Program-made: the position numbers and the translations under genes
NCBI GenBank assembly: GCA_002452335.1
Contig: DKFJ01000007.1
Location: forward strand, 66,571-130,570
DNA length: 64,000 nt
Reading direction: 5' to 3'
Origin: Deferribacteraceae bacterium UBA6799
GTDB lineage: Bacteria; Chrysiogenota; Deferribacteres; Deferribacterales; Geovibrionaceae
Notes under the pieces: model-generated
Seen by the model: only the letters and a program-made list of their open reading frames with translations
The model's database searches: none
What the model was told of the DNA's origin: nothing
Shown here: positions 1 to 64,000 of the stretch, piece after piece
Layout of the letters: each line of letters begins with the position of its first letter
How positions within the stretch are numbered: position 1 is the stretch's first letter

Positions 1-708
1 AGGGAGCGTTACAGCAAAACAGACTGACATTCCGCCGAACTCGTTCTCTCCATAGATAACATCCTGCTCCTGAAAAACTGTTTTCGCGCGCCTCAGCATG
101 TCAGCGGATTTATCGGCATCGAACACTTTTTTGCCGTTAATTTCTAATGTAACTGATATTTCAGGATTTATAACAGAGAACTGTCTGACAAACTTAGAAA
201 TCTCTTTCTCTTCCGCAGTGTGGCTTTTAAAGAATTTCAGACGAGCAGGGACATTTGAAAAAAGCGATCTGACTGTAACAGATGTTCCCTTAACGAACGG
301 AGCGGGGAGCATATCCGGCTTGGCGCCGTGTCTGACACGCAGCTCAGCGCCGTCGTGTCCGTCTCTGCCTGTGCGCACGGAAAAATCGGACACGGAGGAT
401 ATGGCCGCCAGAGCCTCGCCCCTGAACCCGAAAGTCTTTACGTTATACACATCGTCCGCCGTGGATATCTTGCTGGTGGCAAATCTCTCCACTGTCAGCG
501 GCAGATCGGCGGGCAGAATTCCTCTGCCGTTATCCGTCACAGTTATCATACCGATACCGCCGTTCTCCACCGTAACGGTTATTTTATCCGCTCCGGCATC
601 GGCTGAGTTTTCCATCAGTTCTTTGATAACGTTAAAAGGCCGCTCGACAACTTCGCCGGCGGCCACTTTATTCGCAACATCTTCTGTGAGTCTTTTTATC
701 TCGTTCAT
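1..708 (-). CDS. mutL: DNA mismatch repair protein MutL, N-terminal part (runs off the window edge)
   Basis: Minus-strand translation from the ATG at 708 gives MNEIKRLTEDVANKVAAGEVVERPFNVIKELMENSADAGA..., the GHKL ATPase N-terminus typical of MutL. Its start overlaps the accA stop at 709-711. The plus-strand ORF 98..745 is an antisense artefact. Confidence 0.8.
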   Translation of the reverse strand, partial: MNEIKRLTEDVANKVAAGEVVERPFNVIKELMENSADAGADKITVTVENGGIGMITVTDNGRGILPADLPLTVERFATSKISTADDVYNVKTFGFRGEALAAISSVSDFSVRTGRDGHDGAELRVRHGAKPDMLPAPFVKGTSVTVRSLFSNVPARLKFFKSHTAEEKEISKFVRQFSVINPEISVTLEINGKKVFDADKSADMLRRAKTVFQEQDVIYGENEFGGMSVCFAVTLP

Positions 709-1662
709 TTATTCAGCGAAAACGCCCATATTGCGGTATTTCTGATATCTGTCCTCGAAAAGCTGTTCCGGAGTCATCTTTTTCAGATCATCCAGACTGG
801 AGAGGATGAAGTTCTTAACGTTTTCCGCTGTCTGTTTATAGTTGCGGTGGGCGCCGCCCATAGGCTCTTCTATTATCTCATCGATAACATTAAGCTCTTT
901 CAGGTCTTTAGATGTCAGTTTCAGCGCTTCTGCCGCTCTGCCTGCGTATGAAGCGTCCTTCCAGAGGATAGACGCGCATCCCTCGGGGCTGATAACGGCA
1001 TAGATGGAGTGTTCCAGCATACCCACACGGTTTCCCATAGCTATAGCGAGCGCTCCGCCTGAACCGCCCTCTCCGGCTATTACTGTCACCATAGGCACTG
1101 TCAGCTCCGCCATCTTCATAAGACTTTTGGCGATAGCCTCCGCCTGTCCTCTCTCCTCGGCTCCGATTCCGGGATATGCGCCGGGAGTATCCACGAATGT
1201 GATGACGGGGCGTTTGAATCTCTCCGCCATTTCCATCATTCTCTGGGTCTTTCTGTATCCTTCGGGGTTTACCATACCGAAGTTTCTGAGAATATTCTCT
1301 TTAGTGTTTCTACCTTTCTGATGCCCCATAACCATAACGGGTTCACCGTTCAGCTTAGCCATTCCGCAGATGATCGCCTGATCGTCTCTGAACAGTCTGT
1401 CTCCGTGGAGCTCGGTAAAATCTGTGAAAATATTATTGATGTAGTCAAGGGTATAGGGTCTGTCGGGGTGTCTGGCCACCATCACTTTCTGCTGTGGGGT
1501 AAGACGTTTATATATATTGGCTCTGACTTTCGCAAGTTTTGCTTCCAGACCGGCGCATTCTTTTGTCATCTGATCCGTACCCATTCCGGGCATATTGCGC
1601 AGCTCGTCCAGCTGTGCTTCTATCTCGGCTATGGGCGCTTCAAAATCAAGAACACTGGGCAT
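709..1662 (-). CDS. accA: acetyl-CoA carboxylase carboxyltransferase alpha subunit
   Basis: 317 aa. MPSVLDFEAPIAEIEAQLDELR... and the GGSGGALAIA / PEGCASILWKD motifs are characteristic of AccA. Confidence 0.92.
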   Translation of the reverse strand: MPSVLDFEAPIAEIEAQLDELRNMPGMGTDQMTKECAGLEAKLAKVRANIYKRLTPQQKVMVARHPDRPYTLDYINNIFTDFTELHGDRLFRDDQAIICGMAKLNGEPVMVMGHQKGRNTKENILRNFGMVNPEGYRKTQRMMEMAERFKRPVITFVDTPGAYPGIGAEERGQAEAIAKSLMKMAELTVPMVTVIAGEGGSGGALAIAMGNRVGMLEHSIYAVISPEGCASILWKDASYAGRAAEALKLTSKDLKELNVIDEIIEEPMGGAHRNYKQTAENVKNFILSSLDDLKKMTPEQLFEDRYQKYRNMGVFAE

Positions 1663-1729
1663 ATTTCACCTCAAAATTTCCTGTCATTGGTTGTGTATAA
1701 TAACTTTTCATTGACTCTATAGCAAGTGA

Positions 1730-1762
1730 TAAAAATGCCCCTGAGCATTTTACGCAGGGGCA
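1730..1762 (-). terminator. rho-independent terminator downstream of the dsbA-like gene
   Basis: Stem gcccctg(1737-1743) and caggggc(1755-1761), with an A-run on the plus strand that reads as a T-run on the minus-strand transcript. Confidence 0.55.
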
Positions 1763-1775
1763 TCAGATGTTTAGA

Positions 1776-2615
1776 TTATTTCATTCCATGAATGGCCATG
1801 ATGTACATCTCAGGATTGTAGCCGCTGACGGCTTTTCCGTTGAAGAATATCTGAGGTGTGCCGGTGATGCCCAGAGATCCTGCCAGCTTAGCCTGAGCGT
1901 CTATTTTATCCTGAATCGACTTGGATGATACCAGAGATTTGAATTTAGAGGCATTGCCTGATTTTACGGCGAACATGCCTATGATCTCAGCGTCAGTCTT
2001 CTTGTCTGTTTCGGCTGTGGTGGAATAGAGCTCAGCGCCGAAATTTTTACCCATGGCGAGTCCGGCCTCGAACACTTTGGCATAGAGCATGGCTTTCGGG
2101 TGAAAGCTCAGAGGCAGATGCATCATGTATACGGCGGCGTCAACTTTTTCGTGTTTCAGAATCTCGTGAACAGCGTTGTACGCTTTGCGGCAGTAAGGAC
2201 ACTGAAAATCGCTGACCTTAACTATAACATTTTTGGAGTTCTTATTGCCCTCCATGAATGTCAGCCTGGACAGGTCCAGCTTGGTGACAGGTGTTACTTC
2301 GTATATCAGCTTGTCCTTTATATTCTGCTGAGTGTCTGCGCGCACTATCTCCGGATAGATATATTTTCCATCGGTAAAGAGATACTGCTCCTGAGAACGT
2401 CCGGCCTGTGAGTCTGTGAGGGTCATTTTCGCGAAATACAGTCCTGCCGGGTCGTCCAGTTTTTTAATGATATTTATTTTGATGGACAGATTGGTCATGT
2501 TCTTTTCTTTGAAAAACTTCGTCATGGCGGATTCCAGATCCGATCTGACATCAGCGAAAGCGCTGAAGGAAAACATCATCATTAAGGCTAAAACAGCAGT
2601 GATAATTCTTTTCAT
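1776..2615 (-). CDS. periplasmic thiol:disulfide oxidoreductase, DsbA/DsbC-like thioredoxin fold
   Basis: Signal peptide MKRIITAVLALMMMFSFSAFA and a CPYC active site. The ATG at 2615 is preceded by aaggagt, so I prefer it over the ORF-track start at 2696. Confidence 0.75.
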   Translation of the reverse strand: MKRIITAVLALMMMFSFSAFADVRSDLESAMTKFFKEKNMTNLSIKINIIKKLDDPAGLYFAKMTLTDSQAGRSQEQYLFTDGKYIYPEIVRADTQQNIKDKLIYEVTPVTKLDLSRLTFMEGNKNSKNVIVKVSDFQCPYCRKAYNAVHEILKHEKVDAAVYMMHLPLSFHPKAMLYAKVFEAGLAMGKNFGAELYSTTAETDKKTDAEIIGMFAVKSGNASKFKSLVSSKSIQDKIDAQAKLAGSLGITGTPQIFFNGKAVSGYNPEMYIMAIHGMK

Positions 2616-2783
2616 AATCAACTCCTTAAAAACATAAGCGGGAATATACACCCGCAGTATTAGACAGAGCAATATATTTTTTAGTTCATATAACACTTCT
2701 GTTATTTTTAGGGGTGACTTTTCATGTATTTGGTGTTAAAAATTGCGTTCAATTCTATCTTTCATATCTCAAGGAGTTTTTTG

Positions 2784-5588
2784 ATGGATTATAAGGATAC
2801 CCTGAATCTTCCGCAGACCGACTTTCCCATGAAAGCCAGTCTGTCGGTGAAAGAGCCCGAAAGGCTGAAAAAGTGGGCTGACGAAAAAGCCTACGAGAAA
2901 ATGCTCTCCGTCCGCGACAGAAACAACCCCTACATACTCCATGACGGTCCTCCCTACGCCAACGGCGACATCCACATCGGACACGCTCTTAACAAGATTC
3001 TGAAAGATATAATTATTAAGACAAAAGCTCTGGAAGGCTTCTATACGCCCTATGTCCCCGGATGGGACTGCCACGGTCTGCCCATAGAGCTTCAGGTGGA
3101 TAAAAAACTCGGCAGCAAAAAAGCTGAAATGTCAAAATCCGAGATAAGAAAAGAATGCCGCAAGTACGCCGACAAATTCATAGACAACCAGAGACAGGGA
3201 TTCATCCGTCTGGGCGGTTTCGGCGACTGGTATAATCCTTATATTACTATGGACTACAAATACGAGGCGAAAACCCTTCAGGAACTCTACCGTTTCTTCG
3301 ACAACGGCGGCGTTTTCAAAGGACTCAAGCCCGTTTACTGGTGTACATCCTGCGTCACTGCCCTGGCTGAGGCGGAGGTGGAATACGACAACCACACATC
3401 TACATCCGTGTTTGTCAAATTCCCCATGAAAGACGCTTTCAAGGCAAAATTCGGTCTGAAAGAATCAGACAGAGTATCAGCGGTAATATGGACCACAACA
3501 CCCTGGACACTGCCCGCCAACCTCGGGATATGCGCCAACGCTGAGCTGGAATACTCCATAGTGAAAGTAACAGACACCTGCAACAAAAACCTTGCCGCAG
3601 GCGAATATCTGATACTGGCCACAGAACTGATAAAAAATCTGGCGGAGACATTTCACATGCACGCCTATGACAGCGTGAAGACCTTCTTCGGCACAGAGCT
3701 GGAGATGGTGGAGTTCAAACACGCCTTTTATGACAGGGTGTCTCTTGGAATCCTCGGCGACCACGTCACTCTGGAAGCAGGTACTGGTCTGGTTCACACC
3801 GCTCCCGGTCACGGTCAGGAAGACTATGAGGTGGGGCTTAAATACGGGCTGGAGATACTCAACCCGGTGGACGACCACGGACGCTATAAAAGAAATGTGG
3901 AGCTCTTCGCAGAAGAGAGCATATACAAAGCCGGACCTAAGATTGTGGAGCTGATGGACGAGCAGGGCTCGCTTCTGAGCCACTCAGACATAAGCCACAG
4001 CTACCCCCACTGCTGGAGATGCAGCAAACCCGTTATCTTCCGCGCCACACCCCAGTGGTTCATCGGCATGGAGAACAACGACCTGCGCAAAAATGTCCTT
4101 TCCGAACTGAAAAAAGTCCGCTGGACACCCGCATGGGGCGAAAACCGCATCACAGCCATGATAGAGAACCGCCCTGACTGGTGTATATCACGCCAGAGAT
4201 CCTGGGGTGTTCCCATCGCCGTTTTCCTCTGCGAGGACTGCGACGAGGTGGTGACAAACCACGACATACAGGAACGGGTGCTCGCCGCCTTCCGTGAGCA
4301 CGGAGCGGACGCCTGGTTCGACATGGACAACAGCGCCTTCATCCCCGAAGGAACAAAATGCCCCAAATGCGGCGGCACACACTTTAAAAAAGAGACTGAC
4401 ATTCTGGACGTATGGTTCGACTCAGGCACATCCCACGCGGCTGTGCTGGAGGAGCGCCCGGAGCTTTCATGGCCAGCCAACATGTATCTGGAAGGATCAG
4501 ACCAGCACAGAGGCTGGTTCCACAGCTCGATCCTGGAAAGTGTCGGCACAAGAGGCGTAGCCCCCTATAAAGAAGTTCTGACACACGGGTTCGTGGTGGA
4601 CGGCAAAGGACGCAAAATGTCCAAATCGCTCGGAAACGGTGTCGATCCCAAAGAGATAATCAACAAATACGGCGCGGAAATACTGCGTCTGTGGGTTGCG
4701 GCAGAGGACTTCACAGAGGATGTCAGGATATCGGACGATATCATCAGCCGTCTGGTGGAATCCTACCGCAAGATAAGAAACACTGCCAGATACCTTCTGG
4801 GCAACCTTTATGATTTCAACCCTGATACCGACATGGTCGATTTCAAAGATATGCTCGATCTGGACAGATTCGCTCTCGTCAGATGGCAGACTGTTAAAAA
4901 GAGAATATATGAGGCATATGATAAATATCAGCTTCACGTCTTCTATCACTCATTCCTGAATTTCTGCATCGGCGATCTGTCATCCTTCTATCTGGATATA
5001 TTAAAAGACAGGCTCTATGCCTATAAACCGGACTCCAGAGAGAGACGCTCAGCCCAGACTGCCCTCTATACGATAGTTAAAGAGATGAGCATAGTGATGG
5101 CTCCCGTTCTGTGCTTCACAGCGGATGAGATCTATGAATACATCCCCTCTTCCAAAGAGAAGAAAGAGAATGTTTTCATGGAGATGTTCGCCTCCGTGAC
5201 AGAATACAAAGACGAAGCCAACACTGCCAAATGGCAGAAGATACTGGAAGTGCGCAAAGAAGCCACCAAGGCTCTGGAGCTTGCCCGCGCGGCAAAGATC
5301 ATCGGTCATCCTCTGGACGCCGATATTATAATCGGTTCTGACGAAGAGACCGCAAAGGCTCTGAAAGCAGACGAGGGTATCGAGCGCATCTTCATCGTGT
5401 CAGAGGTAAAATTCGCCGACATGAACAGCATGACAGACTGCCACACATCCGAAGACGGCAAGATAAAAGTCAAGGTAACTCCCTCCGCAAACACTAAATG
5501 CGAAAGATGCTGGACAAAATCAGCGTCTGTGGGACACAGCGCCGAGCATCCCACGCTCTGCACACGCTGCGCCGGAGCAATAGCTTAA
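2784..5588 (+). CDS. ileS: isoleucyl-tRNA synthetase, type 1 with C-terminal zinc finger
   Basis: HIGH motif (PPYANGDIHIGHALN), KMSKS, editing domain and C-terminal CERCW...CTRCAGAI. The start MDYKDTLNLPQT sits behind the aaggag RBS at 2770. Confidence 0.95.
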   Translation: MDYKDTLNLPQTDFPMKASLSVKEPERLKKWADEKAYEKMLSVRDRNNPYILHDGPPYANGDIHIGHALNKILKDIIIKTKALEGFYTPYVPGWDCHGLPIELQVDKKLGSKKAEMSKSEIRKECRKYADKFIDNQRQGFIRLGGFGDWYNPYITMDYKYEAKTLQELYRFFDNGGVFKGLKPVYWCTSCVTALAEAEVEYDNHTSTSVFVKFPMKDAFKAKFGLKESDRVSAVIWTTTPWTLPANLGICANAELEYSIVKVTDTCNKNLAAGEYLILATELIKNLAETFHMHAYDSVKTFFGTELEMVEFKHAFYDRVSLGILGDHVTLEAGTGLVHTAPGHGQEDYEVGLKYGLEILNPVDDHGRYKRNVELFAEESIYKAGPKIVELMDEQGSLLSHSDISHSYPHCWRCSKPVIFRATPQWFIGMENNDLRKNVLSELKKVRWTPAWGENRITAMIENRPDWCISRQRSWGVPIAVFLCEDCDEVVTNHDIQERVLAAFREHGADAWFDMDNSAFIPEGTKCPKCGGTHFKKETDILDVWFDSGTSHAAVLEERPELSWPANMYLEGSDQHRGWFHSSILESVGTRGVAPYKEVLTHGFVVDGKGRKMSKSLGNGVDPKEIINKYGAEILRLWVAAEDFTEDVRISDDIISRLVESYRKIRNTARYLLGNLYDFNPDTDMVDFKDMLDLDRFALVRWQTVKKRIYEAYDKYQLHVFYHSFLNFCIGDLSSFYLDILKDRLYAYKPDSRERRSAQTALYTIVKEMSIVMAPVLCFTADEIYEYIPSSKEKKENVFMEMFASVTEYKDEANTAKWQKILEVRKEATKALELARAAKIIGHPLDADIIIGSDEETAKALKADEGIERIFIVSEVKFADMNSMTDCHTSEDGKIKVKVTPSANTKCERCWTKSASVGHSAEHPTLCTRCAGAIA

Positions 5589-6073
5589 TGAAAAAGATAC
5601 TGATAATAGTATCTCTCGCCATAGTGGCGCTGGATCAGTGGACGAAGATGTATATCAAGTCGAACTTCGCCCTGCACGAGTCGAGACCCGTCATAGACGG
5701 TTTTTTCGACATAACCTATGTACTGAACCCCGGAGCGGCCTTCGGTTTTCTGGCTAAGCTGGACGATACATACCGCCGTGGTTTTTTCGTGGTAGTCACC
5801 ATTATTGCCATAGCAGCGGTGGCTTACCTCCTCTACAAAGAAAAAGGGATGAAACTGCGCCTGATTTCGTATACTCTTGTATTAGCCGGAGCAGCGGGGA
5901 ACTTCATCGACCGTATCTATATGGGCAAAGTTGTTGACTTCCTGCTTTTTTACTACAAAACATACCAGTGGCCCGCCTTCAACGTGGCAGACACTGCCAT
6001 ATCTATAGGTATCGGGCTTCTGATGCTGGATTATTTTTTCATAAAGAGGAGCAAAGATGAAAGTAATGCCTAA
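5588..6073 (+). CDS. lspA: lipoprotein signal peptidase (signal peptidase II)
   Basis: MKKILIIVSLAIVALDQWTK... with the NPGAAFG and FNVAD motifs. The start overlaps the ileS stop by 1 nt. Confidence 0.9.
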   Translation: MKKILIIVSLAIVALDQWTKMYIKSNFALHESRPVIDGFFDITYVLNPGAAFGFLAKLDDTYRRGFFVVVTIIAIAAVAYLLYKEKGMKLRLISYTLVLAGAAGNFIDRIYMGKVVDFLLFYYKTYQWPAFNVADTAISIGIGLLMLDYFFIKRSKDESNA

Positions 6074-7601
6074 ATCCGCTCTGATCAGCGTGTCTGACAA
6101 AAGCGGTATCGTAGACTTTGCGAAAGGTCTTAGGAAACACGGTGTAAAGATCATCTCCACCGGAGGGACAGCAAAACTGCTCGCTGACAGCGGTGTGGAG
6201 ATCATGGAGATCTCTGAATTCACAGGATTTCCCGAAATGCTCGACGGCAGAGTGAAAACCCTGCACCCCAAAGTTCACGGAGGCATACTCAATATCCGTG
6301 ACAACGCCAAGCATCAGGCAACTATGAAAGAACACAGCCTCGAGGACATCGACATGGTTGTCGTGAACCTCTACCCCTTCGAAGCAACAGTAGCCAAAGG
6401 CGCTGAACACGATGAAGTGGTGGAAAACATCGACATCGGCGGTCCTTCCATGATACGTTCAGCGGCTAAAAACCATAAATTCGTAACCGTTATCGTTGAC
6501 AACAACGACTTCGACAGAGTTCTTTCAGAGATGGCTAACGGCGGTACAGAGCTTGACACCCGTATAGACCTCGCCAGAAAGGCTTACTCTCACACAGGCG
6601 TATACGATTCTATCATCGCTTCTTATTTTAATAAGAAACTCGGCGTAAAATTCCCCGAGGAGATAGCCATTCCCGCACGCAAGAAACAGCCCATGAGATA
6701 CGGCGAAAACCCCCATCAGGATTCTGCCTTCTATGTGAAGCCTCTTGTGAACGAGGTCAGCGTTGCCACAGGCAAACAGCTTCAGGGTAAAGAGCTTTCT
6801 TTCAACAACATAGTAGACATACACGCCACTCTGGAACTGGTAAAAGAGTTCAAAGAACCGGCTGTAGCTATCATAAAACACACCAACCCCTGCGGATGCG
6901 CCACAGGATCGACAGTGAACGAGGCATATGAAAAAGCCCTCGCATGCGACCCTGTCTCAGCTTTCGGCGGTATTGTCGGTGTAAACCGTGAGGTGGACGC
7001 TGCCCTCGCAGAAGAGCTCGGAAAGCTCTTCCTCGAAGTGGTTCTCGCTCCCTCTTTCACTAAAGAAGCAAAAGATCTGTTCGCCGCTAAGAAAAACCTG
7101 CGTCTCATCGAACTGGGCGACATATACGGCGACCGTGATTCTGAGCTGGACATCAAAAACGTTACAGGCGGTATCCTGCTTCAGGACAGAGACCTGCACG
7201 AGATAGATGACATCAAGGCTCTTCCCGTTCCCACTAAAAGAAAACCCACAGAATTCGAATACAAAGCTATGGCTTTCGCATGGAAAGTGGCTAAACACGT
7301 TAAATCCAACGCCATCGTATACTGCACAGACGACCGCACAGTAGGCGTGGGCGCCGGACAGATGAGCCGTGTGGATTCATCCAAAATAGCCGCCAGCAAA
7401 GCAAGAGCTGAACTGAAGGGAACTGTAATGTCATCAGACGCTTTCTTCCCCTTCAGAGACAGTGTGGACGAAGCGGCTGAGAGAGGCATCACCGCCATCA
7501 TCTCTCCCGGAGGCTCCATCCGTGACGAAGAGGTCATCGCGGCTGCGGACGAACACGGCATAGCCATGGTGTTCACCGGCGTCAGACACTTCAAACATTA
7601 A
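6057..7601 (+). CDS. purH: bifunctional AICAR transformylase / IMP cyclohydrolase
   Basis: 514 aa. [25 protein letters not shown]... covers the MGS-like and AICARFT domains. Confidence 0.95.
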
Positions 7602-7624
7602 TAAATATTAGCGTTATAAAATAA

Positions 7625-7659
7625 AAATCCTCGCCTGTAATGGGGCGGGGATTTTTTGT
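7625..7659 (+). terminator. rho-independent terminator between purH and purD
   Basis: aatcctcgcc-tgtaatg-gggcggggatt followed by tttttt. Confidence 0.5.
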
Positions 7660-7670
7660 AAGGAGATAGA

Positions 7671-8960
7671 ATGAAAATTCTTGTGATAGGCTCAGGCGGC
7701 AGGGAACACGCCCTCTGCTGGAAAATAGCCCAAAGCCCTCTGGCAGCGAAAATATTTGCCGCTCCGGGCAATGGCGGAACCCATCTAGAGAACAAAACGG
7801 TCAACGTACCCATAGAAGCCACAGACCTTAAAAAACTGCTGGACTTCGCTCTGACCGAAAAAATAGATCTGACTGTCGTGGGTCCGGAAGACCCACTGGC
7901 GGCTGGAATTGTCGATCTGTTCGAGGAGAACGGACTTAGAGTGTTCGGTCCCTGCAAAGCGGCGGCTCAGCTGGAGGCCAGCAAGGCCTTCGCCAAAGAT
8001 ATAATGATAAAGGCGGGAATCCCCACAGCGGCATACGGCGAATTCACCGATTACGAATCAGCCAAAGCCTATGTTGAGAAACAGGGCGCGCCCATAGTGG
8101 TCAAGGCGGACGGTCTGGCCGCCGGAAAAGGCGTTACCGTGGCTCAGACTCTGGACGAGGCGGTCAGCGCCCTGAAAGAGATCTTTCTGGACAACGTGTT
8201 CGGCAGCGCCGGAGCGAAGGTTGTCATAGAGGAATTCCTCGCTGGCGAAGAGGCTTCATATCTGGCGTTCACCGATGGAAAGACTGTTCTACCCATGGTG
8301 ACCAGCCAGGATCACAAGGCTGTTTATGACGGCGATAAAGGTCCCAACACAGGCGGAATGGGAGCCTACTCCCCCGCGCCGGTTGTTACGCCTGAACTGT
8401 TTGACCGTGTGACAAAAGAGATAGCCTATCCCCTGATAAAAACCATGGCAAAGGACGGCATCACCTTCAAAGGCATCATCTACGCCGGACTGATGATAAA
8501 CAACGGCGAGCCGAAGGTTCTGGAGTTCAACGCCCGGTTCGGCGATCCGGAGACACAGCCCGTTCTTTCACGTCTGGCATCCGACATCGTGCCGGTATTT
8601 CTGGCATGCACCGACCAGACTCTGGACAAGGTGGAGATAGAATGGAGCGACAACCCCACAGTATGCGTTGTCATGGCTTCCGGCGGTTACCCGAAATCAT
8701 ATCAGAAAGGATATGAGATAACAGGGATAGCCGAAGCGGACAGGATAGAAGGCGTAAAGGTCTTTCACGCAGGAACTGCTGACAGTGACGGCAAAACCGT
8801 CAACACAGGCGGACGGGTTCTGGGCGTGACAGCCATAGGCGAAACGCTGGAAGAGACCATAAAAACTGCCTATAAAGCAGTGGAAAAGATACACTGGCAG
8901 GATGTACACTTCAGAAAAGATATAGGCGCGAAAGCTCTCAGGAGGATGAAAGGTGAGTAA
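7671..8960 (+). CDS. purD: phosphoribosylamine-glycine ligase
   Basis: MKILVIGSGGREHALCWKIAQSP... with an ATP-grasp core. Confidence 0.95.
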   Translation: MKILVIGSGGREHALCWKIAQSPLAAKIFAAPGNGGTHLENKTVNVPIEATDLKKLLDFALTEKIDLTVVGPEDPLAAGIVDLFEENGLRVFGPCKAAAQLEASKAFAKDIMIKAGIPTAAYGEFTDYESAKAYVEKQGAPIVVKADGLAAGKGVTVAQTLDEAVSALKEIFLDNVFGSAGAKVVIEEFLAGEEASYLAFTDGKTVLPMVTSQDHKAVYDGDKGPNTGGMGAYSPAPVVTPELFDRVTKEIAYPLIKTMAKDGITFKGIIYAGLMINNGEPKVLEFNARFGDPETQPVLSRLASDIVPVFLACTDQTLDKVEIEWSDNPTVCVVMASGGYPKSYQKGYEITGIAEADRIEGVKVFHAGTADSDGKTVNTGGRVLGVTAIGETLEETIKTAYKAVEKIHWQDVHFRKDIGAKALRRMKGE

Positions 8961-9447
8961 GGTCGGAATAATAATGGGCAGCAAGTCCGATTATGATATC
9001 GCTAAAGAAGCGGTGGATGTTCTGAAGAGTTTCGGCATAGAATACGAAGTGATCGTTTCCAGCGCCCACAGAACTCCCGAGCGCACTCTGGAATGGTCGA
9101 AAACTGCCGAAAGCAGAGGTCTGGACGCTATAATAGCTCTGGCGGGAGCCGCGGCTCATCTGGCTGGGGTTATCGCCAGCGAAACAAACCTACCTGTGAT
9201 AGCTGTCCCTGTGGCGGCTACAGCTCTGAACGGTCTGGACGCCCTGCTCTCCATGGTGCAGATGCCCGGAGGCATACCTGTGGCGACTATGGCCATCGGA
9301 AAAGCTGGATCCAAAAACGCCGGAATCTTCGCAGCGCAGATATTAGGACGCAGAGAACCTGAAATAGCCCGGAAACTGGCGCAGTATAAAGAAGACATGA
9401 AACAGAAGGTCTATCAGGACAATGAAGCTCTTCAGGAAATGCTTTGA
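8953..9447 (+). CDS. purE: N5-carboxyaminoimidazole ribonucleotide mutase
   Basis: MSKVGIIMGSKSDYD...SSAHRTPER...GAAAHLAG matches the PurE signature. Confidence 0.93.
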   Translation: MSKVGIIMGSKSDYDIAKEAVDVLKSFGIEYEVIVSSAHRTPERTLEWSKTAESRGLDAIIALAGAAAHLAGVIASETNLPVIAVPVAATALNGLDALLSMVQMPGGIPVATMAIGKAGSKNAGIFAAQILGRREPEIARKLAQYKEDMKQKVYQDNEALQEML

Positions 9448-10037
9448 TGCTTATAGGCTCTCAGGAAGTTATATATGATATCTTCAGGCGGGCTCGTTGT
9501 TTAAGCGAGCCCGTTGTTTTTCCCACCGACACTATATACGGTATCGGAGCGCCTCTGGCTGACAGCGAAGCCAACCGTAAGATATATGACATCAAAGGCA
9601 GAGAGAAGAACAAGCCCTTCCCCGTTCTGATATCTTCCATGAAACAGGCGAAAAGTCTGGCGGACACCGCCATGCACGCTGATCTGATAAAAAAACTCTG
9701 GCCTGGCGCATATACTCTGATTCTGAAAGCGAAAGATAATGTGGAGAATCTTTATACCCTGAACGGCAATATCGCCCTCCGCATGCCTGCCGATAAACGT
9801 CTGACAGACCTGATAGAAAAGACTGGACCACTAAGCGCCACCAGCGCCAACCTCTCCGGTCAGGAATACACTTCTGATTTCATACGGATTTTGACCTGTT
9901 TTCAATCCAGTGTGAAATTTTATGTCCATTCACGCACTAATGCTCTTAATTCTTCAGTAATAATAGATCTTACATCAGACGAGCCTGTTATTCTCAGGGG
10001 TGAAATAAACCTGCATGAAATACTGACAGATAAATGA
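9444..10037 (+). CDS. tsaC: L-threonylcarbamoyladenylate synthase (YrdC/TsaC family)
   Basis: FPTDTIYGIG...KGREKNKPFPVLISS...ATSANLSG are YrdC-domain motifs. Confidence 0.8.
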   Translation: MMLIGSQEVIYDIFRRARCLSEPVVFPTDTIYGIGAPLADSEANRKIYDIKGREKNKPFPVLISSMKQAKSLADTAMHADLIKKLWPGAYTLILKAKDNVENLYTLNGNIALRMPADKRLTDLIEKTGPLSATSANLSGQEYTSDFIRILTCFQSSVKFYVHSRTNALNSSVIIDLTSDEPVILRGEINLHEILTDK

Positions 10038-10122
10038 AAATTATGTAAAGACCTATTTCTATTATTGACACTTTAATTTGACAGGATTAAAATTGCTAAA
10101 CTTTTTTACAAAAGGAGATACC

Positions 10123-10491
10123 ATGAAGAAAGTTATACTTGCTGTAATGGTTGTTTTCGCATTCGCGCTTGTCGCTATTGCGGCTAATAACGGCCCTGCT
10201 ACAATCGATCTCGCAAAAGTATGGGGACTTCAGACAACTAAGAAACCTGTTCAGTTTCCCCACGCTGTTCACCAGTCCAAAAACCAGTGTACAGACTGCC
10301 ACGTTAAAGCTGATGGCGGCGCTCTGAAAAGTGTAAAAACCGGCGCTCCTCTCGATCCTAAAGCACTCGTTGCTGCCGGCACTCTGAAGAAAGGCGGCAT
10401 GAAAAACGCTATTCACGATGAATTCTGCTGGGAATGCCACGTTCAGAAAAAAGTTCCTCAGGGCAAATCCTGCACAAAATGCCACAAGTAA
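10123..10491 (+). CDS. secreted triheme c-type cytochrome (cytochrome c3/c7-like)
   Basis: Signal peptide MKKVILAVMVVFAFALVAIA and three CxxCH motifs (CTDCH, CWECH, CTKCH). RBS aaaggaga lies upstream of the ATG at 10123. Confidence 0.8.
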   Translation: MKKVILAVMVVFAFALVAIAANNGPATIDLAKVWGLQTTKKPVQFPHAVHQSKNQCTDCHVKADGGALKSVKTGAPLDPKALVAAGTLKKGGMKNAIHDEFCWECHVQKKVPQGKSCTKCHK

Positions 10492-10520
10492 TCTGACTTA
10501 CAGTTAAGATTCAAAAAAAA

Positions 10521-10552
10521 TAACCCCGCTTTATCAGGCGGGGTTTTTTATT
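10521..10552. terminator. bidirectional rho-independent terminator
   Basis: aaaaaaaa-taaccccgc-tttatcag-gcggggtt-tttta is flanked by A-runs and T-runs on both sides. It sits between the convergent cytochrome and membrane-protein genes. Confidence 0.7.
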
Positions 10553-11043
10553 TATTTCGGAAGTATCTTTTCCAGCTCAGCTATCTGAGAGATGATAGCC
10601 GGTTCATCCACCCATCCGTTCGCCTTATGCAGAAGGTCTTTTGCCTTCTGATACGCCTCGTGTCTGGCCTCTTCTGTCTCCTCTCTCTCCGCCTGTTCTA
10701 TCAGATTCATGCTCATGTCGAAAATCGACCATATCATATACCTGATCTGACGCGCTTTGTCATATTTCATCGCTATTCTGAAAGAGAAGAACACGATGAC
10801 CAGATAGATGGCCCACAGATACCATTTGAAAGGCTGATACAGCAGATAGACGGTGCCTATCATTATCACAGACATAGCGATGGCCATACCAAGCCCCGGT
10901 ACTCCCACATAAAAAACAGGTTCGCCGGGCGCTCCAATCTTCTGATTGTGACGTATGCTTCTGAACGCTTTCTGGTTCTCAAATTTTTTCTTATAAACAT
11001 CATACAGTTGTTTAAACTCTTCACTTATACGGACGTTTTGCAT
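10552..11043 (-). CDS. hypothetical small membrane protein
   Basis: 163-aa ORF with two hydrophobic helices and a C-terminal charged helix. No family recognised. Confidence 0.5.
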   Translation of the reverse strand: MQNVRISEEFKQLYDVYKKKFENQKAFRSIRHNQKIGAPGEPVFYVGVPGLGMAIAMSVIMIGTVYLLYQPFKWYLWAIYLVIVFFSFRIAMKYDKARQIRYMIWSIFDMSMNLIEQAEREETEEARHEAYQKAKDLLHKANGWVDEPAIISQIAELEKILPK

Positions 11044-11190
11044 CTTAAATATCCTTTTTACATTAATAAGTTTAAAATTTACATCATCTATAATTTTAAT
11101 ACAAGTTTTTTAAAATAAAGTGACAATTTAGTTAACTTAGTATATACTTATGACGATATCTTATTATATAAATTCTGTACGGGGAACTCA

Positions 11191-13192
11191 ATGAGTATTA
11201 AATTCAAGCTAATTCTTTCGTATCTTTTAGTTTCAGCATTTATTGTCGTTCTGTCAATGTCTTTCCTCTTTTCCAGCAGCAAGGTCAACGGTTTCATAAA
11301 CACAAATCTCAACGTGATATTAACCGATAAAGAGGCGTCCGGAACAATTAACAACGAGTTTAAAAACGTTGTAATTCACCTGAAAAGCGCTATAAGCGCC
11401 AGCACCACCAAAGAGATTGATTCTCTGGAACAGTTAAATAACGAAAGTTTCTCAAAAATAGACGAAGCACTCGACAACATAAAAAGCGCTGATGATATCC
11501 GTAACATGAGCGATGATATGAAGTCAAAGGCTGACACTTTTCTGAAGACCAAGAAAGAATATATAAAAGTGCATGATGATCTCATGCTTCAGTATGACGA
11601 TCTTGACTCTATGTTCAGAAAGCAGAAAGGCTACATCTTTGTCAGCCAGAACACGCTGAACAAACAGGCTGGGAGATATGCTCAGGAGCTTAACTATCTT
11701 GACAGGCTGATGGAGCTTCCTCTGGAGATAAAGGTTTACCTGTCTGAGGTTATCGGGGCGAAAGAAGAGATAGACACGGAAGAAGGCGTTTACTCTATCC
11801 TCTCTTTCACAAAGATACTCAAAGACAAAACTAACGTTTTTCTCACCGGAGGCAATTACAAAGGAGAGAACGTCAGACGCATTGACAATGAAGAGGTTCG
11901 CTCCAGAATGCAGCTTCTCTTAAAAACCACAAACGATATGGAAGCAGCCGCTAAACAGTTTCAGGAGACACAGATCAAGGTGATTAACCTTGAGAACAGT
12001 CTTTTTGTCCAGATAGCCGATCTGGAAAAACATGTTAATTCCACCGAACAGATACTGAACAACATGGAATCCACTGCAAAAACACAGATGGACAGCGGTA
12101 TCACAGAGGTTCGCAATATATCCAGCAGAGTAACCAGCACAACGTTCATAATGCTCGCCGTGATACTGGTTCTGGCTGTAATAGTCGGTCTCTTCTCCGC
12201 CACCAAGATCACAACGCCTCTGGTAAACATAATGACAGTGGCAGAGTGTATCAAACACGGAGACCTGACATGCGGGGAGATCAAAAAAACATCATCTGAC
12301 GAGTTCGGACACCTGACAGACTCTATCAACAATATGAAGAAGAGTCTCTATGAGCTGGTGCACAACATCAAGAACGGAACAGACTATCTCAGCGGAACCA
12401 GCGACCAGATGGTCACTCTAATGACACAGATGAACGAAAACCTGAACAACACCACACTGGAAATGACAGCGGTTGCCTCCGCGGCAGAAGAGCTTTCATC
12501 ATCCACATCCAACATCATAGAGAGCGTGCAGGCAGGTATCACAGAAGTTCAGAACGCTAAGAACAAAGTGAACGAAGGCAACAGCAAGCTCCAGCAGTCC
12601 ATTGCCCAGGTCAACAAGGTCGCGTCCAGTCTGGCCGGTGTTTCTGATAACCTGGAAGAGCTGAAAACAGCCAGTCAGGCGATCACAAACATCATCAGCA
12701 TAATCGTGGACATAGCCGAACAGACTAACCTGCTGGCGCTGAACGCGGCGATAGAAGCTGCCAGAGCGGGCGAAGCAGGCAGAGGATTCGCTGTGGTTGC
12801 TGACGAAGTGCGCAAGCTGGCGGAAAAGACCAGCACCTCCACACAGGAAATATCCTCAATGGTCAGCTCTATACAAAACAACGTAATTGGTGTGGTGGAC
12901 ATCATCCATCAGGGAATAGAGGAAGTTGAGCACAGCTCAGAATCCATCAACGCTGTCGGGGACAACTTCAAAGAAGTCGTTAACCAGATGCAGACCGCCG
13001 CAAACACTGTTGAGCCTATCCTCGTGATAATCGAACAGCAGTCTGAAGCTATCACCAATATTACAGCGACCGTGACAAACGTAAGTATTGCTTCCCAATA
13101 AGGTTATAGTAGATGAAGTAAGCAGTTTCTCCGACAAGATCGGCGATCTTGCTCACCAGCTTAAGGATAATACATCACAATTCAAGGTGTAG
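11191..13192 (+). pseudogene. methyl-accepting chemotaxis protein with an apparent +1 frameshift near the C-terminus
   Basis: HAMP and MCP signalling domain ([34 protein letters not shown]). Frame 0 stops at 13099-13101 (...NVSIASQ*). The +1 frame continues [31 protein letters not shown] to 13192, which is the canonical MCP tail. Confidence 0.7.
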
Positions 13193-13195
13193 GAT

Positions 13196-13978
13196 TTGAA
13201 CGACAAAATCTTAGAACTAAAATCAGTCAATAAACAATACAGAGCCTTTGAAGGATTCTTCAAAGGCTCTTCTGTTACCATCAACGCTGTGGACAATATT
13301 TCTCTGTCCATACAGAAAGGCAGGTCTCTGGGTATAGTTGGAGAATCAGGCAGTGGAAAAACAACACTGGCAAAACTGATAACAGACATCACCCGTCCTG
13401 ACAGCGGCAGTGTCCTCTATAAAGGAAAAGATATAAGACAGGCAGACAAAACAGAGTATCCCGCATACCGCAGGAACGTGCAGATGGTCTTTCAGGATCC
13501 GTATCTCAGCCTGAACCCTAAGCTGACTATTTTCTCCGCCATGAAAGACGGCATAGAAAAATATTACGGCAAAAAGGGACTGAGAGAAAAATGCGCAAAA
13601 TATCTGAACATGGTGGGGCTGGATGAAGAATATCTGGACAGATATCCTCACGAGTTCTCCGGCGGTCAGAGACAGAGGCTGTCCATAGCCAGGGCTCTTT
13701 CACTGGATCCGGAGATAATAGTAGCGGACGAGCCAGTCAGCTCTCTGGACGTATCCGTTCAGGCGCAGATACTGAACCTGATGAAAAAATTAAAACTTGA
13801 AAACGGGCTTACATTTATTCTAATATCTCATGACCTGTCTGTGGTCTCGTTTCTGTGCGATGACGTTCTGGTGATGAACAAAGGACAGATGGTGGAATAC
13901 GGCAGTGTGGAAGACGTTCTGAACAATCCGCGGCAGGAATATACCAAAAATCTTCTGACCGCCAGCAAAGGTGAATAA
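13196..13978 (+). CDS. ABC transporter ATP-binding protein (oligopeptide/dipeptide OppF/DppF-type), orphan
   Basis: Walker A GESGSGKTT, signature LSGGQRQR, Walker B IIVADEP. Uses a TTG start. No permease or binding protein is adjacent. Confidence 0.8.
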   Translation: MNDKILELKSVNKQYRAFEGFFKGSSVTINAVDNISLSIQKGRSLGIVGESGSGKTTLAKLITDITRPDSGSVLYKGKDIRQADKTEYPAYRRNVQMVFQDPYLSLNPKLTIFSAMKDGIEKYYGKKGLREKCAKYLNMVGLDEEYLDRYPHEFSGGQRQRLSIARALSLDPEIIVADEPVSSLDVSVQAQILNLMKKLKLENGLTFILISHDLSVVSFLCDDVLVMNKGQMVEYGSVEDVLNNPRQEYTKNLLTASKGE

Positions 13979-15417
13979 TGTTACAGGTTTATAATACACT
14001 CACAGCGAAAAAAGAAGAATTCAAACCGCTTACAGAAGGTAAAGTAAAGATGTATGTATGCGGAGTCACCGTTTATGACTTCTGCCACATAGGACACGCC
14101 AGAAGCTCCACTGTTTTTGACGTGATCCGCAGATATTTTCTTTATAAGGGCTATGAAGTCACCTTTGTGAAGAACTTTACCGATATAGACGACAAGATCA
14201 TCAAAAGAAGCAACGAGAACAACATCTTCTGGAAAGACCTTACAAAGCAGTTCATAGACGAGCACGACGCCGACATGGACGCCCTGAATATACTGCGCCC
14301 CGACCACACACCGAAGGCGACCGACTATATCCCCAACATGATAAAGATGTGTGAAACGCTTATGGAAAAAGGATTCGCCTATGAGTCAAACGGCGATATC
14401 TATTATCGTGTGCAGAAATTCGATGACTACGGCAAGCTCTCCAACCGCAAGCTGGAAGATATGATGGCGGGCGCCCGTATAGAAGTGAACGACAACAAGG
14501 AGAACCCTTTCGACTTCGTTCTGTGGAAAGCCAGCAAACCGGGAGAACCCAGCTGGGACAGCCCATGGGGCAAGGGACGCCCCGGATGGCATATCGAATG
14601 CAGCGTCATGAGCGAAGATATACTCGGGCTGCCCTTTGACATACACGGCGGCGGGCGTGACCTTATCTTTCCCCACCACGAGAACGAGATAGCCCAGTCT
14701 GAGGCGGCATGCGGATGCGAATTCTCCAGATACTGGATACATAACGGGTTCGTGAACGTTAATCAGGAAAAGATGTCCAAATCTCTCGGCAATTTTTTCA
14801 CCATCCGCACCGTGCTGGATGAGTTCAACGCCGAGATAGTCAGATATTTCCTGCTGACCACACACTACAGAAGCTCACTTGATTTCTCACAGGATCACCT
14901 GCTGGAGGCTGAGAAGTCTCTGGACAGAATATATACCATGCTGGATGAAATAAACAGGTTCAACGCCGGCAAGAAAGGCACAGACGTATCCGCTGAGGCT
15001 GAAAACACTGCGAAAGTTTTCATGGAAAAATTCGTGTCCGCCATGGATGATGATTTCAATACGCCTGAGGTTCTGGCGGCTCTTTTCGAGGCAGTGCGTG
15101 AATTCAACAGGCTTCTGGCGGCAAAACCTGAGAAAAACAGCTTCGAGACCCTGAAAGAATCATGCACAAAAGTTTTTAAAACAGTTGCGGACGTTCTAGG
15201 CATCATAACATACACTCCCCAGCAGTGGTTCAGACTGAACCTGTCCATCCCTGAAGATGAGCTGAAAACAGCCATAGATCAAAGAGCGCAGGCGAAGAAA
15301 GATAAAGACTTCGCCAAAGCGGACGAGATCAGAAACGGTCTGAAAGACAAGGGAATCGAGCTGCTCGATACTATCGAAGGAACGATCTACCGGGCGAAAA
15401 AAATAAGAAACCTATAG
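13978..15417 (+). CDS. cysS: cysteinyl-tRNA synthetase
   Basis: CGVTVYDFCHIGHARS (HIGH) and KMSKSLGN, in a 479-aa protein. Confidence 0.95.
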   Translation: MLQVYNTLTAKKEEFKPLTEGKVKMYVCGVTVYDFCHIGHARSSTVFDVIRRYFLYKGYEVTFVKNFTDIDDKIIKRSNENNIFWKDLTKQFIDEHDADMDALNILRPDHTPKATDYIPNMIKMCETLMEKGFAYESNGDIYYRVQKFDDYGKLSNRKLEDMMAGARIEVNDNKENPFDFVLWKASKPGEPSWDSPWGKGRPGWHIECSVMSEDILGLPFDIHGGGRDLIFPHHENEIAQSEAACGCEFSRYWIHNGFVNVNQEKMSKSLGNFFTIRTVLDEFNAEIVRYFLLTTHYRSSLDFSQDHLLEAEKSLDRIYTMLDEINRFNAGKKGTDVSAEAENTAKVFMEKFVSAMDDDFNTPEVLAALFEAVREFNRLLAAKPEKNSFETLKESCTKVFKTVADVLGIITYTPQQWFRLNLSIPEDELKTAIDQRAQAKKDKDFAKADEIRNGLKDKGIELLDTIEGTIYRAKKIRNL

Positions 15418-15422
15418 AACAC

Positions 15423-15452
15423 TGCCCCGCTTAGTGCGGGGCTTTTTTTTTG
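15423..15452 (+). terminator. rho-independent terminator after cysS
   Basis: ccccgc-ttagt-gcgggg followed by nine T residues. Confidence 0.75.
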
Positions 15453-15521
15453 TCGATTTACGTTAAGTTTTCGTTTGATTATCCGAATTGTGTAATACTT
15501 ATTATTATTGAGGGTATTACA

Positions 15522-17075
15522 ATGCAAATCTCCAACCTGAACGCTTCCAACATTGTCTTAAATTCCTCTACGACAACTTTTGCGGTCAAACTTGCTGACT
15601 CAGGTAGTTCTGGTGATACTTTTTCATCCGGAAACAATTCTGTTTCATTGTCATATAATATGTTCGGCAGACAGCAGAACAATATTTTCAGCACAATGGC
15701 GCAGGATAATGAATTCATGTCCGACCTCAGAAAGGTGTTCAGCACAGTGGAAGATAACCTTCTCAGCCAGGAGAGCGATAACGACAGAATCAGCGTTTAT
15801 TACTCAGATGACGCCACCATCTCATCCGGAGAGGGCGATGACAGAATAAGCGCCTACTACTCTGACAATGTAAACATCGATTCCGGCTCAGGAGACGATA
15901 ATATTGACACATATCACTCTGAAAACGCCAATATAAACTCAGGTTCAGGGGATGATGACATCAGTGTCTATTACTCTAAAAATGCCAATATCAATTCAGG
16001 TTCCGGCAGTGACAGAATAAGCGCCTATTACTCTGCCAATGTAAATATCGCTTCCGGTTCAGGAGACGACAGAATAAGCGTCTATCACTCCAAAGGAGCT
16101 AATATATCCTCCGGTTCCGGTAAAAACGACATAGACGCCTATTACACTGAGAATACATCAATCACCACGGACGGAGACGACAGCAGAGTCAGTGTCTATC
16201 ACTCTAAAAACACCTCTACAGCAACCGGTGCCGGTGATGACATGCACTCAATGTACTACTCAGATGCTAATCAAACAGATCTGGGAGACGGAGATAACAG
16301 CGCCAGCATATACAACACATCAAACTCAGGCCTGACAACAGGAAGCGGCGATGATAGTCTGTCAGTCTACTATTCTGATAATGTTACGGCAGATATGGGC
16401 GGCGGAGACAACAGAGGCAGTGTGCATTACTCAGACAATACGACTGTGAAAACCGGTAACGGAAACGATAACTTCTCTGTTTATGACTCTGACTCTATAA
16501 CAATGGAATTATCAGGCGGAAACAACAGGATAGACATTAATTCATCTGATAACGTATCCGTATCCACAGGCGACGGAAAAGACAACATCACAATCACAGA
16601 CACTTCCGGAGCAAACATATCAACCGGAGCCGGAGACGACAGGATACAGATGAACAATTTCGCTGGAACAGCAGTCATAGACGGCGGAGACGGCAACGAT
16701 ACTATCGTTGGCAGAGGCGAAATAGTCGGAGGAGCCGGAGATGACAACATCTCAGGATCCGGAGTCCTGACTGGCGGTACAGGCAACGACTACATCACTC
16801 TGGTGAATAAAATGGGAACACCTGATGACGTCTCAGGATCAACTGTGAACTACAGCAGAGGCGACGGAAATGATATTATCAGCGTGGACGCTGAAAACTC
16901 CACTCTTAACATGAACGATATCTCTCAGGATGAAGTCGATATATCTGAGACCTTCAACAGAGTGGGAGAAAAAGTTACTACCATATCCATGAAGGACGGC
17001 AGCGGAAGCGTCACCGTGTCCGGACCGCAAAGACTTTCATCAATAACCTTCTCTGATTCATCAATTATTTTCTGA
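15522..17075 (+). CDS. tandem-repeat calcium-binding (RTX-like beta-roll) protein, putative secreted or adhesin
   Basis: About 16 tandem 20-aa repeats (consensus SGSGDDRISxYYSxNxNIxS), followed by canonical GGxGxDxUx nonapeptides (GGDGNDTIVG, GGAGDDNISG, GGTGNDYITL). There is no N-terminal signal peptide. Start chosen at MQISNL. Confidence 0.7.
   Translation: MQISNLNASNIVLNSSTTTFAVKLADSGSSGDTFSSGNNSVSLSYNMFGRQQNNIFSTMAQDNEFMSDLRKVFSTVEDNLLSQESDNDRISVYYSDDATISSGEGDDRISAYYSDNVNIDSGSGDDNIDTYHSENANINSGSGDDDISVYYSKNANINSGSGSDRISAYYSANVNIASGSGDDRISVYHSKGANISSGSGKNDIDAYYTENTSITTDGDDSRVSVYHSKNTSTATGAGDDMHSMYYSDANQTDLGDGDNSASIYNTSNSGLTTGSGDDSLSVYYSDNVTADMGGGDNRGSVHYSDNTTVKTGNGNDNFSVYDSDSITMELSGGNNRIDINSSDNVSVSTGDGKDNITITDTSGANISTGAGDDRIQMNNFAGTAVIDGGDGNDTIVGRGEIVGGAGDDNISGSGVLTGGTGNDYITLVNKMGTPDDVSGSTVNYSRGDGNDIISVDAENSTLNMNDISQDEVDISETFNRVGEKVTTISMKDGSGSVTVSGPQRLSSITFSDSSIIF
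15774..16810 (+). repeat. array of about 16 diverged 60-bp coding tandem repeats
   Basis: Units such as tattactc(t/a)ga(c/t)aatg(t/c)aaa(c/t)atc.attc(c/a)gg.tcaggagacgacagaataagcg(c/t)c recur every 60 bp. Confidence 0.8.
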
Positions 17076-17099
17076 TATTACAATCAAACAGTATAAATG

Positions 17100-17130
17100 G
17101 AAAAGGCAGGCTGAAAAGCCTGCCTTTACA
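17100..17130. terminator. bidirectional terminator between the convergent RTX-like and HD-GYP genes
   Basis: aaaaggcaggc-tgaaaa-gcctgccttt. Confidence 0.6.
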
Positions 17131-17243
17131 CAATATGTTAGAACCTACAGGGGATATACAAAGAGCCTAAGCTCAAGGAATGTTGTCGTTATAAGTTAAA
17201 GATAACAGATGAAAGAAATAGTTCAATATAATTATCTAAAAAA

Positions 17244-18449
17244 TTATTTAATTTCGTTCATCTTTTCAATATAAGCGTAAACTTTGCTGGGAATTTTTAT
17301 ATCGGCAGGATTCACAGGACCTAAAATCTTTCTTTTATTAATAGCGGATACTGACAGATCAACTATCTGAATGGGCTTCTCGCGTCCCATCTTATCAGAA
17401 AAAATAAGCACAGTGGGGTTAGTTGGCTTGTTATGGTTTATCTTTCCTATAACGCCCAGCTCGTTGGTATCCATCAACACCAGAGACCCGACAGGGTATA
17501 TGCCCACGTTCATCACGAAGAAGTCAAAGACCTTTCTGTTGATATGCGAATCTGTCCACTTGAACATCAGACGGAGCGCCTGTGCCGCCTCCATTCCCTT
17601 GTGATAGCACCTGTCGCTGGTTATGGCGTCATAAATATCCACCACAGCCCCTATTTTGCCCTCTATGGATATTTCCTCATCCTTAAGCCCGTTAGGGTAT
17701 CCGGAGCCGTCATGTCTCTCGTGGTGCTGAAGAGTGAGGTTCAGCATATCTTCCGGAACGCCGTTATCCAGCAGAAAATCATATCCGAGCTGAACATGAT
17801 TCTTCATTATCCGGAACTCCTCCTCGGTCAGCTTGCCGGGTTTATTCAGAATTTCCTGCGGAACCAGCATCTTTCCTACATCATGCAGCAGACCGGCCTT
17901 GGCTATCCTTTCGATGTCCCTGTGACTCATGCCCAGATGCGCCGCCAGACTGGAAGCGAAGATGCCCACATTCATAGAATGCTGAAAAGTGTAGTTGTCA
18001 TAATGTTTCAGCTTGGTAACGCTCGCCAGAACGCCTTTGTTCTTCATGGTTATCTCGGCTATGTTCGAAGCCACAGCCTTCACCGCGCCGTCTTTGAACA
18101 TTGCGCCTGTGCGGATGTCCTCCATAAATGATTTCACGACCTTCACCGATTCGGTATATATAACCTTGGCGTTCTTGACCTCATCCAGATTGATGTAATT
18201 TTTTTTGATCTCTTCTCTGTGGCGGTTAATGACAGATTCAGCATTGCCGCTGTAGAGTTCTTTTATGGATTCTTCTTCTTCGGAATATTCGATATAGACA
18301 TAATCGACATTATTATGCTTGAGTTTATCAATAACGGATTGATCTTTAATGAGAAAATGATGTGAGAAAAAACCAGTATCGAGCCAGTTTTTATCCAGCT
18401 TGACAACTTTATCGCCGATCTTTAAATCAACCACACTGACTTTTTTCAT
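17244..18449 (-). CDS. HD-GYP domain c-di-GMP phosphodiesterase
   Basis: LLHDVGK and HHERHDGSGYPNGL motifs, with an N-terminal accessory domain. Confidence 0.85.
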   Translation of the reverse strand: MKKVSVVDLKIGDKVVKLDKNWLDTGFFSHHFLIKDQSVIDKLKHNNVDYVYIEYSEEEESIKELYSGNAESVINRHREEIKKNYINLDEVKNAKVIYTESVKVVKSFMEDIRTGAMFKDGAVKAVASNIAEITMKNKGVLASVTKLKHYDNYTFQHSMNVGIFASSLAAHLGMSHRDIERIAKAGLLHDVGKMLVPQEILNKPGKLTEEEFRIMKNHVQLGYDFLLDNGVPEDMLNLTLQHHERHDGSGYPNGLKDEEISIEGKIGAVVDIYDAITSDRCYHKGMEAAQALRLMFKWTDSHINRKVFDFFVMNVGIYPVGSLVLMDTNELGVIGKINHNKPTNPTVLIFSDKMGREKPIQIVDLSVSAINKRKILGPVNPADIKIPSKVYAYIEKMNEIK

Positions 18450-18508
18450 TATTTACCCAAATGTATATATGTACAAAATCTACAGCAAACAATGAAAGAT
18501 ATCAAGAT

Positions 18509-19177
18509 TTATGATTGGGACACCCCGTACTGCTTCTTTATAAACTGCCATCCGTTATAAACGTGCTTTTCTACAACTTTTTCTACAAGAGATTCATCTC
18601 CTTTCTCAAATGCCTCAAGGAGCTCGTTATGCTCGTCTCTGACTTCCTGTGTTCTGCCGTCTATGGAGAAAGAATATACAGTCGCCCTTTTGAACTGCTG
18701 CTGCAGTCCTTCCAGCATTTTTATCAGGCGCTCGTTTCCGCATTTATATATGAATATCCTGTGAAAGTCATAGTTCCAGTTTATCATTTGGGAAACAGCT
18801 TTGGATGAGCCGGTGTCCATCTTTTTCACCAGATCTCTCATTTTTTCCAGATCGTGTTTGTCAATATGCGGGACAGCCAGCTTGGATGCCAGAGGTTCCA
18901 GCTTCATCTTTATAACAAAGATATCGTCTATATCTTTATCAGTGAGAGTGGTCACCACAGCGCCTCTTCTGGGGATTATCTCTATGAAGCCTTCCATCTC
19001 CAGAAGCCTCAGCGCCTCGCGTATTGGTGTTCTGGATATACCCAGCATCTCTGAGAGCTTCGGTTCCACAAGCCTCTCTCCGGGTTTTATTATACCTTTG
19101 ATTATGTTATTTCTGATAGTAAGAGCGATCTTTTCACTCAGCGGCGTATTGTCAATATTAATGTCTTTGGCGCCCAC
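18509..19177 (-). CDS. GntR family transcriptional regulator (FadR/FCD subfamily)
   Basis: Helix-turn-helix segment ISRTPIREALRLLEMEGFIEI and an FCD C-terminal domain. Confidence 0.85.
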   Translation of the reverse strand: MGAKDINIDNTPLSEKIALTIRNNIIKGIIKPGERLVEPKLSEMLGISRTPIREALRLLEMEGFIEIIPRRGAVVTTLTDKDIDDIFVIKMKLEPLASKLAVPHIDKHDLEKMRDLVKKMDTGSSKAVSQMINWNYDFHRIFIYKCGNERLIKMLEGLQQQFKRATVYSFSIDGRTQEVRDEHNELLEAFEKGDESLVEKVVEKHVYNGWQFIKKQYGVSQS

Positions 19178-19195
19178 AACGTCCTCTTTTTAAAG

Positions 19196-19864
19196 CTAAC
19201 TGCTTTTAATTTGTTCTTTAAGATATTCCCAGCTGCTAATTATATGGTCTCTGACAGTACGTTCTGCGAGATCCGGGTCTTTTGATATGAAAGCGTCTAT
19301 TATCTTCTTATGCTCTTTCACGGCGTTCTGCGCGCGCCCGGTATCAGAGACCAGCATGCTTTTCAGCCTTTGAAAGTTTTTGGACAGTCCGTCCAGAATA
19401 TCCACCAGCTTCACATTGCCTGAGGCTGCTATGAAAATATTATGAAAGTCTATGTTATCTTTCAGATATTCATCTGATACATCGGGGTTTTTCTCCGCAT
19501 AATCTTTGAACTTGCGGTTGATGCCGATGAGTATTTCGAGCTGTTCTTCACTGAGGTTGATGGTTGCCTGTCTGGCGGCCAGCCCTTCCAGATTCGCCTT
19601 AATAGCGTACAGGTCATCTATATCTTTAATGGTCAGCTCCTTCACCACGGCGCCTCTTCTGGGGACTATCTCTATGAAGCCCTCCCCCTCTAGCTGGCGC
19701 AGCGCCTCCCTGATGGGAGTTCTGGAGATACCGAGATTTTTAGCGAGCTTTGGCTCAACAAGCCTTTCGCCATTGCGGAAGACGCCTTTGATTATGTCTG
19801 TTCTGATCTTATCGGCTATCTTCTCTCTTAAAGGTTTGCTCTCAATAAATACTTCCTGATTCAA
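19196..19864 (-). CDS. GntR family transcriptional regulator (FadR/FCD subfamily), tandem paralog
   Basis: ISRTPIREALRQLEGEGFIEIVPRRGAVV. It has the same length and architecture as its neighbour. Confidence 0.85.
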   Translation of the reverse strand: MNQEVFIESKPLREKIADKIRTDIIKGVFRNGERLVEPKLAKNLGISRTPIREALRQLEGEGFIEIVPRRGAVVKELTIKDIDDLYAIKANLEGLAARQATINLSEEQLEILIGINRKFKDYAEKNPDVSDEYLKDNIDFHNIFIAASGNVKLVDILDGLSKNFQRLKSMLVSDTGRAQNAVKEHKKIIDAFISKDPDLAERTVRDHIISSWEYLKEQIKSS

Positions 19865-19911
19865 TCACTAAACCCCTTAAACATACATATAAATAACTGA
19901 ACATACAGTAC

Positions 19912-19923
19912 ACAGTATACTGT
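19912..19923. promoter_or_regulatory. candidate GntR-family operator palindrome
   Basis: ACAGTATACTGT is a perfect 12-bp palindrome that fits the GntR consensus NyGT-Nx-ACrN. Flanking half-site-like copies are acatacagta and atacagtcacag. It lies 48 bp upstream of the first GntR gene of the pair. Confidence 0.4.
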
Positions 19924-20021
19924 ATACAGTCACAGAAAATATAACCGTTTTTTTATTGGCAGTCAATCAGTATAATACTAATATTAAAATTGATTTGGAT
20001 AAAAAATATCAGATAGAAAAA

Positions 20022-20359
20022 AAGAAGACCTATAAGCCGGATTCTGTTATAGACGGTCATTTGTCTAGGCTCACAGTTGCCTGTGAGCTCGAGCTGCCTA
20101 CCCGCGGACAAAGAACGGGCCGTTCTGTACTGTCCGCCTATTTGGCATTGCACCGGATGGGGTTTGCCGTGCCGTTCACGTTGCCGTGAACGCGGTGGTC
20201 TCTTACACCGCCGTTTCACCCTTACCGGACCAGGTCCGGCGGTCTGTTCTCTGTGGCACTGTCCCTGTCTTGCGACAGGCCGACGTTATCGGTCACCCTG
20301 CCCTATGGTGTCCGGACTTTCCTCCCGTGCCTGAGCACCGGCGACCGTCCGGTCTTCTT
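20022..20359 (-). ncRNA. rnpB: RNase P RNA (bacterial type A)
   Basis: The minus-strand transcript contains GGGAGGAAAGTCCGGACACCATAGGGCAGGGTG (P4 region), GGTAAGGGTGAAACGGCGGTGTAAGAGACCACCG and ACAGAATCCGGCTTATAG. P1 is closed by aagaagacc / ggtcttctt. The region is GC-rich in an AT-rich background. Confidence 0.9.
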
Positions 20360-20363
20360 AGCT

Positions 20364-21131
20364 TTATGTATATATTTTTGAGCGCTCTTTGACAACTGTT
20401 TTAATAGGCAGCATGATATCCGGTCTGTTTGTCGTCAGGGCGTCTATACCCAGATTACCGAAAAATTCGGCGTCATCCGTGTCGTCCACTGTCCACACGT
20501 TCATCAGCATGCCCTTCAGCCTTTTCCTCATATGTTCGCAGTGCACTCTGTCCGCCTTGGTCGAAAAACCGTCCAGACCAGCGCCCAGCACCATCTCCAC
20601 AGCTCTGTCATACGGCGAGCCTTTCAGGTTGAATCCGAACTCGCCTATCCACAGGGCTCTGTATTCACGAAGATTCGCCTTTATATGCTTTATGGTCTCA
20701 TACCCGAAACCGAAGATTATTATATTGTCCCTCAGGCGCTCATAATCTCTGAGCAGGGTGATAAGAGGCAGAGTTATCTCTTTTCCGCATTTGATCTCTA
20801 TGTATATCTGACGGTCGGGGGGAAGGATATCCAGCACCTCAGACAGTCTGGGTATGCGCTCGCCGGTGAATTTTTCATCTTTCCAGCTTCCGGCATCCAG
20901 AGAAGCTATTCTGCTGTATAGAGTTTTGCTGACATCACATGCCTGTCTGCATGTTCTTCTGGTATTTTTATCATGGAGAGCGACTATCTCGCCGTCCAGA
21001 GTCATGCGGACATCCAGCTCTATGCCGTCAGCCCCCTGAGACAGAGCCAGAGAAAAAGCAGAAAGTGTGTTCTCGGGAGCGGTGTATGACGCTCCTCTGT
21101 GGGCGATTATAAGCATGAGGATAAAATACAC
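20364..21131 (-). CDS. glycerophosphodiester phosphodiesterase
   Basis: IIAHRGASYTAPENTLSAF...GADGIELDVRMTLDGEIVALHD are GDPD-family motifs. The start may instead be at 21116 (MLIIAHRG). Confidence 0.85.
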   Translation of the reverse strand: MYFILMLIIAHRGASYTAPENTLSAFSLALSQGADGIELDVRMTLDGEIVALHDKNTRRTCRQACDVSKTLYSRIASLDAGSWKDEKFTGERIPRLSEVLDILPPDRQIYIEIKCGKEITLPLITLLRDYERLRDNIIIFGFGYETIKHIKANLREYRALWIGEFGFNLKGSPYDRAVEMVLGAGLDGFSTKADRVHCEHMRKRLKGMLMNVWTVDDTDDAEFFGNLGIDALTTNRPDIMLPIKTVVKERSKIYT

Positions 21132-21215
21132 CGGAAAAGCAAAAAAAGAAGTAAAAGAAATGATATATAGTATAAAATTTAACTTCAGGAAGCAGTTTTC
21201 GGAGTGAATCGTATT

Positions 21216-21248
21216 AATTAGAAAGGGCGGGATTAACCCGCCCTGTCT
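21216..21248 (-). terminator. terminator after the Gly-rich PepSY gene
   Basis: gggcggg-attaa-cccgccc. Confidence 0.45.
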
Positions 21249-21256
21249 GAAGATAC

Positions 21257-21697
21257 TTACTGCTGTGCCAGAAAAGGTCCCATCACGTTGCCCCAGGGGT
21301 TTACTCTGAGGAAGAATGAGTTGCCTGCGGCGTCTTTCACAACGAAGTTGTACATTGTGAATCTCGGTCCCTGAAATTCTTCTGTTTTATCGATTTTATA
21401 GCCTTTCAGGTTCTGTGCTATGTAATCCTGAACTTTCTTAACTGCCTCGTCTTTTGTCACGGGCTTAACAGCGTTCTGCTGCTGGTTGTAAGCGGGACAG
21501 TTGGGGTTGGCTCCGGGACCGTATCCCATTCCTCTGCCTTTGCCCATTCCGGGTCCGTATCCGTATCCGGGGCAGTTGCCGCCCATTCCGTATCCGGGTC
21601 CCATTCCTCTGCCCTGTCCCATGCCGTATCCGCCGTAAGCGAATGCCATTGAAGCTGTCAGAATTAAAGCAAGTGTGATAATTGATGTGCGTCTCAT
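21257..21697 (-). CDS. secreted Gly/Met/Tyr-rich protein with a C-terminal PepSY-like domain
   Basis: Signal peptide MRRTSIITLALILTASMAFA, low-complexity GYGMGQGRGMGPGYGMGG region and a PepSY-like C-terminus (KDEAVKKVQDYI...YNFVVKDAAGNSFFLRVNPWGNV). RBS ggagga lies before the ATG at 21697. Confidence 0.6.
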   Translation of the reverse strand: MRRTSIITLALILTASMAFAYGGYGMGQGRGMGPGYGMGGNCPGYGYGPGMGKGRGMGYGPGANPNCPAYNQQQNAVKPVTKDEAVKKVQDYIAQNLKGYKIDKTEEFQGPRFTMYNFVVKDAAGNSFFLRVNPWGNVMGPFLAQQ

Positions 21698-21932
21698 TGT
21701 ATTTTCCTCCGATTGAGTTATTGTCTGCATGCAATTATATAAACAATAGCCGTGCCACAATGCCAATCAGGCGCTAATATATTAATAAATAAGAATTTAC
21801 ACTTCAACCTGTCATCATGACAACCGGCAAAGGCTTCACACCTGTGTGCAATTATTTCTCACAATCATAATTAAAGTTGAATTTATTTTTACATCATGAC
21901 TAAAATATAATAATTATTGATACAGGCAAATT

Positions 21933-23768
21933 ATGAAAAACAAACTTATTGTATTCTTTCTTATTTTTTTAGTTTTAGAGACAGTGCTCTACTATGCCGC
22001 TGAAAGAGTCAGAGATATCGCCGTCAATAACAATTACAGTTCAGAGCTGAACTCAGTCAGTCAGGCATATGAAGCCAGCATTACCACATCCAGAAATATT
22101 TCAGATGTGCTCTTTAATGTCATGATCAACAATGAAGAGATTCTGAGCCGGTTCGCCATGGCAGAGAAAGCAGACGAACAGGAACGGAATAATATAAGAA
22201 AATCCATGCAGATAAAACTTCAGAACCTGTACGAGCAGGAGAAACGCATAGGTCTGAAACAGCTTCACTTTCACCTGAGAGACTGCAGCAGTTTTCTGAG
22301 GATGCATGAGCCGGAGCGGCACGGGGATTCTCTTCTGGGCGTCAGATACGGCGTGGAGATAGCGAATAAAACCCAGAAATTCACTGAAGGTTTTGAAGAG
22401 GGGCGTGTTTATAACGGATTCAGATTCGTCTATCCGCTCTTCTATCAGATGAAACACATCGGCAGTGTGGAGATGGGGATATCGTCCGATTTCATAGTCA
22501 GAAATATGGACACACTGGATAAAGGCATACATGATTTCATAATAAAAAGATCAGTGGTGGACGATGTTGTTTTTCCATCCGAGCAGTATCACTACAGCTC
22601 ATCCGGCATATCAGACAGCTATCTCAGAGAAAATATCAGCTACGCCACTCTGGCGGATACCAGAGGCATCTTCGACAACACTGAGGAGCTCTTCAACGCA
22701 TACAGACTGCTGGAGATCAGCGCAAAAGACAAGCTGACGGATTCAAAACCATTCGGTCTACATATCCATGTGAACAACAAAGAGATCAGCGCTGTTTTTC
22801 TGCCTATCTATAATATTCAGGGGCAGCATGTAGCTTTTTTCATAAAAGTATATAACGACGAAAAATACCACACTATCAATAAATTCTTTCAGCTTCTGTT
22901 TGTTACGCTCACGCTGGTTATGTTCTTTTTCCTCAGCTTCATCTATATAGTTCTGTCCAACAACCACAAATCACGCATGCTGAACGCCATGCTGGATGAA
23001 AAACTGAAAGAACACGAAGCCCAGCTGGAGATGAAGGAGCAGATGCTGTTTCAGCAGTCCAAGCTGGCCACTCTGGGAGAGATGTTCAGCGCTCTGGCGC
23101 ACCAGTGGAAACAGCCTCTTAATATTCTTGCCATGTATGTTCAGAACATGCTGGACGATGAGATGGATGAAGAGGAAACGCAGAGAGCCGAAGAGATAGT
23201 GGACAAATGCATGACACAGATAAACTACATGAGCGAAACCATAAACGATTTCATGGATTTCATCCGTCCGGCAGGCAATCTCAGCACCAGGATGGAGATG
23301 ATAAAGGCTGTGGAAGATATTCTGAAACTGCTGAATCCATCCCTTCAGAAGAAAAAGATAGATGTCTCCGTTGATACAAAAGGAAATAAAGCTGTCTATG
23401 CTTTCGGCAACAGCAACGAGATAAAACATATTCTGGTGAATATTCTGAACAACGCCAAAGACGCCATAATGGAGATAAAAGAGAAAGACCGCATGTTTGA
23501 GGGCTCTATAAAGATAGAGATAGACACCTCCGGCGGGTTCTGCTGTGTGAATATATCTGACAACGGCGGCGGCATCAGTAAAGAAATAATGTCAAAAATA
23601 TTCGAGCCTTACATCACCACCAAAAAAGATAAGGACGGTTCGGGGCTGGGACTTTACATGTGCCGTACCATAATAGAGAAGCACAACGGAACACTGAATG
23701 TGATAAATATTGAGAACGGAGCCAGGTTCGAGATAAAAATCCCTTCAGCGGACGAACAGATAAAATAA
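21933..23768 (+). CDS. sensor histidine kinase with a large periplasmic sensing domain (orphan, no adjacent response regulator)
   Basis: Two transmembrane segments, HisKA (SALAHQWKQPLN) and HATPase_c (GSGLGLYMCRTIIEKHNGTL). Confidence 0.85.
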   Translation: MKNKLIVFFLIFLVLETVLYYAAERVRDIAVNNNYSSELNSVSQAYEASITTSRNISDVLFNVMINNEEILSRFAMAEKADEQERNNIRKSMQIKLQNLYEQEKRIGLKQLHFHLRDCSSFLRMHEPERHGDSLLGVRYGVEIANKTQKFTEGFEEGRVYNGFRFVYPLFYQMKHIGSVEMGISSDFIVRNMDTLDKGIHDFIIKRSVVDDVVFPSEQYHYSSSGISDSYLRENISYATLADTRGIFDNTEELFNAYRLLEISAKDKLTDSKPFGLHIHVNNKEISAVFLPIYNIQGQHVAFFIKVYNDEKYHTINKFFQLLFVTLTLVMFFFLSFIYIVLSNNHKSRMLNAMLDEKLKEHEAQLEMKEQMLFQQSKLATLGEMFSALAHQWKQPLNILAMYVQNMLDDEMDEEETQRAEEIVDKCMTQINYMSETINDFMDFIRPAGNLSTRMEMIKAVEDILKLLNPSLQKKKIDVSVDTKGNKAVYAFGNSNEIKHILVNILNNAKDAIMEIKEKDRMFEGSIKIEIDTSGGFCCVNISDNGGGISKEIMSKIFEPYITTKKDKDGSGLGLYMCRTIIEKHNGTLNVINIENGARFEIKIPSADEQIK

Positions 23769-23797
23769 AAGATCCCCCTGACTGAGGGGGATCTTTA
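23768..23797. terminator. bidirectional terminator
   Basis: aaagatccccc-tgactga-gggggatcttt is a perfect hairpin between convergent genes. Confidence 0.75.
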
Positions 23798-23799
23798 AT

Positions 23800-25092
23800 C
23801 TATTTTCTAACCAGTTCCTCTTTTTCTCCCAGAACACCCGCAGACCACAATAGGTTGGTATACTGAACGCTGTAGTCTCTGTATGCCCTTGCCAGACGCA
23901 CCTGAGCGCTTCTGAGGTTATATTCGGCATCGTCCACCTCCAGCTTGGTCTTAACACCGAATTTAAAGCCTTTTTCGGCCATATCCAGTAGTTTAGCCGC
24001 TTCGTCCACTGTGCCTTCCGCCGCATCTATTATCTCCGCCGCTTCCTTGACACGGCTCACCGCCTGTCTGATATCCAGAGAGACCGAATCAGCGGTATTC
24101 AGCTCGTCCAGCTTGCTCCGGCGGAGGTTGCTGAAAGCCTGCGACCTTTTTCCGCTGGTCTTCAGCCCGTCAAAAAAATTAAACGACAGCGTAACCCCCA
24201 CATTCCATGTGTTCAGAGTCTTGTCATCGTCACCTTCAAGACGGGTGGAGTCATACCCGCCGCTGAGGTCCAGCCTCGGCTTGTCTCCGGCGCTGTCTAT
24301 CTTTATCATCTCTTTGTAGACATCGGTCATCAGCCTTTTGTCTTTCAGCTCAGGCCTGTTTTCCGAAGCTGTTTTTATCAGTGAGTCATAGTCCGGAGTG
24401 CTGTATATCTTCTGCTCCAGACTGCCTGCGGCATCTATTTCTCCGTCTATGCTGAGTATGAATCTCAGCCTGTCTTTAGCCGTCACCAGATCATTCTTAT
24501 AGGTTATGACATCCGGATAGGCGTTCTTCAGAGCCACTTTGGCAGAAAGAACGTCATAGTCTGTGGCCGTGCCAAGATCATATCTTTTCTTCGCTTCGTC
24601 ATAGTGACGCTCTCGCTGTCTGACATTCGATTCGGCGATCTCCAGAAGTTTCTTGGTCAGCAGGATATCTGCAAAAGCGACATTAACATCTCTCACTACC
24701 GCCTGCTGATACATTCTGAGCTGTTCATCGCCTGTTTTCAAACCTATCTGAGCCACCTTGATAGCGGCGCCCACCTGCCCCCATGTGAAGAGAGCCTGTT
24801 TCACCGTAACCCCTGCGGAATAAGAGCTGAATGTATCACTGCCCACATAGCTTCCTGTGGACTCATCCTTGTTTCTGAAAGCCTTGCCGTATAAAGAGGC
24901 GTTGGGCAGAGCCGCAGACCTCTCTTCCACATACACACCCTGAAGATAGTTTATATATTCTTTTGCGGACGCTATGCTCTTGTTCTTTTCCATGGCGATG
25001 CTGACCGCCTCGTCCAGCGTCAGTGTCCTGACACCGGCGGCAAAGAGAATACACGGCGCCAGCAGAATTATAGCTGTGAGTCTGAGTATCAT
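23800..25092 (-). CDS. TolC-family outer membrane efflux protein
   Basis: Signal peptide and a 430-aa protein with an OEP repeat pattern. The ATG at 25092 forms an ATGA overlap with the stop codon of the RND pump gene. Confidence 0.8.
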   Translation of the reverse strand: MILRLTAIILLAPCILFAAGVRTLTLDEAVSIAMEKNKSIASAKEYINYLQGVYVEERSAALPNASLYGKAFRNKDESTGSYVGSDTFSSYSAGVTVKQALFTWGQVGAAIKVAQIGLKTGDEQLRMYQQAVVRDVNVAFADILLTKKLLEIAESNVRQRERHYDEAKKRYDLGTATDYDVLSAKVALKNAYPDVITYKNDLVTAKDRLRFILSIDGEIDAAGSLEQKIYSTPDYDSLIKTASENRPELKDKRLMTDVYKEMIKIDSAGDKPRLDLSGGYDSTRLEGDDDKTLNTWNVGVTLSFNFFDGLKTSGKRSQAFSNLRRSKLDELNTADSVSLDIRQAVSRVKEAAEIIDAAEGTVDEAAKLLDMAEKGFKFGVKTKLEVDDAEYNLRSAQVRLARAYRDYSVQYTNLLWSAGVLGEKEELVRK

Positions 25093-28000
25093 GCGTGCCC
25101 TCCCCTGAATATCTTTTTCATCCATCCCGCGAAATCATCCAGAAGAGTGTAGACCACGGGAACAACCACCAGAGTCAGAATTGTGGAGGTGATCAGACCG
25201 CCCACAACAGCTCTCGCCATCGGCGCCCGCATCTCCGCTCCCGCTCCGATAGCCAGAAACAGCGGCATCATACCGAAAATCATCGCCAGCGTGGTCATCA
25301 TGATGGGACGGAATCTCGTCCGTCCTGCCGTCACCAGTGCCTCTGTGCGCTCCATTCCGCCGCGCCGCAGATGCTTTCCGTAGTCTATCAGCAGAATGGC
25401 GTTCTTCGTCACCAACCCCATCAGCATGATAAGACCGATGAGAGACATGATATTGACCGTGTCGCCTGTAAGGTGAAGCATCCCCGCCATGCCTACTATA
25501 GACAGAGGCAGAGAGAACATGATCGCCAGAGGCTCTATGAAAGACTCGAACTGAGCCGCCAGAACCAGATATACCATGATAACGGCGAGTATCAGCGCTT
25601 CCGCCATATAACCGAAGGACTCAGCCATATCCTCGCCCTCTCCCGCAAATGAGAAGGTGTATCCCGGCTCGGTCTTGATCTCCGGAATCTTCTCTTTCAC
25701 CAGATTGATAGCCGTACCGATGGGCATATTGTCCAGGTTTGCCGCCACCTCAACCTTTCTGGAGAGAGCCTGCCTGTCTATCTGTGAAGGCGAATTGTCC
25801 ACCTCATATGTCGCTATGCTTTTCAGAGGGATCAGTTCCGACTTGTTATTCTTGTTAACGGCTATCTTCAGGTTCATCACCTGATCCGCCGTCATCCTGT
25901 ATCTCTCGTCCAGACGCACACGGATGTCAACCGCGTCTCCGTCCTCCTCCTCGAATGTGGAGGCGACAGAACCGCCCAGCAGAATACTTACGGCGTTCAC
26001 CACATCCGTGGAGGTTATTCCCAGAGCGGCCGCCTTCTCTCTGTTCACTTTCAGCCTGTATTCGGGAGTGTCGTCTTCCAGAGACGCCGACACGTCCACT
26101 ATTCCTTTGATGGACTGCATTTTCATCTTCAGCTCTTCCGAATATTCTTTCAGCTTGTCCAGGTTGTCTCCTGATATGTTCACCACCAGGGGCTTGTCGG
26201 AGCTTTTCAGACCGCCCGCCTCCTCAATGGATATTTTTATCCCAGCTACTTTCGACAGTCTCTCTCTGAAGTCCTTCTGAACCTCTTCCTGAGTCCTGCC
26301 GCGTTCTTTCTTGTCCACCAGCTTCACATACAGCACGCCTTCATGCACAGTGCCGCTGTCTCCGGCGCCAATTGTGCCGTATGTATGCTCCACCTCTCTG
26401 ACATCTTTCACTGCCTCCAGCATTGCCGTCAGTCTGCTGCGGCTCTCACTGATGGATGAGTCCGGCGCAGTTTTAAAGCTGACCTGAAACTCTCCTTTGT
26501 CATACTGCTCCATGAAAGCGGACTGGAGAGTGCCGAACAGAAACAGACCTATGACGAAAGCAGCTGTTGTAATCACCACGATGGTCTTTCTGTGGTTCAG
26601 CGCCCAGCGCACAACAGATTTATAGCTGTCGCCTATATTGTCGAACATAACGTTGAACTTATGAATCAGTTTCGCCAGACCTTTTCTGTCTTTCTTGCCT
26701 ATGGACGGGTCGTGCCATCTGGAAGAAAGCATGGGGTCCAGAGTGAAGGACACCAGAAGAGATATGGCAACCGCAAAAGCGACTGTCATACCGAAAGAGA
26801 AGAAGAACCGCCCCACTATACCTTTCATGAAGGCAACAGGCACGAAAACCGCCATAACGGAAAAAGTGGTCGCCATAACCGCCTGACCTATCTCGCTTGT
26901 ACCCTCTCTGGACGCTGTCATATGGTCCTTGCCCATCTCGACGTGGCGCACGATATTCTCCCGCACAACGATAGCGTCGTCTATCAGCATACCTATCGCC
27001 AGCGACAGAGCCATCAGGGTCATTACGTTCAGGCTCATGCCCATGGCGTAGATTATTATAAATGCCGCTATAACCGAAATAGGCAGCGTAAGCCCAGTGA
27101 TAACAGTTGAGCGCCATGAATTGATAAATAAAAATACAATAAGAACAGTCAGAATACCGCCGATGATGATAGTATCCTGAACATCCGCCAGAGAGTCCCT
27201 GATCTGCTGCGATGAGTCGCGCACAACAGTTATCCTGACATCTGCCGGAAGCTCGTTCTTTATCTTGTCCACTCTCTTAATGACATCATCCACCACCTGA
27301 ACAACGTTCGCTCCGGACTGCTTCAGAACGTCCAGAGAGATCGCCGGCTTACCGTTATACAGCGAGACGGTTCTCTCCTCCTCCACGTTGTCTATGATGT
27401 TAGCCACCTCACCCAGCTTAACCGCCCGCCCGTCCAGAGACATCACGGTCAGATTTTTCAGCTGATCGGCAAAGTCGCCCTTGCCGGAGATACGCACAGA
27501 ATATTCGCCGTCGCCCCTTGTCATCCTGCCCAGAGGCGTGTTTATATTCTCCGCCTTGATACCGTTTATGACGGCGGTGGGGGTTATACCCAGACTCTCC
27601 AGCCTCAGGGGGTCTATCTCAACATTTATCTCTTTTTCCGCTGAGCCGACCATGTCCACTTTTCCAACACCCTGAACTGATTCCAGACGTTTTTTGATCA
27701 GCTTGTCCACTATGTCTGTCAGCTCTCTTTGTGACAGAGTTTCTGACTGAGCCGCTATGGATATTACCGGCATAGCGTTAAAATCCAGCTTCTGAATGAT
27801 GGGCTCTTCTATATCGTCAGGCAGATCGCCCCTGATGGCGCTGATCTTCGCCCTGACCTCCGGATTCACATCGTTTATTTTGGTTTCCAGAGTAAACTCG
27901 ATAACAACGGTGGATACGCCCTCGTTGGAATATGACATAACTTTTTTAACGCCTGCCACCGGGTTCACCGCTTCTTCTATCTTTTTACTGACCTCGGTCT

Positions 28001-28178
28001 CCACCGTCTGCGCCGAGGCGCCCGGATATTTTGTCACAACCGAGATGAACGGAATCTCCACATTGGGATATTCCTCCACAGAAAGCCTTTTGTATGAAAA
28101 AACGCCCAGAACCACCAGAGAGAGCATTATAACGGTGGCAAAAACAGGCCGTTTTATTGATAAGTCTGATAAAAACAT
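25089..28178 (-). CDS. RND multidrug efflux transporter permease (HAE1, AcrB-like)
   Basis: 1029 aa with 12 transmembrane segments and two large periplasmic loops. Starts MFLSDLSIKRPVFATVIML. Confidence 0.9.
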   Translation of the reverse strand: MFLSDLSIKRPVFATVIMLSLVVLGVFSYKRLSVEEYPNVEIPFISVVTKYPGASAQTVETEVSKKIEEAVNPVAGVKKVMSYSNEGVSTVVIEFTLETKINDVNPEVRAKISAIRGDLPDDIEEPIIQKLDFNAMPVISIAAQSETLSQRELTDIVDKLIKKRLESVQGVGKVDMVGSAEKEINVEIDPLRLESLGITPTAVINGIKAENINTPLGRMTRGDGEYSVRISGKGDFADQLKNLTVMSLDGRAVKLGEVANIIDNVEEERTVSLYNGKPAISLDVLKQSGANVVQVVDDVIKRVDKIKNELPADVRITVVRDSSQQIRDSLADVQDTIIIGGILTVLIVFLFINSWRSTVITGLTLPISVIAAFIIIYAMGMSLNVMTLMALSLAIGMLIDDAIVVRENIVRHVEMGKDHMTASREGTSEIGQAVMATTFSVMAVFVPVAFMKGIVGRFFFSFGMTVAFAVAISLLVSFTLDPMLSSRWHDPSIGKKDRKGLAKLIHKFNVMFDNIGDSYKSVVRWALNHRKTIVVITTAAFVIGLFLFGTLQSAFMEQYDKGEFQVSFKTAPDSSISESRSRLTAMLEAVKDVREVEHTYGTIGAGDSGTVHEGVLYVKLVDKKERGRTQEEVQKDFRERLSKVAGIKISIEEAGGLKSSDKPLVVNISGDNLDKLKEYSEELKMKMQSIKGIVDVSASLEDDTPEYRLKVNREKAAALGITSTDVVNAVSILLGGSVASTFEEEDGDAVDIRVRLDERYRMTADQVMNLKIAVNKNNKSELIPLKSIATYEVDNSPSQIDRQALSRKVEVAANLDNMPIGTAINLVKEKIPEIKTEPGYTFSFAGEGEDMAESFGYMAEALILAVIMVYLVLAAQFESFIEPLAIMFSLPLSIVGMAGMLHLTGDTVNIMSLIGLIMLMGLVTKNAILLIDYGKHLRRGGMERTEALVTAGRTRFRPIMMTTLAMIFGMMPLFLAIGAGAEMRAPMARAVVGGLITSTILTLVVVPVVYTLLDDFAGWMKKIFRGGHA

Positions 28179-28188
28179 CTGTCAGCCC

Positions 28189-29328
28189 CTATTTCGCTAT
28201 CTGAATTCTGCCGCCGTTCTTCACAGTGAAAGACCCTCTGAAGATGACCTGTTCGCCGTCGGTGAGTCCTGAAAGTATCTGGACGTTTCCGCCGCCGGTC
28301 CTTCCTGTTTTCACCTCTCTCATCTCGGCTATGCCGTCTTTGGCAACGTAGACCTTCGCTGTGTGAGACACTACGTCATTGCCCAGCAGAGCTGTCTGAG
28401 GGATCAGGATAGCGCTGGTGACGACACCGGTATATATCTTTGCCTTGACGAAAAAACCAGCCTTAAGCAGCCTGTCTTCGTTAGGAACAGTGATATTCAC
28501 GCTGACCGCTCTGTCTCCTGTGCTGACCTGCGGGTTTATATGCGCCACTTTTCCTGTAAAGACCCTGTCCGGATAGGCATCCACCGTGAAATCAACTCTG
28601 CTTCCCACGCTGATGCCCGATATGTCCACTGTCGGGATCTGAACGTTCAGATCATACACAGATTCATCTATAATAGTGAACAGGGCGGCACTGTTTTCTC
28701 CACCCGCCATGTCGCCCACATTAGCGTTTCTGGCAGCTATGGTTCCGTTTATCGGTGATATTATGTTTGTTCTGGATATCTTTACGTTTATCTGTTTCAG
28801 CTCTTCCTGAGCCGCCCTGATCTGCGCCTGGGCAGACACTGTCTTTGCCTCCGCCGCATCCGCCTCTGTCAGCGCGTCATCAAGCTGCTGGCTGGTGGCG
28901 AGCCCTGATTCCTTCAGGTTTTTCACCCTTGTCAGTTCTCTCTGAGCACGGGTCATGTATGTTTTCGCTTCCATGTACTGCGCCTGAGCCGTCTTCACTG
29001 ACGCTTCCGCGCGTCCGGCGGCGGCTCTCAGTTCTTCTGAGTCTATTCTGGCGAGAGGCTGACCTTTCTTCACAGCTACCCAGTCGCTGACGAAAACTTC
29101 TCTGACAACACCGGATGCCTCCGCCCTGACGTCTGCGCTGTATTTTGCCGTCAGACTGCCTGTGGCGTCCACATAGTTCTCTATCTGTTTTGTTTCCGCT
29201 GTAATCACTTCCACAGCGGTGGCATCCTGCTCCGCTGTCTCTGTCTTGTCCGTCCCCTTGTTTCTCATCACAACTGCCGCTATGAGCACCAACAGAACTA
29301 TTCCAGTAATAATTGTCGTCTTTTTCAT
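28189..29328 (-). CDS. RND efflux periplasmic adaptor (membrane fusion protein, HlyD/AcrA family)
   Basis: 379 aa with a lipoyl / coiled-coil / beta-barrel layout. Confidence 0.85.
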   Translation of the reverse strand: MKKTTIITGIVLLVLIAAVVMRNKGTDKTETAEQDATAVEVITAETKQIENYVDATGSLTAKYSADVRAEASGVVREVFVSDWVAVKKGQPLARIDSEELRAAAGRAEASVKTAQAQYMEAKTYMTRAQRELTRVKNLKESGLATSQQLDDALTEADAAEAKTVSAQAQIRAAQEELKQINVKISRTNIISPINGTIAARNANVGDMAGGENSAALFTIIDESVYDLNVQIPTVDISGISVGSRVDFTVDAYPDRVFTGKVAHINPQVSTGDRAVSVNITVPNEDRLLKAGFFVKAKIYTGVVTSAILIPQTALLGNDVVSHTAKVYVAKDGIAEMREVKTGRTGGGNVQILSGLTDGEQVIFRGSFTVKNGGRIQIAK

Positions 29329-29924
29329 CCTTCGCCTCTTTTTATGATGATTTTATCAAATAATTTACCTGTGATACGGGATACATCTTCACTGTCCATC
29401 ATACATGAGCATTTGATTATCTGAGTATCCATGCAGAAAAACAGAACAGACAGCAGAACGGTGGTAAAATCTTCTGTAACCACATCTTCCAGCTCGCCGT
29501 TCTCCACACCTTTTCTTATCATTTTGTTCAGCATCTCAGCCATGATGGCGTGATATTCCTCGAAATCGATGAACGGCGCGCCCTGCGGCGGTCCATAGAC
29601 CATGGCGTATATCAGTCGGGCATATTTCAGCCTGGCTGCATGGAGATTCATTATGTCTCTGAACATGTTATTGATCTGAATATAGACGTCCTTCTCCACA
29701 TTCTCATATTTTTTCAGGAGTATTTTGAAATCAGTTAAAGCCTGAGCCATCAGCTCTGAGTAGATGCCCTCTTTGTTTTTGAAATAGTAATAGAGCATAG
29801 GCTTGGTAACGCCGGCTCTGCGCACTATCTCGCTGACTGAGGCGGCGGCGTATCCTTTCTCTGTGAAGAGATCGAGCGCCGCTTCCAGAAGCCTGACTCT
29901 CGCGTCATCAGAAGTGATATTCAT
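29325..29924 (-). CDS. TetR/AcrR family transcriptional regulator of the efflux operon
   Basis: Helix-turn-helix SVSEIVRRAGVTKPMLYYYF. RBS caccctcc(rc) lies before the ATG at 29924. Confidence 0.8.
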   Translation of the reverse strand: MNITSDDARVRLLEAALDLFTEKGYAAASVSEIVRRAGVTKPMLYYYFKNKEGIYSELMAQALTDFKILLKKYENVEKDVYIQINNMFRDIMNLHAARLKYARLIYAMVYGPPQGAPFIDFEEYHAIMAEMLNKMIRKGVENGELEDVVTEDFTTVLLSVLFFCMDTQIIKCSCMMDSEDVSRITGKLFDKIIIKRGEG

Positions 29925-30006
29925 GCACCCTCCAAAAAACCTACTTATCGGTAAGTAAACCCCAAGACCGCAAAAAGTCAACAATAAATTTTATGGTTTT
30001 TTTATG

Positions 30007-31458
30007 TCAGTCGGTTTCTATTCTGGATCTGCCGTTATCTTTGGCTCTGTAGAGTGCTTTGTCCGCTCGGTTGGTTATGGTGGTTTCGGTGTCGCCTTCG
30101 GTAAATTCGCTGATGCCTATACTGAGAGTGACCTTTGTTCCCTCCAGCAGGCTGAGAATCACAGAATCGGTTCTGACGTGCTCGTTTATCCTCTCGGCTA
30201 TCTGTATGGAGGACGTCATGGTTCCCTGCGTAAGAATGATGAACTCGTCACCGCCCCATCTGGCGAGCATATCGGTGTTTCTGATGCACGAAGCGGTTAT
30301 CTCTGATACTCTGGCAATTATTTTATCGCCTGTCAGATGTCCGAAGCTGTCGTTTATATCTTTAAAATAGTCGATATCGAACAGTACCATACAGAATCCC
30401 GTCCCATATCTTTTATTCTTAGCCACTGTGGCTTCAAAAATTCTGGAGAACTCACGTCTGTTGAATGTGCCTGTAAGGTGGTCTGTGGCCGCTATGCTCT
30501 CCAGCTGGCGCTGATAGTATCCAACGGCAAAAGAGATAATAACCATAACAACAACGGTCACCAGAAGCCCGAACAATAAGTTTTTGAAAAAATTAGCCTG
30601 TATGCTCTTCATGGCGGTATTCTGATTCTGAACCACCACCAGAAACCAGTCCAGCTCCGGAACATATCTGGATGTCAGCAGATAATGCACACCATCGCTG
30701 TTGTATTCGAAATTGCTGTAGAGCTGTGACACAGAGAGGAGCTGATCTGCGTATTCTCTGATACCTTCGGAATTTCTGATATTTTTATCTTTCAGCGAGA
30801 TATTCTTCGACCTGATCTGTATATCTCCCCGTGTATCCACCAGATATATCTCACGGTCGTATTTCACCTGATATTCCGACAGCATATTGGTTATGCGTTC
30901 CACATCCAGCCCCACGCCGGTTACGCCGAGCAGGTTATGGCTGTAGTCATAGACTCTGTGGTTTATAAAGATGGTCAGCCTGTTGTTCGCCGCCTGATTC
31001 TCATCTACCTCAAGAGCATAAGGAATATGCTTAGCCACGAAGTTGTAGTACCACTTGTCGTGGGCATCGTCTTTTGATATCTGTTTCAGTATTCCATTGT
31101 AATAATAGTAGTTTTTCGTATTTTCAGAGACGAAGAAAGTGGTGAAGAAGCTGTATTTTGTCATGATATGGTTCAGATATTTCTGGATGGATTCCTCTTC
31201 CTTCTCTCCTGATATCGTCCAGTCACGGACAAATGTGTCGTTCGCCATGGAAGACGCTATGAATATCGGCTTCATCAGATCCCGCTGAATCTCGGAATAG
31301 ATATTGTCCCTGGTCAGCGGCAGTGAAGTGTTTATGATATCGCTGCGCAGCGACTGTTTAGCTGTTTTATAGCTGATGAGGTTGGTAACAAAGAAACCCG
31401 CCGCCAATAAAACGGCAATGATAAATATTAGTCTGTTTTTCCCGGCTATGTGTTCCAA
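30007..31458 (-). CDS. diguanylate cyclase with a periplasmic Cache-like sensor
   Basis: Canonical GGDEF (ARWGGDEFIIL) with I-site RNTD. Two transmembrane segments flank a periplasmic domain of about 270 aa. Confidence 0.85.
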   Translation of the reverse strand: MEHIAGKNRLIFIIAVLLAAGFFVTNLISYKTAKQSLRSDIINTSLPLTRDNIYSEIQRDLMKPIFIASSMANDTFVRDWTISGEKEEESIQKYLNHIMTKYSFFTTFFVSENTKNYYYYNGILKQISKDDAHDKWYYNFVAKHIPYALEVDENQAANNRLTIFINHRVYDYSHNLLGVTGVGLDVERITNMLSEYQVKYDREIYLVDTRGDIQIRSKNISLKDKNIRNSEGIREYADQLLSVSQLYSNFEYNSDGVHYLLTSRYVPELDWFLVVVQNQNTAMKSIQANFFKNLLFGLLVTVVVMVIISFAVGYYQRQLESIAATDHLTGTFNRREFSRIFEATVAKNKRYGTGFCMVLFDIDYFKDINDSFGHLTGDKIIARVSEITASCIRNTDMLARWGGDEFIILTQGTMTSSIQIAERINEHVRTDSVILSLLEGTKVTLSIGISEFTEGDTETTITNRADKALYRAKDNGRSRIETD

Positions 31459-31560
31459 TTCGGTTCCCCGATGTAATAATGTTTTCTGGATTACTTATTA
31501 TATTTATACCACCCATGTCGTTTTAAGCAACCCAATAAAATATGAAATTTTATAACTGAA

Positions 31561-31595
31561 AAAAAAAGACCGGAAGGGATTTCCTTCCGGTCTTC
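31561..31595 (-). terminator. terminator of the encapsulin operon
   Basis: gaccggaagg-gattt-ccttccggtc preceded by a9 on the plus strand, which reads as a T-run on the minus-strand transcript. Confidence 0.75.
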
Positions 31596-31600
31596 ATGAT

Positions 31601-32401
31601 TTACTTAATAGAGAAGCCCACAACCGCTTCAGGTGTTATAACCCTGAAGGTGAAGGACTCCGTCAGAAACAGGTTGACCTTTTCGGAATCGTGGCTGTGA
31701 TATCCCACAGCGAAATCCTGTCCGATGGTCAGCTCAAGGTCGCCCTCTCTGTCCGCCACCATGACAGCTCCGTCCACAGCCTCGGAATAGATAATGTCGC
31801 CTTTGATCTGTTCTTTCACTATGTCGCCGAGTGCTCCGCCGGGAACCACATGGGCGAGGAATTTCCACAGAGCGGGAGACACCACAAGGTTAGCCCCTGT
31901 TTTTATCCCCTCTTTTCTCATGCGTCCCTGCGCTTCGGACAAAGCTTCCACTATGCTGTCCTTGTCCAGCGCCATAGCTATTCTGTCTTTTGCCGCGATC
32001 TGATTCAATCCAACTATACCGCCGCTCTTGAATCCGTTAAAAACAGCAGTCTCTTCGAAAGCCGCCATCTTTCTGGCCGCTTCAGTCAGAGCATCGAACT
32101 GAATGTCTTTCGCTCCTCTTTCGATATTGTCCAGCTCCCAGATGTTCAGCGAAAAATTAACCCTCGCCTCCACCAATGGAAGAACCTTGTTAACGCCGTA
32201 CTGAACGCCGTCTTTTTTCTGTCCGGACGGTATATCTAAACGACCGAGGCTCACACAGGCATAGTCTACGCCTTTTGGACCTTCTACGTCGGAAAATTTT
32301 CTTGCGGAAAGATTTGCTGTCAGTGTTGCCTTGGCGAGTGAGGCTATTTCGTCCCACGCCGCTCCGCTGACTGGTGCATATTCTTTTCTGAGAAGACTCA
32401 T
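31601..32401 (-). CDS. Family 1 encapsulin nanocompartment shell protein (HK97 fold, linocin-like)
   Basis: MSLLRKEYAPVSGAAWDEI...LWELDNIERGAKD...GDLELTIGQDFAVGYHSHDSEKVNLFLTESFTFRVITPEAVV is collinear with Thermotoga maritima encapsulin (...LWELDNLERGKPN...[41 protein letters not shown]). Confidence 0.85.
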   Translation of the reverse strand: MSLLRKEYAPVSGAAWDEIASLAKATLTANLSARKFSDVEGPKGVDYACVSLGRLDIPSGQKKDGVQYGVNKVLPLVEARVNFSLNIWELDNIERGAKDIQFDALTEAARKMAAFEETAVFNGFKSGGIVGLNQIAAKDRIAMALDKDSIVEALSEAQGRMRKEGIKTGANLVVSPALWKFLAHVVPGGALGDIVKEQIKGDIIYSEAVDGAVMVADREGDLELTIGQDFAVGYHSHDSEKVNLFLTESFTFRVITPEAVVGFSIK

Positions 32402-32415
32402 CGTATCCTCCTTAA

Positions 32416-32775
32416 TTACTTATTTTTCAGGCTGCCGATCCCCAGATCCTGTCCGGAGGCAGGCTCCGTCTGGGATGCTCCGGAGAGGAACTCTTCCTCC
32501 ACCTCTTTTGCTCCCATCTGATAAAAATTCTCTTCCTCGGGATCCAGCTCTTTTAGCAGTCTCAGGAATTCTCCGGCGTGAACCTTTTCCTCATCGGCTA
32601 TATCCAGAAGAACCTGCTGAGCCAGCTTGTTGTCTGTTGATTCCGCCAGCTGCTGATAAAGCTGAATAGCCTCATATTCCGCCGCAACCATAAATCTGAT
32701 AGCCCTGACAAGCTCTGTGTCAGTCAGTTTTCTGTCGTGCTGTAACCCGCTGAAAGGGTGTCCGAAATCCGGCAT
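32416..32775 (-). CDS. encapsulated ferritin-like cargo protein (EncFtn) with C-terminal targeting peptide
   Basis: Ferritin-like four-helix motif (AAEYEAIQLYQQLA...DIADEEKVHAGEF), a linker and the C-terminal ...SGQDLGIGSLKNK, which matches the encapsulin targeting-peptide consensus. It lies immediately upstream of the shell gene. Confidence 0.8.
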   Translation of the reverse strand: MPDFGHPFSGLQHDRKLTDTELVRAIRFMVAAEYEAIQLYQQLAESTDNKLAQQVLLDIADEEKVHAGEFLRLLKELDPEEENFYQMGAKEVEEEFLSGASQTEPASGQDLGIGSLKNK

Positions 32776-32878
32776 ACGCTCCTCCTTTTTGCTGCTGTAT
32801 ATCTAGTTCAGGAACTCTGTTTTTTATAACGTTTATACTGTCTTTATAAATATACCTGCATTATGGCTTATTGAAAAG

Positions 32879-32892
32879 GATAATTTTTATCA
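32879..32892. promoter_or_regulatory. candidate Fur/PerR-type 7-1-7 box upstream of the encapsulin operon
   Basis: GATAATtTTTATCA compared with TGATAATnATTATCA. Confidence 0.3.
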
Positions 32893-33029
32893 AAAACACG
32901 TCTTTTCTAAATTTTTGCTTTATTGAGCGGTAATTGCGTTCTAAAAAATATTACACCTATATCTTATCGTTTGCGTGGACAAGAGATGAAGATAGTGTAT
33001 AATTCTGCTTAAAAATCGCAGGTGAAAAT

Positions 33030-33344
33030 ATGTCAGAATTTGATAACGTTACCATAGTCAGAGAGGCTAATGTCTACTTTGACGGAAAAGTAGTAAGCCG
33101 CACTGTAAAATTTGAAGACGGTACAACAAAAACTCTCGGATTCATGCAGGTTGGCGAATATACATTCAGCACAAAAGCTGCCGAAGTTATGGAGATTCTG
33201 GGGGGCGAGCTGGACGTTGTTCTGCCCGGCAGAGACGAGATGCTCATAATCAAAGGCAAAGGCGTCTTTGAGGTTCCCGCCGACTCATCCTTCACCATGT
33301 TTGTTAAAGTTCCCGCAGATTACTGCTGTTCATACGCAAAATAA
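33030..33344 (+). CDS. ppnP: pyrimidine/purine nucleoside phosphorylase (YaiE/PpnP, DUF1255 cupin)
   Basis: VYFDGKVVSRTV...GEYTFSTKAAEVMEILGGEL.VVLPG...VPADSSF...ADYCCSY is collinear with E. coli YaiE. Confidence 0.75.
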   Translation: MSEFDNVTIVREANVYFDGKVVSRTVKFEDGTTKTLGFMQVGEYTFSTKAAEVMEILGGELDVVLPGRDEMLIIKGKGVFEVPADSSFTMFVKVPADYCCSYAK

Positions 33345-33345
33345 C

Positions 33346-33376
33346 TAAAAGGCGGGCATCAGCCCGCCTTTTTTAT
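33346..33376 (+). terminator. rho-independent terminator after ppnP
   Basis: aaaaggcgggc-atca-gcccgcctttttt. Confidence 0.8.
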
Positions 33377-33462
33377 CTCTGCACCCGCTTATTCTTCAAT
33401 CAAACTGTCTGATTTTGATATTCAATATCATTATTTTCTTGACACTTTACGGGCTATTGTAT

Positions 33463-33480
33463 GATAATGATTATCATTAT
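33463..33480. promoter_or_regulatory. Fur box overlapping the -10 region of the AraC regulator promoter
   Basis: GATAATGATTATCATTAT compared with the consensus GATAATGATAATCATTATC. A TTGACA -35 element lies at 33439-33444. Confidence 0.55.
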
Positions 33481-33509
33481 TTTATATATTTCCGATGAGA
33501 GGTTGTAAA

Positions 33510-34559
33510 ATGCACGAAAAATTCCCGATGATGGGTATTGTCACAGAGAAGGACATAGCAGTTTATAAACTCAGAAACGACCAGGGTTCTTATGACGAAA
33601 TACCTGTCAGCAATCACTTTTTTGAAATGCACGGACTGAAGAGATATGTTGAGGAAATCGCCATTCAGAGCGGTCTGTCTGTTTTTTTAATCGATCTTCC
33701 CGCTGAGGCGGAGATAGAGATGGAATATACCGTAAACGAATGTCCGCTGGCTTTCGGAGTAACACTGGAATGTGATATGCACTCGGTATATTATAAAAAC
33801 GGCGCCCAGCTGATGACGGAGCACAAACAGCCGAACACACTTATTATCAGCAAGTCAAACAACTCAAGCGGCAAGAGCATAAAAGATAAAGGAAAGCCTG
33901 TGCAGGTCGTCAGTATCGCTTTTGATAAAAACCTGGCGAAGGTTCTGTTCAAAAACGAGCTGAGCTTTATCAAGCCTGAGCTCGAGGATTTCTTTCAGGA
34001 CAACGACCATTTTTATGAACTCACAGAGCATGCCTCCCCTGTTCAGATAGCCGCCGCCCGGTCCATAATGTCCTGTTCTCTGGCATCGCCCAAGAGAGAG
34101 CTGTTTATAAAATCTAAAGTCTTCGAGCTGATGAATCATATCTTCTCAGAGTTTTTTCTGAGCTCTTCAGACACATCAAAAAGATCAGTTCTCCAGCCCG
34201 GCGAAGTGGACAAGATAAAAGACATCAGAGACTACATATCCGAGAGGATAGATACTCCCCCCACCATAAACGAGCTGGCGAGACTGTCCGGCATCAACGA
34301 TTTCAAGCTGAAAGCAGGGTTTAAGGAAGTGTTCGGAACCACCGTATACGGATACATCCAGTCAGAAAAGATGACCAAAGCCAAGCTGATGCTGGAGACC
34401 GGAGAACACACCGTCAGCGAGATCGCCTGGACCATCGGCTATACAAACGTCAGTCACTTCATCAAGGCATTCAAGAAACACTATAACATCACCCCCGGTC
34501 AGATGCTTTATCATGTGAAAAGCGACATAACACAGAGCCGGATCAAATACTCCGTTTAG
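33510..34559 (+). CDS. AraC-family transcriptional regulator (PchR/YbtA-like position in the siderophore uptake locus)
   Basis: C-terminal double helix-turn-helix (INELARLSGINDFKLKAGFKEVFGTTVYGYI...TVSEIAWTIGYTNVSHFIKAFKKHYNITPGQ). The ATG at 33510 follows gagagg. Confidence 0.8.
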   Translation: MHEKFPMMGIVTEKDIAVYKLRNDQGSYDEIPVSNHFFEMHGLKRYVEEIAIQSGLSVFLIDLPAEAEIEMEYTVNECPLAFGVTLECDMHSVYYKNGAQLMTEHKQPNTLIISKSNNSSGKSIKDKGKPVQVVSIAFDKNLAKVLFKNELSFIKPELEDFFQDNDHFYELTEHASPVQIAAARSIMSCSLASPKRELFIKSKVFELMNHIFSEFFLSSSDTSKRSVLQPGEVDKIKDIRDYISERIDTPPTINELARLSGINDFKLKAGFKEVFGTTVYGYIQSEKMTKAKLMLETGEHTVSEIAWTIGYTNVSHFIKAFKKHYNITPGQMLYHVKSDITQSRIKYSV

Positions 34560-34639
34560 AGCTTATATCCCTCCCTCTGCGGGCAGAATAGACCTTCGGA
34601 TGAGCGTAAAATAAATATGCAATATTTTGGAGGTTTATA

Positions 34640-36711
34640 TGAAGAGATTTTTGAATCTGATTTGCGCCATCACAGTTATGGCGCTGTTTCAGGGAGTCTC
34701 CTTTGCTGATGATGTTCAGCTGGAGACCATCACCGTAACTGCGGAAAAAAGAGCCGCAGACCCGCAGGAAGTTCCCACGCCCATGAACGTAATGTCCGAC
34801 ACGTTTGTTCAGGACACAGGCATCGATACTATGCAGGACATGGCAAGATATGTTCCCAACATCATCCTCGATTCATGGGGGCTGAACCAGTCATGGGTTG
34901 TCTTCAGAGGCATGAGCGCCAGTGAATTTCTGGGAACCAGCTCCATGGTGCTGAACATAGACGGACTGTCGAGCGACAGCAACTACGGCTTCGACACATC
35001 ATTCGAGGATGTTGAGCGTGTGGAGGTGCTCAGAGGACCCCAGGGAACTCTTTACGGCAAAAACGCCATCAGCGGCGCCATCAACATAGTCACTAAAAAA
35101 CCCGGAAACGACTTCACCGGAATGGTGGGATTCTCCGCCGAGGAGAGAAACGGGCTCAAGGCAAAATTCGCCCTCTCAGGTCCTCTGAAAAAAGACAGAT
35201 TCTATATGGGGCTTTCCGGCGGATATGAGCAGACGGACGGATATCTGAACGATGAAACTCCGGGAGCCAAAGACAACATAGACGGACATGATAAACATTT
35301 TCTCACGCTGAAGCTGAGAGCCACCCCCGGCAAAGACAACGACATCATATTCAAATATTCGCACAACGAGGTAAACGGAGCCGCTCCTTCAGCGGTCTTT
35401 TCCAACACTCCCGGATATGACATATACACAGGGCTGACAGACAATGATTATGACGATTCAAAATCACTGACCGACTCACTTCTGCTGAATATGGAATTCA
35501 GAAGACAGTTCGCAGATATCACGTCTATCACGTCATATAAAAACGTGAACACAGACGAAACAGTGGTTATGGGCAGTGTCGGCGGAGCGAGCGCTATGGG
35601 TATTCAGGATTTCGAACTGCCCTCTTTCACTCAGGAGCTCCGAGTGGCGTCACACGGCGACAAAGGCACTAGATGGATCACAGGGCTCTTCTACGACAAC
35701 TCAAAATATGATGTAAGCGAGATGTCCAGCATATATGACTACACCGTCTATACCTTTGAATACAACTGGATGCCCGTAACAAAATCGCAGACCTACGCCG
35801 TTTTCGCCGAGGCCACAATTCCTCTGTTCACAGAAAAATTCTCCGTAACTCTCGGCGGCAGATATGAAAAGACTGAGAGGGAGATGGACTACAGGCTTGT
35901 CACCAGCATGAGCGGAGTAACGATGGCGGACGACAGCTATAGTGTGGACAAGGAATGGTCTTCTGTTCTGGGCAAGATTGCCTTCGCTTATGAACCGTCA
36001 GAAAACAGAAATTTTTACATGTCTCTCACACAGGGATATACCCCCGGCGGATTTAACTATACCACCGCCGATCCCGAGATAGCTGATTTCAACGAAACGA
36101 ACTCTCTTAACTATGAAATAGGGATCAAAACAAAGCTGCTGAACAACAGAGTGATGCTGAACGCCAATATCTTCCACTCTATATACGAAGATCTTCAGGT
36201 GATGGAAACCAACTATGTCTCAGGCATTTATTCCGTAAAAAACGCCGGGAAGGCACACACCACCGGTATAGAGACGGACATTCAGGCTAAGCTGACAAAG
36301 GGTCTGGATATTTTCCTCACAGCGGGGCTGATGGAAGCAAAATATGATGATTTCGAAATGAACACCGAGAATTTTGACGGCAACTACATGATAGGCGCTC
36401 CGAAATTCACAGGGACAGCCGGAGCCACATACAGACACTCATCAGGCTTCATGGGATCAGCGAGTATCAGACACACCAGCAAAACATACTACGCCAAATC
36501 AAACTCAGAACAAACGATTCAGGAGTCCTATGAAACTGTGAATGTGAAAGTGGGATATGAATCCATGAAAGGCTATGAGATATATCTCTTCGTCAGAAAC
36601 CTGACAGATGAAAAGTATTTCACCTATATGAGAGACGGAGGATCAAGCCTCGTCTATAACTATATCGGCGAACCGAGAACAGCCGGAATAGAAGTAAATT
36701 ACAGATTCTGA
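34640..36711 (+). CDS. TonB-dependent outer membrane receptor (siderophore-type)
   Basis: Signal peptide, plug domain (VERVEVLRGPQGTLYGKNAISGAINIV), a beta-barrel and a C-terminal Phe. RBS ggagg lies before the ATG at 34640. Confidence 0.9.
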
Positions 36712-36755
36712 TAAATACATCCCCCGCAGATCACGGTCTGCGGGGGCTCTTTCCG

Positions 36756-38012
36756 TTAAAACGAATATTTCATACCGACATAAACAAAATCATTTTCATT
36801 ATATCTGCCGTATATATCTTCTACTTGTCCGAAGATATCCATATATCCGGCTGTGAGCTCCAGATTGTCCCCGTATTTATAGCTGAAAAATAACTCTGCC
36901 GCACCGCTATTATCCGTAAAGTAAACCGTACTTCTGATCCCTGTCTTTAAGTCATCCTGAAAATATTTTTCACTGATTTCAAACGACACGCCTCTGGTCT
37001 CACGGTCTGACGGCAGGTCATCACCTTTTAGATATGTTCCGAAAAGCTGAAAATTCAAATATCCTGTGTTTCGAAAATTAATATCGTAACCCAGCACCCA
37101 TTCGTAATAATCATGTTTTTCAGGTATGTCAGTCTGCTGGACATATTTGCCGGGTTTAACGGACAGCTCCCCCCTGAGGGTGCTTTTTTCAAATCCGGCG
37201 GCGAAATTTATATCCAGCGCCGTCATAGGCTTATACTCCACGGTATAGATATTTCCGGCTCTTTTATAAAAAGGGCTGTCGTCGTATCCCGTGAAATATA
37301 TCAGCCCCAAATCCACACTGCCGAAAGTGCCGTAAACACGCATGGCAGCCTCCGCACCGTCCGGTTTGTCATCATAGTTTATGTCAATCAGTCCTGCCGC
37401 CTTTGCTTCATACATGGCTTTCAGAGATGGGTCGAGCCAGGGGTTACCGTATTCCGGCAGAGACATCACCTCGGCACGCGGAATCAGCACCAGCTCAAAT
37501 GTCAGCCTGTCTGCGGTATAGATAAAGTCAGTCAGCAGGATGGCTTCTCTGCTGTCAGAACGCGCGGTGGAAAAAAGGTTATCGGGATCTCTGGGGTTGA
37601 TAAGATCCAGCGGGTTGATGCCGTCTCCGGTTCCCCATCTCAGCATCTTTTTACCCGCTATCACGTCCAGCCTGCGGGTATCCAGAGTCAGATATGCCTC
37701 ATCCAGTCTGCCCGTCAGTTTATGACCGTATTCTTTTTCGAAATCGTTTTCCAGTATCACAGAGGCGTATTCACGAATCAGTTCCGTCTTATACTGCTGT
37801 TCCATAAAAAGCTTCTGCCTGTTCTGCAACGCTTCAGACTCAACGGTATAGTGCCTGTACGTCTCCTCCAGATAGCCGCTGACAGAAAAATTTTTCTGCT
37901 CAGCCGTCTCCATAACAGGAAAGCCGTCCGAGAAAAAATCATCGAACGGCTCTGCCGAAACAGACCCCGACAGGAGAAGCAGGGCCGCGAAACTATATAA
38001 AACTTTTATCAT
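36756..38012 (-). CDS. secreted outer-membrane-associated protein (DUF1302-like) encoded with the MMPL transporter
   Basis: Signal peptide MIKVLYSFAALLLLSGSVSA, beta-strand-rich sequence and a C-terminal ...YVGMKYSF. It is the third gene of the MMPL operon. Confidence 0.5.
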   Translation of the reverse strand: MIKVLYSFAALLLLSGSVSAEPFDDFFSDGFPVMETAEQKNFSVSGYLEETYRHYTVESEALQNRQKLFMEQQYKTELIREYASVILENDFEKEYGHKLTGRLDEAYLTLDTRRLDVIAGKKMLRWGTGDGINPLDLINPRDPDNLFSTARSDSREAILLTDFIYTADRLTFELVLIPRAEVMSLPEYGNPWLDPSLKAMYEAKAAGLIDINYDDKPDGAEAAMRVYGTFGSVDLGLIYFTGYDDSPFYKRAGNIYTVEYKPMTALDINFAAGFEKSTLRGELSVKPGKYVQQTDIPEKHDYYEWVLGYDINFRNTGYLNFQLFGTYLKGDDLPSDRETRGVSFEISEKYFQDDLKTGIRSTVYFTDNSGAAELFFSYKYGDNLELTAGYMDIFGQVEDIYGRYNENDFVYVGMKYSF

Positions 38013-38013
38013 G

Positions 38014-38775
38014 CTATCTCTTCAGATTACTGAGCTGAAAGACATCATCCGACACTCCTGTGTTATAAACCACGTTAGTGCGCTCCAGATAGGTCTTGTT
38101 GTCAGTACCTTCCGTGCGCATAACAGTTTTGGTATATGTCATAATACCGCTGATGTTTTTGAATCCGCCATAAAGGGCTGTCTTTATCAGTCTGCCCCGC
38201 TTGTCGAAATATTCTGTCTTGACCGGAAGAAAAAAACTGTCGTGTACCCACACACGTCTTTTGCCGTAGTTGGTCTCCTTCTTTTTCATCGGTACGGTCT
38301 CCAGAACATAACAGTCATATCCCCCGAATTTCTCTTTCTTCAGGAGAGTATGAGCGTCATCGTCCACCGCCCTCTTTTCTATATCTTCGTTAGCAAAGTC
38401 GGAACGCATGAACGAACCTTTTTTTCCTCCGCCTGAAATCCTTCTCGTCAGGTTCTCAGACGGCAGAAACATCCACATATCATCGTCCTTCTCCGTATCT
38501 TCGTACCCCCATGTCAGATACATGGTTCCCTGCACATCCGCCGGTTCCTCGAAGGTGATCAGCGTCCTGGTATCATCGCCGTATTTTTTGGAAACGCTGT
38601 CGATTCTGCGCACCAGCTTCATATTGCCACGTTCTATAAGCATCAGCATGTCCATTGAGCTGTCTCTGCTGGTGTCCACATCGTCCATCTTCTGATATAT
38701 TTCCCTGCCGGTCATCTCGGCGTAAGACGGCAAGGCAAACGCCACAAGCACCAGCAGTATGTATATTTTTTTCAT
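38014..38775 (-). CDS. LolA-like outer membrane lipoprotein-sorting-family protein (DUF1329-like)
   Basis: Signal peptide MKKIYILLVLVAFALPSYA in a 250-aa periplasmic protein. It is spaced 1 nt from both flanking genes. Confidence 0.55.
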   Translation of the reverse strand: MKKIYILLVLVAFALPSYAEMTGREIYQKMDDVDTSRDSSMDMLMLIERGNMKLVRRIDSVSKKYGDDTRTLITFEEPADVQGTMYLTWGYEDTEKDDDMWMFLPSENLTRRISGGGKKGSFMRSDFANEDIEKRAVDDDAHTLLKKEKFGGYDCYVLETVPMKKKETNYGKRRVWVHDSFFLPVKTEYFDKRGRLIKTALYGGFKNISGIMTYTKTVMRTEGTDNKTYLERTNVVYNTGVSDDVFQLSNLKR

Positions 38776-38776
38776 A

Positions 38777-41110
38777 TTATTCTCCTTTTTCCATGCCCAG
38801 AGGCTTTGTCAGCAGTATGATAGCCGGAGCCAGAAACAGATCGGCAATGAGCGCCCAGCTGAAAGCCCAGCCAAACATAAACGACATTTTCAGATAACCG
38901 GTAAGAGAAGAAAGAGACAGCGGCAGAAATCCGATAACCAGCACTATCGTGGTGAATACGATCGGTCTTCCAACCGTCAGATATGTTTTTTTAAGCGCCT
39001 GAACGTAGTTTTCCGACTCTCTGAACTCATTACGAAAGCGGCTGAAAAAATGTATGCTGTCGTCCACCGAAACCCCTATGATGATGGGAGCGAAACACAG
39101 CAGTATGGCGTCCACGTTCATTCCTATGAACCCGGCTATGCCCAGAGCCATCACGACCGGAAATATGTTGGGAATCATACTGATGATGCCCAGCCTGAAA
39201 GATCTCATCACAATAAGCATCAACAGAAACACAGATACCAGCGCCGCCAGAAAGCTGCTTTTCTGAGCTTCTCCCAGCAGGTCGTTCAGACGCAGATACC
39301 TGTATACGCTTCCTGACATGGATATTTTTACGCTGCTGCCGAATAATTCATCCGCCTTGTGTACCGCTTTGTCACGCAGACTGCGGCATTCCGCCGTGGA
39401 TATGGCGGGGGTGCGCACCACCAGCCTTATCTTATCCGACTGAAAAGCAACGTATTTGTTTATATCACTGCCGCCGGAACCCTCATACATCAGCATATAC
39501 TGAGCCACCGTATCGTCCTTGTCAGGCATGGCGTAGTAATCTATATCGTTGTTGTGCATGGCCTTGCGCATCTTTTTCAACACGTCCGCCACGCTTGCCA
39601 CCTTGACAGCCTCTTTCTGGCTTTCCAGATAGGTTTGAAAATCATCCAGTTTTTTCATAAAATCAGCGCTTTTAACGCCGTCCGTCCTGCCTGTGTCTAT
39701 CATAAATTCCACAGACATGATGCCGCCCATGCGCTCGCCTACAAAGTCCATGTTGTCCCTGTAAGGGTTGCCCGGTTTCACCAGTTTCAGGGTGTTGGAT
39801 TCCATCTGCACCTTTGCGGCGCCGAATACAAACACCACAGAAAGCAGGATAAATACCGCTATGATGCTTTTCGGATAGGCTATCACCAGCCTGTGTATGC
39901 GCATAAGCATACGGTCGAAAAAGTCCTCTTCAGAAGCTTTTTTCGCCCTCTTTACCTTGTCCCTGCCGAAGGAATACCCGGCAGGCACCAGCATCAGAGT
40001 GATAATCAGGGCAGATACCACTCCGGCGGCAATATAAACGCCCATCTCCCTGTACGGCTTAACGTGTGTCACGACAAAGGACAGAAAGCCCACAGCTGTG
40101 GTAAGACTGGTGAACAGCATAGCGAGCCCGCTCTTGGCAAGCCCGGCCCGCAGACTGTCCCGCCTGCCCATTCCTTCGTCGGCACAGTCGTGAAAAGACG
40201 ATATGTAATGCATGGAATCGGCGATACCGACGCAAATCAGCAGCGTCGGCACGGAGATGGTGAGCAGATTAGCCGTAAATCCGGCGAGCGGGATAAACCC
40301 CATAGTCCAGAAAACAGATATAACAACCACAGCCATAGGGATAAGCACCGCTCTGACTCCCCGCCCCAGCCAGAAGAGCAGACCGAGCATTACGATGACA
40401 CTGTACATAAACAGCTTTTTACCGTCCGCTCCAACCAGCTTGTTATAGTCATAGCTGGAATTTGGTCCGCCGAAGACGTATATAGTCATGTCCTGATACT
40501 TGTCCTGATGAACCACTTTGTTCACAGCTTCCGCCACTGCGGCTCTCGGATTCTTGTCCTCTTCTTTATGCGGATACGGTGTCAGATCCAGATACAGCGC
40601 CAGCATACTCTTATCTTTTGATATAAGACTATCCACATATGACTTTTCCGTCAGGGCAAGAGACATCTTCTCGTCAACTTCCCCCTGAGTTTCCGGCAGT
40701 TCCTCCATAAAACCTGATATTTTCAGTTCGTCGTTGCCGGACTCTATCCACTCCACATTACCCAGCCACGTCATATTTTTGACATATGGAACAGTCTCTT
40801 CCAGTTCTGTACTTAGTTTTTCTATCTTTCTGAGCATCTCCGGAGTGAATTTTCCGTCTTCATTCTGATAAAAAAAGACGCTGACAAAATCATCGTTGCC
40901 GAAATTTTCCTCCATCTCCTTCATCACTGCAACGGATTCATCGCCCTCCACAAACCATATTTCGCTGGAATTATCGAAGACCAGCCCCTTTGCGCTCTTC
41001 AAAAAAAACGCTGTGAGAAGTACCAGCAGTATGATAGCAATCCAGCGGAATCTGATGATCTGCTCCGCCAGTGCACCAAAAAATTTCGCTGACTTCGTCT
41101 CTTTATTCAT
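38777..41110 (-). CDS. RND-superfamily MMPL/HAE3-type transporter (sterol-sensing-domain-like)
   Basis: 777 aa with two blocks of about six transmembrane segments and two periplasmic loops. RBS aggagcg lies before the ATG at 41110. Confidence 0.8.
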   Translation of the reverse strand: MNKETKSAKFFGALAEQIIRFRWIAIILLVLLTAFFLKSAKGLVFDNSSEIWFVEGDESVAVMKEMEENFGNDDFVSVFFYQNEDGKFTPEMLRKIEKLSTELEETVPYVKNMTWLGNVEWIESGNDELKISGFMEELPETQGEVDEKMSLALTEKSYVDSLISKDKSMLALYLDLTPYPHKEEDKNPRAAVAEAVNKVVHQDKYQDMTIYVFGGPNSSYDYNKLVGADGKKLFMYSVIVMLGLLFWLGRGVRAVLIPMAVVVISVFWTMGFIPLAGFTANLLTISVPTLLICVGIADSMHYISSFHDCADEGMGRRDSLRAGLAKSGLAMLFTSLTTAVGFLSFVVTHVKPYREMGVYIAAGVVSALIITLMLVPAGYSFGRDKVKRAKKASEEDFFDRMLMRIHRLVIAYPKSIIAVFILLSVVFVFGAAKVQMESNTLKLVKPGNPYRDNMDFVGERMGGIMSVEFMIDTGRTDGVKSADFMKKLDDFQTYLESQKEAVKVASVADVLKKMRKAMHNNDIDYYAMPDKDDTVAQYMLMYEGSGGSDINKYVAFQSDKIRLVVRTPAISTAECRSLRDKAVHKADELFGSSVKISMSGSVYRYLRLNDLLGEAQKSSFLAALVSVFLLMLIVMRSFRLGIISMIPNIFPVVMALGIAGFIGMNVDAILLCFAPIIIGVSVDDSIHFFSRFRNEFRESENYVQALKKTYLTVGRPIVFTTIVLVIGFLPLSLSSLTGYLKMSFMFGWAFSWALIADLFLAPAIILLTKPLGMEKGE

Positions 41111-41295
41111 AATTCTACGCTCCTGTGTGAAATAGAGCGTCATTCTAATACCCGTGAAACGTTTTTTCTGCCCTGTGACGGAGGAATAATAACCATGATT
41201 AAAATGAGATATACCGTATTTCTTTTCAGGTTATTCTATATCCGTTCCGGGGTAGCATTTTTTTTAAATAAAGCACACATATACTCATTATTGAT

Positions 41296-41314
41296 GAAAT
41301 TAGTTATCATTATC
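41296..41314. promoter_or_regulatory. candidate Fur box upstream of exbB
   Basis: gaaattagttatcattatc matches the Fur consensus at 14 of 19 positions. Confidence 0.35.
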
Positions 41315-41335
41315 ACTACATCACGGAGAAATTTT

Positions 41336-41770
41336 ATGCACATGCTCACACATTTGGTCGATTACGGCATCATCGGTATCCTTATCATATTAAGCATCAT
41401 AGCAGTCGCTGTCGCCATAGAAAGGTTCTCATTTTACAAAAAGATAAACGTGGACACATACACTACGACACAGGAACTGGAATCGGTGCTGACCAGCCGT
41501 CTGCATCTGGTCGCCACCATAGGCAGCAATGCTCCTTATATAGGTCTGCTTGGAACTGTTCTGGGAATCATGCAGACCTTTTACTCCATGGGTGCAAACG
41601 GCACCACAAATGTAAACGACATCATGGCCGGTCTGGCTCTGGCGCTGAAAGCAACCGCCGCAGGGCTGCTGGTGGCCATCCCTTCCATCGTGATGTACAA
41701 TCTTCTGCACAGAAGAGTGAACGTACTGATGCTCCGGAAAGAGGCTGAAAATGAAAGACAAAAACTTTGA
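41336..41770 (+). CDS. exbB: MotA/TolQ/ExbB proton-channel protein
   Basis: Three transmembrane segments and GLLGTVLGIMQTF. RBS acggag lies before the ATG at 41336. Confidence 0.85.
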   Translation: MHMLTHLVDYGIIGILIILSIIAVAVAIERFSFYKKINVDTYTTTQELESVLTSRLHLVATIGSNAPYIGLLGTVLGIMQTFYSMGANGTTNVNDIMAGLALALKATAAGLLVAIPSIVMYNLLHRRVNVLMLRKEAENERQKL

Positions 41771-42131
41771 CAGTATAAATGTCGTCCCGTTCATAGACAT
41801 CATGCTGGTACTTCTGACCATAGTTCTGGCAACAGCCACGTTCATAGCCAAAGGATCCATACCTATCTCCCTGCCTCAGGCATCGCATACAGAGTCGGCT
41901 CAGCAGGGAATAACCATAGACGTGTCAGAAGACGGCAGATTTTTTTACAACGGGAAATCATATTCTCTTCAGGGACTGGCAGAGGAACTCGTTAAATATA
42001 AAAAAGACAGCTCCATAGTCCTCAGAGCGGATAAGAACGCCATAATCCAGAATTTTGTAGATATCATGAACATGCTTAAAAACGCCGGATTCACCAACGT
42101 GCATCTGGAAACCGAGGCGGATACAAGATGA
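41751..42131 (+). CDS. exbD: ExbD/TolR biopolymer transport protein
   Basis: INVVPFIDIMLVLL... with a single transmembrane segment and a periplasmic domain. Confidence 0.85.
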   Translation: MKDKNFDSINVVPFIDIMLVLLTIVLATATFIAKGSIPISLPQASHTESAQQGITIDVSEDGRFFYNGKSYSLQGLAEELVKYKKDSSIVLRADKNAIIQNFVDIMNMLKNAGFTNVHLETEADTR

Positions 42132-42823
42132 AAAATGCAACGCTGAAATCAATCATACTTCATGCCGCTCTGATCATCTTTTTTTATAACAGCGTAGGGT
42201 TCACAGGTCTGAAACCGGAACCTAAAAAGGTAATGATCGATCTGTCAGCATTCTGCCTGCCTGAGCCGGAGGAAGCGCCTGTAGAGCCTCCGAAACCGGA
42301 ACCTGTCAAAAAAGAGCCGGAACCCGCACCGGTGAAGAAACAGATTCAGTCAAAACCTGAGCCTGTTAAGCCGAAATATGAAAAAGTAGCGACAGCCTCG
42401 CCTGTCACAGCGCCAGCCCCTCCGACCTATGCTGAGCCGGAGGAAGAATATATCGAGACGGCTCCCGTTCAGCCGGTACATCCCCCTGTAAAAACCGATC
42501 CGGTTCCTGTGGCGGCGGCTGTTCCTCCTGTTCAGAAAAATAACTTCGACTATGACGGATACAGAAACAGGCTGGGGGCAAAGCTGGAATCAAGCAAAAC
42601 ATATCCTCTGATGGCTAAACGAAGGGGCATAGAAGGTCTGGTTAAGCTGAAACTGAAAATCGCCGTGAACGGCACTCTGCTGGACTCGGAGATACTGGCG
42701 TCCAGCGGTTCCGACCTCCTGGACAAGGAAGCCATGGCGCTGGTACGCTCAGTATTTCCTGTTAAACATAATTCTGATGAAGTTCTCTATGTTGTCGTTC
42801 CTGTGATGTATAAACTCTACTGA
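42128..42823 (+). CDS. tonB: TonB energy transducer
   Basis: N-terminal anchor, Pro-rich spacer (EPEEAPVEPPKPEPVKKEPEPAPVKK) and a TonB C-terminal domain. Confidence 0.85.
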   Translation: MKNATLKSIILHAALIIFFYNSVGFTGLKPEPKKVMIDLSAFCLPEPEEAPVEPPKPEPVKKEPEPAPVKKQIQSKPEPVKPKYEKVATASPVTAPAPPTYAEPEEEYIETAPVQPVHPPVKTDPVPVAAAVPPVQKNNFDYDGYRNRLGAKLESSKTYPLMAKRRGIEGLVKLKLKIAVNGTLLDSEILASSGSDLLDKEAMALVRSVFPVKHNSDEVLYVVVPVMYKLY

Positions 42824-42833
42824 GAGACTGCCG

Positions 42834-44051
42834 TCAGCTTGTCTGTTCGTCAGCCGTGATATTCTCCAGCCATACGGATTCTCTGCTCCTCCATGCGTAG
42901 AATGTCAGAAAACCAAAAGCGAAAACAGCCGCCAGAAAAGGCAGCGATGGGTCGAACCCATAGAGAAGAGTGCTGAGGAGCGGTCCGGCTATGATACCTA
43001 TCCCCTGAGCGGCGGAGACAGTTCCTGCGGCTGAGCCCTGCTCGGATTTTGACACAGCGTTGGCAGCCAGCGCCTGAAAAGCCGGAAAAATCATTCCCAT
43101 TCCGGCGGTAGCCACACAAAAACCAATTATAAGACTCACCTGCGTAGAAGCAAACAGAGTAACCATGAGAAAACCAAGCGAGGACACGGCGGCGCCTGTT
43201 TTCAGCCAGTTTCTCGGAGTCACCCCTCCGATTCTGGACACGGCTATCTGAACCGCTATAAAAGCAAAGCCGATACTCGACAGAGCAAACCCGGTGACCT
43301 TAGAACTGGCGACCATATCAAGCTCCAGCCTGTCTATCACATAAAACCCTATACACACCTGAGAAGTAACCACGGAATACATGGTTAAAAATGCCGCCGT
43401 CATGGGTAGCCTAAGCCTCGGATCGAGGATTTTCAGTGGTTCTGTCTTCTCCGTATGAGCGGGTTTAGACTGTTTCAGAAACAAAAATACCGCCAACGCC
43501 GCCAGCGCCGGCATAACAGACGCCGCAAACAGAGGAACAGCCAGCCCGAAAACAGCGAGCGCCCCGCCCAGAGCAGGTCCCACTATCATCCCTATTCCGT
43601 TGGACGCTCCCAGAACAGCCATCATGGATGCCCTCTTCTCAGGAGCCGTGCTGTCCGCCACCACAGCGGCGGAGACAGGTGGGATAGCAGAATAAAAAGC
43701 GCCGATCATCCCTCTGGTCACCATCAGCAGGAGGACGGAGATAAGAACAGATGGCGGGTTTTTCACCGCAAAACTGATAAAAAGAGACAGCAGAAAATAT
43801 GATGCGGCAAAACCCGCTATACCCGTAAAGAGAACAGGTCTGCGTCCCTTCATGTCGCTCTTTCTTCCCCAGTATCTGGATGTCAGTATCCAGAGCACAC
43901 CGCCCAGCGCCACTGAAACGCCTGCGTGCCACTCCATCAGCCCCAGTTCCCTGACAATGGGACCAACCACAGCCAGAAAAGACATCATGGCGGCTACGCA
44001 TAATATGTTTACAACTACTATAGATTTTACAGCGTTTTTATTATCATTCAT
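42834..44051 (-). CDS. MFS transporter (12 transmembrane segments)
   Basis: 405-aa MFS_1-type protein, last gene of the ABC-ABC-MFS-MFS operon. Confidence 0.8.
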   Translation of the reverse strand: MNDNKNAVKSIVVVNILCVAAMMSFLAVVGPIVRELGLMEWHAGVSVALGGVLWILTSRYWGRKSDMKGRRPVLFTGIAGFAASYFLLSLFISFAVKNPPSVLISVLLLMVTRGMIGAFYSAIPPVSAAVVADSTAPEKRASMMAVLGASNGIGMIVGPALGGALAVFGLAVPLFAASVMPALAALAVFLFLKQSKPAHTEKTEPLKILDPRLRLPMTAAFLTMYSVVTSQVCIGFYVIDRLELDMVASSKVTGFALSSIGFAFIAVQIAVSRIGGVTPRNWLKTGAAVSSLGFLMVTLFASTQVSLIIGFCVATAGMGMIFPAFQALAANAVSKSEQGSAAGTVSAAQGIGIIAGPLLSTLLYGFDPSLPFLAAVFAFGFLTFYAWRSRESVWLENITADEQTS

Positions 44052-44061
44052 TTAATACTCC

Positions 44062-45312
44062 TTACTGTTCTGTAACAGTGCTAAGCTCCGGTATCCTGAT
44101 ATCTCCCCCGGATGAACGGCGGTATAGTACAGAAGACACAGCGGCCGCCAGAAAAGCCATCAGAGAAGCAGCAGAGATCATGACAGTGTATCCGAATATA
44201 CCTGCCATAGCTGTTCCGGCAAATCCGCTGAAAAATCCAACCATAAGATACAGACTGTGCTGCATGGCAAAATCCGTGGCGGGTTTCTCTCCGGATACCT
44301 GATCCATCATTATGGTGGACAGCAGAGTGGCGCTCGGGCTGTAGACTATCAATATCATGCTCACGCTGATAAGCACTATCGCCGTGCCGCTGTATCCGCC
44401 TATGGGCAGAAGCAGGAGCAGAATTGTTGCTCCCTGAGCCAGTGACAGCGACATCAGCATCTTTCCCCGTCCGATTTTTTTTATCATCACTCCGGCAAAG
44501 AAAGCAGAAACGGCGCCCACTGCGGAGCCTATCACATTAACCACCAGACCGATGACATCCAGCCTCCACCCGCTGTCCACCAGAATCGGCGAGATAAGGG
44601 TATAAGCGATACATATGCCTATGGGGTAGAAGAACAGCAGAAAAAGCCATCTGAGCCTGCCGTTCAGCCAGAATCTGAAAAAATATGAGACATATCCGGT
44701 GTTCCCTCTGATATAAGGCTTAAATACCGGCTCTTTGAAAAAAATAAGCTGAACAAACGAAACGGCTGTCAGAGATGCCAGCACCCACAGACATTTTTCC
44801 CAGCCCAGCCATGCGTATAGCATCAGCCCGGCTCCGCCGCCTATCATATATCCCAGCATGCCTCCGGCTATCTTTACAGCGTTGCCGATGCCTCTGTCCT
44901 GCTCGCCCAGAAGACCGTAAGCCAGAGCGTCCACCACCACATCCTGTGTGGAAGAGAAAAAACCTATGAATACGCCTATGAGCATCAGCGTCTTCAGATC
45001 CTCACCCACAGACAGACCGGACGTAACCAGAAGCGAAACCGCCAGACAAAACTGGAATATCAGCAGCCAGCCCTTGTATTTCCATCTTTTCACCGGAGAA
45101 TATCTGTCTATGAGCGGAGCCCATAGAAACTTCAGCATCCAGAAAAAACCAAGCAGATATATTACGCTGATGCTCTGGAGCGAAGCGCCGTTCTTTCTCA
45201 TTATGGCGACAAGCGCCTCTATAAAGAAGCTGAAGCCCAGATACTGCGTGACATACAGAGACCCCAGAAGAATGAGTTCTCTGACTGTTACCCTTCTGTC
45301 GTTATACATCAC
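44062..45312 (-). CDS. MFS transporter, AmpG/FptX/YbtX-like putative siderophore permease
   Basis: 416 aa with 12 transmembrane segments. It sits where ybtX/fptX sit relative to the fused ABC pair. Confidence 0.7.
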   Translation of the reverse strand: MMYNDRRVTVRELILLGSLYVTQYLGFSFFIEALVAIMRKNGASLQSISVIYLLGFFWMLKFLWAPLIDRYSPVKRWKYKGWLLIFQFCLAVSLLVTSGLSVGEDLKTLMLIGVFIGFFSSTQDVVVDALAYGLLGEQDRGIGNAVKIAGGMLGYMIGGGAGLMLYAWLGWEKCLWVLASLTAVSFVQLIFFKEPVFKPYIRGNTGYVSYFFRFWLNGRLRWLFLLFFYPIGICIAYTLISPILVDSGWRLDVIGLVVNVIGSAVGAVSAFFAGVMIKKIGRGKMLMSLSLAQGATILLLLLPIGGYSGTAIVLISVSMILIVYSPSATLLSTIMMDQVSGEKPATDFAMQHSLYLMVGFFSGFAGTAMAGIFGYTVMISAASLMAFLAAAVSSVLYRRSSGGDIRIPELSTVTEQ

Positions 45313-47089
45313 CGCCCCCTGAAGCCAGATTCCAGTTTTTCGCTCTCTGCTGAGCTTCCCACATGCCTGCGTATCTGCCCTGTTTTTCCATCAGAGAATC
45401 GTGCGTTCCCTGCTCCACAAGTTTTCCGTTATCTATAACCATTATGTTGTCTGCGCCTTTTACCGTGGACAGTCTGTGCGCTATCACTATCACGGTTCTG
45501 TTCTTCACCAGGACGTCCACCGCTTTCTGAACCGCCTCTTCGCTCTCTGTGTCCAGAGCGGCTGTGGGCTCATCCAGAATAACAATCGGAGAGTCTTTCA
45601 ATATGGCTCTGGCTATGCTGATCCGCTGGCGCTCTCCGCCGGACAGACTGCCGCCTATGTCCCCTGTTCTGGTGTAATATCCTTCAGGAAGTCTGCTGAT
45701 GAATTCATGGCAATAGGCGGAGTCTGCCGCCGCCCTGACCTCTTCGTCAGAGGCGTCCGGTCTGCCCATGCGTATGTTGTTAATTACAGTGTCATCGAAC
45801 AGATAAACATCCTGAAACACTACGGAGATATATTTCATCAGCTCTGCCTGACCCAGCGACCTGATATCCGCTCCGCCAAGTCTCACAATACCTGACTGCG
45901 GATCGCTGTAACGCATCAACAGCTTTGTGATAGTGGTTTTTCCCGATCCGGACGGACCGACTATGGCTGTCAGAGAGCTGTAGGGGATTTTGAAAGAAAT
46001 ATTTTCCACTGCCGGCTGTTTCTCTCCCTCATAGGTGAAACTGACATCTGAAAACTCAATATCATATCCCTCCGGCGTTCCTCCGCTCTGAATAACCTCC
46101 AGTTCTTTGGCTTCCAGAAGTCCCTTGATCCGGGTGAAAGCCGACTGAACCGTGTCGAACACGTTAGTAACGTTGACATACAGAGAGATGGGCTCCGCGA
46201 ATCTGGCAACAGCTATCAGAAGCCCTGCCAGAACATAGATGTGCAGACTGCCAGACTGAACAAAGAAACCGCCGAGGATCAGAACTGACAAAAGCCCGAC
46301 CTCCACCAGAGACGTGATAAAAAGAGCCGGCAGAGAACCCTTCATCAGTCCGTCCGCCTGAGCCTTTCTCAGATGCTTGACGGATTTCTGAAGCCTAACG
46401 GACTTAGTTCCTGTCTGGTTAACAGCACGGAGCACAGGAAGCCCCTGAGCGTATTCTATTATGTCTGATTCCACATCAGCATGCGCCAGAACAACCTCCT
46501 CCTTCTCCTCCTGAGAGAGTCTCCTGCGCCATTTATAAAGAGGAATCCCGAGAGGCATTATAAACATCATCGCAAGCCCCAGACGCCAGTCAGTCAACAA
46601 AGCGGCGATGATAACCAGCGATGGAACGACAATAATCTGTATAAGAAGAGACCCCACCACACCCACATGCAGAACTGACTCGTCCACATTGGCGGAGAAA
46701 ACCGAATTCAGATCTCCTGTCCGGTATTTATAGAGTTTTTCCAGAGCCATGCGTCTGAGCTTGGTTCCCAGCTTCATACGCAGACTGTGGGTCACATCCA
46801 CAATATTTCCCGTGTAGTCAAAATCATGAGCGAACCAGCGTGCGGTGACATCTATCAGACCGAAAACAGCCATGATTCCAAGCCACATCCACGCCCTGTC
46901 CGTATCTGCCGGCTGGGAGAACAGCGCCTTCATGAGCGGGAGAAAACAGACGAACGTTATCCCCTGGGCAAAGAAAGAGAGTATGAAAAACCTGACACTG
47001 CGGCGGTATGCCGGAGCCTGATCTCCGGATATTTCCTGCGCCTGTCTGTATGTTTCAAGGATTGTCAGATATTTATTTTTTCCGGACAT
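45302..47089 (-). CDS. fused ABC transporter permease/ATP-binding protein (YbtQ/PchI-like)
   Basis: Six transmembrane segments plus a nucleotide-binding domain (GPSGSGKTT, LSGGERQR, ILDEPT). Start MSGKNKYL at 47089 overlaps the upstream gene by 17 nt. Confidence 0.85.
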   Translation of the reverse strand: MSGKNKYLTILETYRQAQEISGDQAPAYRRSVRFFILSFFAQGITFVCFLPLMKALFSQPADTDRAWMWLGIMAVFGLIDVTARWFAHDFDYTGNIVDVTHSLRMKLGTKLRRMALEKLYKYRTGDLNSVFSANVDESVLHVGVVGSLLIQIIVVPSLVIIAALLTDWRLGLAMMFIMPLGIPLYKWRRRLSQEEKEEVVLAHADVESDIIEYAQGLPVLRAVNQTGTKSVRLQKSVKHLRKAQADGLMKGSLPALFITSLVEVGLLSVLILGGFFVQSGSLHIYVLAGLLIAVARFAEPISLYVNVTNVFDTVQSAFTRIKGLLEAKELEVIQSGGTPEGYDIEFSDVSFTYEGEKQPAVENISFKIPYSSLTAIVGPSGSGKTTITKLLMRYSDPQSGIVRLGGADIRSLGQAELMKYISVVFQDVYLFDDTVINNIRMGRPDASDEEVRAAADSAYCHEFISRLPEGYYTRTGDIGGSLSGGERQRISIARAILKDSPIVILDEPTAALDTESEEAVQKAVDVLVKNRTVIVIAHRLSTVKGADNIMVIDNGKLVEQGTHDSLMEKQGRYAGMWEAQQRAKNWNLASGGGDV

Positions 47090-48869
47090 TGTTTCCTCCG
47101 TTTCTGTGCAGATCCCATGCCTGCGCCCTTTCGTAGCTTTGCCACAGACGGGCATACACCCCGCCCGCTTTTGTCAGCGAGCCGTGTGTTCCTGATTCCA
47201 CAGCCTGACCGCCGTCAAAAACCACTATCTGGTCAGCGTCTTTTATACTGGAAAGCCTGTGGGCTATGACTATCACGGTTTTGTTTTTCATCAGCATGGC
47301 GAGAGCCTTTATTATCTCCTCTTCGTTCTCCGGATCGGCAAACGCTGTCGCCTCGTCCAGCACCACTATCGGGGCGTTATGCAGAATCGCTCTGGCTATG
47401 GTGATCCGCTGTTTCTGACCGCCGGACAGCCTTACGCCCCTGTCCCCTGCCACTGTGTCGTATCCGTCCGGCAGAGACATTATGAATTCATGAATCTGGG
47501 CCGACCCGGCAGCCTTCATGACATCGATATCAGATGCTTTCGGATTCGCCATTCTGATATTTTCCCTGAGAGTGTCGTTGAACAGAAACGTATCCTGAAA
47601 AACGAATGACACAACCTTCATCAGTGTTTCAGTGGGAATATTCCGGATGTCGGCGCCGCCTATCGTTACTGAGCCGGAGTCAACATCCCAGAATCTGGGT
47701 ATCAGCTTCGCCACGGTGCTCTTTCCGGCTCCGGACGGACCAACCAGAGCAGTCACAGTTCCGGCGGGAACTGTGAAGCTGACGTCTTTCAGAGCGTATT
47801 CCGCCCTGTTCTCATATCTGAAAAAGACGTTTCTGAACTCTATGGATGAATCGGCGGGATATTCCGGTTGTGACGGTTCTTTCAGCACGGGAGAGCTCAT
47901 AATATCCTGTATCCTGAGAGCGCTCGCCTCGGATTTTTTTATGAAGTTGGATATCCACATCAGAGGCATCATAGAATCAGACATACCCGTGCTAAGCAGG
48001 ATAGACGCAGTGAGAGAGAAAACATCCACCTGTCCTCTGCCCATCAGCCATATTCCGGCGGCTGTCACTGCGAGCAGAGTAGGCAGGGGGCTGAGTATCA
48101 TCATGCCCAGTCTGGCGGGAACCCCCGTTACAGCTATCCATTTTTTCAGAGAAGTTCTGTATTCTTCCATAGACGTATTGAATCTGCGGAATGAGCTGGT
48201 TCCGTCATCGAAAATACGGACAACAGGCATCGCCTGAACATATTCTATTACAGCGGAGTTGATGCTCTCCTGACTGCTGTCATATTTTTTTCTGTGTTCC
48301 ACAGAATCACGCATTACAAAAAACATAAGAATACCGCCTGCTGCGAGCACAGACAAAGAAACGCTGGCAAGCCTCCAGTCGATGATATACATCATAACCA
48401 GAGAAACCACAGGCGCTGCTGAACTGCGCCCCACAAAGGGTGTTGTGTCCGCCACAAAGGCGTGCAGGTTTTTTACATCATCCAGCATCACCTTTTTCAG
48501 GGCGCCGGAACCTGTGCCTATAATGTAGCCCAGAGGCACATTAGCAAGATGAGCGGACAGCTTAGTCCTGAGTATCTCTTCCAGATGAAAAGCGCCCATA
48601 TGCGATATTTTGAAAGCGATGCTTCTGGATATATATGCGATGACGGTGGTAATCAGCAGAAACACCACAGATGCTCCAACGGTGAGAGACAGCCCCCCAA
48701 CCGGGCTCTCGCCTGCTATCAGAGACAGCGTATAGGCGATCAGAACGAGAGACAGGATGGAAACAAACGCCGCGAATCCGGCGAGAAATATGGCAGACCG
48801 GATCTCGGTCATAACCGGGGACATTATAGACCAAAGCCCCCTCTTGGTATCTTTCATCTCATTTTTCAT
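47073..48869 (-). CDS. fused ABC transporter permease/ATP-binding protein (YbtP/PchH-like)
   Basis: Six transmembrane segments plus a nucleotide-binding domain (GPSGAGKST, LSGGQKQR, VLDEAT). Confidence 0.85.
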   Translation of the reverse strand: MKNEMKDTKRGLWSIMSPVMTEIRSAIFLAGFAAFVSILSLVLIAYTLSLIAGESPVGGLSLTVGASVVFLLITTVIAYISRSIAFKISHMGAFHLEEILRTKLSAHLANVPLGYIIGTGSGALKKVMLDDVKNLHAFVADTTPFVGRSSAAPVVSLVMMYIIDWRLASVSLSVLAAGGILMFFVMRDSVEHRKKYDSSQESINSAVIEYVQAMPVVRIFDDGTSSFRRFNTSMEEYRTSLKKWIAVTGVPARLGMMILSPLPTLLAVTAAGIWLMGRGQVDVFSLTASILLSTGMSDSMMPLMWISNFIKKSEASALRIQDIMSSPVLKEPSQPEYPADSSIEFRNVFFRYENRAEYALKDVSFTVPAGTVTALVGPSGAGKSTVAKLIPRFWDVDSGSVTIGGADIRNIPTETLMKVVSFVFQDTFLFNDTLRENIRMANPKASDIDVMKAAGSAQIHEFIMSLPDGYDTVAGDRGVRLSGGQKQRITIARAILHNAPIVVLDEATAFADPENEEEIIKALAMLMKNKTVIVIAHRLSSIKDADQIVVFDGGQAVESGTHGSLTKAGGVYARLWQSYERAQAWDLHRNGGNNVRKK

Positions 48870-49177
48870 GATTAGTATCCCTGTGTGAAACTTTTCTACA
48901 CAGGGATTATTATCCTTCCGCCGGTTTCTTTTCTACTCGGTGGCGGATAATAAATAACCTGATAATCAATATCAATGATGCCCGCGGAAATAAAAAAAGC
49001 CGCTCTTAAAGGCGGCTTTCATTGCACATGCGCTGAAACGGTTTATCCCTGCTGGCGCAGGGAATATGCAAACAAAAAAAGGCACCAGCCAAAAGCTGAC
49101 GCCTTTTTTTAAATCGGGATGACAGGATTGATGGCAAACAAGTTTGCCAAATCACCACCTGCATAAATGAAAAAAGC

Positions 49178-49209
49178 GAGAAACCTTTTAAAGTCTCTCG
49201 CTTCTCTAA
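49178..49209 (-). terminator. terminator immediately 3' of tRNA-Pro
   Basis: On the minus strand, gcgagagac-ttttaaagg-tttctcgc followed by tttttt. Confidence 0.55.
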
Positions 49210-49283
49210 TCGGGATGACAGGATTTGAACCTGCGACCACACCCACCCCAAGGGTGTACGCTACCAGTCTGCGCTACATCCCG
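49210..49283 (-). tRNA. tRNA-Pro (anticodon GGG)
   Basis: The minus-strand cloverleaf is CGGGATG-TA-GCGC-AGACTGGTA-GCGT-A-CACCC-TTGGGGT-GGGTG-TGGTC-GCAGG-TTCAAAT-CCTGT-CATCCCG-A. CCA is not encoded. Confidence 0.85.
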
Positions 49284-49520
49284 TTATCCTGTCTAACTAC
49301 CTGTTTGACAGGAGAGTGTTATATACCAAAGCTGATACCCCATGTCAAGAAAATTGTAAGAAAAATTAACATTGTCTTCTAAACCCCTGAAAACAGGGCT
49401 TCATAGAAAAAAATTAATCTTTTAATGAAAGTCTGACATTGGCTTAACAAATATTTTACAACTCCATAGTAAACCTTACGCTATCAGTTATATTGATGAA
49501 AATCCAAACAGGAGGATTAA

Positions 49521-50534
49521 ATGAAAAAGCTCACAACGCTTGTGCTGTCCATCATCGCACTTGCAGCATTCACATTCTCTGCTCATGCCAGAGACCAGAT
49601 CAGAATCGTAGGTTCCTCAACAGTGTACCCCTTCGCATCTTATGTTGCTGAGGAGTTCGGAGCCACAGGCAAATTCAAAACACCCATTATCGAGTCAACA
49701 GGTTCAGGCGGCGGTCACAAACTTTTCGCAGCCGGTTCTGACCTTAACACTCCCGACATCACTAACTCTTCCAGAAGAATGAAAGGAAGTGAGTTCGAAC
49801 TTAACATGAAAACTGGCAACAAAGAGATCACAGAAGTTATCATCGGTTACGATGGTATCGCTATCGCTTTTAACAAAAGCAACCCCGATCTCGCTCTGAC
49901 TAAAAAAGATCTTGCCATGGCTGTGGCTGAAGAAGTGCCCGTTAACGGCAAACTTGTAGCTAACCCTTACAAATACTGGGACGAAGTTAACTCTTCACTT
50001 CCCCACAAAAAAATCGTGATCTACGGACCTCCTACATCTTCAGGCACAAGAGACGCTTTTGAAGAAATGGTTATGGAAGAAGTAACACACAAGATGGATG
50101 AATACGGCAAAAAAGCCTACAAAAAAATCCGTCAGGACGGCGCTTACATCCCCGCCGGTGAAAACGATAACCTGATCGTTCAGAAACTCGCTAAAGATAA
50201 AGACGCTATCGGTATCTTCGGATATTCTTTCCTTGAAGAAAACGGCGACAGAATCAAAGGCGCTTCTGTAGACGGTTTCGCTCCTACACCCGCTAACATA
50301 TCTTCAGGTAAATACCCGATATCAAGATCACTTTACTTCTATGTAAAACTCGGTCACATCGGTATGGTTCCCGGAATGCAGGAATATGTTGACCAGTTCC
50401 TTTCAGAAAAAATGATCGGCGACAAAGGTCTTCTTAAAAAGATCGGTCTTATCCCCCTTCCCAAAGCAGACAGAGATGCTATGCGCGCAAGATGGGCTAA
50501 ACACCAGAACCTTACACTTAAAGACCTTAAATAA
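49521..50534 (+). CDS. pstS: phosphate ABC transporter substrate-binding protein
   Basis: Signal peptide, PBP fold and motifs GSSTVYP / TGSGGG. Confidence 0.85.
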   Translation: MKKLTTLVLSIIALAAFTFSAHARDQIRIVGSSTVYPFASYVAEEFGATGKFKTPIIESTGSGGGHKLFAAGSDLNTPDITNSSRRMKGSEFELNMKTGNKEITEVIIGYDGIAIAFNKSNPDLALTKKDLAMAVAEEVPVNGKLVANPYKYWDEVNSSLPHKKIVIYGPPTSSGTRDAFEEMVMEEVTHKMDEYGKKAYKKIRQDGAYIPAGENDNLIVQKLAKDKDAIGIFGYSFLEENGDRIKGASVDGFAPTPANISSGKYPISRSLYFYVKLGHIGMVPGMQEYVDQFLSEKMIGDKGLLKKIGLIPLPKADRDAMRARWAKHQNLTLKDLK

Positions 50535-50605
50535 GAAACTCTTTTTCATGGTCTGCCGTTTCGGCGGCAGACCATGTTTTTATAACTAGCTGTTTGGAGA
50601 ATTAG

Positions 50606-51847
50606 ATGCTTAAAGTTCTTTTATACTTTCTCATTGGCGTACTTCCACTTTGCTATATGGCATTCTACATCGGAAGCAAAAAAGCTAAAAAAGGCGAGGC
50701 CGCTCTCGGAGAAAGATTCCACTCCAGACCCGGTCACTACGGATGGTTTACAGTCATATGGATGGCGGTGCCGTCTCTTGTGATCTCTTTTATCTTCACA
50801 CTTCTTGGCTCGTCCAAGGTTTTTATCGTACCCGCTTCAATGCGTTTATCCACGGTTCTTGTTCTGGCGGCTTTCGGTCTCTGGTTCGCTCTCAGAAAGA
50901 TCAACCCTTCGCTCCGCGCCAGAAACTTTATCGAGCAAACAATCAAGGTAGCGCTCATCACAGCGTCCCTTGTTTCCATAATAACAACAATAGGCATCGT
51001 GTTTTCAATACTTTTCGAGGCGATGCATTTCTTCAGCAAGGTTCCGATATGGGATTTCATAACCGGAACAGAATGGAGCCCTGACACAGCGTTTCTGGAA
51101 GGAGCCGGACGTGACGGTTCCGAGGCGGCAAAGGCTCAGTTCGGTTCTCTGCCTATATTCTCCGGAACATTCATTATAACAATAATAGCCCTGCTGGTGG
51201 CTGTTCCCATAGGTCTCTTCTCCGCCATATTCATGTCAGAATATGCCAGCAACAGAGTAAGAGGAATGGTAAAACCCATTCTGGAAATCCTCGCCGGTAT
51301 CCCCACAGTGGTATACGGTTTCTTCGCCGCTATCACAGTGAGCCCGCTGGTTGTAAGAACAGCAGAGGCTATGGGTCTTCAGGCGGACTATACCAATGCT
51401 CTCAGCCCCGGGCTTGTTATGGGGATCATGATAATACCGTTCGTATCATCACTCTCTGACGACGTTATCAACGCTATTCCTCAGAACATGCGTGAAGGAT
51501 CGCTGGCTCTGGGTATGACAAGATCAGAGACAATGAAACACGTTCTTCTGCCCGCTGCTCTGCCCGGCATCATCTCCGCCGTTCTGCTGGCTCTCTCCAG
51601 AGCCATAGGCGAAACCATGATCGTGGTGATGGCAGCCGGACTCCAGCCGAACCTGACATGGAACCCGCTGGAAGGTATGACAACGGTAACAGTTAGGATC
51701 GTAGACGCTCTCACCGGCGACCAGTCCTTCGACAGCCTTGAAACTCTCTCGGCGTTCGGTCTGGGATTTGTCCTGCTTATAGTGACTCTGATACTGAACA
51801 TCGTTTCCAGCATAGTCATCAGAAAGTTCCGCAAACAATATGTATAA
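50606..51847 (+). CDS. pstC: phosphate ABC transporter permease PstC
   Basis: 413-aa permease with extended N-terminus and an EAA-like loop. Confidence 0.85.
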   Translation: MLKVLLYFLIGVLPLCYMAFYIGSKKAKKGEAALGERFHSRPGHYGWFTVIWMAVPSLVISFIFTLLGSSKVFIVPASMRLSTVLVLAAFGLWFALRKINPSLRARNFIEQTIKVALITASLVSIITTIGIVFSILFEAMHFFSKVPIWDFITGTEWSPDTAFLEGAGRDGSEAAKAQFGSLPIFSGTFIITIIALLVAVPIGLFSAIFMSEYASNRVRGMVKPILEILAGIPTVVYGFFAAITVSPLVVRTAEAMGLQADYTNALSPGLVMGIMIIPFVSSLSDDVINAIPQNMREGSLALGMTRSETMKHVLLPAALPGIISAVLLALSRAIGETMIVVMAAGLQPNLTWNPLEGMTTVTVRIVDALTGDQSFDSLETLSAFGLGFVLLIVTLILNIVSSIVIRKFRKQYV

Positions 51848-51864
51848 TTAATCGGGAATAACAA

Positions 51865-53028
51865 ATGGACAAAGAAAAAAGAAGACAGCAGAGAATTAAT
51901 AGAAGATACAGGGGCGAGACAATTTTCAGAGCCTGCTCCATGATGGCCATAGTCGTCGCGGCGGCTTTTCTGATATTTTTTCTCGTGGACATAATCCGCA
52001 CCGGCTACACCGCATTTCAGCAGACAGAGATCAATGTGGATGTGGTTTATAATCAGGATACTGTTGACTTCCCACAGACAGCCGTTCCTGATGAGCTTTC
52101 TGATCTTGTCAGCCGCGGTTTCCTCCGTCTGATACCTAATCAGGTAGAGGCAGATCCTGAGCTGATGGGTACCACACAGAATATGTGGATACTTGCAGAG
52201 GCAGAGGTTGACCAGTATATCAAAGGAAAACCTAATAAGCTGGATGAGGAAGAGATCGCCGTCGTAGAAAAACTGAGAGCCGAAGGCAAGATCAAGAAAT
52301 TCTTCAACAAGGGCTTCTTCACAAACGGAGATTCAAAACTGCCGGAGATGGCAGGTCTGAAATCCGCTGTGATAGGTACTCTCTATGTTCTGATGCTTAC
52401 AATGATGTTCTCCATACCTGTGGGTGTCATGACAGCCATCTATCTGGAGGAATTCGCCTCAGACAACTGGCTCACCAGAATAATAGAGGTAAACATAAAT
52501 AACCTCGCCGCCATCCCGTCGATCATCTTCGGTCTTCTGGGTCTGGCGATATTCATAAACATTTTCGGAGTCCCCAGATCATCTGCCCTCGCAGGAGGTC
52601 TGACGCTGTCTCTGATGACACTTCCCGTCATCATCATAAGCACCAGAGCATCACTGCGCTCCGTGCCTGACACCATACGTCAGGGCGCTCAGGGCGTGGG
52701 AGCTTCACCCTGGCAGGTGGTCTGGCACCACATACTGCCTCTCTCTCTGCCCGGCATCATGACAGGATCCATCATCGGTCTGGCACATGCCATGGGCGAG
52801 ACTGCCCCTCTTCTGATCGTTGGTATGCTGGCATATATTCCGTCAGCCCCCACCAGCATCACAGAGGCGGCCACAGTGCTTCCGGCGCAGATATATACAT
52901 GGTCGTCTGATTCACTTAGAGCCTATACAGAACGTACGGCTCTTGGTATTATTGTACTGCTGAGCATACTTCTGATGCTGAACGCTGTTGCGGTTGTCCT
53001 CAGAAACAAGTATGAACGTAAATGGTAA
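51865..53028 (+). CDS. pstA: phosphate ABC transporter permease PstA
   Basis: 387-aa permease with a large periplasmic insertion. Confidence 0.85.
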   Translation: MDKEKRRQQRINRRYRGETIFRACSMMAIVVAAAFLIFFLVDIIRTGYTAFQQTEINVDVVYNQDTVDFPQTAVPDELSDLVSRGFLRLIPNQVEADPELMGTTQNMWILAEAEVDQYIKGKPNKLDEEEIAVVEKLRAEGKIKKFFNKGFFTNGDSKLPEMAGLKSAVIGTLYVLMLTMMFSIPVGVMTAIYLEEFASDNWLTRIIEVNINNLAAIPSIIFGLLGLAIFINIFGVPRSSALAGGLTLSLMTLPVIIISTRASLRSVPDTIRQGAQGVGASPWQVVWHHILPLSLPGIMTGSIIGLAHAMGETAPLLIVGMLAYIPSAPTSITEAATVLPAQIYTWSSDSLRAYTERTALGIIVLLSILLMLNAVAVVLRNKYERKW

Positions 53029-53057
53029 TCAAGACTCGGTTATGAGCGGAGAAATAA

Positions 53058-53822
53058 ATGGAAAATAAGTTTAAAATGAAATCTGAGGCACTGAACTTCT
53101 ATTATGGTGATTTTCATGCTCTCAGGGATATCAACCTGACCTTTCCCGAAAAGAAAGTTACAGCTCTGATAGGACCTTCCGGCTGCGGTAAATCGACCTA
53201 TCTGAGATGTTTCAATAGAATGAACGACCTGATAAAAGGAATCAAGGTTGTGGGCGGGATCTATCTGGACAACCAGGAGATACACGACCACAAACTCGAT
53301 GTTGTGGAGCTCCGCAGACGAGTGGGAATGGTTTTTCAGAAACCCAACCCCTTCCCCAAAACCATCTATGAAAACATAGCCTATGCCCCCAGAATACATG
53401 GTCTGGTCTCCAAAGGCAGCGAAATGGACGATCTGGTGGAAGGCTCTCTGAAAAAAGCCGGACTCTGGGAAGAGGTTAAGGACAGGCTGAAATCTCAGGC
53501 GACAGCCCTCTCCGGCGGTCAGCAGCAGAGACTCTGCATAGCCAGAGCCCTCGCCATGGAGCCTGAAGTCCTTCTGATGGACGAACCTGCCTCCGCTCTG
53601 GACCCTATCGCCACGCAGAAGATAGAGGAACTCATTTACGAGCTTAAAGAGCGCCTGACAGTTATCATCGTTACCCACAACATGCAGCAGGCGGCCAGAG
53701 TCTCCGACTACACCGCTTTCTTCTACATGGGCGAACTGATAGAGGTGGGCGACACCAGCACTATTTTCACAAACCCTTCTGTTAAAAAGACTGAGGATTA
53801 TATTACCGGACGTTTCGGCTGA
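53058..53822 (+). CDS. pstB: phosphate ABC transporter ATP-binding protein
   Basis: [23 protein letters not shown] and [12 protein letters not shown]. Confidence 0.92.
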
Positions 53823-53842
53823 TCCTTATTTTTCATGATATC

Positions 53843-53872
53843 AAGGGGCGGTTCATCCGCCCTTTTTTTATT
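53843..53872 (+). terminator. rho-independent terminator after pstB
   Basis: aaggggcgg-ttcat-ccgccctttttttatttg. Confidence 0.8.
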
Positions 53873-54007
53873 TGTCAAAGCACTGTTAAATTCTTGCAAG
53901 GTATTCTTATTATTTATTAATTCGGATATTTATCATTTGACTGACTCCCCCTCTGATTTTACAATTCAGCATAAACAAAACTCATTAATAATATTTAGGG
54001 GCGTGTT

Positions 54008-55999
54008 ATGCGGTTAGTCCAGATTTTCAAAAATATGCGGATCAAAACAAAAACACTTCTATTGTTTGCGGCGTGTCTCATCATGAGCCTTTCTGTCACG
54101 GGATATTTCGTTATCAGAAATATCGAGACTTATTTTTCCAAACAGGTGGAAACACTGCTGACAGCGCAGGCAAACTCTTTCAGGGACAGACTATCCGGAT
54201 TCAACGAGCTGTCCAAAAAACTGGCTGATTCCAACAAGGACGACATCAAAATGATACTCAGCAACGAGCTGAACTCCATCAGCGACACAGCGGAAAGGAT
54301 ATACAGCGCTTATACCATCGCCGGAGAGAACGGCGAAGCTATCAAATTCAGGATAATGGACGTTACGGATAAAAAGAAAATAGGAAAAAGCGGGTTTGCC
54401 TTCGCTCTGGACACAGACAGCTTTTTTTCCGTTATGCCCGATTATCCGCTTAAAGACGAAGGGTCGCTCTTTCAAAAGCTGAACAACAAAAGCGAGCTGT
54501 CCGTCATCGAGTCAAAACGGGGAGACAAGCTCTACACGATGTGCAGTTTCAGCGAGAAATACCAATGGCTTCTGTGCGCCGCCATGCCGGAGAAAGAGGC
54601 CTCCGCCGGGTCTATATACATAGATAACTACGCTGAACAGTCCTTCGCTGACTTTATACATAACACGACGCTCGCTAAAACCGGCTACTATTACGCTATA
54701 GACATGAACGGAAAAGTTCTGCTGCACCACGACAAAGAGACGGAGGGACGTGATCTGTCCGGCGAACACTTCATTCAGCAGATGCTGAAAACCAAAAACG
54801 GCACAATGACCTACTCGTGGAATGGTAAAACCAAGCTGATAAGCTATGCCTATATAGAACCCCTCAACTGTATCCTGGCAGGCGGAGCCAGCAAACAGGA
54901 ACTGGCCGGAAATTTCTTTATCAAAATAATATTCAGATTCACCATAACTGCGGTTATGATGCTGATCATAGCATCGCTTCTGATGAACACTCTCTTCAAG
55001 AACAACATAGTGAAACCGCTGAACAAACTGGGCGCCTTCATGGAAAAGATATCCACAGGCGACCTGTCTGTAAGGTGCGAGATCAACAGAAAAGACGAGG
55101 TTGGCTCCATGGGCGAGCTGATAAACAGCATGATAGAGAGATTCGAATCCGCCATGAAAGACGTAAAACACGCGTCCGATGACGTCAGCTCACACTCCAT
55201 CAGCCTGACAGACGCCAGCGCCCAGCTTTCAGAGGCCATCAGATCCCAGTCGGAAAGAACGGCGGATGTGGAGCTCGCCGTGCGGGAAATTCTGAAATCC
55301 TTCGAAAGCATCTCCGGCAATATAGAGAACGTCAGCTCCGAGATCATGGGCATCAGACAGAGCGCCACAGACGGACAGACAACGCTGGAATCAACAGTGA
55401 AAGGAATAAACACACTCACATCTACTGTAATGAACACAGCTGAAAACATAAACAGCCTCGGCAGCTCATCCGAACATATCACCGAGATACTGAAAGTTAT
55501 AACAGATATCGCCGAACAGACAAACCTGCTGGCGCTGAACGCCGCCATCGAGGCAGCCAGAGCCGGAGAACACGGCAGAGGTTTCGCAGTGGTGGCGGAC
55601 GAAGTGAGGAAGCTGGCAGAGCGCACACGCACAGCCACCGAAGAGATATCCACCATGACCGAGAACATCCGCAAACAGGTTCAGATATCCGTAAACGACA
55701 TAGCGTCCGGAGCAAAGCTGGCTCAGGAGGGCGAACAGATGGTCTATGGTCTGAAAACAGCTCTGGACAGCATCATCACAGGAGTCATAGGCGTATCGGA
55801 CAGCATACAGTCAGTATCCGCAGCTATGGAGCAGCAGAACCAGTCCAGCAGACAGATATCCGAGAACTCCGCCACCATCGCTTCCTATTCCAAGACCAAC
55901 TCAGATATCGCTTTTTCCAACAAAGAGCAGGCGATGCTTTTGTCTAAACTATCTGAAAAACTGAACGGTTCCGTGAAAAAATTCATATTGAACAACTGA
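54008..55999 (+). CDS. methyl-accepting chemotaxis protein with a periplasmic Cache-type sensor (intact)
   Basis: Two transmembrane segments, HAMP and an MCP signalling domain with a complete C-terminal ...[12 protein letters not shown]. Confidence 0.9.
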
Positions 56000-56047
56000 C
56001 AGGGTTGGTGTAGTGTTCTTTTTCTTAAAAAAAAAGGACACTGCACC

Positions 56048-56938
56048 ATGAACCGTAAACTCAGGGAATACCTCGCCGACACATCGCTGATAACCATATC
56101 GCTGATATGGGGAAGCACTTTTATAATAGTAAAAAAGACAGTTGAGCTCTTTGAGCCTATCACCTTTGTCGGACTGAGATTCACTCTGGCATTCTTTATA
56201 ATGCTTCTTTTCTGCTGGCCCAGAAGAAAAAACTTTAACTATGATCTGCTGAAAGACGGTCTGATAATAGGTGTGTCACTCTTTATCGTATTCACCTTTC
56301 AGACGCTTGCGCTGAAATACAGCCCCGCATCCGAAGTGGGCTTTCTGACAGGATTATACGTTCTTTTTGTCCCTGTTCTGTCCGCTGTCTTTCTGAAAAA
56401 ATATCCCCATATCTTTTCATGGATAGGCGTCATATTCTCTGCCGCCGGAATGATGATGATAACCATGACAGACAGCCTCAGCCTTTCTGTGGGACAGTCT
56501 TTCGCTATTCTGAACGCTTTTTTTATAGGCATACAGATCATTCTGACAGACAAGTATTCCAGAAAACACGACGTGGTTCTGCTGACCGCCATAGAGATCG
56601 GCGCAGTGGCCGCGCTCTCCATGATATACTCTGTTCTTTTTGAAAACCCTGACTATTCGCAGCTCAGACACAGCTATGTTTTTTATTCTCTGATATTCAA
56701 CGCAGTAATAGCCACTGTATTCTGTTTTTTCATTCAGATGGCCATGCAGAAGCACACCACACCTACAAAAGCGGCAATTATGTTTACCATTGAGCCGATA
56801 TCCTCAGCTTTTTTCAGCTTTTTTATCGGAGCAGAGATAATGATGTTCAGACAATACGCCGGTGCCGTAATGATAATCTCCGCTATAGTCATAGCTGAGA
56901 CCGGAACCTATCTTCGCCTGTCAAAAAGTAAAGGATGA
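56048..56938 (+). CDS. EamA/DMT-family transporter
   Basis: Ten transmembrane segments with tandem EamA repeats. Confidence 0.75.
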   Translation: MNRKLREYLADTSLITISLIWGSTFIIVKKTVELFEPITFVGLRFTLAFFIMLLFCWPRRKNFNYDLLKDGLIIGVSLFIVFTFQTLALKYSPASEVGFLTGLYVLFVPVLSAVFLKKYPHIFSWIGVIFSAAGMMMITMTDSLSLSVGQSFAILNAFFIGIQIILTDKYSRKHDVVLLTAIEIGAVAALSMIYSVLFENPDYSQLRHSYVFYSLIFNAVIATVFCFFIQMAMQKHTTPTKAAIMFTIEPISSAFFSFFIGAEIMMFRQYAGAVMIISAIVIAETGTYLRLSKSKG

Positions 56939-56973
56939 GTTGAAAAGAGCACAAATATACTTTAAATTTAAAT

Positions 56974-58584
56974 ATGAGATTCCAAAGATTTAATAATATT
57001 ATAGACAAAACTAACAACTATATTTTCAGAAAAGCGTTCATCGTTTTTGCTGTTACCGGTCTGATCACAACCCCTGTCATCTCATATCTGTTTCTGCACG
57101 AGCCGAAAAGCATGCTGGAGTCATATTATAAAGCAGAGTCCTCCGCTGTCAGATACAGCGCAGAGGTCATATCCGACAGGGTTTCAAAAGTAACTGAAGA
57201 CACAAAGTTTCTGGCGGGAATGCTGGAGCTTGGCGATTATATAAAAAAAGGCGACAGAGATTCTCTGGATAATTTCTCAAATAATCTTATAAATTTCGCT
57301 TCGCTGTCGAAGAACTACGACCAGCTGAGATATCTGGACTCAGCCGGACAGGAACTGGTCAGGGTAAACTACAAATCCGGATTGCCGTTTCTCGTATCCG
57401 GAAAAGAGCTTCAGAATAAATCAAAGAGATATTACTTCACCGGTGCCATGAGCATGAACAGAAACGATGTTTATATCTCCCCCATTGACCTGAATATTGA
57501 GAACGGGGTTCTGGAAATGCCGTTTAAGCCTATGATGCGGTTTGCGGCGCAGGTGCGTGACCCCGCCAGAGATATAAAGGGCGTTTTCGTGATAAACTAC
57601 TCGGTCAACGAAATGTTCTCCAAACTGAAACAGCTTTCCACCGGATCTCTGGGTAATATCATGCTTCTGAACAACGCCGGCTACTGGCTGCTGAGCAATG
57701 TGGAGGACGACCAGTGGGGCTTCATGCTCTCAGAGAGAGACTCCAGACTCTTTTCCAACGACTATCTGTCCGAATGGGAAAAGATGAAGGAGAGCGACAG
57801 CGGACAGTTTCTGACTGACAAAGGTCTCTTCACCTATCAGAAGCTGTATCTTCTGAAAAACGGTGCCGTGTCGACATCCATGACCAACGACAACAGAATG
57901 ATATACCACTACAGCCTGATAGTGGTTAAGCATATTCCGACAGCCGTGATGAAAAAGATCCAGAACGCAAAAATAATCAGCACACTGGAGATAATCAGCG
58001 TAATCTTCATTCTCTCCTGCATTCCTGCATGGCTGGTAGCCAGACAGTACACCAGAAAAAAGCTGAACAGCGAGATCATGGATATCAGCTCTAAATACGA
58101 CGCGCTGACCAAACTGCCCAACAGCGCCTCTTTTCAGTCGGCCCTATCATCCGCCATCAGCACCGCTGAAAAATACCATCAGACACTGGCCGTTATGATA
58201 GTCGGTCTGGATGGCTACGCCCACATCATAGAAGCGTTCGGAAAGAAAGCAGGCGACAACCTGGCGATATCCATAGCTGACCGGATAGTGGAAAAACTGA
58301 ACACAAGAGCCTATATAGCCCGAATAAAAGACGATACATTCGCCGTGATCCTCTACGATATAAAATCATCCGGAAGCGTGGAGCACGCCGCCGCCAGCAT
58401 CATAAGCGCAGCTGAAAACACTCACGCCGTATACGGCAGAGAATCCATAACAGCCCTCAGCATAGGCATCAGCATTTATCCCGAAAGCGGATACGAAAGC
58501 ACAGAGCTGGTGACAAAAGCCGAAAAAGCGCTTCTCGAGGCAAAACAGTCTGAGAGCAACTCCTACCGCATATTCCAGCCCTGA
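56974..58584 (+). CDS. membrane sensor protein with degenerate GGDEF domain
   Basis: Two transmembrane segments, a periplasmic Cache-like domain and a C-terminal GGDEF fold in which the active-site motif reads KDDTF (IARIKDDTFAVIL). The RxxD I-site is also absent. Confidence 0.75.
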   Translation: MRFQRFNNIIDKTNNYIFRKAFIVFAVTGLITTPVISYLFLHEPKSMLESYYKAESSAVRYSAEVISDRVSKVTEDTKFLAGMLELGDYIKKGDRDSLDNFSNNLINFASLSKNYDQLRYLDSAGQELVRVNYKSGLPFLVSGKELQNKSKRYYFTGAMSMNRNDVYISPIDLNIENGVLEMPFKPMMRFAAQVRDPARDIKGVFVINYSVNEMFSKLKQLSTGSLGNIMLLNNAGYWLLSNVEDDQWGFMLSERDSRLFSNDYLSEWEKMKESDSGQFLTDKGLFTYQKLYLLKNGAVSTSMTNDNRMIYHYSLIVVKHIPTAVMKKIQNAKIISTLEIISVIFILSCIPAWLVARQYTRKKLNSEIMDISSKYDALTKLPNSASFQSALSSAISTAEKYHQTLAVMIVGLDGYAHIIEAFGKKAGDNLAISIADRIVEKLNTRAYIARIKDDTFAVILYDIKSSGSVEHAAASIISAAENTHAVYGRESITALSIGISIYPESGYESTELVTKAEKALLEAKQSESNSYRIFQP

Positions 58585-59004
58585 TCACCACATCTGAAAA
58601 ACAATAAAAGAGACCACAAAAAATCAGTTTTTGAACTTTTTCTCATTTTTTTACATTTCACAGCAACCACAATTTAATATTAATGCCATTTTTCTATATT
58701 TTTTACCATCCAAACGCCCAGATCAGGCACATATAACCCTGTTTTTCCTGCATATTATCATGTTATCTGAAATTATATTGTATATCTATATATTATTTAC
58801 ATATAATATTTAAATGCTTTTTTATTAGTTATTTATACTTACACTATCTATTCATAACACAATCAGAACCCTGTATTGCGCATAGCGCACGGGGATTTTT
58901 TACCGCTTTTTTTATAGTTTTTCAAAATTATTTTGTTTTTATGTAATTTTTTTATTGACTTGAGCTAAACTTGGTAATAAATAGCTATGACTAAACAGTC
59001 AGCA

Positions 59005-59020
59005 GTGACCACAAGGTCAC
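59005..59020. promoter_or_regulatory. perfect 6-4-6 palindrome, candidate TetR operator, next to a sigma70-like promoter
   Basis: GTGACC-ACAA-GGTCAC lies 20 bp upstream of the TetR start. Promoter ttgact-N17-taataa is at 58957-58985. Confidence 0.45.
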
Positions 59021-59039
59021 CAACAGCGGGAGACTAAAA

Positions 59040-59699
59040 ATGGGTGTCGCCTCTATGACAGCTCACAAAAAGAGCAGGACAGAGCTACGGTCGGAAGCAA
59101 CCAGACAGTCGCTGATGACGGCTGCCAAAGAGGTATTCGCTGAAAGAGGTCTGGATATCACCACTATAGATGACATCACAGCCAGAGCGAACGTTGGCAA
59201 AGGGACATTCTATCTGCATTTCGCTAATAAAAGCGAACTGATACATCTTCTGATAACCGGCTCCATGTCGGAGCTGTGCGCGGCTCTGGACAAGGCATGC
59301 AAGAACCAGAATGATCTGGACTCACTGCTGGACAGTCTCATCAGGGCGCATCTGAAATTTTTTTCCGAACGCAGGAGCGACTTCATCCTGTTTTTTCAGG
59401 GCAGGTCTGATCTGACCATCAAGCACAGCTACGAAGGGATAGATGAACCTATCCTGAGCTATCTGGAACATGTGGCGGAGCTGATAGACAATGTTGTGAA
59501 ATATCATCTGCCCCAGAGCTCGCTCACCAGAATAGCGTGCGCAGTTGCCGGATTTTTGTCCGGATATTTTTCTTTTGCCGTCATATCCAACGATGAGGCA
59601 AATCTGGAAGAGATGCTGAACCCTGTGAGAAAGGCGCTTGTTGCGTCATTATCACGATTTATCAAGGAAGCCGTGCCTGCTGACGCAGGCAGCATATAG
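59040..59699 (+). CDS. TetR-family transcriptional regulator
   Basis: Helix-turn-helix TIDDITARANVGKGTFYLHFANKSELI. RBS gggaga lies upstream. Confidence 0.8.
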   Translation: MGVASMTAHKKSRTELRSEATRQSLMTAAKEVFAERGLDITTIDDITARANVGKGTFYLHFANKSELIHLLITGSMSELCAALDKACKNQNDLDSLLDSLIRAHLKFFSERRSDFILFFQGRSDLTIKHSYEGIDEPILSYLEHVAELIDNVVKYHLPQSSLTRIACAVAGFLSGYFSFAVISNDEANLEEMLNPVRKALVASLSRFIKEAVPADAGSI

Positions 59700-59728
59700 A
59701 GCCGACATATACAACACGAGGTGCAAAG

Positions 59729-60148
59729 ATGACAAACGCATCAGCAGTATCAACACCGTCCAAATGGACACAATTAGTCGAAGAGGCTAAAGAACGCAAA
59801 GTCTGGGGTATTGCGTCCAGCTTTGATATATACAACTGCAATCCGGAAACCATACGAAGCGCTGATGCCATCCGTCAGTTCGTCATCGAGCTCTGTGATC
59901 TCATCGAGATGAAGAGATTCGGAGAAACAGTCGTGGTGCACTTCGGCGAGGATGAAAAAGTAGCCGGCTACTCCATGACTCAGCTCATAGAAACATCTCT
60001 GATATCAGCACACTTCGCTAACCTGACAAACGCCACATATCTGGACGTTTTCAGCTGCAAACCTTATGATCCCGCTGTGGTAGAGGAATTCGCCGTCAGA
60101 TTTTTCGGCGGTACCCACTGCAATACAAACGTTAACCTCAGGCACTGA
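59729..60148 (+). CDS. S-adenosylmethionine decarboxylase-like pyruvoyl proenzyme (AdoMetDC/SpeH family)
   Basis: Collinear with class-1b SpeH (FYECD..E / [29 protein letters not shown] / [26 protein letters not shown]...DP / [11 protein letters not shown]). The processing site reads ETS-L rather than SESH. Confidence 0.6.
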   Translation: [139 protein letters not shown]

Positions 60149-60152
60149 GAAA

Positions 60153-61118
60153 GTGAACAGAATATACGCCGTAACCGAATATGACAAATGTATGGCTCTG
60201 TGGAAAGAGCTCATCCCGGTGGAGGTCGTCACCGACATATGGGAAGTGCGTGACTGCTTCCACAGAACATTCAACAGAGAGCTGTTCTTTGTGGTCTCTG
60301 AAAAAGACGGCGTTATCAATGGTTTTCTGCCGCTCTGCTACATAAGCGAAAGCTCGTCCTTCGGATATTTTCCAGGGGAATCGTGGCACGGCAAGACATG
60401 GCTGGAACAGAACCGGCTGATAGCAGACAGCGAAGAAACGCTGAACGCTATGCTCAGCTATGTCATTTCAGACGGCAGAGGCACTTTTCATCTGCGCTAT
60501 CTCAACGCCATCAGCACCCTGACAATGGAGGAGGACGAGACAGGGTATCTGTTCACTCCTCCGGCATACGGCTTCTGCATGGACGAATACTACAAAACGT
60601 TCAGCGGAAAAACAGCCAAAAAGATAAAGAAGGAGGTCGCCTCCTTCGATGAAAAAAACATAGAGACTGTTATCGACAGGTATGAGGATTTCGAAGTGCT
60701 GGCGGATATGAACGTCTCACGCTTCGGTCACGACTCATACTTCTCCGATGAGCGATTCAGAGGCGGTTTCCGCAATATGATGCTGTGGCTGAAGGAGAAC
60801 GGCATGCTCCGCATGACATCCGTGATGATAGACGGACGACACGCCGCCATAGACATGGGAAGCATCTTCAGAAACACATACACCCTGCTGGCAGGAGGCA
60901 CATCCGCCGACTATCCGGGCGTTGCGAAATATATCAACACTCTGCATATGAGATATTCCTGCGAACAGCGTTTTTCACAGGCAGACTTTCTCTGTGGTAA
61001 CTTTTCGTGGAAAAGCATGTTTCATCTTGAACCCAGACCTCTTTTCAAGGTATCTAATACTGACGAATCCGTTTTTGAGAAAATAGCCGGAACGGTCAGC
61101 GGAGTATGTTTTGCCTGA
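60153..61118 (+). CDS. FemAB/CelD-like (Acetyltransf_6, GNAT-fold) acyl/aminoacyl transferase
   Basis: 321 aa with a GTG start. A GNAT-like core lies in the C-terminal half. The gene overlaps the ATP-grasp start. Confidence 0.45.
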   Translation: MNRIYAVTEYDKCMALWKELIPVEVVTDIWEVRDCFHRTFNRELFFVVSEKDGVINGFLPLCYISESSSFGYFPGESWHGKTWLEQNRLIADSEETLNAMLSYVISDGRGTFHLRYLNAISTLTMEEDETGYLFTPPAYGFCMDEYYKTFSGKTAKKIKKEVASFDEKNIETVIDRYEDFEVLADMNVSRFGHDSYFSDERFRGGFRNMMLWLKENGMLRMTSVMIDGRHAAIDMGSIFRNTYTLLAGGTSADYPGVAKYINTLHMRYSCEQRFSQADFLCGNFSWKSMFHLEPRPLFKVSNTDESVFEKIAGTVSGVCFA

Positions 61119-62361
61119 TAAAAGAGTGGTCGTTGTTGGTTCCACGGCCGATTACAATGAGATAATCCATAAACTGCTCAGAGACAGCGTACTGTTTCTG
61201 ACAGACGTACATGAAAGCCTAAGCTGGGGCGGCTACAAGCCGCCGCTGAAAGACGAGTGCCTTACAGATCTGACAGACACTGCTCTGTCTCTGAGAAATC
61301 TGAAAGAACATCTGAAACTGCACAAGATAAAAATTTCAGGCGTGGCATGTTTCGACTGCGAATCACTGCCGCTGGCGTCCGCAGTGGCGAAAACACTCAG
61401 TCTGCCGTTTCCTTCCGCAGACAGCATAGATCTCTGCCGGTCAAAATCCAGATCACATAAGGCATGGAAGGACAGCGGAGTTCTCTGTCCGAAAACCAGA
61501 ACCGTATCATCTCTAAACGACATATCCGGAGCAGTGGAGGCGACAGGCTTTCCTGCTGTCTTGAAACCTGCCACAGGAAGCGGAAGCGAGCTGGTCTTTC
61601 TGGTGAAAAACCAGGAAGAGGCGCATGAAAAATTCCGTTTTATCGAGGAAAAACTGGCAATGCACCATAACACCAGAATGTACGGCACAACCGACTGCAC
61701 TCTGGAAGAATACATAGACGGTACAGAATACAGCTGTGACTGGATAATGAAAAACGGACAGGCGGAGATCATCCGCTTTTCCAGAAAGATACACGACCAC
61801 TCCCTCTCTTTCGGCACTACATCCGCTTATGTGGTTCCGGGAGAAAGAGACACGGACCTGAGCACCGAAGACGTGAAAAAAACGCTGGTAAAAGGCGCTC
61901 AGGCGCTCGGTTTCTCAGACATGATAGCCATGACCGATATGATGGAGAAAGACGGCAGAATATATCTGCTGGAGATGACACCCAGAATAGGCGGAGACTG
62001 TCTGCCGTGGCTGATAGAGGAATCATCCGGTCTGAATATGTTCCGGCTGGCGATAGACCACGCGGCAGGAAAAAAACTTCGTATTCCGGCGGCAGACCAA
62101 TGGGCTGTGAAATGCGCAGTCAGGATAATCGCCGACAGTGAAGGAATATTCGACCATGTGGAAATGGACGATGACAGCAGGATCACAAGATCACTTATAG
62201 ATAAAAAAACAGGGCATGAGATAATCCTCCCTCCGGAAAACTACGACTCCAGAATACTGGGATTCGTGATATTCACCCCAGACACATCAGAAAAACTGAA
62301 AGATCAGGCGGAGAGCATCAGACGCTCCGTCAGGATTATATACAAGAATGATATACGCTAA
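61111..62361 (+). CDS. ATP-grasp carboxylate-amine ligase
   Basis: GFPAVLKPATGSGSELVFLV...EYIDGTEYSCDWI...LEMTPRIGGD are ATP-grasp motifs. Confidence 0.7.
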   Translation: MPDKRVVVVGSTADYNEIIHKLLRDSVLFLTDVHESLSWGGYKPPLKDECLTDLTDTALSLRNLKEHLKLHKIKISGVACFDCESLPLASAVAKTLSLPFPSADSIDLCRSKSRSHKAWKDSGVLCPKTRTVSSLNDISGAVEATGFPAVLKPATGSGSELVFLVKNQEEAHEKFRFIEEKLAMHHNTRMYGTTDCTLEEYIDGTEYSCDWIMKNGQAEIIRFSRKIHDHSLSFGTTSAYVVPGERDTDLSTEDVKKTLVKGAQALGFSDMIAMTDMMEKDGRIYLLEMTPRIGGDCLPWLIEESSGLNMFRLAIDHAAGKKLRIPAADQWAVKCAVRIIADSEGIFDHVEMDDDSRITRSLIDKKTGHEIILPPENYDSRILGFVIFTPDTSEKLKDQAESIRRSVRIIYKNDIR

Positions 62362-63670
62362 CTATCTGGAATCACTGACAAACATTCTCGGCAAAACCAC
62401 TCCGCCACTTCCGGAGAAACATATAGCGGATGCGGTGGATTATATTCACTCCATATCTGACAAACTTCAGCAGGCGAAGGAGCGTTTCGGATCGCCTCTT
62501 TATGTGATAGACGAACAGGGGCTTCTGACTCACGCAGAGCTTTTTATGTCCGCATTTAAAGAATGTTTCGGGAAGTTTCAGCCTTTCTTTGCCATGAAGA
62601 GCAACAATCACCCCTATATTATTAAAAAACTGTCCGAAAACGGATACGGGATAGATGTGTCCAGCGGAGCGGAGCTTTTGACAGCGCTGAACGCCGGAGC
62701 AGACAAGCTGGTATTCAGCGGTCCGGCAAAAACATCGAAAGAGCTGTCGCTCGCGGTTGAGAACTCTGACAAAGTGACTGTGCTGATTGACAGCCTGAAC
62801 GAGCTGGAAAAGCTGAGCGCTGAGGCGGACAGACAGAACAGAAAGATCAGAGCCGGAGTGCGGATCACAACCCAGAATAACCCCCTCTGGCGCAAATTCG
62901 GCATAGCGCCTGATGCTCTGCCCTCTTTCATGAACAAAGCCGCAGAGAAACGGAATATAGACCTCTGCGGACTACAGTTTCACTCCAGCTGGAACCTGAC
63001 GCCTGACAATCACATCAGACTGATAGAGACCATCGGTCACGCCATATCGACCCTGAGCGCAGAACAGCGGGAGCGCATAAAGTTTCTGGACATGGGAGGC
63101 GGTTACTGGGTGGAAGACGGCGAATGGATGCTGGCGGACACAGCTCAGGAGATCAAGGTTGCCAAACATCTGACGGATATCGACACCGACCCGCTGGATC
63201 ACAGATATCTGCCCGCCACAGATATCAGAACATATGCAAAAGCACTCTCTGATGCTTTTAACAGGCACATACGCCCGCTGACCGACTGCGATGTTTACGC
63301 CGAGCCGGGGCGTTTTGTGGCTCACCACAGCATGCACCTTCTGCTCAGCGTTGAGGATATCAAAGAGCCGGACATAGCAGTCACAGACGGCGCTACAAAC
63401 ATGCTGGGCTGGGAAAGATACGAAATGGACTATTTTCCTGTGGTGAATATCACTGCTCCGTCAAAGACCGAGAGACCCATGATGGTGCTCGGCTCACTCT
63501 GCACCCCTCACGATGTCTGGGGAGCGGCTTATCACGGGCAAAGCATGAGCATCGGCGACATACTGATAATCCCCTATCAGGGGGCATACACCTACAGCCT
63601 CAGGCAGAATTTTATCAAAGATATTCCGGAAAGTATTGTTTTCAGAGGATCTGAACTCTTCAGGGCATAA
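62348..63670 (+). CDS. fold-III PLP-dependent decarboxylase (Orn/DAP/Arg decarboxylase family)
   Basis: PLYVIDEQ...FFAMKSNNHP (PLP-binding Lys), a TIM barrel and the C-terminal beta-domain GSLCTPHDVW. Confidence 0.75.
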   Translation: MIYANYLESLTNILGKTTPPLPEKHIADAVDYIHSISDKLQQAKERFGSPLYVIDEQGLLTHAELFMSAFKECFGKFQPFFAMKSNNHPYIIKKLSENGYGIDVSSGAELLTALNAGADKLVFSGPAKTSKELSLAVENSDKVTVLIDSLNELEKLSAEADRQNRKIRAGVRITTQNNPLWRKFGIAPDALPSFMNKAAEKRNIDLCGLQFHSSWNLTPDNHIRLIETIGHAISTLSAEQRERIKFLDMGGGYWVEDGEWMLADTAQEIKVAKHLTDIDTDPLDHRYLPATDIRTYAKALSDAFNRHIRPLTDCDVYAEPGRFVAHHSMHLLLSVEDIKEPDIAVTDGATNMLGWERYEMDYFPVVNITAPSKTERPMMVLGSLCTPHDVWGAAYHGQSMSIGDILIIPYQGAYTYSLRQNFIKDIPESIVFRGSELFRA

Positions 63671-63705
63671 AAAAACCGCACCCATAGAATGAGTGCGGTA
63701 AAAAA

Positions 63706-63777
63706 TAGGCACGGACGGTTTCGAACCGTCGACCCTTGCCACGTCAAGGCAATGCTCTCCCACTGAGCTACGCGCCT
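63706..63777 (-). tRNA. tRNA-Val (anticodon GAC)
   Basis: The minus-strand cloverleaf is AGGCGCG-TA-GCTC-AGTGGGA-GAGC-A-TTGCC-TTGACGT-GGCAA-GGGTC-GACGG-TTCGAAA-CCGTC-CGTGCCT-A. A terminator hairpin accgcactc...gtgcggt-tttttt lies 3' of it on the minus strand. Confidence 0.8.
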
Positions 63778-63882
63778 TCGGAGTACAGATAATACATATT
63801 CGACTGACCTTTTTCAAGATTTTTTTTCAAACAGCCTAATTTTATATTACAAAATAGTCAAAGCGGTAATATATTAAGCATA

Positions 63883-64000
63883 TGAGCAAAATACGAAACA
63901 ACGCCTTCCGGCGCAACACCGAAAAATATGACGAATGGTTCGAAAGAAATCTCTATGCGTACGAGTCTGAACTCCTGCTGCTGCAAAGCCTTAACATGCA
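63883..64000 (+). CDS. N-terminal fragment of a putative SAM-dependent methyltransferase-like protein (runs off the window edge)
   Basis: MSKIRNNAFRRNTEKYDEWFERNLYAYESELL... Only 39 codons are visible. Confidence 0.3.

What the first reader, a model, noticed from the sequence alone, without database searches (positions are those of the whole stretch)
15522..17075. Tandem-repeat protein built from a 20-residue 'RTX nonapeptide + YYSDN insert' unit, ending in canonical RTX repeats, with no type I secretion system nearby
About 16 consecutive 60-bp repeats encode xGSGDDRISxYYSxNxNIxS. Each unit holds one GGxGxDxUx-like calcium-binding turn (SGSGDDRIS) plus an 11-residue Tyr/Asn-rich insert, an alternation I have not seen described. 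The array then degenerates into three textbook nonapeptides (GGDGNDTIVG, GGAGDDNISG, GGTGNDYITL) and an 88-aa C-terminal tail that could act as a T1SS-type secretion signal. There is no N-terminal signal peptide. No HlyB/HlyD genes occur in the 64 kb, and the only TolC-like gene belongs to the RND operon. The repeat DNA is diverged to roughly 70-80% identity between units, but the array is still a candidate hotspot for length variation.
Basis: seen in the sequence. Interest (0 to 1): 0.6.

Follow-up and report, generated by a model that had tools for sequence, protein, structure and literature searches.

The report
Calcium-binding 19-residue-repeat solenoid protein
This gene encodes a rod-shaped, probably secreted protein built from sixteen 19-residue calcium-binding coils; the fold is already known from an Antarctic ice-binding adhesin, but here it sits in a very rare, uncharacterised protein family of Deferribacterales whose genes carry a flagellar-type promoter motif.

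Summary
The repeat protein is real: ORF 15522-17075 (+), 517 aa. It is 19 aa (57 bp), not 20 aa (60 bp), with 16 units in perfect register. The units are about 50% identical at DNA level, not 70-80%.

What is new:
- The second turn is YYSxN, giving a conserved Tyr/Ser stripe.
- The protein belongs to a tiny family: 5 clusters among 1.84 billion representatives, with a shared N-terminal region.
- Family members often occur as tandem paralogues.
- Five of six independent family loci carry a sigma-28-like promoter block.
- A near-conspecific MAG has 13 units instead of 16, through clean whole-unit indels.

No type I secretion genes lie in the window or beside any family locus. The export route is therefore inferred, not shown. 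An unlinked T1SS is most likely; flagellar export is a minority alternative. This is a new variant of a known kind, of moderate interest.

The parts
15424..15442 (+). Intrinsic terminator hairpin of the upstream cysS gene, with a T-run to about 15451. It makes the repeat gene a separate transcription unit. It also overlaps the alternative TTG start at 15450, which is therefore implausible.
   Evidence: Terminator scan; sequence.
15463..15489 (+). Sigma-28-like promoter block TTAAGTTT-n11-TCCGAATT. The -35 element is 15463-15470 and the -10 element is 15482-15489. The E. coli consensus is TAAAGTTT-n11-GCCGATAA.
   Evidence: Consensus from PMC2859248. The same GTTAAG-N16-CGAW block, with the same spacing, lies upstream of family genes in L003, L089, L090 and L093. 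Only 3 other matches occur in the 92 loci then held. It is the only such motif in a promoter position for any ORF in the window's gene list. Its function is inferred, not shown.
15510..15514 (+). Shine-Dalgarno sequence GAGGG, 7 nt before the ATG.
   Evidence: Sequence.
15522..17075 (+). Coding sequence: 517 aa plus a TGA stop. The protein is acidic (pI 4.05) with 0 Cys and 0 Trp.
   Evidence: Same gene call in a JGI contig. Purifying selection against the MAG orthologue, dN/dS 0.13.
15522..15767 (+). Family-specific N-terminal region, residues 1-82. Residues 1-54 are predicted disordered and Ser/Asn/Thr-rich, with a conserved M-x-I-S/T start. The YNMFG...NIF motif follows, then two helices (52-60 and 63-81) that probably cap the N-terminal end of the solenoid.
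   Evidence: Alignments A1, A3 and A4. AF2 secondary structure and pLDDT. A profile of this region finds only 5 proteins among 1.84 billion representatives.
15768..16679 (+). Sixteen tandem 57-bp (19-aa) units, residues 83-386, with consensus S-G-S-G-D-D-R-I-S-V-Y-Y-S-x-N-A-N-I-x. Each unit has one GxGDD Ca-binding turn, two short beta-strands (positions 7-11 and 15-19) and a YYS turn.
16680..16802 (+). Three RTX-type turns (GGDGNDTIV, GGAGDDNIS, GGTGNDYIT), each followed by a 6-residue GxGxUx spacer, giving a 15-aa period. Residues 387-427.
   Evidence: Sequence. Pfam HemolysinCabind scores 21.0 bits against a cut-off of 23.
16803..17072 (+). C-terminal beta domain, residues 428-517. It carries family-conserved motifs (Y-x-[RKL]-GDG-x-D, DEVDI, MKDGSGS-x-T) and ends ...ITFSDSSIIF. 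It is the predicted C-cap of the solenoid and the putative uncleaved secretion signal.
17105..17124 (.). GC-rich hairpin GGCAGGC-TGAAAA-GCCTGCC, flanked by A- and T-runs, between the convergent repeat gene and the HD-GYP gene. It looks like a bidirectional terminator.
   Evidence: Sequence. It did not pass the strict T-run rule of the scan.

Best explanation
ORF 15522-17075 encodes a 54-kDa, acidic, cysteine-free protein that folds into a long two-sheet right-handed beta-solenoid.

Anatomy:
- Sixteen 19-residue coils each carry a single Ca2+-binding turn (xGxGDD) on one edge and a non-binding Y-Y-S-x-N turn on the other. This is the same construction as region IV of the Marinomonas primoryensis ice-binding adhesin.
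- Three 15-residue RTX-type coils follow.
- A C-terminal beta-sandwich cap like that of CyaA RTX block V ends the protein.
- A family-specific N-terminal segment (about 50 disordered residues plus two helices) probably caps the other end.

Inferred mechanism, by analogy with RTX proteins. At low cytosolic Ca2+ the chain stays unfolded. It is exported unfolded, most probably C-terminus first, through a type I secretion system encoded elsewhere in the genome. Outside the cell, Ca2+ binding folds it from the C-cap towards the N-terminus. The result, by arithmetic on about 19 coils, is a rigid rod of about 9-10 nm. The rod displays a conserved Ser9/Tyr11/Tyr12/Ser13 stripe and more variable faces, which suits a surface-binding (adhesin-like) or surface-coat role.

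The gene is monocistronic. It is probably read from a sigma-28-type promoter, that is, together with late flagellar and motility genes.

Shown here: repeat anatomy, predicted fold, family membership, unit-number variation, purifying selection, and a conserved upstream motif. Inferred: Ca2+ binding, the secretion route, sigma-28 dependence, and the binding function.
For: Repeat anatomy and composition:
- Sixteen units are in perfect 19-aa register.
- pI 4.05, no Cys.

Sequence and fold matches:
- The best PDB sequence match is 3p4g_A (MpAFP RIV), in register.
- The RIV repeat XGTGND-XUXU-GGXUXG-XUX and its one-sided Ca2+ binding are described in PMC6891781.
- The AF2 model has mean pLDDT 82 and pTM 0.72, with two strands per unit at pLDDT 85-97.
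- The top Foldseek hits are all RTX domains.

Family:
- Relatives share the N- and C-terminal regions and 19-aa units.

Real gene under selection:
- Against the MAG orthologue dN/dS is 0.13, with clean indels of 19 and 38 aa.
- Positions 4, 6 and 13 never differ between the orthologues, and positions 2, 9, 11 and 12 differ once. Positions 7, 14, 17 and 19 vary most.
- Tyr codons differ between units, so the Tyr stripe is kept by selection rather than by recent duplication.

Transcription unit:
- Own terminators and Shine-Dalgarno sequence.
- The sigma-28-like block is conserved in 5 of 6 independent family loci.
Against: - No ABC/MFP type I secretion genes are in the 64-kb window.
- None lie within about 10 kb of any family locus examined: L088, L003, L001, L089, L090, L093.
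- Whether the genome has a T1SS at all could not be tested.
- Pfam HemolysinCabind is just below its cut-off for this protein (21.0 against 23 bits).
- The strongly conserved extreme N-terminus (M-x-I-S/T-G) and the disordered N-terminal 50 residues are not explained by a purely C-terminal signal.
- No ligand or function is indicated by neighbouring genes, which differ between family loci.
- Model coordinates could not be inspected, so the inward or outward orientation of the Tyr residues rests on the strand pattern and analogy with 3P4G.
- The sigma-28 assignment rests on resemblance to a consensus from other phyla. The two MCP genes in the window lack the motif.
Confidence: 0.55

Rival explanations
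1. Same protein and fold, but exported through the flagellar type III apparatus, using the disordered and conserved N-terminus, as a sigma-28 (late flagellar class) co-expressed secreted factor. In this reading the Ca2+ switch keeps the chain unfolded for passage through the narrow flagellar channel rather than through a T1SS.
For: - A sigma-28-like promoter block is conserved in 5 of 6 independent family loci.
- About 54 N-terminal residues are predicted disordered. The family-wide start is M-x-I-S/T-G.
- No T1SS genes lie beside any family member.
- Two family loci sit next to chemotaxis genes and/or a sigma-54 two-component regulator.
- Distant relatives of the repeat occur inside bona fide flagellins (L033, L063), so GxGxD solenoid repeats can pass the flagellar export channel.
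Against: - There is no detectable similarity to Flagellin_N or any known flagellar substrate (Pfam scan at E up to 10).
- Sigma-28 regulons also include non-exported proteins. Vibrio cholerae FrhA, named the flagellar-regulated hemagglutinin, is itself an RTX adhesin (named as such in PMC10865825).
- The C-terminal RTX coils plus cap are exactly what T1SS substrates carry.
- The N-terminal conservation could simply reflect a capping or anchoring role.
Confidence: 0.18
2. A self-assembling surface-layer or coat protein of the RsaA type: a T1SS-secreted RTX protein that forms a Ca2+-dependent lattice anchored by its N-terminus to the outer membrane.
For: - A conserved N-terminal region could serve as an anchor.
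- Tandem paralogues with divergent repeat regions, and faster amino-acid change than the downstream neighbours HD-GYP and GntR (omega 0.13 against 0.00-0.02), fit an exposed antigen-like protein.
Against: - The RsaA matches are weaker than those to MpIBP RIV and are generic beta-solenoid similarity.
- A sigma-28-type promoter is not what one expects for a constitutive, very abundant S-layer gene.
- The family is extremely rare.
- There is no evidence of lattice-forming domains.
Confidence: 0.08
3. A cytoplasmic or membrane-associated 'Toastrack' (DUF4097/LiaG-like) beta-solenoid that is not secreted and does not depend on Ca2+.
For: Weak Pfam DUF4097 hit (E 2e-4, 21.1 bits) and weak NCBIfam LiaG hit (18.7 bits). 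No secretion genes are nearby.
Against: - Both hits are below threshold: 22.9 bits for DUF4097 and 285 bits for LiaG.
- There is no transmembrane segment.
- The GxGDD turns and the RTX-type C-cap are specific to Ca2+-binding secreted proteins.
Confidence: 0.05
4. An ice-binding or antifreeze protein like MpIBP region IV.
For: Same 19-residue fold. The best PDB match by sequence and the best low-rmsd match by structure is the antifreeze domain 3P4G.
Against: - In 3P4G the Ca-bound turn reads xGTGND. Here the turn is xGSGDD.
- The other family members lack any regular Thr array.
- The genomic setting is an anaerobic Deferribacterales organism with cytochrome c3/c7 and molybdopterin oxidoreductase neighbours.
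- The protein is not part of a giant adhesin.
Confidence: 0.02
5. A curli-like functional amyloid subunit.
Against: - The rmsd is 8.7 Å, so the resemblance is only in general solenoid shape.
- There is no Curlin_rpt Pfam hit.
- There is no Sec signal peptide, which CsgA needs.
- No csgB/E/F/G-like genes are in the window.
- N- and C-terminal caps argue against open-ended polymerisation.
Confidence: 0.02

Closest known systems
Region IV (ice-binding domain) of Marinomonas primoryensis MpIBP/MpAFP, PDB 3P4G
   Same: - 19-residue coil with one xGxG(N/D)D Ca2+-binding turn per coil.
- Hydrophobic residues at positions 8, 10 and 18.
- A continuous one-sided beta-roll, followed in the polypeptide by RTX nonapeptides, a C-cap and a T1SS signal (PMC6891781).
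   Different: - The second turn is Y-Y-S-x-N instead of G-G-x-U-x-G.
- The Ca turn reads S-G-D-D instead of T-G-N-D, so the regular Thr/Asn row is absent.
- Sixteen coils rather than 12.
- A stand-alone 517-aa protein rather than one domain of a 1.5-MDa adhesin with Ig-like extenders and a retention module.
- Only 18% identity.
- A different phylum and an anaerobic setting.
Canonical RTX beta-roll with C-terminal cap (e.g. Bordetella CyaA RTX block V; serralysin-type proteases and lipases)
   Same: - GGxGxD Ca turns, acidic and Cys-free composition, and a C-terminal capping domain.
- Expected Ca2+-triggered folding after export.
   Different: - Canonical rolls use contiguous 9-residue repeats (18 per turn) that bind Ca2+ on both edges. 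Here the periods are 19 and 15, with Ca turns on one edge only.
- Pfam PF00353 is sub-threshold.
- There is no catalytic or toxin domain.
- There is no linked T1SS operon.
Vibrio cholerae FrhA (flagellar-regulated hemagglutinin A), an RTX adhesin
   Same: An RTX-type surface protein whose name ties it to flagellar regulation and which mediates colonisation and biofilm formation (PMC10865825 abstract; the supporting study, Syed et al. 2009, appears only as a title in the reference list of PMC12077191). It is a precedent for an RTX-type protein linked to the flagellar regulon.
   Different: FrhA is a giant multi-domain adhesin with a dedicated T1SS. The present protein is small and consists only of the solenoid plus caps. 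Its sigma-28 dependence is only inferred from a motif.
Unannotated 17- to 20-residue 'half-RTX' repeat proteins in metagenomes (hits P0004-P0064)
   Same: One GxGxD turn per 17-20-residue coil. Many have the same type of C-terminal domain (PF06594/PF00353 in some).
   Different: They lack the family's N-terminal region. They come mostly from Proteobacteria, Selenomonadales, Planctomycetota and Cyanobacteria. Some are linked to T1SS ABC genes (8 of 80 loci).

Membership tests
RTX proteins (PF00353 HemolysinCabind; T1SS substrates) | Tandem GGxGxDxUx nonapeptide repeats recognised by the family model | tested here: inconclusive
   The whole protein gives no PF00353 hit. The C-terminal 136 aa score 21.0 bits against a cut-off of 23. 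Three GGxGxD turns are spaced 15 aa apart and sixteen GxGxD turns 19 aa apart. Homologue P0003 passes the cut-off with 33.9 bits.
RTX proteins (PF00353 HemolysinCabind; T1SS substrates) | C-terminal capping domain and uncleaved C-terminal secretion signal | tested here: met
RTX proteins (PF00353 HemolysinCabind; T1SS substrates) | Cognate ABC transporter, membrane-fusion protein and outer-membrane factor | tested here: not met
   None in the 64-kb window. None beside six family loci. Presence elsewhere in the genome cannot be tested here.
RTX proteins (PF00353 HemolysinCabind; T1SS substrates) | Acidic pI, few or no cysteines, no N-terminal signal peptide | tested here: met
   pI 4.05 and 0 Cys. 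The N-terminus is polar with no hydrophobic core.
MpIBP region IV-type one-sided Ca2+ beta-solenoid | 19-residue period forming one continuous roll | tested here: met
   TRF period 57 bp. Sixteen units in register. Lag-19 identity 0.418, z = 19.
MpIBP region IV-type one-sided Ca2+ beta-solenoid | One xGTGND-type Ca2+ turn per coil plus xUxU and xUx strands | tested here: met
   Column profile: G2 in 12/15 units, G4 in 13/15, D/N5, D/N6, I8, V/A/I10, I/V18. The HMMER alignment to 3p4g is in register. Ca2+ binding itself was not tested.
MpIBP region IV-type one-sided Ca2+ beta-solenoid | Second loop GGxUxG | tested here: not met
   Positions 11-16 read Y-Y/H-S-x-N-A/V. Other family members have x-x-S-x-N-U.
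MpIBP region IV-type one-sided Ca2+ beta-solenoid | Three-dimensional fold | tested here: met
MpIBP region IV-type one-sided Ca2+ beta-solenoid | Regular Thr/Asx ice-binding row, and being a domain of a giant adhesin | tested here: not met
   Ser and Asp replace Thr and Asn in the Ca turn. The protein is 517 aa with no Ig-like extender or retention domains.
DUF4097 Toastrack / LiaG | Score above the curated family cut-off | tested here: not met
   PF13349 scores 21.1 bits against 22.9. NF049997 scores 18.7 bits against 285.
Curli CsgA | Curlin repeat signature, Sec signal peptide, csg accessory genes | tested here: not met
Sigma-28 (FliA) dependent promoters | TAAAGTTT-n11-GCCGATAA-like -35 and -10 elements with correct spacing, upstream of the start codon | tested here: inconclusive
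   The window has TTAAGTTT-n11-TCCGAATT: 7 of 8 and 4 of 8 matches with exact n11 spacing. The block is conserved in 5 of 6 independent family loci. Recognition by FliA and the transcription start were not tested.

The most novel reading that the evidence does not exclude
The family is a previously unrecognised class of flagellar-regulon proteins. Each member would be a small Ca2+-switched, one-sided beta-solenoid, transcribed from a sigma-28 promoter and exported without a dedicated type I system, possibly through the flagellar type III channel by way of its conserved, disordered N-terminus. Once outside, it would act as a motility-phase adhesin or as a coat on the flagellum or cell surface. 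The giant flagellins seen in Melainabacteria MAGs, whose central domains are built from related GxGxD solenoid repeats, show that such repeats can travel that route.
Probability: 0.15. Interest if true: 0.7.

Novelty: new variant of a known kind. Interest (0 to 1): 0.4.

Why it matters
The finding extends the one-sided 19-residue Ca2+ beta-solenoid beyond its single well-characterised example, one domain of a 1.5-MDa Antarctic ice adhesin (3P4G). Here the fold appears as a small stand-alone protein in an anaerobic, metal- or oxyanion-respiring phylum, and the non-binding turn is rebuilt as a conserved Tyr/Ser stripe. That shows the scaffold is a general display platform and not an ice-specific invention.

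The family is very rare, often tandemly duplicated, and variable in coil number. It also carries a conserved flagellar-type promoter motif with no linked type I secretion genes. This makes it a compact test case for two questions:
- How are RTX-like proteins exported when no dedicated T1SS is encoded beside them?
- Are Ca2+-switch solenoids used as motility-phase surface factors?

Practically, a 16-coil, Cys-free, Ca2+-switchable rod with defined faces could interest protein engineers. If none of the inferred steps holds, this is simply one more RTX-like hypothetical protein.

Tried and rejected
- **Word-indexed search with the N-terminal alignment (A3).** It found nothing at E <= 0.01. The exhaustive profile search was needed instead.
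- **Context of the closest named homologue.** P0001 (Seleniivibrio woodruffii) is not on record, so its context could not be seen.
- **AlphaFold database fold search.** The library was unavailable.
- **Locus-specific hyper-divergence.** I first thought the gene was hyper-divergent relative to its flanks (dS 0.95 against 0.09 for cysS). I rejected this as gene-specific because the downstream genes HD-GYP and GntR1 have similarly high dS (0.86 and 0.92; GntR2 and GDPD 0.54-0.57). The comparison is a mosaic with a boundary near the 5' end of the gene. What is specific to the gene is a higher omega than those downstream regulators, 0.13 against 0.00-0.02.
- **Link to the selenium-nanosphere protein SefA of Thauera.** I considered this because the closest named relative comes from a bacterium I recall as selenate-respiring. 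No paper connects SefA with RTX and I had no SefA sequence to compare, so I dropped it.
- **Riboswitch or sRNA upstream.** Rfam found nothing significant; SorX scored 19 bits against a threshold of 46.6, over the terminator hairpin.
- **Two ABC exporters at 45302-48869 as a hidden T1SS.** Rejected. They are ABC-B half-transporters beside MFS genes, with no membrane-fusion partner.
- **Alternative TTG start at 15450,** which would add a hydrophobic N-terminal extension. Rejected. It lies in the T-run of the cysS terminator, the Shine-Dalgarno sequence precedes the ATG at 15522, and all relatives start M-x-I-S/T.
- **T1SS linkage among 80 distant genome loci.** Only 8 have a full-length ABC exporter within 10 kb, and none of these are among the closest relatives. 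L015 is a classical giant-adhesin/T1SS operon of a different class.
- **The sigma-28-like motif upstream of the window's MCP genes or the chemotaxis genes of L093.** Not found.
- **Literature on T1SS in Deferribacteres.** Nothing found.
Full report
**1. Observation**

The region holds one long ORF on the + strand. The longest reading starts at a TTG (15450). That codon lies in the T-run of the cysS terminator (hairpin 15424-15442). A Shine-Dalgarno GAGGG (15510-15514) precedes the ATG at 15522. A JGI gene call on an identical contig uses that ATG and gives 517 aa.

The repeat is real, but its period is 19 residues (57 bp), not 20 residues (60 bp).
- Tandem Repeats Finder reports period 57.
- Laying the protein out in 19-residue rows from residue 83 gives 16 rows in perfect register with no indel.
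- Residue identity at lag 19 is 0.418, against 0.099 +/- 0.017 for shuffles (z = 19). Lag 20 is at background, 0.127.

At DNA level the units are old. Mean pairwise identity is 50% (range 33-81%), about 61% among units 1-7, and the longest exact direct repeat is 18 bp. The 1.8-kb locus is 100% identical in two separately assembled long contigs, Logan SRR5323996 and JGI 3300002596.

**2. Anatomy**

The consensus unit is S1-G2-S3-G4-D5-D6-R7-I8-S9-V10-Y11-Y12-S13-x14-N15-A16-N17-I18-x19.

After unit 16 come three GGxGxD turns at residues 388, 403 and 418. They are spaced 15 residues apart (a nonapeptide plus a GxGxUx spacer), so they are not contiguous nonapeptides.

The last 90 residues carry motifs conserved across relatives: Y-x-[RKL]-GDG-x-D, DEVDI and MKDGSGS-x-T. 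The protein ends ITFSDSSIIF.

The protein has pI 4.05, no Cys, no Trp and two Pro. Its N-terminus is polar with no signal-peptide core.

A hairpin at 17105-17124 separates the gene from the convergent HD-GYP gene. The gene is therefore monocistronic.

**3. Database annotation**

No curated family claims the protein.
- Pfam gives only a sub-threshold DUF4097 'Toastrack' hit (21.1 against 22.9 bits).
- NCBIfam gives a weak LiaG hit (18.7 against 285 bits).
- Even the C-terminal 136 residues alone score 21.0 bits against the 23-bit cut-off of HemolysinCabind.

**4. Fold**

The best sequence match among solved structures is 3p4g_A, the Ca2+-dependent antifreeze domain (region IV) of the Marinomonas primoryensis adhesin, aligned in repeat register.

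The RTX review PMC6891781 describes that domain as an atypical beta-roll with 19 residues per turn. Its repeat is XGTGND-XUXU-GGXUXG-XUX, and Ca2+ is bound on one edge only. Region V follows it, with four nonapeptides, a C-cap and the T1SS signal. The window unit SGSGDD-RISV-YYSxNA-NIx superimposes on this pattern position for position, except for the second loop.

An AlphaFold2 model built with 37 aligned sequences has mean pLDDT 82 and pTM 0.72.
- Residues 1-54 are disordered.
- Two helices span 52-60 and 63-81.
- Each 19-residue unit then has exactly two strands (positions 7-11 and 15-19) at pLDDT 85-97.
- A confident C-terminal beta domain follows.

The top Foldseek hits are all RTX domains.

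Among the 64 sequence relatives, one Ca turn per 17-, 18-, 19- or 20-residue coil is common.

**5. The family**

Full-length relatives are few and distant, about 30-37% identity. They include:
- A hypothetical protein of Seleniivibrio woodruffii (P0001) and several metagenomic proteins.
- A Deferribacteraceae MAG protein (L003).

All share the N-terminal region (M-x-I-S/T-G ... YNMFG-x-x-x-x-NIF ... VF-x-x-VE), 19-residue units, the RTX turns and the C-terminal domain.

A profile of the N-terminal region, searched exhaustively against 1.84 billion representative proteins, finds only five proteins. All are 392-457 aa long with the same architecture. None has the Y-Y pair. Their units read xGxGNDSxxxxxSxNxIIN, so S13 and N15 are family-wide and the Tyr stripe is specific to this lineage.

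The window's neighbours place it in Deferribacterales.

Family genes are often duplicated in tandem:
- L090 has a 522-aa copy followed by P0070.
- L095 has P0069 followed by a second copy.
- L089 has P0072 followed by a 79-aa N-terminal fragment.

Two further members, P0071 and P0072, occur in the same JGI metagenome that contains the window's locus. Several loci sit next to integrases. Gene neighbourhoods are otherwise not conserved.

**6. A conserved promoter-like block**

Upstream of the window gene lies TTAAGTTT-n11-TCCGAATT (15463-15489). The E. coli sigma-28 consensus is TAAAGTTT-n11-GCCGATAA (PMC2859248).

The same GTTAAG-N16-CGA(T/A) arrangement, with identical spacing, lies about 35-65 nt before the start codon in L003, L089, L090 (first paralogue) and L093. 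The surrounding DNA there is otherwise unalignable. It is absent from L001 and from the second genes of tandem pairs.

In the 92 loci held at that point (roughly 1.4 Mb by my estimate) the strict pattern occurs 13 times. Ten of those are at family genes. In the 64-kb window it occurs once, here. Even a relaxed pattern hits no other promoter position for any ORF in the gene list.

The block is clearly a conserved cis-element. Reading it as a sigma-28 promoter is inference from resemblance. The window's two MCP genes lack it.

**7. Comparison with a near-conspecific genome**

MAG GCA_050251875.1 has the same synteny. Its CysS is 99.4% identical to the window's.

Its orthologue of the repeat protein is 81% identical. 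It differs by exactly two in-register gaps, of 19 and 38 residues, giving 13 units against 16. Given the DNA divergence, this happens on an evolutionary rather than a phase-variation time scale.

Selection:
- dN/dS is 0.13 overall and similar in all three regions of the protein, so this is a functional gene.
- The high dS (0.95) is shared with the adjacent downstream genes HD-GYP and GntR1 (0.86 and 0.92; GntR2 and GDPD 0.54-0.57). Upstream genes have dS 0.04-0.31. The two genomes are thus mosaic, with a boundary near the gene's 5' end.
- Specific to this gene is an omega 6-10 times higher than that of the downstream regulators.

Within the units, positions 4, 6 and 13 never differ between the orthologues, and positions 2, 9, 11 and 12 differ once. 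Positions 7, 14, 17 and 19 vary most. Tyr codons differ among units. The Ser9/Tyr11/Tyr12/Ser13 stripe is therefore under selection.

The MAG allele carries an in-frame TGA at the Gly482 codon. The 35 codons after it still show omega 0.05, so the stop is recent or an assembly error.

**8. Secretion**

Every large ORF in the window was scanned.
- The only OEP gene belongs to a TetR-MFP-AcrB-OEP operon.
- The two ABC-B half-transporters at 45302-48869 sit beside MFS genes and have no membrane-fusion protein.
- There is no HlyB/HlyD pair.

No family locus has T1SS genes within about 10 kb. Among 80 more distant genome loci, only 8 have a full ABC exporter nearby. Unlinked substrates are not unusual for RTX proteins (my own knowledge of the family, not tested here), so this does not refute T1SS export. 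It leaves the route unproven, and I could not search the rest of the genome.

A minority alternative is flagellar type III export. It rests on:
- the sigma-28-like block;
- the disordered, conserved N-terminus;
- the chemotaxis genes and sigma-54 regulator neighbours of two loci;
- the passing observation that related GxGxD repeats form the central domain of true flagellins in Melainabacteria MAGs. L033 is a 1549-aa ORF with Flagellin_N and Flagellin_C. L063 has Flagellin_N, repeats and Flagellin_C split over three frames.

Against it: there is no similarity to known flagellar substrates, and there is a textbook RTX C-cap.

**9. Most likely mechanism**

- Shown: the repeat anatomy, the predicted one-sided solenoid with N- and C-caps, purifying selection, whole-coil indels, and the conserved upstream block.
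- Inferred from the RTX literature (PMC6891781): the chain stays disordered at cytosolic Ca2+ levels. It is exported unfolded, most likely C-terminus first by an unlinked T1SS. It then folds on binding roughly one Ca2+ per coil, nucleated at the C-cap.
- Inferred from geometry: this gives a rod of about 19 coils (roughly 9-10 nm, by arithmetic at about 4.8 Å per coil) that presents a conserved Tyr/Ser stripe and variable polar faces, which suits binding to a surface or polymer.
- If the promoter reading is right, the protein is made with late flagellar genes, as a motility-phase adhesin or coat. Vibrio cholerae FrhA, an RTX adhesin named the flagellar-regulated hemagglutinin, is a loose precedent (PMC10865825).

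**10. Verdict**

The protein is RTX-like with no linked T1SS and real length variation, but the construction is not undescribed.

It does not formally meet Pfam's RTX threshold. It differs from MpIBP region IV in the second loop, the putative binding row, the protein context and the host. I therefore file it as a new variant of a known kind: a stand-alone, Tyr-striped member of a very rare Deferribacterales-centred family of one-sided Ca2+ solenoids. Interest is moderate (0.4). The structural principle is known. The rarity, the conserved flagellar-type promoter block and the unresolved export route are worth a follow-up.

Noticed in passing
L033 7811-12457 (+); L063 8752-11014 (+); L056 3845-14176 (+): Giant flagellins whose central variable domain is built from RTX-like GxGxD solenoid repeats. 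L033 (Melainabacteria MAG) is an intact 1549-aa ORF with Flagellin_N (residues 21-156) and Flagellin_C (1459-1545) flanking the repeat match. L063 (Gastranaerophilales) has Flagellin_N, repeats and Flagellin_C split over three frames. L056 is a 3444-aa ORF with Flagellin_N at its N-terminus. I am not aware of Ca2+-binding RTX-type repeats being described as a flagellin surface domain.
   Followed up: partly
window 15463-15489; L003 9850-9875; L089 7507-7532; L090 4596-4621; L093 9929-9954: A conserved GTTAAG-N16-CGA(T/A) block with fixed spacing upstream of five independent family genes. It resembles the sigma-28 consensus TAAAGTTT-n11-GCCGATAA. The spacer also shares TTTCACA in four of the loci.
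   Followed up: yes
L088 about 8819-8821, aligned to window codon Gly482 at 16965-16967: The MAG orthologue has an in-frame TGA where the window has GGA (Gly). This truncates the last 35 residues of the C-cap and putative secretion signal. The codons after it are still under strong purifying selection (omega 0.05), so it is a recent nonsense mutation or a MAG consensus error.
   Followed up: partly
window 7978-21177 compared with L088: Divergence between the window and the near-conspecific MAG is a mosaic. It is 96-99% identical upstream of the repeat gene (dS 0.04-0.31), 70-84% within the gene, and 84-93% downstream (dS 0.54-0.92). This suggests a recombination boundary near the gene's 5' end.
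   Followed up: partly
L085, L086, L087, ending at window positions 15969, 15882 and 16039: Three independent short-read contigs all end inside units 2-5 of the array, although the longest exact internal repeat is only 18 bp. One possibility is co-existing alleles with different unit numbers in those samples. This is unexplained.
   Followed up: no
L090 4668-7572; L095 26-2444; L089 7572-9200: Family genes occur as tandem paralogue pairs. Their N-termini are near-identical or closely similar and their repeat regions diverge (in the L095 pair the first ~100 residues are nearly identical). In L089 a full gene is followed by a 79-aa N-terminal fragment. In L090, L093 and L001 an integrase gene lies downstream of the family gene (next gene in L090 and L093; one small ORF intervenes in L001).
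   Followed up: partly
L093/L094 1-9721 and L090 470-4390: Two family loci lie directly downstream of a histidine kinase plus sigma-54-dependent response-regulator pair. In L093 this pair follows a chemotaxis cluster (MCP, CheA/W, CheY, STAS, MCP, CheY).
   Followed up: no
window 31601-32401 (-): Encapsulin shell protein gene (Linocin_M18, E 1.6e-77). The cargo gene was not examined.
   Followed up: no
window 36756-41143 (-) and L089 3054-7333 (-): A LolA-like (PF17131) gene is paired with a ~415-aa protein that has no Pfam match. The pair lies next to an MMPL transporter in the window and next to a MacB/FtsX ABC system in L089. This recurring, uncharacterised envelope-export module appears near family genes in two places.
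   Followed up: no
window 17244-18449 (-), 30007-31458 (-), 56974-58584 (+): Several c-di-GMP turnover genes are in the window: an HD-GYP convergent with the repeat gene, and two GGDEF proteins with Cache sensors. The HD-GYP adjacency is conserved in the MAG but not in other family loci.
   Followed up: no
window 18509-19864 (-): Two tandem paralogous GntR/FCD regulators of 222 aa each. One of them is 100% conserved at protein level against the MAG despite dS 0.54.
   Followed up: no

Follow-up and report, generated by a model that had tools for sequence, protein, structure and literature searches.

The analysed window, a stretch of 64 kb, carries on its minus strand two adjacent genes that encode a ferritin-like cargo protein and, downstream of it, an encapsulin shell protein (Table 1). 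The two genes are spaced by 14 nt, an AGGAGG sequence is present ahead of both, and the predicted terminator begins 6 nt 3' of the shell stop codon. The pair had been described in an earlier note on this DNA as lying between c-di-GMP signalling genes and a siderophore-uptake locus, and the flanking annotation agrees, with a diguanylate cyclase on one side and a TonB receptor and ExbB/ExbD on the other. An Rfam scan revealed no RNA elements in or near the operon, the composition profile gave no genomic island signal, and a six-frame search of the whole 64 kb for other cargo proteins that carry a targeting peptide gave no hits.

Table 1 Features of the cargo-shell gene pair, its predicted control elements and its flanks.
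Feature	Position	Strand	Details
dCache-GGDEF diguanylate cyclase	30007..31458	-	flank on shell side
Predicted intrinsic terminator, end of two-gene unit	31565..31595	-	13-bp stem, 7 G-C pairs, 5-nt loop, T run
Family 1 encapsulin shell gene	31601..32401	-	266 aa, stop included
Shell ribosome-binding site AAGGAGGA	32406..32413	-	sequence inspection; within 14-nt intergenic gap, 3' of cargo stop codon
EncFtn cargo gene	32416..32775	-	119 aa, stop included; ORF ends ...SGQDLGIGSLKNK
Codons for targeting peptide LGIGSLK (residues 111-117)	32425..32445	-	match to R. rubrum / H. ochraceum peptide
Cargo ribosome-binding site AGGAGG	32781..32786	-	sequence inspection; 5 nt 5' of ATG at 32775
Predicted sigma-70-type promoter TTTTCA, 17 nt, TATATT	32849..32877	-	consensus scan, 9/12 matches
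Fur-like inverted repeat TGATAAAAATTATCC, core GATAA-AAA-TTATC	32878..32892	-	directly upstream of predicted -35
Ppnp	33030		flank on cargo side
AraC-type regulator	33495		flank on cargo side
TonB-dependent receptor	34627		flank on cargo side
ExbB/ExbD/TonB	41195..42823		flank on cargo side

The shell protein matched Pfam PF04454 (Linocin_M18) across profile positions 1-253 of 253 with 260.6 bits (cut-off 24.3; E = 1.6e-77), and the NCBIfam equivalog NF041155 (encap_f1) with 245.8 bits (cut-off 100). A search of the PDB gave 31 distinct sequences at E ≤ 0.001, nearly all named encapsulin, maritimacin, linocin M18 or Cfp29, the exceptions being two labelled only 'bacteriocin' and one engineered nanocage. 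The best matches were 9RY4 (2.6e-51) and the T. maritima encapsulin 3DKT (7.4e-51), the latter spanning residues 1-261 of both proteins at ~36% identity with 4 gap positions. This end-to-end match bears out the proposed collinearity with T. maritima encapsulin, and the segments quoted in its favour were found in conservative form, as IWELDNIERG (LWELDNLERG in T. maritima) and GDLELTIGQDFAVGY...VNLFLTESFTFRVITPEA; a failure of the shell to align to the HK97-fold encapsulins, raised beforehand as an outcome that would speak against the assignment, was checked for and did not occur. T=1 shells were the strongest matches and aligned without long indels, whereas longer shells (271-324 residues) matched far more weakly (4.9e-09 to 4.3e-04); the H. 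ochraceum shell was matched at 8.9e-44. A cluster mate of the protein, in clusters built at 90% identity, carries the NCBI name "family 1 encapsulin nanocompartment shell protein". Judged from its sequence, the shell is a Family 1 encapsulin of the HK97-fold family, collinear with the solved 60-subunit T=1 shells.

The cargo protein gave 104.7 bits with NCBIfam NF058679 (EncB_fam; cut-off 90) and 36.4 bits with Pfam Rubrerythrin, over its cut-off of 22.8. Its scores with TIGR04535 (97.4 bits, cut-off 125) and Pfam PF22277 (EncFtn-like; 24.3 bits, cut-off 27) lie under the respective cut-offs, and the protein is therefore placed in the EncB/EncC/P. furiosus-like branch and not in the R. rubrum-like one. 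The homologue search yielded at least 8000 scored candidates, all with E ≤ 0.001. In the PDB, the closest matches were 5N5E (5.5e-16) and 7S8T (2.9e-15), and a profile search collected 5N5E, 2E0Z, 7S8T, 7S5C/7S5K, 7OE2, 33BF, 3K6C and 6SUW, the only other profile matches being TM1526, a ferritin-like protein of T. maritima (1VJX), and the designed di-iron protein 2HZ8. The P. furiosus EncFtn domain (5N5E, 2E0Z) and M. xanthus EncC (7S8T) are the closest solved relatives, with 40-42% identity and Foldseek ranks 1-6; none of the solved structures for this branch is closer than ~42% identity. EncC also shares with the cargo the conserved N-terminal motif NPF..L...R/K..T. The R. rubrum and H. ochraceum EncFtn proteins (5DA5, 5N5F, 7ODW, 7OE2), by contrast, are only 22-28% identical to the cargo over the ferritin-like domain in fold alignments and were reached by profile search only (7OE2, 7.5e-05; 6SUW, 2.3e-03).

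An AlphaFold2 model of the cargo consists of two long helices and one short one (residues 19-46, 50-77 and 81-97) followed by a disordered tail. Within residues 21-80, blocks of 10 residues average a pLDDT of 85-95, and residues 101-112 and 114-119 have values below 50. The protein is divided into a ferritin-like domain (residues ~1-97), a variable linker (~98-110) and a targeting peptide at its end. All of the PDB entries at Foldseek ranks 1-36 for the model are encapsulated ferritins. The earlier description of a ferritin-like four-helix protein holds for the ferritin-like part but not for the monomer, which is modelled with only the two long helices and the short one: the cargo is an EncFtn, a two-helix half-ferritin in which, by analogy with its characterised relatives, the four-helix bundle would be formed only as a dimer.

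Alignment of 24 homologues demonstrated that E33, Y40, E63 and H66 of the cargo are invariant. Their spacing (+7, +30, +33) is the same as that of E32, Y39, E62 and H65 in R. rubrum EncFtn, to which they correspond, and they align with the motifs AE.DAI..Y and EEK.H of the P. furiosus, EncC and EncB proteins. The entry-site residues E31 and W38 of R. rubrum EncFtn would correspond to A32 and L39 of the cargo. A published review assigns roles in the ferroxidase centre to Glu32, Glu62 and His65 (EXXH motif) and to Tyr39, and states that changing E32, E62 or H65 in the R. rubrum protein lowers or abolishes ferroxidase activity (PMC11202242). A lack of the ferroxidase glutamates and histidine, which had been put forward as grounds for doubting the cargo assignment, was looked for, and E33, E63 and H66 are present. 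By its sequence, the cargo bears the EncFtn di-iron ligands E33, E63 and H66, plus Y40.

The C-terminal tail had been proposed to be an encapsulin cargo-loading peptide, and its LGIGSLK equals that in SLGIGSLK, the published targeting peptide of R. rubrum and H. ochraceum EncFtn; the peptide core is identical, with DLGIGSLK in the cargo. LGIGSL also fits the targeting-peptide consensus L(F)X1V(I)X2X3L(I), which in EncFtn proteins of this class comes after a disordered linker 10-40 aa long. The tail GLGIGSLKK is kept in the 24 homologues after a linker that varies in both length and sequence, and the LGIGSLK motif occurs only once in six frames of the 64-kb window, at the cargo tail. The cargo is therefore assigned a linker, disordered in the model, and a C-terminal docking peptide that is canonical by its match to known examples.

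Similar to the T. maritima system (3DKT, 7KQ5), the operon is formed by two genes, cargo then shell, with a shell of nearly the same length (264-265 aa in T. maritima, 266 aa here) and a ferritin-like cargo that likewise carries a C-terminal docking peptide. The T. maritima peptide is of the ...DLGIRKL type, compared with LGIGSLK here, and the only T. maritima protein among the cargo PDB matches was TM1526 (1VJX, 2.6e-06), a much weaker match than those to P. furiosus and EncC. M. xanthus EncC uses a peptide of the LTVGSL type, and the P. furiosus EncFtn and EncC are described in PMC11202242 as being loaded into T=3 shells. In the present operon, the ferritin-like domain occurs as a free protein that ends in LGIGSLK, and its partner shell is T=1-like by sequence.

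The closest relatives of both cargo and shell are found in Deferribacterales, Desulfuromonadales and Desulfobulbales, and the best shell match (76% identity) came from Deferribacterales MAGs in a scan of species-representative genomes, a set in which the window's own genome is not included; by exact look-up, this locus was also recovered on assemblies of up to 691 kb. The cargo-shell pair is kept in Deferribacterales MAGs, Denitrovibrio acetiphilus, Seleniivibrio, Desulfuromusa and the locus L018, while the flanks differ from relative to relative and include cytochrome genes, an asparaginase gene, VapBC and a citrate lyase operon. Relatives do not keep the adjacency to the siderophore locus, so we attach no functional meaning to it, and a functional tie to the siderophore/TonB neighbourhood was rejected.

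Upstream of the cargo gene, the earlier note had placed a Fur/PerR-like 7-1-7 box in the putative promoter region. The box GATAATTTTTATCA lies at 32879..32892 and, taken as a 15-mer (32878..32892), has 2 mismatches to the classical Fur box TGATAATNATTATCA, with 13 of 14 specified positions matching. Sites with two or fewer such mismatches number 5 in the window against 0.42 expected; the canonical ones lie ahead of iron-uptake genes, at 33462..33476 (perfect) and 48960..48974 (1 mismatch), these genes belonging to a TonB-receptor locus and an ABC-transporter locus. The operon site shares with the classical box its form, an inverted repeat of 15 bp, and its place directly next to a promoter, here a predicted one. 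It differs in having AAA at the centre in place of T-N-A and C or T as its last base, and in preceding an iron-sequestering system, whereas classical boxes precede iron-uptake promoters. A second copy with 1 mismatch, inside the cargo gene (32519..32532), coincides with codons for E-N-F-Y-Q, and its DNA is not conserved in relatives; it was dismissed as a chance occurrence.

Across five Deferribacterales lineages, no other 14-mer within 250 nt upstream of the gene scores as high as the box, which reaches 49 of 56 matches where shuffled sequences give 44 at most and which lies at -92 to -122 relative to the ATG. A putative -10 of the form TATATT or TATAGT is equally spaced from it in L023, L001 and L002. 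The symmetric core GATA-N5-TATC is retained in four of the five lineages; three loci have a degraded left arm (TAATAA in L001 and L017, CAATAA in L002). Deferribacterales promoters contain 7 GATAAT/ATTATC hexamers against 1.1 expected, a number reached in none of 5000 shuffles, whereas the 74 loci outside the Deferribacterales set displayed no enrichment (9 against 9.8 expected). Seleniivibrio has a second Fur-like box at ~-30 from the ATG. The box was not seen in L006 or L018, and of 80 metagenome loci encoding cargo relatives only L023 has it, L041, L093 and L099 containing sequences that resemble it loosely; the family as a whole therefore does not share it. A search with GATAATNNNTATC gave no match in nine loci; mismatch-tolerant scoring was required because the boxes of the clade differ from that of the window at the outer positions.

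Of the earlier proposal, the existence of the box stands, with two mismatches to the Fur consensus. The box is conserved in the clade, and its Fur-family identity is kept as a candidate assignment only; through it, the operon may be subject to metal- or peroxide-responsive control. We give somewhat less than even odds to the proposal that the EncFtn-encapsulin operon of Deferribacterales has a conserved Fur-family operator of its own, which travels with the cassette between neighbourhoods. If this is true, the nanocompartment would be under direct iron- or peroxide-responsive control, and the centre of the site, at ~-43 from the predicted transcription start, would fit either activation by a metal-loaded regulator or peroxide-relieved, PerR-like repression. 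No papers linking encapsulin operons to a Fur box, to PerR or to direct Fur-family control were found in the literature searched, and the keyword passages of the reviews searched do not address the regulation of encapsulated ferritins.

Alternatively, the conserved A/T-rich block may be an UP element, with which its position is equally compatible and which the alpha subunit of RNA polymerase would contact, or it may be bound by a regulator unrelated to Fur, with the resemblance to Fur boxes arising from A/T richness. UP elements are located at the upstream position adjacent to the -35, which is where this block abuts the predicted promoter; the G of the left arm is missing in L001, L002 and L017, the canonical Fur boxes before the iron-uptake genes of the window sit much closer to consensus, and repression of an iron-sequestering system by holo-Fur would be counter-intuitive. 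Against this alternative stand the GATA-N5-TATC symmetry, kept in four of five lineages, the rank of the block as the single best-conserved 14-mer among otherwise unalignable promoters, the extra GATAAT/ATTATC hexamers that cluster near it in different lineages (7 against 1.1 expected) with the 74 other loci free of enrichment, and the additional Fur-like box of Seleniivibrio. We would give this alternative somewhat short of an even chance.

Combining the family assignments, the cargo model and the conservation of the pair, we read the locus as an operon of two genes, complete in itself, that encodes a Family 1 encapsulin nanocompartment and the encapsulated ferritin carried as its cargo, at a probability of roughly 0.93; no observation speaks against the identity of either protein. 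How the nanocompartment assembles, its T number, the loading and ferroxidase activity of its cargo and its role in the cell we infer by analogy with characterised systems. Transcription would probably start from the sigma-70-type promoter ~70 nt 5' of the cargo gene, with the Fur-like repeat abutting its -35. Extrapolating from the R. rubrum, H. ochraceum, T. maritima and M. xanthus systems, the cargo would dimerise, the dimer interface building the ferroxidase centre, and the dimers would assemble into ring-shaped decamers. The tail peptide would dock these decamers in an inward-facing pocket of the shell subunits during shell assembly, with ~60 subunits giving a particle of ~24 nm. Fe(II) may then pass the shell pores and be oxidised by the cargo, to yield a ferric mineral held inside the shell; retention of the mineral would keep reactive iron from the cytoplasm and provide a large iron store.

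A further possibility is that the compartment is real but serves mainly as a bulk iron store or buffer for anaerobic life in sediments rich in iron, where something else than O2 would be the oxidant, and not for oxidative-stress protection. Deferribacterales, Desulfuromonadales and Desulfobulbales, which hold the closest relatives, are anaerobic lineages, Denitrovibrio, Seleniivibrio and Desulfuromusa being anaerobes, and the window holds several iron-uptake loci with canonical Fur boxes. On the other hand, the assays of characterised EncFtn systems were aerobic, and the title of McHugh et al. 2014 credits the M. xanthus compartment with both storing iron and protecting against oxidative stress. 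We consider such a main role less likely than not. Iron storage and oxidative-stress protection are not mutually exclusive, and the sequence favours neither.

The last reading, in which there is no nanocompartment, the shell gene being what is left of an HK97-type prophage capsid gene and its upstream neighbour encoding a free rubrerythrin-like protein with a chance tail, can draw on the Pfam Rubrerythrin match of 36.4 bits and on the 'rubrerythrin' label of many database copies of the cargo relatives, but is effectively refuted by family models, fold, tail conservation and pair conservation: the encapsulin equivalog model and solved encapsulins align with the shell over its full length, the cargo is half as long as the di-iron domain of a rubrerythrin and has almost only EncFtn proteins as structural neighbours, the tail motif is kept behind a variable linker in every one of the 24 homologues aligned, the gene pair moves jointly through different neighbourhoods, and the flanking genes are cellular, none with a phage-related Pfam match.

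An operon of this kind is well known and already recognised by automatic annotation, and the present one is ordinary except for a possibly iron-responsive site in its promoter. It is a further uncharacterised example, found in an uncultured Deferribacterales bacterium, of a family that is already very large and well described, and its significance hardly goes further than correct annotation. Of modest value is the make-up of the system, in which the cargo unites a P. furiosus/EncC-like ferritin domain and an R. rubrum-type docking peptide with a T=1-like shell; of similarly modest value, the conserved Fur-like site may offer a concrete handle on the regulation of encapsulated ferritins.

The region from 31601 to 32892 comprises two minus-strand ORFs, encoding an EncFtn cargo and a Family 1 encapsulin shell, together with part of the upstream intergenic region. 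AGGAGG lies 5 nt ahead of the cargo ATG, and AAGGAGGA falls within the gap ahead of the shell ATG. The diguanylate cyclase gene downstream (30007..31458) has a promoter-like site of its own. Given the short gap, the ribosome-binding sites, the closing hairpin and the separate promoter-like sites, the two genes of the encapsulin locus form a compact transcription unit in their own right, about 1.3 kb long. Neither an Rfam element nor a compositional island was found at the locus.

Features of the encapsulin locus and of the remainder of the window
Feature	Position	Strand	Remarks
Cargo gene	32775..32416	-	119 aa; N-terminus MPDFGHPF, C-terminal end SGQDLGIGSLKNK; first gene of pair
Shell gene	32401..31601	-	266 aa; second gene, 14-nt gap after cargo gene
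Terminator-like hairpin	31595..31565	-	13-bp G+C-rich stem and T run, at end of two-gene unit
Promoter-like site TTTTCA-17-TATATT	32877..32849	-	Predicted; upstream of cargo gene
Fur-like box	32892..32878	-	TGATAAAAATTATCC on gene strand, 2 mismatches to TGATAATNATTATCA
Perfect Fur box	33462..33476		TGATAATGATTATCA; overlaps promoter region of AraC-type regulator gene
Second box near AraC promoter	33416..33430		2 mismatches; 46 nt upstream of perfect box
Fur box, 1 mismatch	48960..48974		TGATAATCAATATCA; upstream of ABC-transporter gene pair
RNase P RNA, bacterial class A	20017..20360	-	Rfam, 331 bits
tRNA-Pro (GGG) gene	49210..49283	-	
tRNA-Val (GAC) gene	63706..63777	-	

The shell aligned to the encapsulin family, spanning the entire Pfam Linocin_M18 profile (1.6e-77) and reaching 245.8 bits with the NCBIfam equivalog for Family 1 encapsulin shells (cut-off 100 bits). 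In the PDB, 31 distinct sequences were matched, nearly all named encapsulin, maritimacin, linocin M18 or Cfp29, with full-length matches to 9RY4 (the top one, 2.6e-51), T. maritima 3DKT (7.4e-51), H. ochraceum 7ODW (8.9e-44) and mycobacterial Cfp29 shells (about 1e-41). The collinearity with T. maritima encapsulin proposed in an earlier note is borne out by an alignment in which ~36% of 259 paired residues are identical and four positions are gaps, and the encapsulin segments quoted there are present in conservative form. Longer PDB shells (271-324 residues) gave much weaker matches (4.9e-09 to 4.3e-04), from which we infer, at the level of sequence, that the shell would form a T=1 particle of 60 subunits.

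The cargo passed the NCBIfam EncB-family model (104.7 bits, cut-off 90), scored under the cut-offs of TIGR04535 and Pfam EncFtn-like, and was also matched by Pfam Rubrerythrin. Its closest PDB entry by sequence is the P. furiosus encapsulated-ferritin domain 5N5E (5.5e-16), with M. xanthus EncC 7S8T at 2.9e-15 and weaker matches to EncB, 2E0Z and T. maritima TM1526 (1VJX). A profile from 24 homologues added H. ochraceum, R. rubrum, NE0167 and 33BF, the sole non-encapsulin PDB matches being 1VJX and a designed di-iron protein. The best 36 Foldseek matches in the PDB were all encapsulated ferritins, in agreement with the EncFtn assignment of the earlier note. The description there of a four-helix protein needs correction, as the AlphaFold2 model has two long helices (19-46 and 50-77) and a third, short one (81-97), while its tail is disordered. 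By this model and the Foldseek result the monomer is a half-ferritin, and a four-helix unit with its di-iron site would arise only when two monomers pair.

Alignment of the homologues revealed a highly conserved domain (1-97), a linker differing in length and composition, and a tail, GLGIGSLKK, kept throughout. The glutamates and histidine expected of a ferroxidase centre are present, E33, E63 and H66 being invariant along with Y40 and spaced as Glu32/Tyr39/Glu62/His65 of R. rubrum, where, according to PMC11202242, mutants of Glu32, Glu62 or His65 had reduced or abolished ferroxidase activity. The tail had been read as an encapsulin targeting peptide, rightly so, since its LGIGSLK is identical to the core of the published R. 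rubrum/H. ochraceum EncFtn peptide (SLGIGSLK) and conforms to the consensus for such peptides, L(F)X1V(I)X2X3L(I). No second such motif was found in any other ORF in all frames of the 64-kb window. Residues 1-17 of the cargo (window 32725..32775, minus strand; MPDFGxPFSxLKxDR), modelled with moderate confidence only, are almost invariant in the 24 homologues and have a counterpart in M. xanthus EncC (NPFHSL). N-termini in solved EncFtn decamers face the central channel, as PMC11202242 describes, and the strong conservation suggests a role of this segment there.

The exact cargo and shell proteins are present in public assemblies, where a shell cluster mate (clusters at 90% identity) already bears the name of a family 1 encapsulin shell protein and its neighbour that of a "ferritin family protein". 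In the cargo search, at least 8000 candidates scored with E <= 0.001. Relatives that carry the gene pair include Deferribacterales MAGs, whose shell is 76% identical, as well as Denitrovibrio acetiphilus (Dacet_1955), Seleniivibrio and Desulfuromusa kysingii, and the pair is also present on many metagenome contigs. Its flanks change with each lineage, being made up of cytochrome genes, citrate lyase genes, VapBC or an asparaginase gene. The position between c-di-GMP genes and a siderophore-uptake locus, pointed out earlier, is real in the window but not kept in relatives; among the lineages compared, the GGDEF/Ppnp/AraC/TonB-receptor surroundings are confined to the window's own species, and this position was therefore given no functional weight. 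A TetR-family regulator gene and an RND efflux set (membrane-fusion protein, AcrB-type pump, outer-membrane factor) lie downstream of the diguanylate cyclase gene (23800..29984, minus strand), and the start of this region is also linked to the operon in other assemblies of the species (L010, L011).

Fur-box sites with at most 2 mismatches number 5 in the window (0.42 expected). Both of the best (33462..33476 and 48960..48974) precede iron-uptake genes, which suggests that canonical Fur boxes are in use in the source organism. The AraC-type regulator gene (33495..34559) is followed by that of a TonB-dependent receptor (34627..36711); an ExbB-ExbD-TonB set (41195..42823, plus strand) is divergent from 36756..41143 (minus strand), where a LolA-like/DUF1329 gene and one for an MMPL/RND-type transporter accompany a gene (36756..38012) that has no Pfam match. 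The two ABC-transporter genes (47073..48869 and 45302..47155), in tandem on the minus strand, each encode membrane and ATPase domains fused in one protein. Genes for two MFS transporters (44062..45312 and 42834..44051) come after them, and this cluster may serve the export or import of a siderophore. A 15-mer with 3 mismatches beside the RNase P RNA (19997..20011) is probably a chance resemblance.

The Fur/PerR-like 7-1-7 box that had been noticed in the putative promoter was found directly adjoining the predicted -35 of the cargo gene. Upstream regions of five Deferribacterales lineages (the window and the related loci L023, L001/L002, L014 and L016/L017) are unalignable except at the box, which is their best-conserved 14-mer (49/56 matches; shuffle maximum 44) and whose distance from the ATG varies little (-92 to -122). 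In Seleniivibrio it overlaps the end of the upstream citG gene and therefore travels with the cassette. GATAAT/ATTATC hexamers occur 7 times in the five-lineage promoters against 1.1 expected, a count reached in 0/5000 shuffles; 74 loci outside this set showed no enrichment (9 observed, 9.8 expected). Against a Fur-family site stand the degraded left arm in L001, L002 and L017, the absence of the box beyond the five lineages and the oddity of classical Fur repression for an iron-sequestering system, and the A/T-rich block could equally be an UP element. We give a Fur-family site an even chance or slightly less; the literature searched held no paper tying encapsulin operons to a Fur box or PerR. 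A 1-mismatch copy of the box within the cargo coding sequence (32519..32532) derives from E-N-F-Y-Q codons, its DNA is not conserved in relatives, and it is most likely a chance occurrence.

Sequence and model establish the family to which each protein belongs, the residues of the active site, the linker and tag of the cargo and the layout of the operon. By analogy with the characterised R. rubrum, H. ochraceum, T. maritima and M. xanthus systems, and drawing in part on established knowledge of them, the di-iron ferroxidase centre would arise in cargo dimers, which would in turn build decamers, and the LGIGSLK tails would dock on the inner face of shell subunits as a ~24-nm particle assembles. 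Fe(II) would then pass through the shell pores and be oxidised, the ferric mineral being retained within. The locus belongs to the Family 1 encapsulin/EncFtn systems and would work like them. It differs from them only in the combination of parts, in that a ferritin domain of the P. furiosus/EncC type (40-42% identity) comes with a tag of the R. rubrum type and a partner shell that resembles T=1 shells. The locus is an uncharacterised example of a known system type, which automatic annotation already recognises, and the clade-conserved Fur-like site is its only mildly new item.

Follow-up and report, generated by a model that had tools for sequence, protein, structure and literature searches.

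What does a packed group of four enzyme genes behind a TetR-family regulator gene make, and is the arrangement more than an accident of one genome? The group lies in the 64,000-nucleotide stretch of DNA analysed here (the window), and the first-pass annotation had proposed that it was a toolkit for making and conjugating an amine, while not recognising it as a characterised pathway.

A regulator-controlled four-enzyme operon

The locus is a genuine regulator-controlled operon of four enzyme genes. In the open reading frame list, four packed enzyme genes (59729-63670) lie downstream of the TetR gene (59040-59699), and the coordinates of the first-pass annotation were all reproduced for these genes and for TetR. 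Only 29 nt separate the TetR stop from the start of speDC. The GNAT gene has a GTG start 4 nt past the speDC stop, the ATP-grasp gene has a TTG start and an 8-nt overlap with the GNAT gene (an alternative GTG start lies at 61126), and the PLP decarboxylase gene overlaps the ATP-grasp gene by 14 nt; the earlier description of these frames as overlapping or 4-nt-spaced thus stands. Since the GC content of the cassette (0.495) is close to that of the window (0.474), base composition gives no hint of an island.

Table 1. Features of the operon and its flanks (window positions)
Feature	Position	Strand	Basis or remark
AT-rich intergenic spacer 5' of the operon promoter region	58585-58954		GC 0.26-0.35 in sliding windows
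Putative σ70 promoter	58955-58983	+	-35 TTGACT 58955-58960, 17-nt spacer, weak -10 TAAATA 58978-58983
Operator O1, TGAC-TAAACA-GTCA (TGACTAAACAGTCA)	58988-59001		Fits TGAC-N6-GTCA motif found 5' of TetR orthologs
Operator O2, perfect 16-bp palindrome GTGACC-ACAA-GGTCAC	59005-59020		Core TGAC-N6-GTCA 59006-59019
TetR-family repressor, operon gene 1	59040-59699	+	PF00440; SD GGGAG 59028-59032; alternative start 59055
speDC proenzyme gene	59729-60148	+	PF02675, AdoMetDC class 1b fold
Tandem-GNAT (Acetyltransf_6, Fem-like) transferase	60153-61118	+	Pfam, fold; probably aminoacyl-tRNA-dependent
ATP-grasp ligase, L-amino-acid-ligase type	61111-62361	+	ATP-grasp_4, PDB profile matches
Fold-III PLP-dependent decarboxylase	62348-63670	+	PF02784, PDB profile matches
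GC-rich hairpin, operon end / convergent tRNA-Val interval	63675-63699		11-pair stem
tRNA-Val(gac)	63706-63777	-	tRNA gene

The spacer and the tRNA-Val gene had been taken to bracket the block. Both are present here, the entire spacer (58585-59039) being 455 bp of 29% GC against 47% for the window, but they fail as a conserved boundary: a tRNA gene adjoins the cassette in none of 56 other loci, and the AT-rich spacer is not kept as a feature at other loci. The hairpin was called as a terminator on the minus strand and has an A-run on its plus side; it is likely to mark the end of the plus-strand transcription unit, a role that is inferred.

Control by TetR at this locus is supported by the family match of the regulator (TetR_N, E = 3.8e-15) and by a conserved operator. 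TetR orthologs (36-60% identity) lie 5' of the cassette in 40 loci, about half of the total, and in the regions 5' of them TGAC-N6-GTCA is present in 27 of 40 loci, at a density of 5.1 sites/kb against a background of 0.019/kb (~270-fold enrichment). Among the 42 loci without TetR, a single one has the motif. The palindrome GTGACC-ACAA-GGTCAC, with a single exact match within the window, had already been singled out as an operator, and a second operator-like site, O1, can now be added 18 bp 5' of it. The same phasing is seen in L020, L025, L031, L040 and L062, and the operator arms in the Planctomycetota locus L054 are identical to those of O2. The earlier claim that the cluster is TetR-gated thus holds here, without binding data. 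The promoter is no more than a possibility inferred from the sequence, as it was missed by a consensus scan; several other loci have a TTGAC hexamer of -35 type that shares bases with the upstream copy of the operator. TetR would bind the two operators, which overlap the promoter/start region, making the operon autoregulated, and would presumably be released by a pathway-related ligand. TetR fails as a general controller of the cassette, since it is not universal: in about a third of loci a divergent σ54 (NtrC-type) activator replaces it, and -24/-12 elements are found in these loci, so that in other lineages the cassette may be driven from a σ54 promoter by this activator.

Conservation of the gene order

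If the four genes did not co-occur in other genomes, their arrangement here would be coincidental. The gene-neighbourhood comparison that the first-pass annotation had called for shows the opposite. Among 80 loci fetched independently, the cassette is collinear in 78, spread over at least 11 phyla (Deferribacterota, Zixibacteria, Planctomycetota, Thermodesulfobacteriota, Ignavibacteria, Omnitrophota, Hydrogenedentota, Armatimonadota, Lentisphaerota, Nitrospirota and Sumerlaeota); where a collinear locus lacks a gene, the contig end was reached first. The exceptions are a SpeDC-like gene standing alone (L036) and a degraded second copy (L049). Three further independent contexts have the identical gene order, and the SpeDC-type gene occurs in at least 592 species genomes. 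Chance falls far short of explaining this arrangement. Most hosts are anaerobic bacteria, and neither a transporter nor a reductase accompanies the cassette in all loci.

Family relationships of the four enzymes

The first gene very probably encodes SpeDC, making putrescine from L-ornithine, a conclusion that rests on homology, with activity and self-processing unmeasured. SpeDC is a pyruvoyl-dependent L-ornithine decarboxylase, a neofunctionalised AdoMetDC with four diagnostic residues, Gln/Thr/Phe/Tyr (Li, Liang, Phillips & Michael, JBC 2023; PMC10407285, section 7). The product matches AdoMet_dc (PF02675, E = 4.8e-21), and its AF2 model (pLDDT 82) finds the T. maritima and Aquifex AdoMetDC enzymes as best Foldseek matches (TM 0.7-0.85). 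The catalytic residues S90, H95 (codon 60011-60013) and C110 (codon 60056-60058) align with S63, H68 and C83, and self-cleavage is predicted at T89|S90 (Ser codon 59996-59998). The diagnostic Q85/T89/F96/Y104, positions that were assigned by their order in the text of PMC10407285 and not from its Figure 8, are invariant across the family. Identity is at least 52-59% to two ODC domains, both validated biochemically and printed in Fig. S5 of that paper, of fusion proteins from Omnitrophica OLB16 and D. phosphitoxidans. A SpeD-SpeDC-type fusion matches at 65% identity in its C-terminal domain, and some relatives are joined to spermidine synthase. The ‘ETS-L’ motif noted earlier is confirmed as T89-S90-L91, and the suggestion of a neofunctionalised AdoMetDC family member is sharpened to a family already described. 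SpeH/AdoMetDC identity was rejected, the HTWPE signature being absent and the NCBIfam SpeH score being 21.7 (cutoff 75.65). It remains possible that the cassette-linked clade has a shifted substrate, such as an N5-substituted ornithine.

The second enzyme, previously called a FemAB-like transferase, keeps that name only at the level of fold. Its nearest solved folds are Sbb17 (top; BD-12/streptothricin-type biosynthesis), FemX/FemA and MprF, all aminoacyl-tRNA-dependent transferases, but sequence identity to them is only 8-12%, and its Pfam family, unlike that comparison set, is Acetyltransf_6 (E = 1.9e-14) and not FemAB. A sequence-based search gave no PDB match. From its fold the protein is likely to be aminoacyl-tRNA-dependent, although tRNA use is untested.

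The third enzyme matches ATP-grasp_4 (E = 1.3e-16) and, weakly, LAL_C2; its best PDB profile matches are 4DIM and the L-amino acid ligase BL00235 (1e-30), then BacD, and many orthologs carry PF18603. On these family relationships its earlier description as an amide-bond ligase holds, with L-amino acid ligases as its closest relatives.

The fourth enzyme (Orn_Arg_deC_N, PF02784, E = 7.6e-33) has its PLP-lysine at K84 (62597-62599) and an active-site loop C385-T-P-H-D389 (63500-63514). By homology it is likely to be closest to enzymes that act on conjugated amino acids: profile comparison with the PDB gave FslC (6e-39), SbnH (2e-36), Aquifex LysA (2e-36) and BtrK (9e-36), and its LCTPxD loop is common to SbnH and BtrK, LysA having CETGD instead. 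Its score against the NCBIfam FslC model was 72.9 (cutoff 500).

Two other identities for this enzyme were rejected: LysA, the best NCBIfam match, on its score (152.6, below the cutoff of 297.9) and on the loop; and NspC on its score (32.6, cutoff 409). Aquifex LysA scores level with SbnH and BtrK in the profile comparison, which counts against the assignment.

These scores bear on the reading that the cluster is a chance adjacency of housekeeping genes, namely SpeH (spermidine), LysA (lysine) and an unrelated GNAT and ATP-grasp. Automatic annotation yields such names, lysA for the last gene among them. This reading is already contradicted and all but excluded: every equivalog cutoff is missed by a wide margin, the first gene has the SpeDC signature in place of HTWPE, the reading frames overlap, and the fixed order across phyla comes with dedicated regulators in common. 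Nor do the genes map to a known carboxyspermidine/spermidine route, the other outcome that would have refuted the first-pass proposal.

Proposed pathway and related systems

The families support a toolkit for making and conjugating an amine, and because the first gene belongs to the SpeDC family, putrescine is the most likely amine; the chemical product is inferred. The reading we favour, with moderate confidence, is a TetR-controlled operon that converts ornithine to putrescine and then to an amide-linked, decarboxylated amino-acid conjugate. SpeDC would self-process and decarboxylate L-ornithine; putrescine, or ornithine itself, would then be built into the conjugate in three steps of uncertain order. 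The ATP-grasp enzyme would join an amino-acid carboxylate and an amine as an amide, the Fem/Sbb17-like tandem GNAT would add an aminoacyl group from aminoacyl-tRNA onto a free primary amine, and the decarboxylase would act on the amino-acid moiety once it is conjugated, removing its alpha-carboxylate. A small amide of polyamine-like character may result; an aminoacylated N-(aminoacyl)putrescine such as (gamma-aminobutyryl or beta-alanyl)-putrescine is one candidate. L-amino-acid ligases normally activate the alpha-carboxylate; the PLP enzyme would then have no alpha-amino-acid moiety to act on, except where Asp/Glu (through the side chain) or a diamino-dicarboxylate serves as donor. These later steps and the product are inferred from family relationships, without activity or metabolite data. 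No description of this four-enzyme combination was found in the literature searched, in keeping with the earlier impression; the SpeDC family is known, whereas no function has been described for the remaining three enzymes or, in consequence, for the final product.

The ligate-then-decarboxylate logic would be that of FslA/FslC (rhizoferrin), SbnE/SbnH (staphyloferrin B) and BtrJ/BtrK (butirosin side chain), in each of which a ligase joining a carboxylate to an amine (or thiol) works together with a fold-III PLP decarboxylase whose substrate is the amino acid once conjugated; their decarboxylases are the nearest to that of the cassette. BtrJ is also an ATP-grasp. In contrast to these modules, genes for NIS synthetase, ACP and aminoglycosides are absent here, the ligase is of the L-amino-acid-ligase type, and the cassette further contributes an ornithine decarboxylase of its own and a Fem-like transferase. 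The likeness raises the alternative of a secreted metallophore or antimetabolite, a chelator or pseudopeptide derived from putrescine or ornithine and exported from the cell, in which the ATP-grasp would replace the NIS synthetase and the PLP enzyme would work like FslC/SbnH on an acylated amino acid. In its favour are the order of the decarboxylase's profile matches, with FslC first and SbnH next, an MFS transporter directly 3' in 7 Zixibacteria/Ignavibacteria loci, a citrate synthase directly 3' in 5 Desulfocapsaceae-type loci, and TetR-type control, common among specialised metabolites. However, the transporter and citrate synthase are lineage-specific and missing from most loci, the window included; the cassette is not linked to any gene for an IucA/IucC-type synthetase or a receptor; and an invariant architecture in 11 phyla without tailoring variation is atypical for secondary-metabolite clusters. 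Anaerobes, which most hosts are, have less need of ferric siderophores. This alternative seems unlikely.

A second relative is the uncharacterised exosortase-A (PEP-CTERM) set TIGR03019/TIGR03099, which comprises a FemAB protein, a PLP decarboxylase and an acyl-CoA ligase/ACP. In this set, too, a Fem-like GNAT goes together with a decarboxylase of LysA type and an enzyme that activates a carboxylate, and its models are the second-best or only NCBIfam matches of the respective window proteins, but scores fall far under the cutoffs (17 vs 260 for the GNAT protein, 95 vs 478 for the decarboxylase). Activation is by ATP-grasp in the cassette and by AMP-ligase and ACP in that set, and the cassette has SpeDC and no exosortase or EPS genes nearby. 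These weak matches, together with the FemX/FemA (peptidoglycan precursors) and MprF (lipids) folds, could point to cell-envelope modification, in which putrescine and amino acids are put on a peptidoglycan precursor or acidic glycan. An aminoacyl branch would come from the Fem-like enzyme, and the ATP-grasp, in the manner of D-aspartate ligase or capsule amidoligases, would couple putrescine to a carboxylate as an amide; the free D-centre of a DAP residue would be the target of the LysA-like enzyme. There is precedent in polyamine-linked peptidoglycan and in uronic-acid amides. Against this, mur, glycosyltransferase and envelope genes are not co-conserved with the cassette in the 80 loci, all four proteins look soluble, Sbb17 acts on a small-molecule amine, and the ATP-grasp groups with free-amino-acid ligases and not with Ddl or Mur-type enzymes. 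Envelope modification is thus also improbable.

The operon sets SpeDC among partners other than those published for it. The published genes (PMC10407285) stand beside speD/speE, casdh/casdc or hss, or alone, and feed spermidine/homospermidine synthesis, whereas the partners here are a Fem-like GNAT, an ATP-grasp and a fold-III PLP decarboxylase; the text of that paper does not mention these three (‘ATP-grasp’ has 0 occurrences). The window enzyme otherwise resembles the published ones in fold, in its Ser/His/Cys processing and catalytic residues, and in the Gln, Thr, Phe and Tyr and the motif QLIETSL(I/V)S.HFAN. The phyla overlap in Omnitrophota, Lentisphaerota, Sumerlaeota, delta-proteobacteria and Nitrospirota.

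Conservation of the four-gene cassette

The gene order AdoMet_dc-fold protein (speDC), tandem GNAT, L-amino-acid-ligase-type ATP-grasp and fold-III PLP decarboxylase is conserved to an extent that chance cannot account for. The small protein encoded by the first gene has thousands of homologues, the best 120 of which are 69–96% identical, and with each species represented by a single genome, at least 592 genomes encode a relative. When the best 80 loci were searched with all five window proteins, the four genes were collinear in 78, and wherever one of them was missing from these 78 the contig ended first. The identical order occurs in three unrelated genomic contexts. The host names cover at least 11 phyla (Deferribacterota, Zixibacteria, Planctomycetota/Phycisphaerae/Brocadiaceae, Thermodesulfobacteriota, Ignavibacteriales, Omnitrophota, Hydrogenedentota, Armatimonadota, Lentisphaerota, Nitrospirota and Sumerlaeota), many of the hosts being uncultured sediment and digester anaerobes.

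One of the two exceptions is a solitary small gene (locus L036) lying among unrelated genes, and its neighbours (glutamate dehydrogenase, a B12-binding protein and a chaperonin) give no functional clue. The other (L049) is a degraded second copy, a complete copy being present elsewhere in the same genome. The two copies of TetR plus cassette in question (L035 and L049, both on CP070689.1) lie some 23 kb apart in inverted orientation; one is complete, while the other has a truncated ATP-grasp gene, lacks the PLP decarboxylase and is likely to be a decaying duplicate.

No further gene is universally linked to the cassette, since the MFS, fasciclin, RimK-like and citrate synthase genes found nearby are lineage-specific. 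Nor were any fusions between GNAT, ATP-grasp and decarboxylase genes seen among the best 120 homologues of the GNAT or of the ATP-grasp. A reading of the system as anti-phage defence was rejected, as none of the five proteins has a PADLOC match. In the Zixibacteria and Ignavibacteria loci (L026, L027, L040, L056, L062, L080, L014, L038 and L065) a gene for a secreted fasciclin-domain protein sits between TetR and the cassette and an MFS transporter gene follows it, some of these loci adding a trio of RimK-like, RLAN and GNAT-peptidase_C39-like genes. One ATP-grasp orthologue (P0447) is labelled as from a Candidatus Hodarchaeota (Asgard archaeon) MAG, so that either the cassette occurs in an archaeon or the MAG was wrongly binned.

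Identity of the small first protein

Single-sequence and profile searches of the PDB with the small protein gave no match, the protein being too diverged, and its relationship was revealed only by fold search and by the Pfam HMM (PF02675, 75.5 bits against a cutoff of 25). Its AlphaFold model (pLDDT 82) has the class 1b AdoMetDC fold, with Foldseek matches to 1VR7, 1TLU and 2III at TM 0.69–0.85, and the T. maritima and Aquifex enzymes match it at 15–17% identity. In the profile alignment S90, H95 and C110 map to S63 (the pyruvoyl precursor), H68 and C83 of T. maritima, in a numbering checked against 1TLU and the processed enzyme 3IWB, and all three are invariant across 31 sequences. They lie within the stretch Q85-LIE-T89-S90-LISA-H95-F96 ... 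Y104-LDVFS-C110, the numbered residues of which are all invariant in the family alignment.

The protein does not score as a bona fide AdoMetDC (TIGR03330, 21.7 bits against a cutoff of 75.65) and is only 28% identical to T. maritima SpeH. Its motif is ETS-L...HFANL, without a Pro, whereas true AdoMetDCs have ES-H...HTWPE with a marker Pro. It belongs instead with SpeDC, the pyruvoyl-dependent L-ornithine decarboxylase of Li et al. (2023; PMC10407285). In that study the C-terminal domain of SpeD1-SpeD2 fusions was found to be a pyruvoyl L-ornithine decarboxylase (ODC) whose activity is abolished by S229A, and the SpeDC group was recognised by a conserved Gln, Thr, Phe and Tyr near the Ser/His/Cys positions (section 7). 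The window protein has all four, as Q85, T89, F96 and Y104, positions that we assigned by their order in the published text and not from a figure, and both validated SpeD2 domains, from Omnitrophica and D. phosphitoxidans, have them too. Both of these ODC domains carry QLIETSL(I/V)SGHFAN ... Y(L/I)D(V/I)FS with the pyruvoyl mark at that Ser (Fig. S5 of PMC10407285). The window protein is at least 52% identical to the Omnitrophica OLB16 domain and at least 59% identical to that of D. phosphitoxidans, these values being lower bounds because of OCR errors in the printed sequences.

The first-pass annotation had proposed a neofunctionalised AdoMetDC, which held, but the family is one that is already known. 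The product of the first gene is likely to convert L-ornithine to putrescine after self-cleavage between T89 and S90, both the self-processing and the activity being inferred by homology.

The small protein is much better conserved than its partners (65–87% identity, against 33–63%), which prompted the idea that it might be a carrier or scaffold and not an enzyme. This was dropped, because it is a SpeDC with its catalytic residues intact and has relatives at 51–65% identity in other contexts, where they are fused to canonical SpeD, spermidine synthase (SpeE), SET domains or GNAT. In an exhaustive search the fused relatives, those with a canonical SpeD domain included, were 51–62% identical; among them, P0251, P0253, P0254, P0304 and P0264 have SpeDC-like domains joined to SET, Acetyltransf_1 GNAT or spermidine synthase. 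The fusions to SET and GNAT are a hint that the amine product is methylated or acetylated directly. No mention is made of the SET, GNAT or spermidine synthase fusions in the SpeDC paper.

Downstream enzymes and the putative product

The PLP decarboxylase retains the lysine that binds PLP (K84) together with the standard fold-III motifs, and falls below the cutoffs of the LysA, NspC, FslC and SpeA models. The first-pass annotation had listed LysA, NspC and SpeH among the families with which the proteins should be compared, and equivalog scores show that none fits. For LysA, TIGR01048 gives 152.6 against a cutoff of 297.9, and the CE(S/T)GD loop of that family is absent. For NspC/CASDC, TIGR01047 gives 32.6 against 409, and no gene for a partner dehydrogenase (CASDH) lies within the cassette in any locus examined. 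With an orthologue profile, the best solved relatives are FslC, an N-citrylornithine decarboxylase (6e-39), SbnH (6KNH; 2e-36), Aquifex LysA (2e-36) and BtrK (9e-36), three of the four being enzymes that decarboxylate an amino acid already joined to another moiety. The invariant active-site loop, GSLCTPHD, is nearer to those of SbnH (GQLCTPKD) and BtrK (GPLCTPED) than to that of Aquifex LysA (GPICETGD). Neither these matches nor the CTPxD loop shared with SbnH and BtrK settle the matter, the score with the FslC model lying far short of its cutoff and one LysA matching just as well; homology suggests that the enzyme may act on a conjugated alpha-amino acid.

The ATP-grasp protein is inferred, also by homology, to be an ATP-dependent amide ligase. 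Its best PDB matches are the L-amino-acid ligases BL00235, 4DIM and BacD, with single sequence and orthologue profile alike. ATP-grasp_4 scores 61 bits in the window protein; LAL_C2 remains below its cutoff there (21.5 against 29.4), and this domain (PF18603) is recorded for many of the orthologues. Every NCBIfam LAL equivalog model is below cutoff. The tandem GNAT has the Fem-transferase fold, FemX, MprF and Sbb17 being closest. By sequence it is not a FemAB family member, matching PF13480 only, and it scores 17.1 against a cutoff of 260 with TIGR03019. It is probably an aminoacyl transferase acting on a primary amine, its dependence on tRNA being inferred by homology.

Given putrescine from SpeDC, a step supported by homology, the cassette would build an amide-linked, twice-decarboxylated amine conjugate. 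By one route, the ATP-grasp enzyme would ligate the side-chain carboxyl of Asp or Glu, or a diamino-dicarboxylate, to putrescine; the PLP enzyme would next strip the remaining alpha-carboxylate, as in BtrJ/BtrK and FslA/FslC, and the Fem-like enzyme would finally cap the free amine with an aminoacyl group. A different order, in which ornithine is first acylated at N5 and then decarboxylated in the manner of FslC, fits equally well. As the cassette has no reductase, the product should retain its amide bond. Sequence does not tell whether this product would act inside the cell as a polycation, be exported as a chelator or antimetabolite, or be attached to the envelope; that no transporter or envelope gene is universally linked is slight evidence for a soluble intracellular metabolite.

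A bolder reading is possible, in which the cassette represents a new and widespread route from ornithine to a class of amide-containing polyamine analogues, for example an aminoacylated N-(omega-aminoacyl)putrescine made via aminoacyl-tRNA, which many anaerobic phyla would use as a physiological polycation or signal induced under certain conditions. If so, it would be a fourth logic of bacterial polyamine elaboration, alongside aminopropyl transfer and the carboxyspermidine and homospermidine routes, and the only one of them so far to rely on tRNA.

There are precedents for parts of this scheme: FslA/FslC, SbnE/SbnH and BtrJ/BtrK pair a ligase with a fold-III decarboxylase, and Sbb17 provides tRNA-dependent aminoacylation of small-molecule amines. 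SpeDC was first described in 2023, solely as a supplier of putrescine for the classical spermidine and homospermidine routes (PMC10407285), whereas here it heads a different and strictly conserved four-enzyme cassette. Neither that paper nor the same laboratory's 2026 homospermidine paper mentions the enzyme combination or its linkage to SpeDC. The combination was not found in the full-text literature searched, the coverage of which is incomplete, so a description elsewhere is not excluded. What is known is thus the family of the first gene; what is likely to be new is a polyamine-type biosynthetic operon with unprecedented downstream chemistry, the chemistry being inferred.

The public annotation of the source of the window, a Deferribacterales MAG, gives generic names only, and cassette members in general carry names that are generic or misleading (SAM decarboxylase, GNAT, biotin carboxylase, DAP decarboxylase). 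Should the product prove to be a new conjugate of putrescine, known bacterial polyamine chemistry would be widened, thousands of misannotated genes would gain a function, and a rare use of aminoacyl-tRNA in primary-like amine metabolism would be added. The interest of the cassette lies in its being so widespread, so strictly conserved and so readily testable: the system is small, its proteins are soluble, and the E. coli expression and LC-MS approach used for SpeDC can be applied directly.

In five loci of Desulfocapsaceae/Desulfobulbaceae type (L028, L050, L051, L057 and L079), the gene immediately after the cassette, about 4.1–5.5 kb downstream from the start of speDC, encodes a citrate synthase (PF00285, 5e-134). 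The closest solved relatives of the decarboxylase act on citryl-amino acids, which makes this arrangement intriguing, but it may be mere lineage synteny.

Operon layout, control and flanking sequence

Features of the cassette region in the window
Feature	Position	Strand	Remarks
EamA-family transporter gene	56048-56938	+
dCache-GGDEF diguanylate cyclase gene	56974-58584	+
GC-rich inverted repeat, then T-run	58860-58900		…CCCTGTATTGCGCATAGCGCACGGGGATTTTTT…
O1	58988-59001		TGAC-N6-GTCA site
O2	59005-59020 (core 59006-59019)		perfect palindrome GTGACC-ACAA-GGTCAC; sole exact match in the window
TetR-family repressor gene	59040-59699	+	PF00440
AdoMet_dc-fold gene (speDC)	59729-60148	+	Pfam-confirmed domain
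GNAT gene	60153-61118	+	GTG start 4 nt past preceding stop; Pfam-confirmed
ATP-grasp gene	61111-62361	+	TTG start, 8-nt overlap with GNAT gene; Pfam-confirmed
Fold-III PLP decarboxylase gene	62348-63670	+	14-nt overlap; Pfam-confirmed
Hairpin, 11-bp stem	63675-63699
tRNA-Val(gac)	63706-63777	minus

The initial placement of five reading frames, all on the plus strand, held; for the ATP-grasp gene an alternative GTG start at 61126 is also used by gene callers. The palindrome O2, proposed at the same stage as the operator, was confirmed, and a second site, O1, had been missed. Both lie just downstream of a TTGACT hexamer. A σ70 consensus scan called no promoter at the expected place, and the putative promoter, read by eye, is a weak one.

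Orthologues of the TetR protein (36–60% identity) precede the cassette in 40 loci, and in 27 of these the region from -200 to +10 of the TetR start contains TGAC-N6-GTCA. The 42 sites in 8.3 kb of such sequence amount to 5.1/kb, against 0.019/kb elsewhere in the same loci, and are often in tandem with a spacing of exactly 18 bp. Where TetR is lacking, a site lies ahead of the cassette in just one of 42 loci. With its N-terminal HTH and a palindrome in its own promoter that is conserved along with the orthologues, the TetR protein can be taken as a repressor with a cognate operator, the latter being inferred from sequence in the absence of binding or ligand data. The gap between the TetR gene and the following one is only 29 nt, and TetR is therefore most simply read as the first gene of an autoregulated five-gene operon.

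In 25–28 loci without TetR, a divergent gene for an NtrC-type σ54 activator lies 250–800 bp upstream. A strict TGGCAY-N5-YTGCH element precedes the cassette in 8 of 25 σ54-activator loci and in none of 58 others. The cassette is thus a portable unit, brought under no fewer than two regulatory schemes, and both of these, the TetR operator with its conservation and the σ54 control found instead in other loci, provide a route to the inducing condition.

The same-strand EamA and GGDEF genes lie directly upstream of a 455 bp spacer of 29% GC, and in locus L001 a pstSCAB phosphate transporter and a Cache-HAMP chemoreceptor are encoded farther upstream; none of these genes is kept beside the cassette in other loci. 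Some 290 nt past the GGDEF gene, the inverted repeat in the spacer resembles a terminator or small structured element, and was not called by the consensus scan. At the other end, the idea that tRNA-Val belongs to the system or marks an integration site was rejected: a tRNA gene beside the cassette is found in none of 56 other loci, the adjacency being peculiar to this genome. The hairpin that separates the stop codon of the operon from the convergent tRNA-Val(gac) is flanked by a T-run towards the tRNA and by an A-run towards the operon, and may terminate transcription in both directions.
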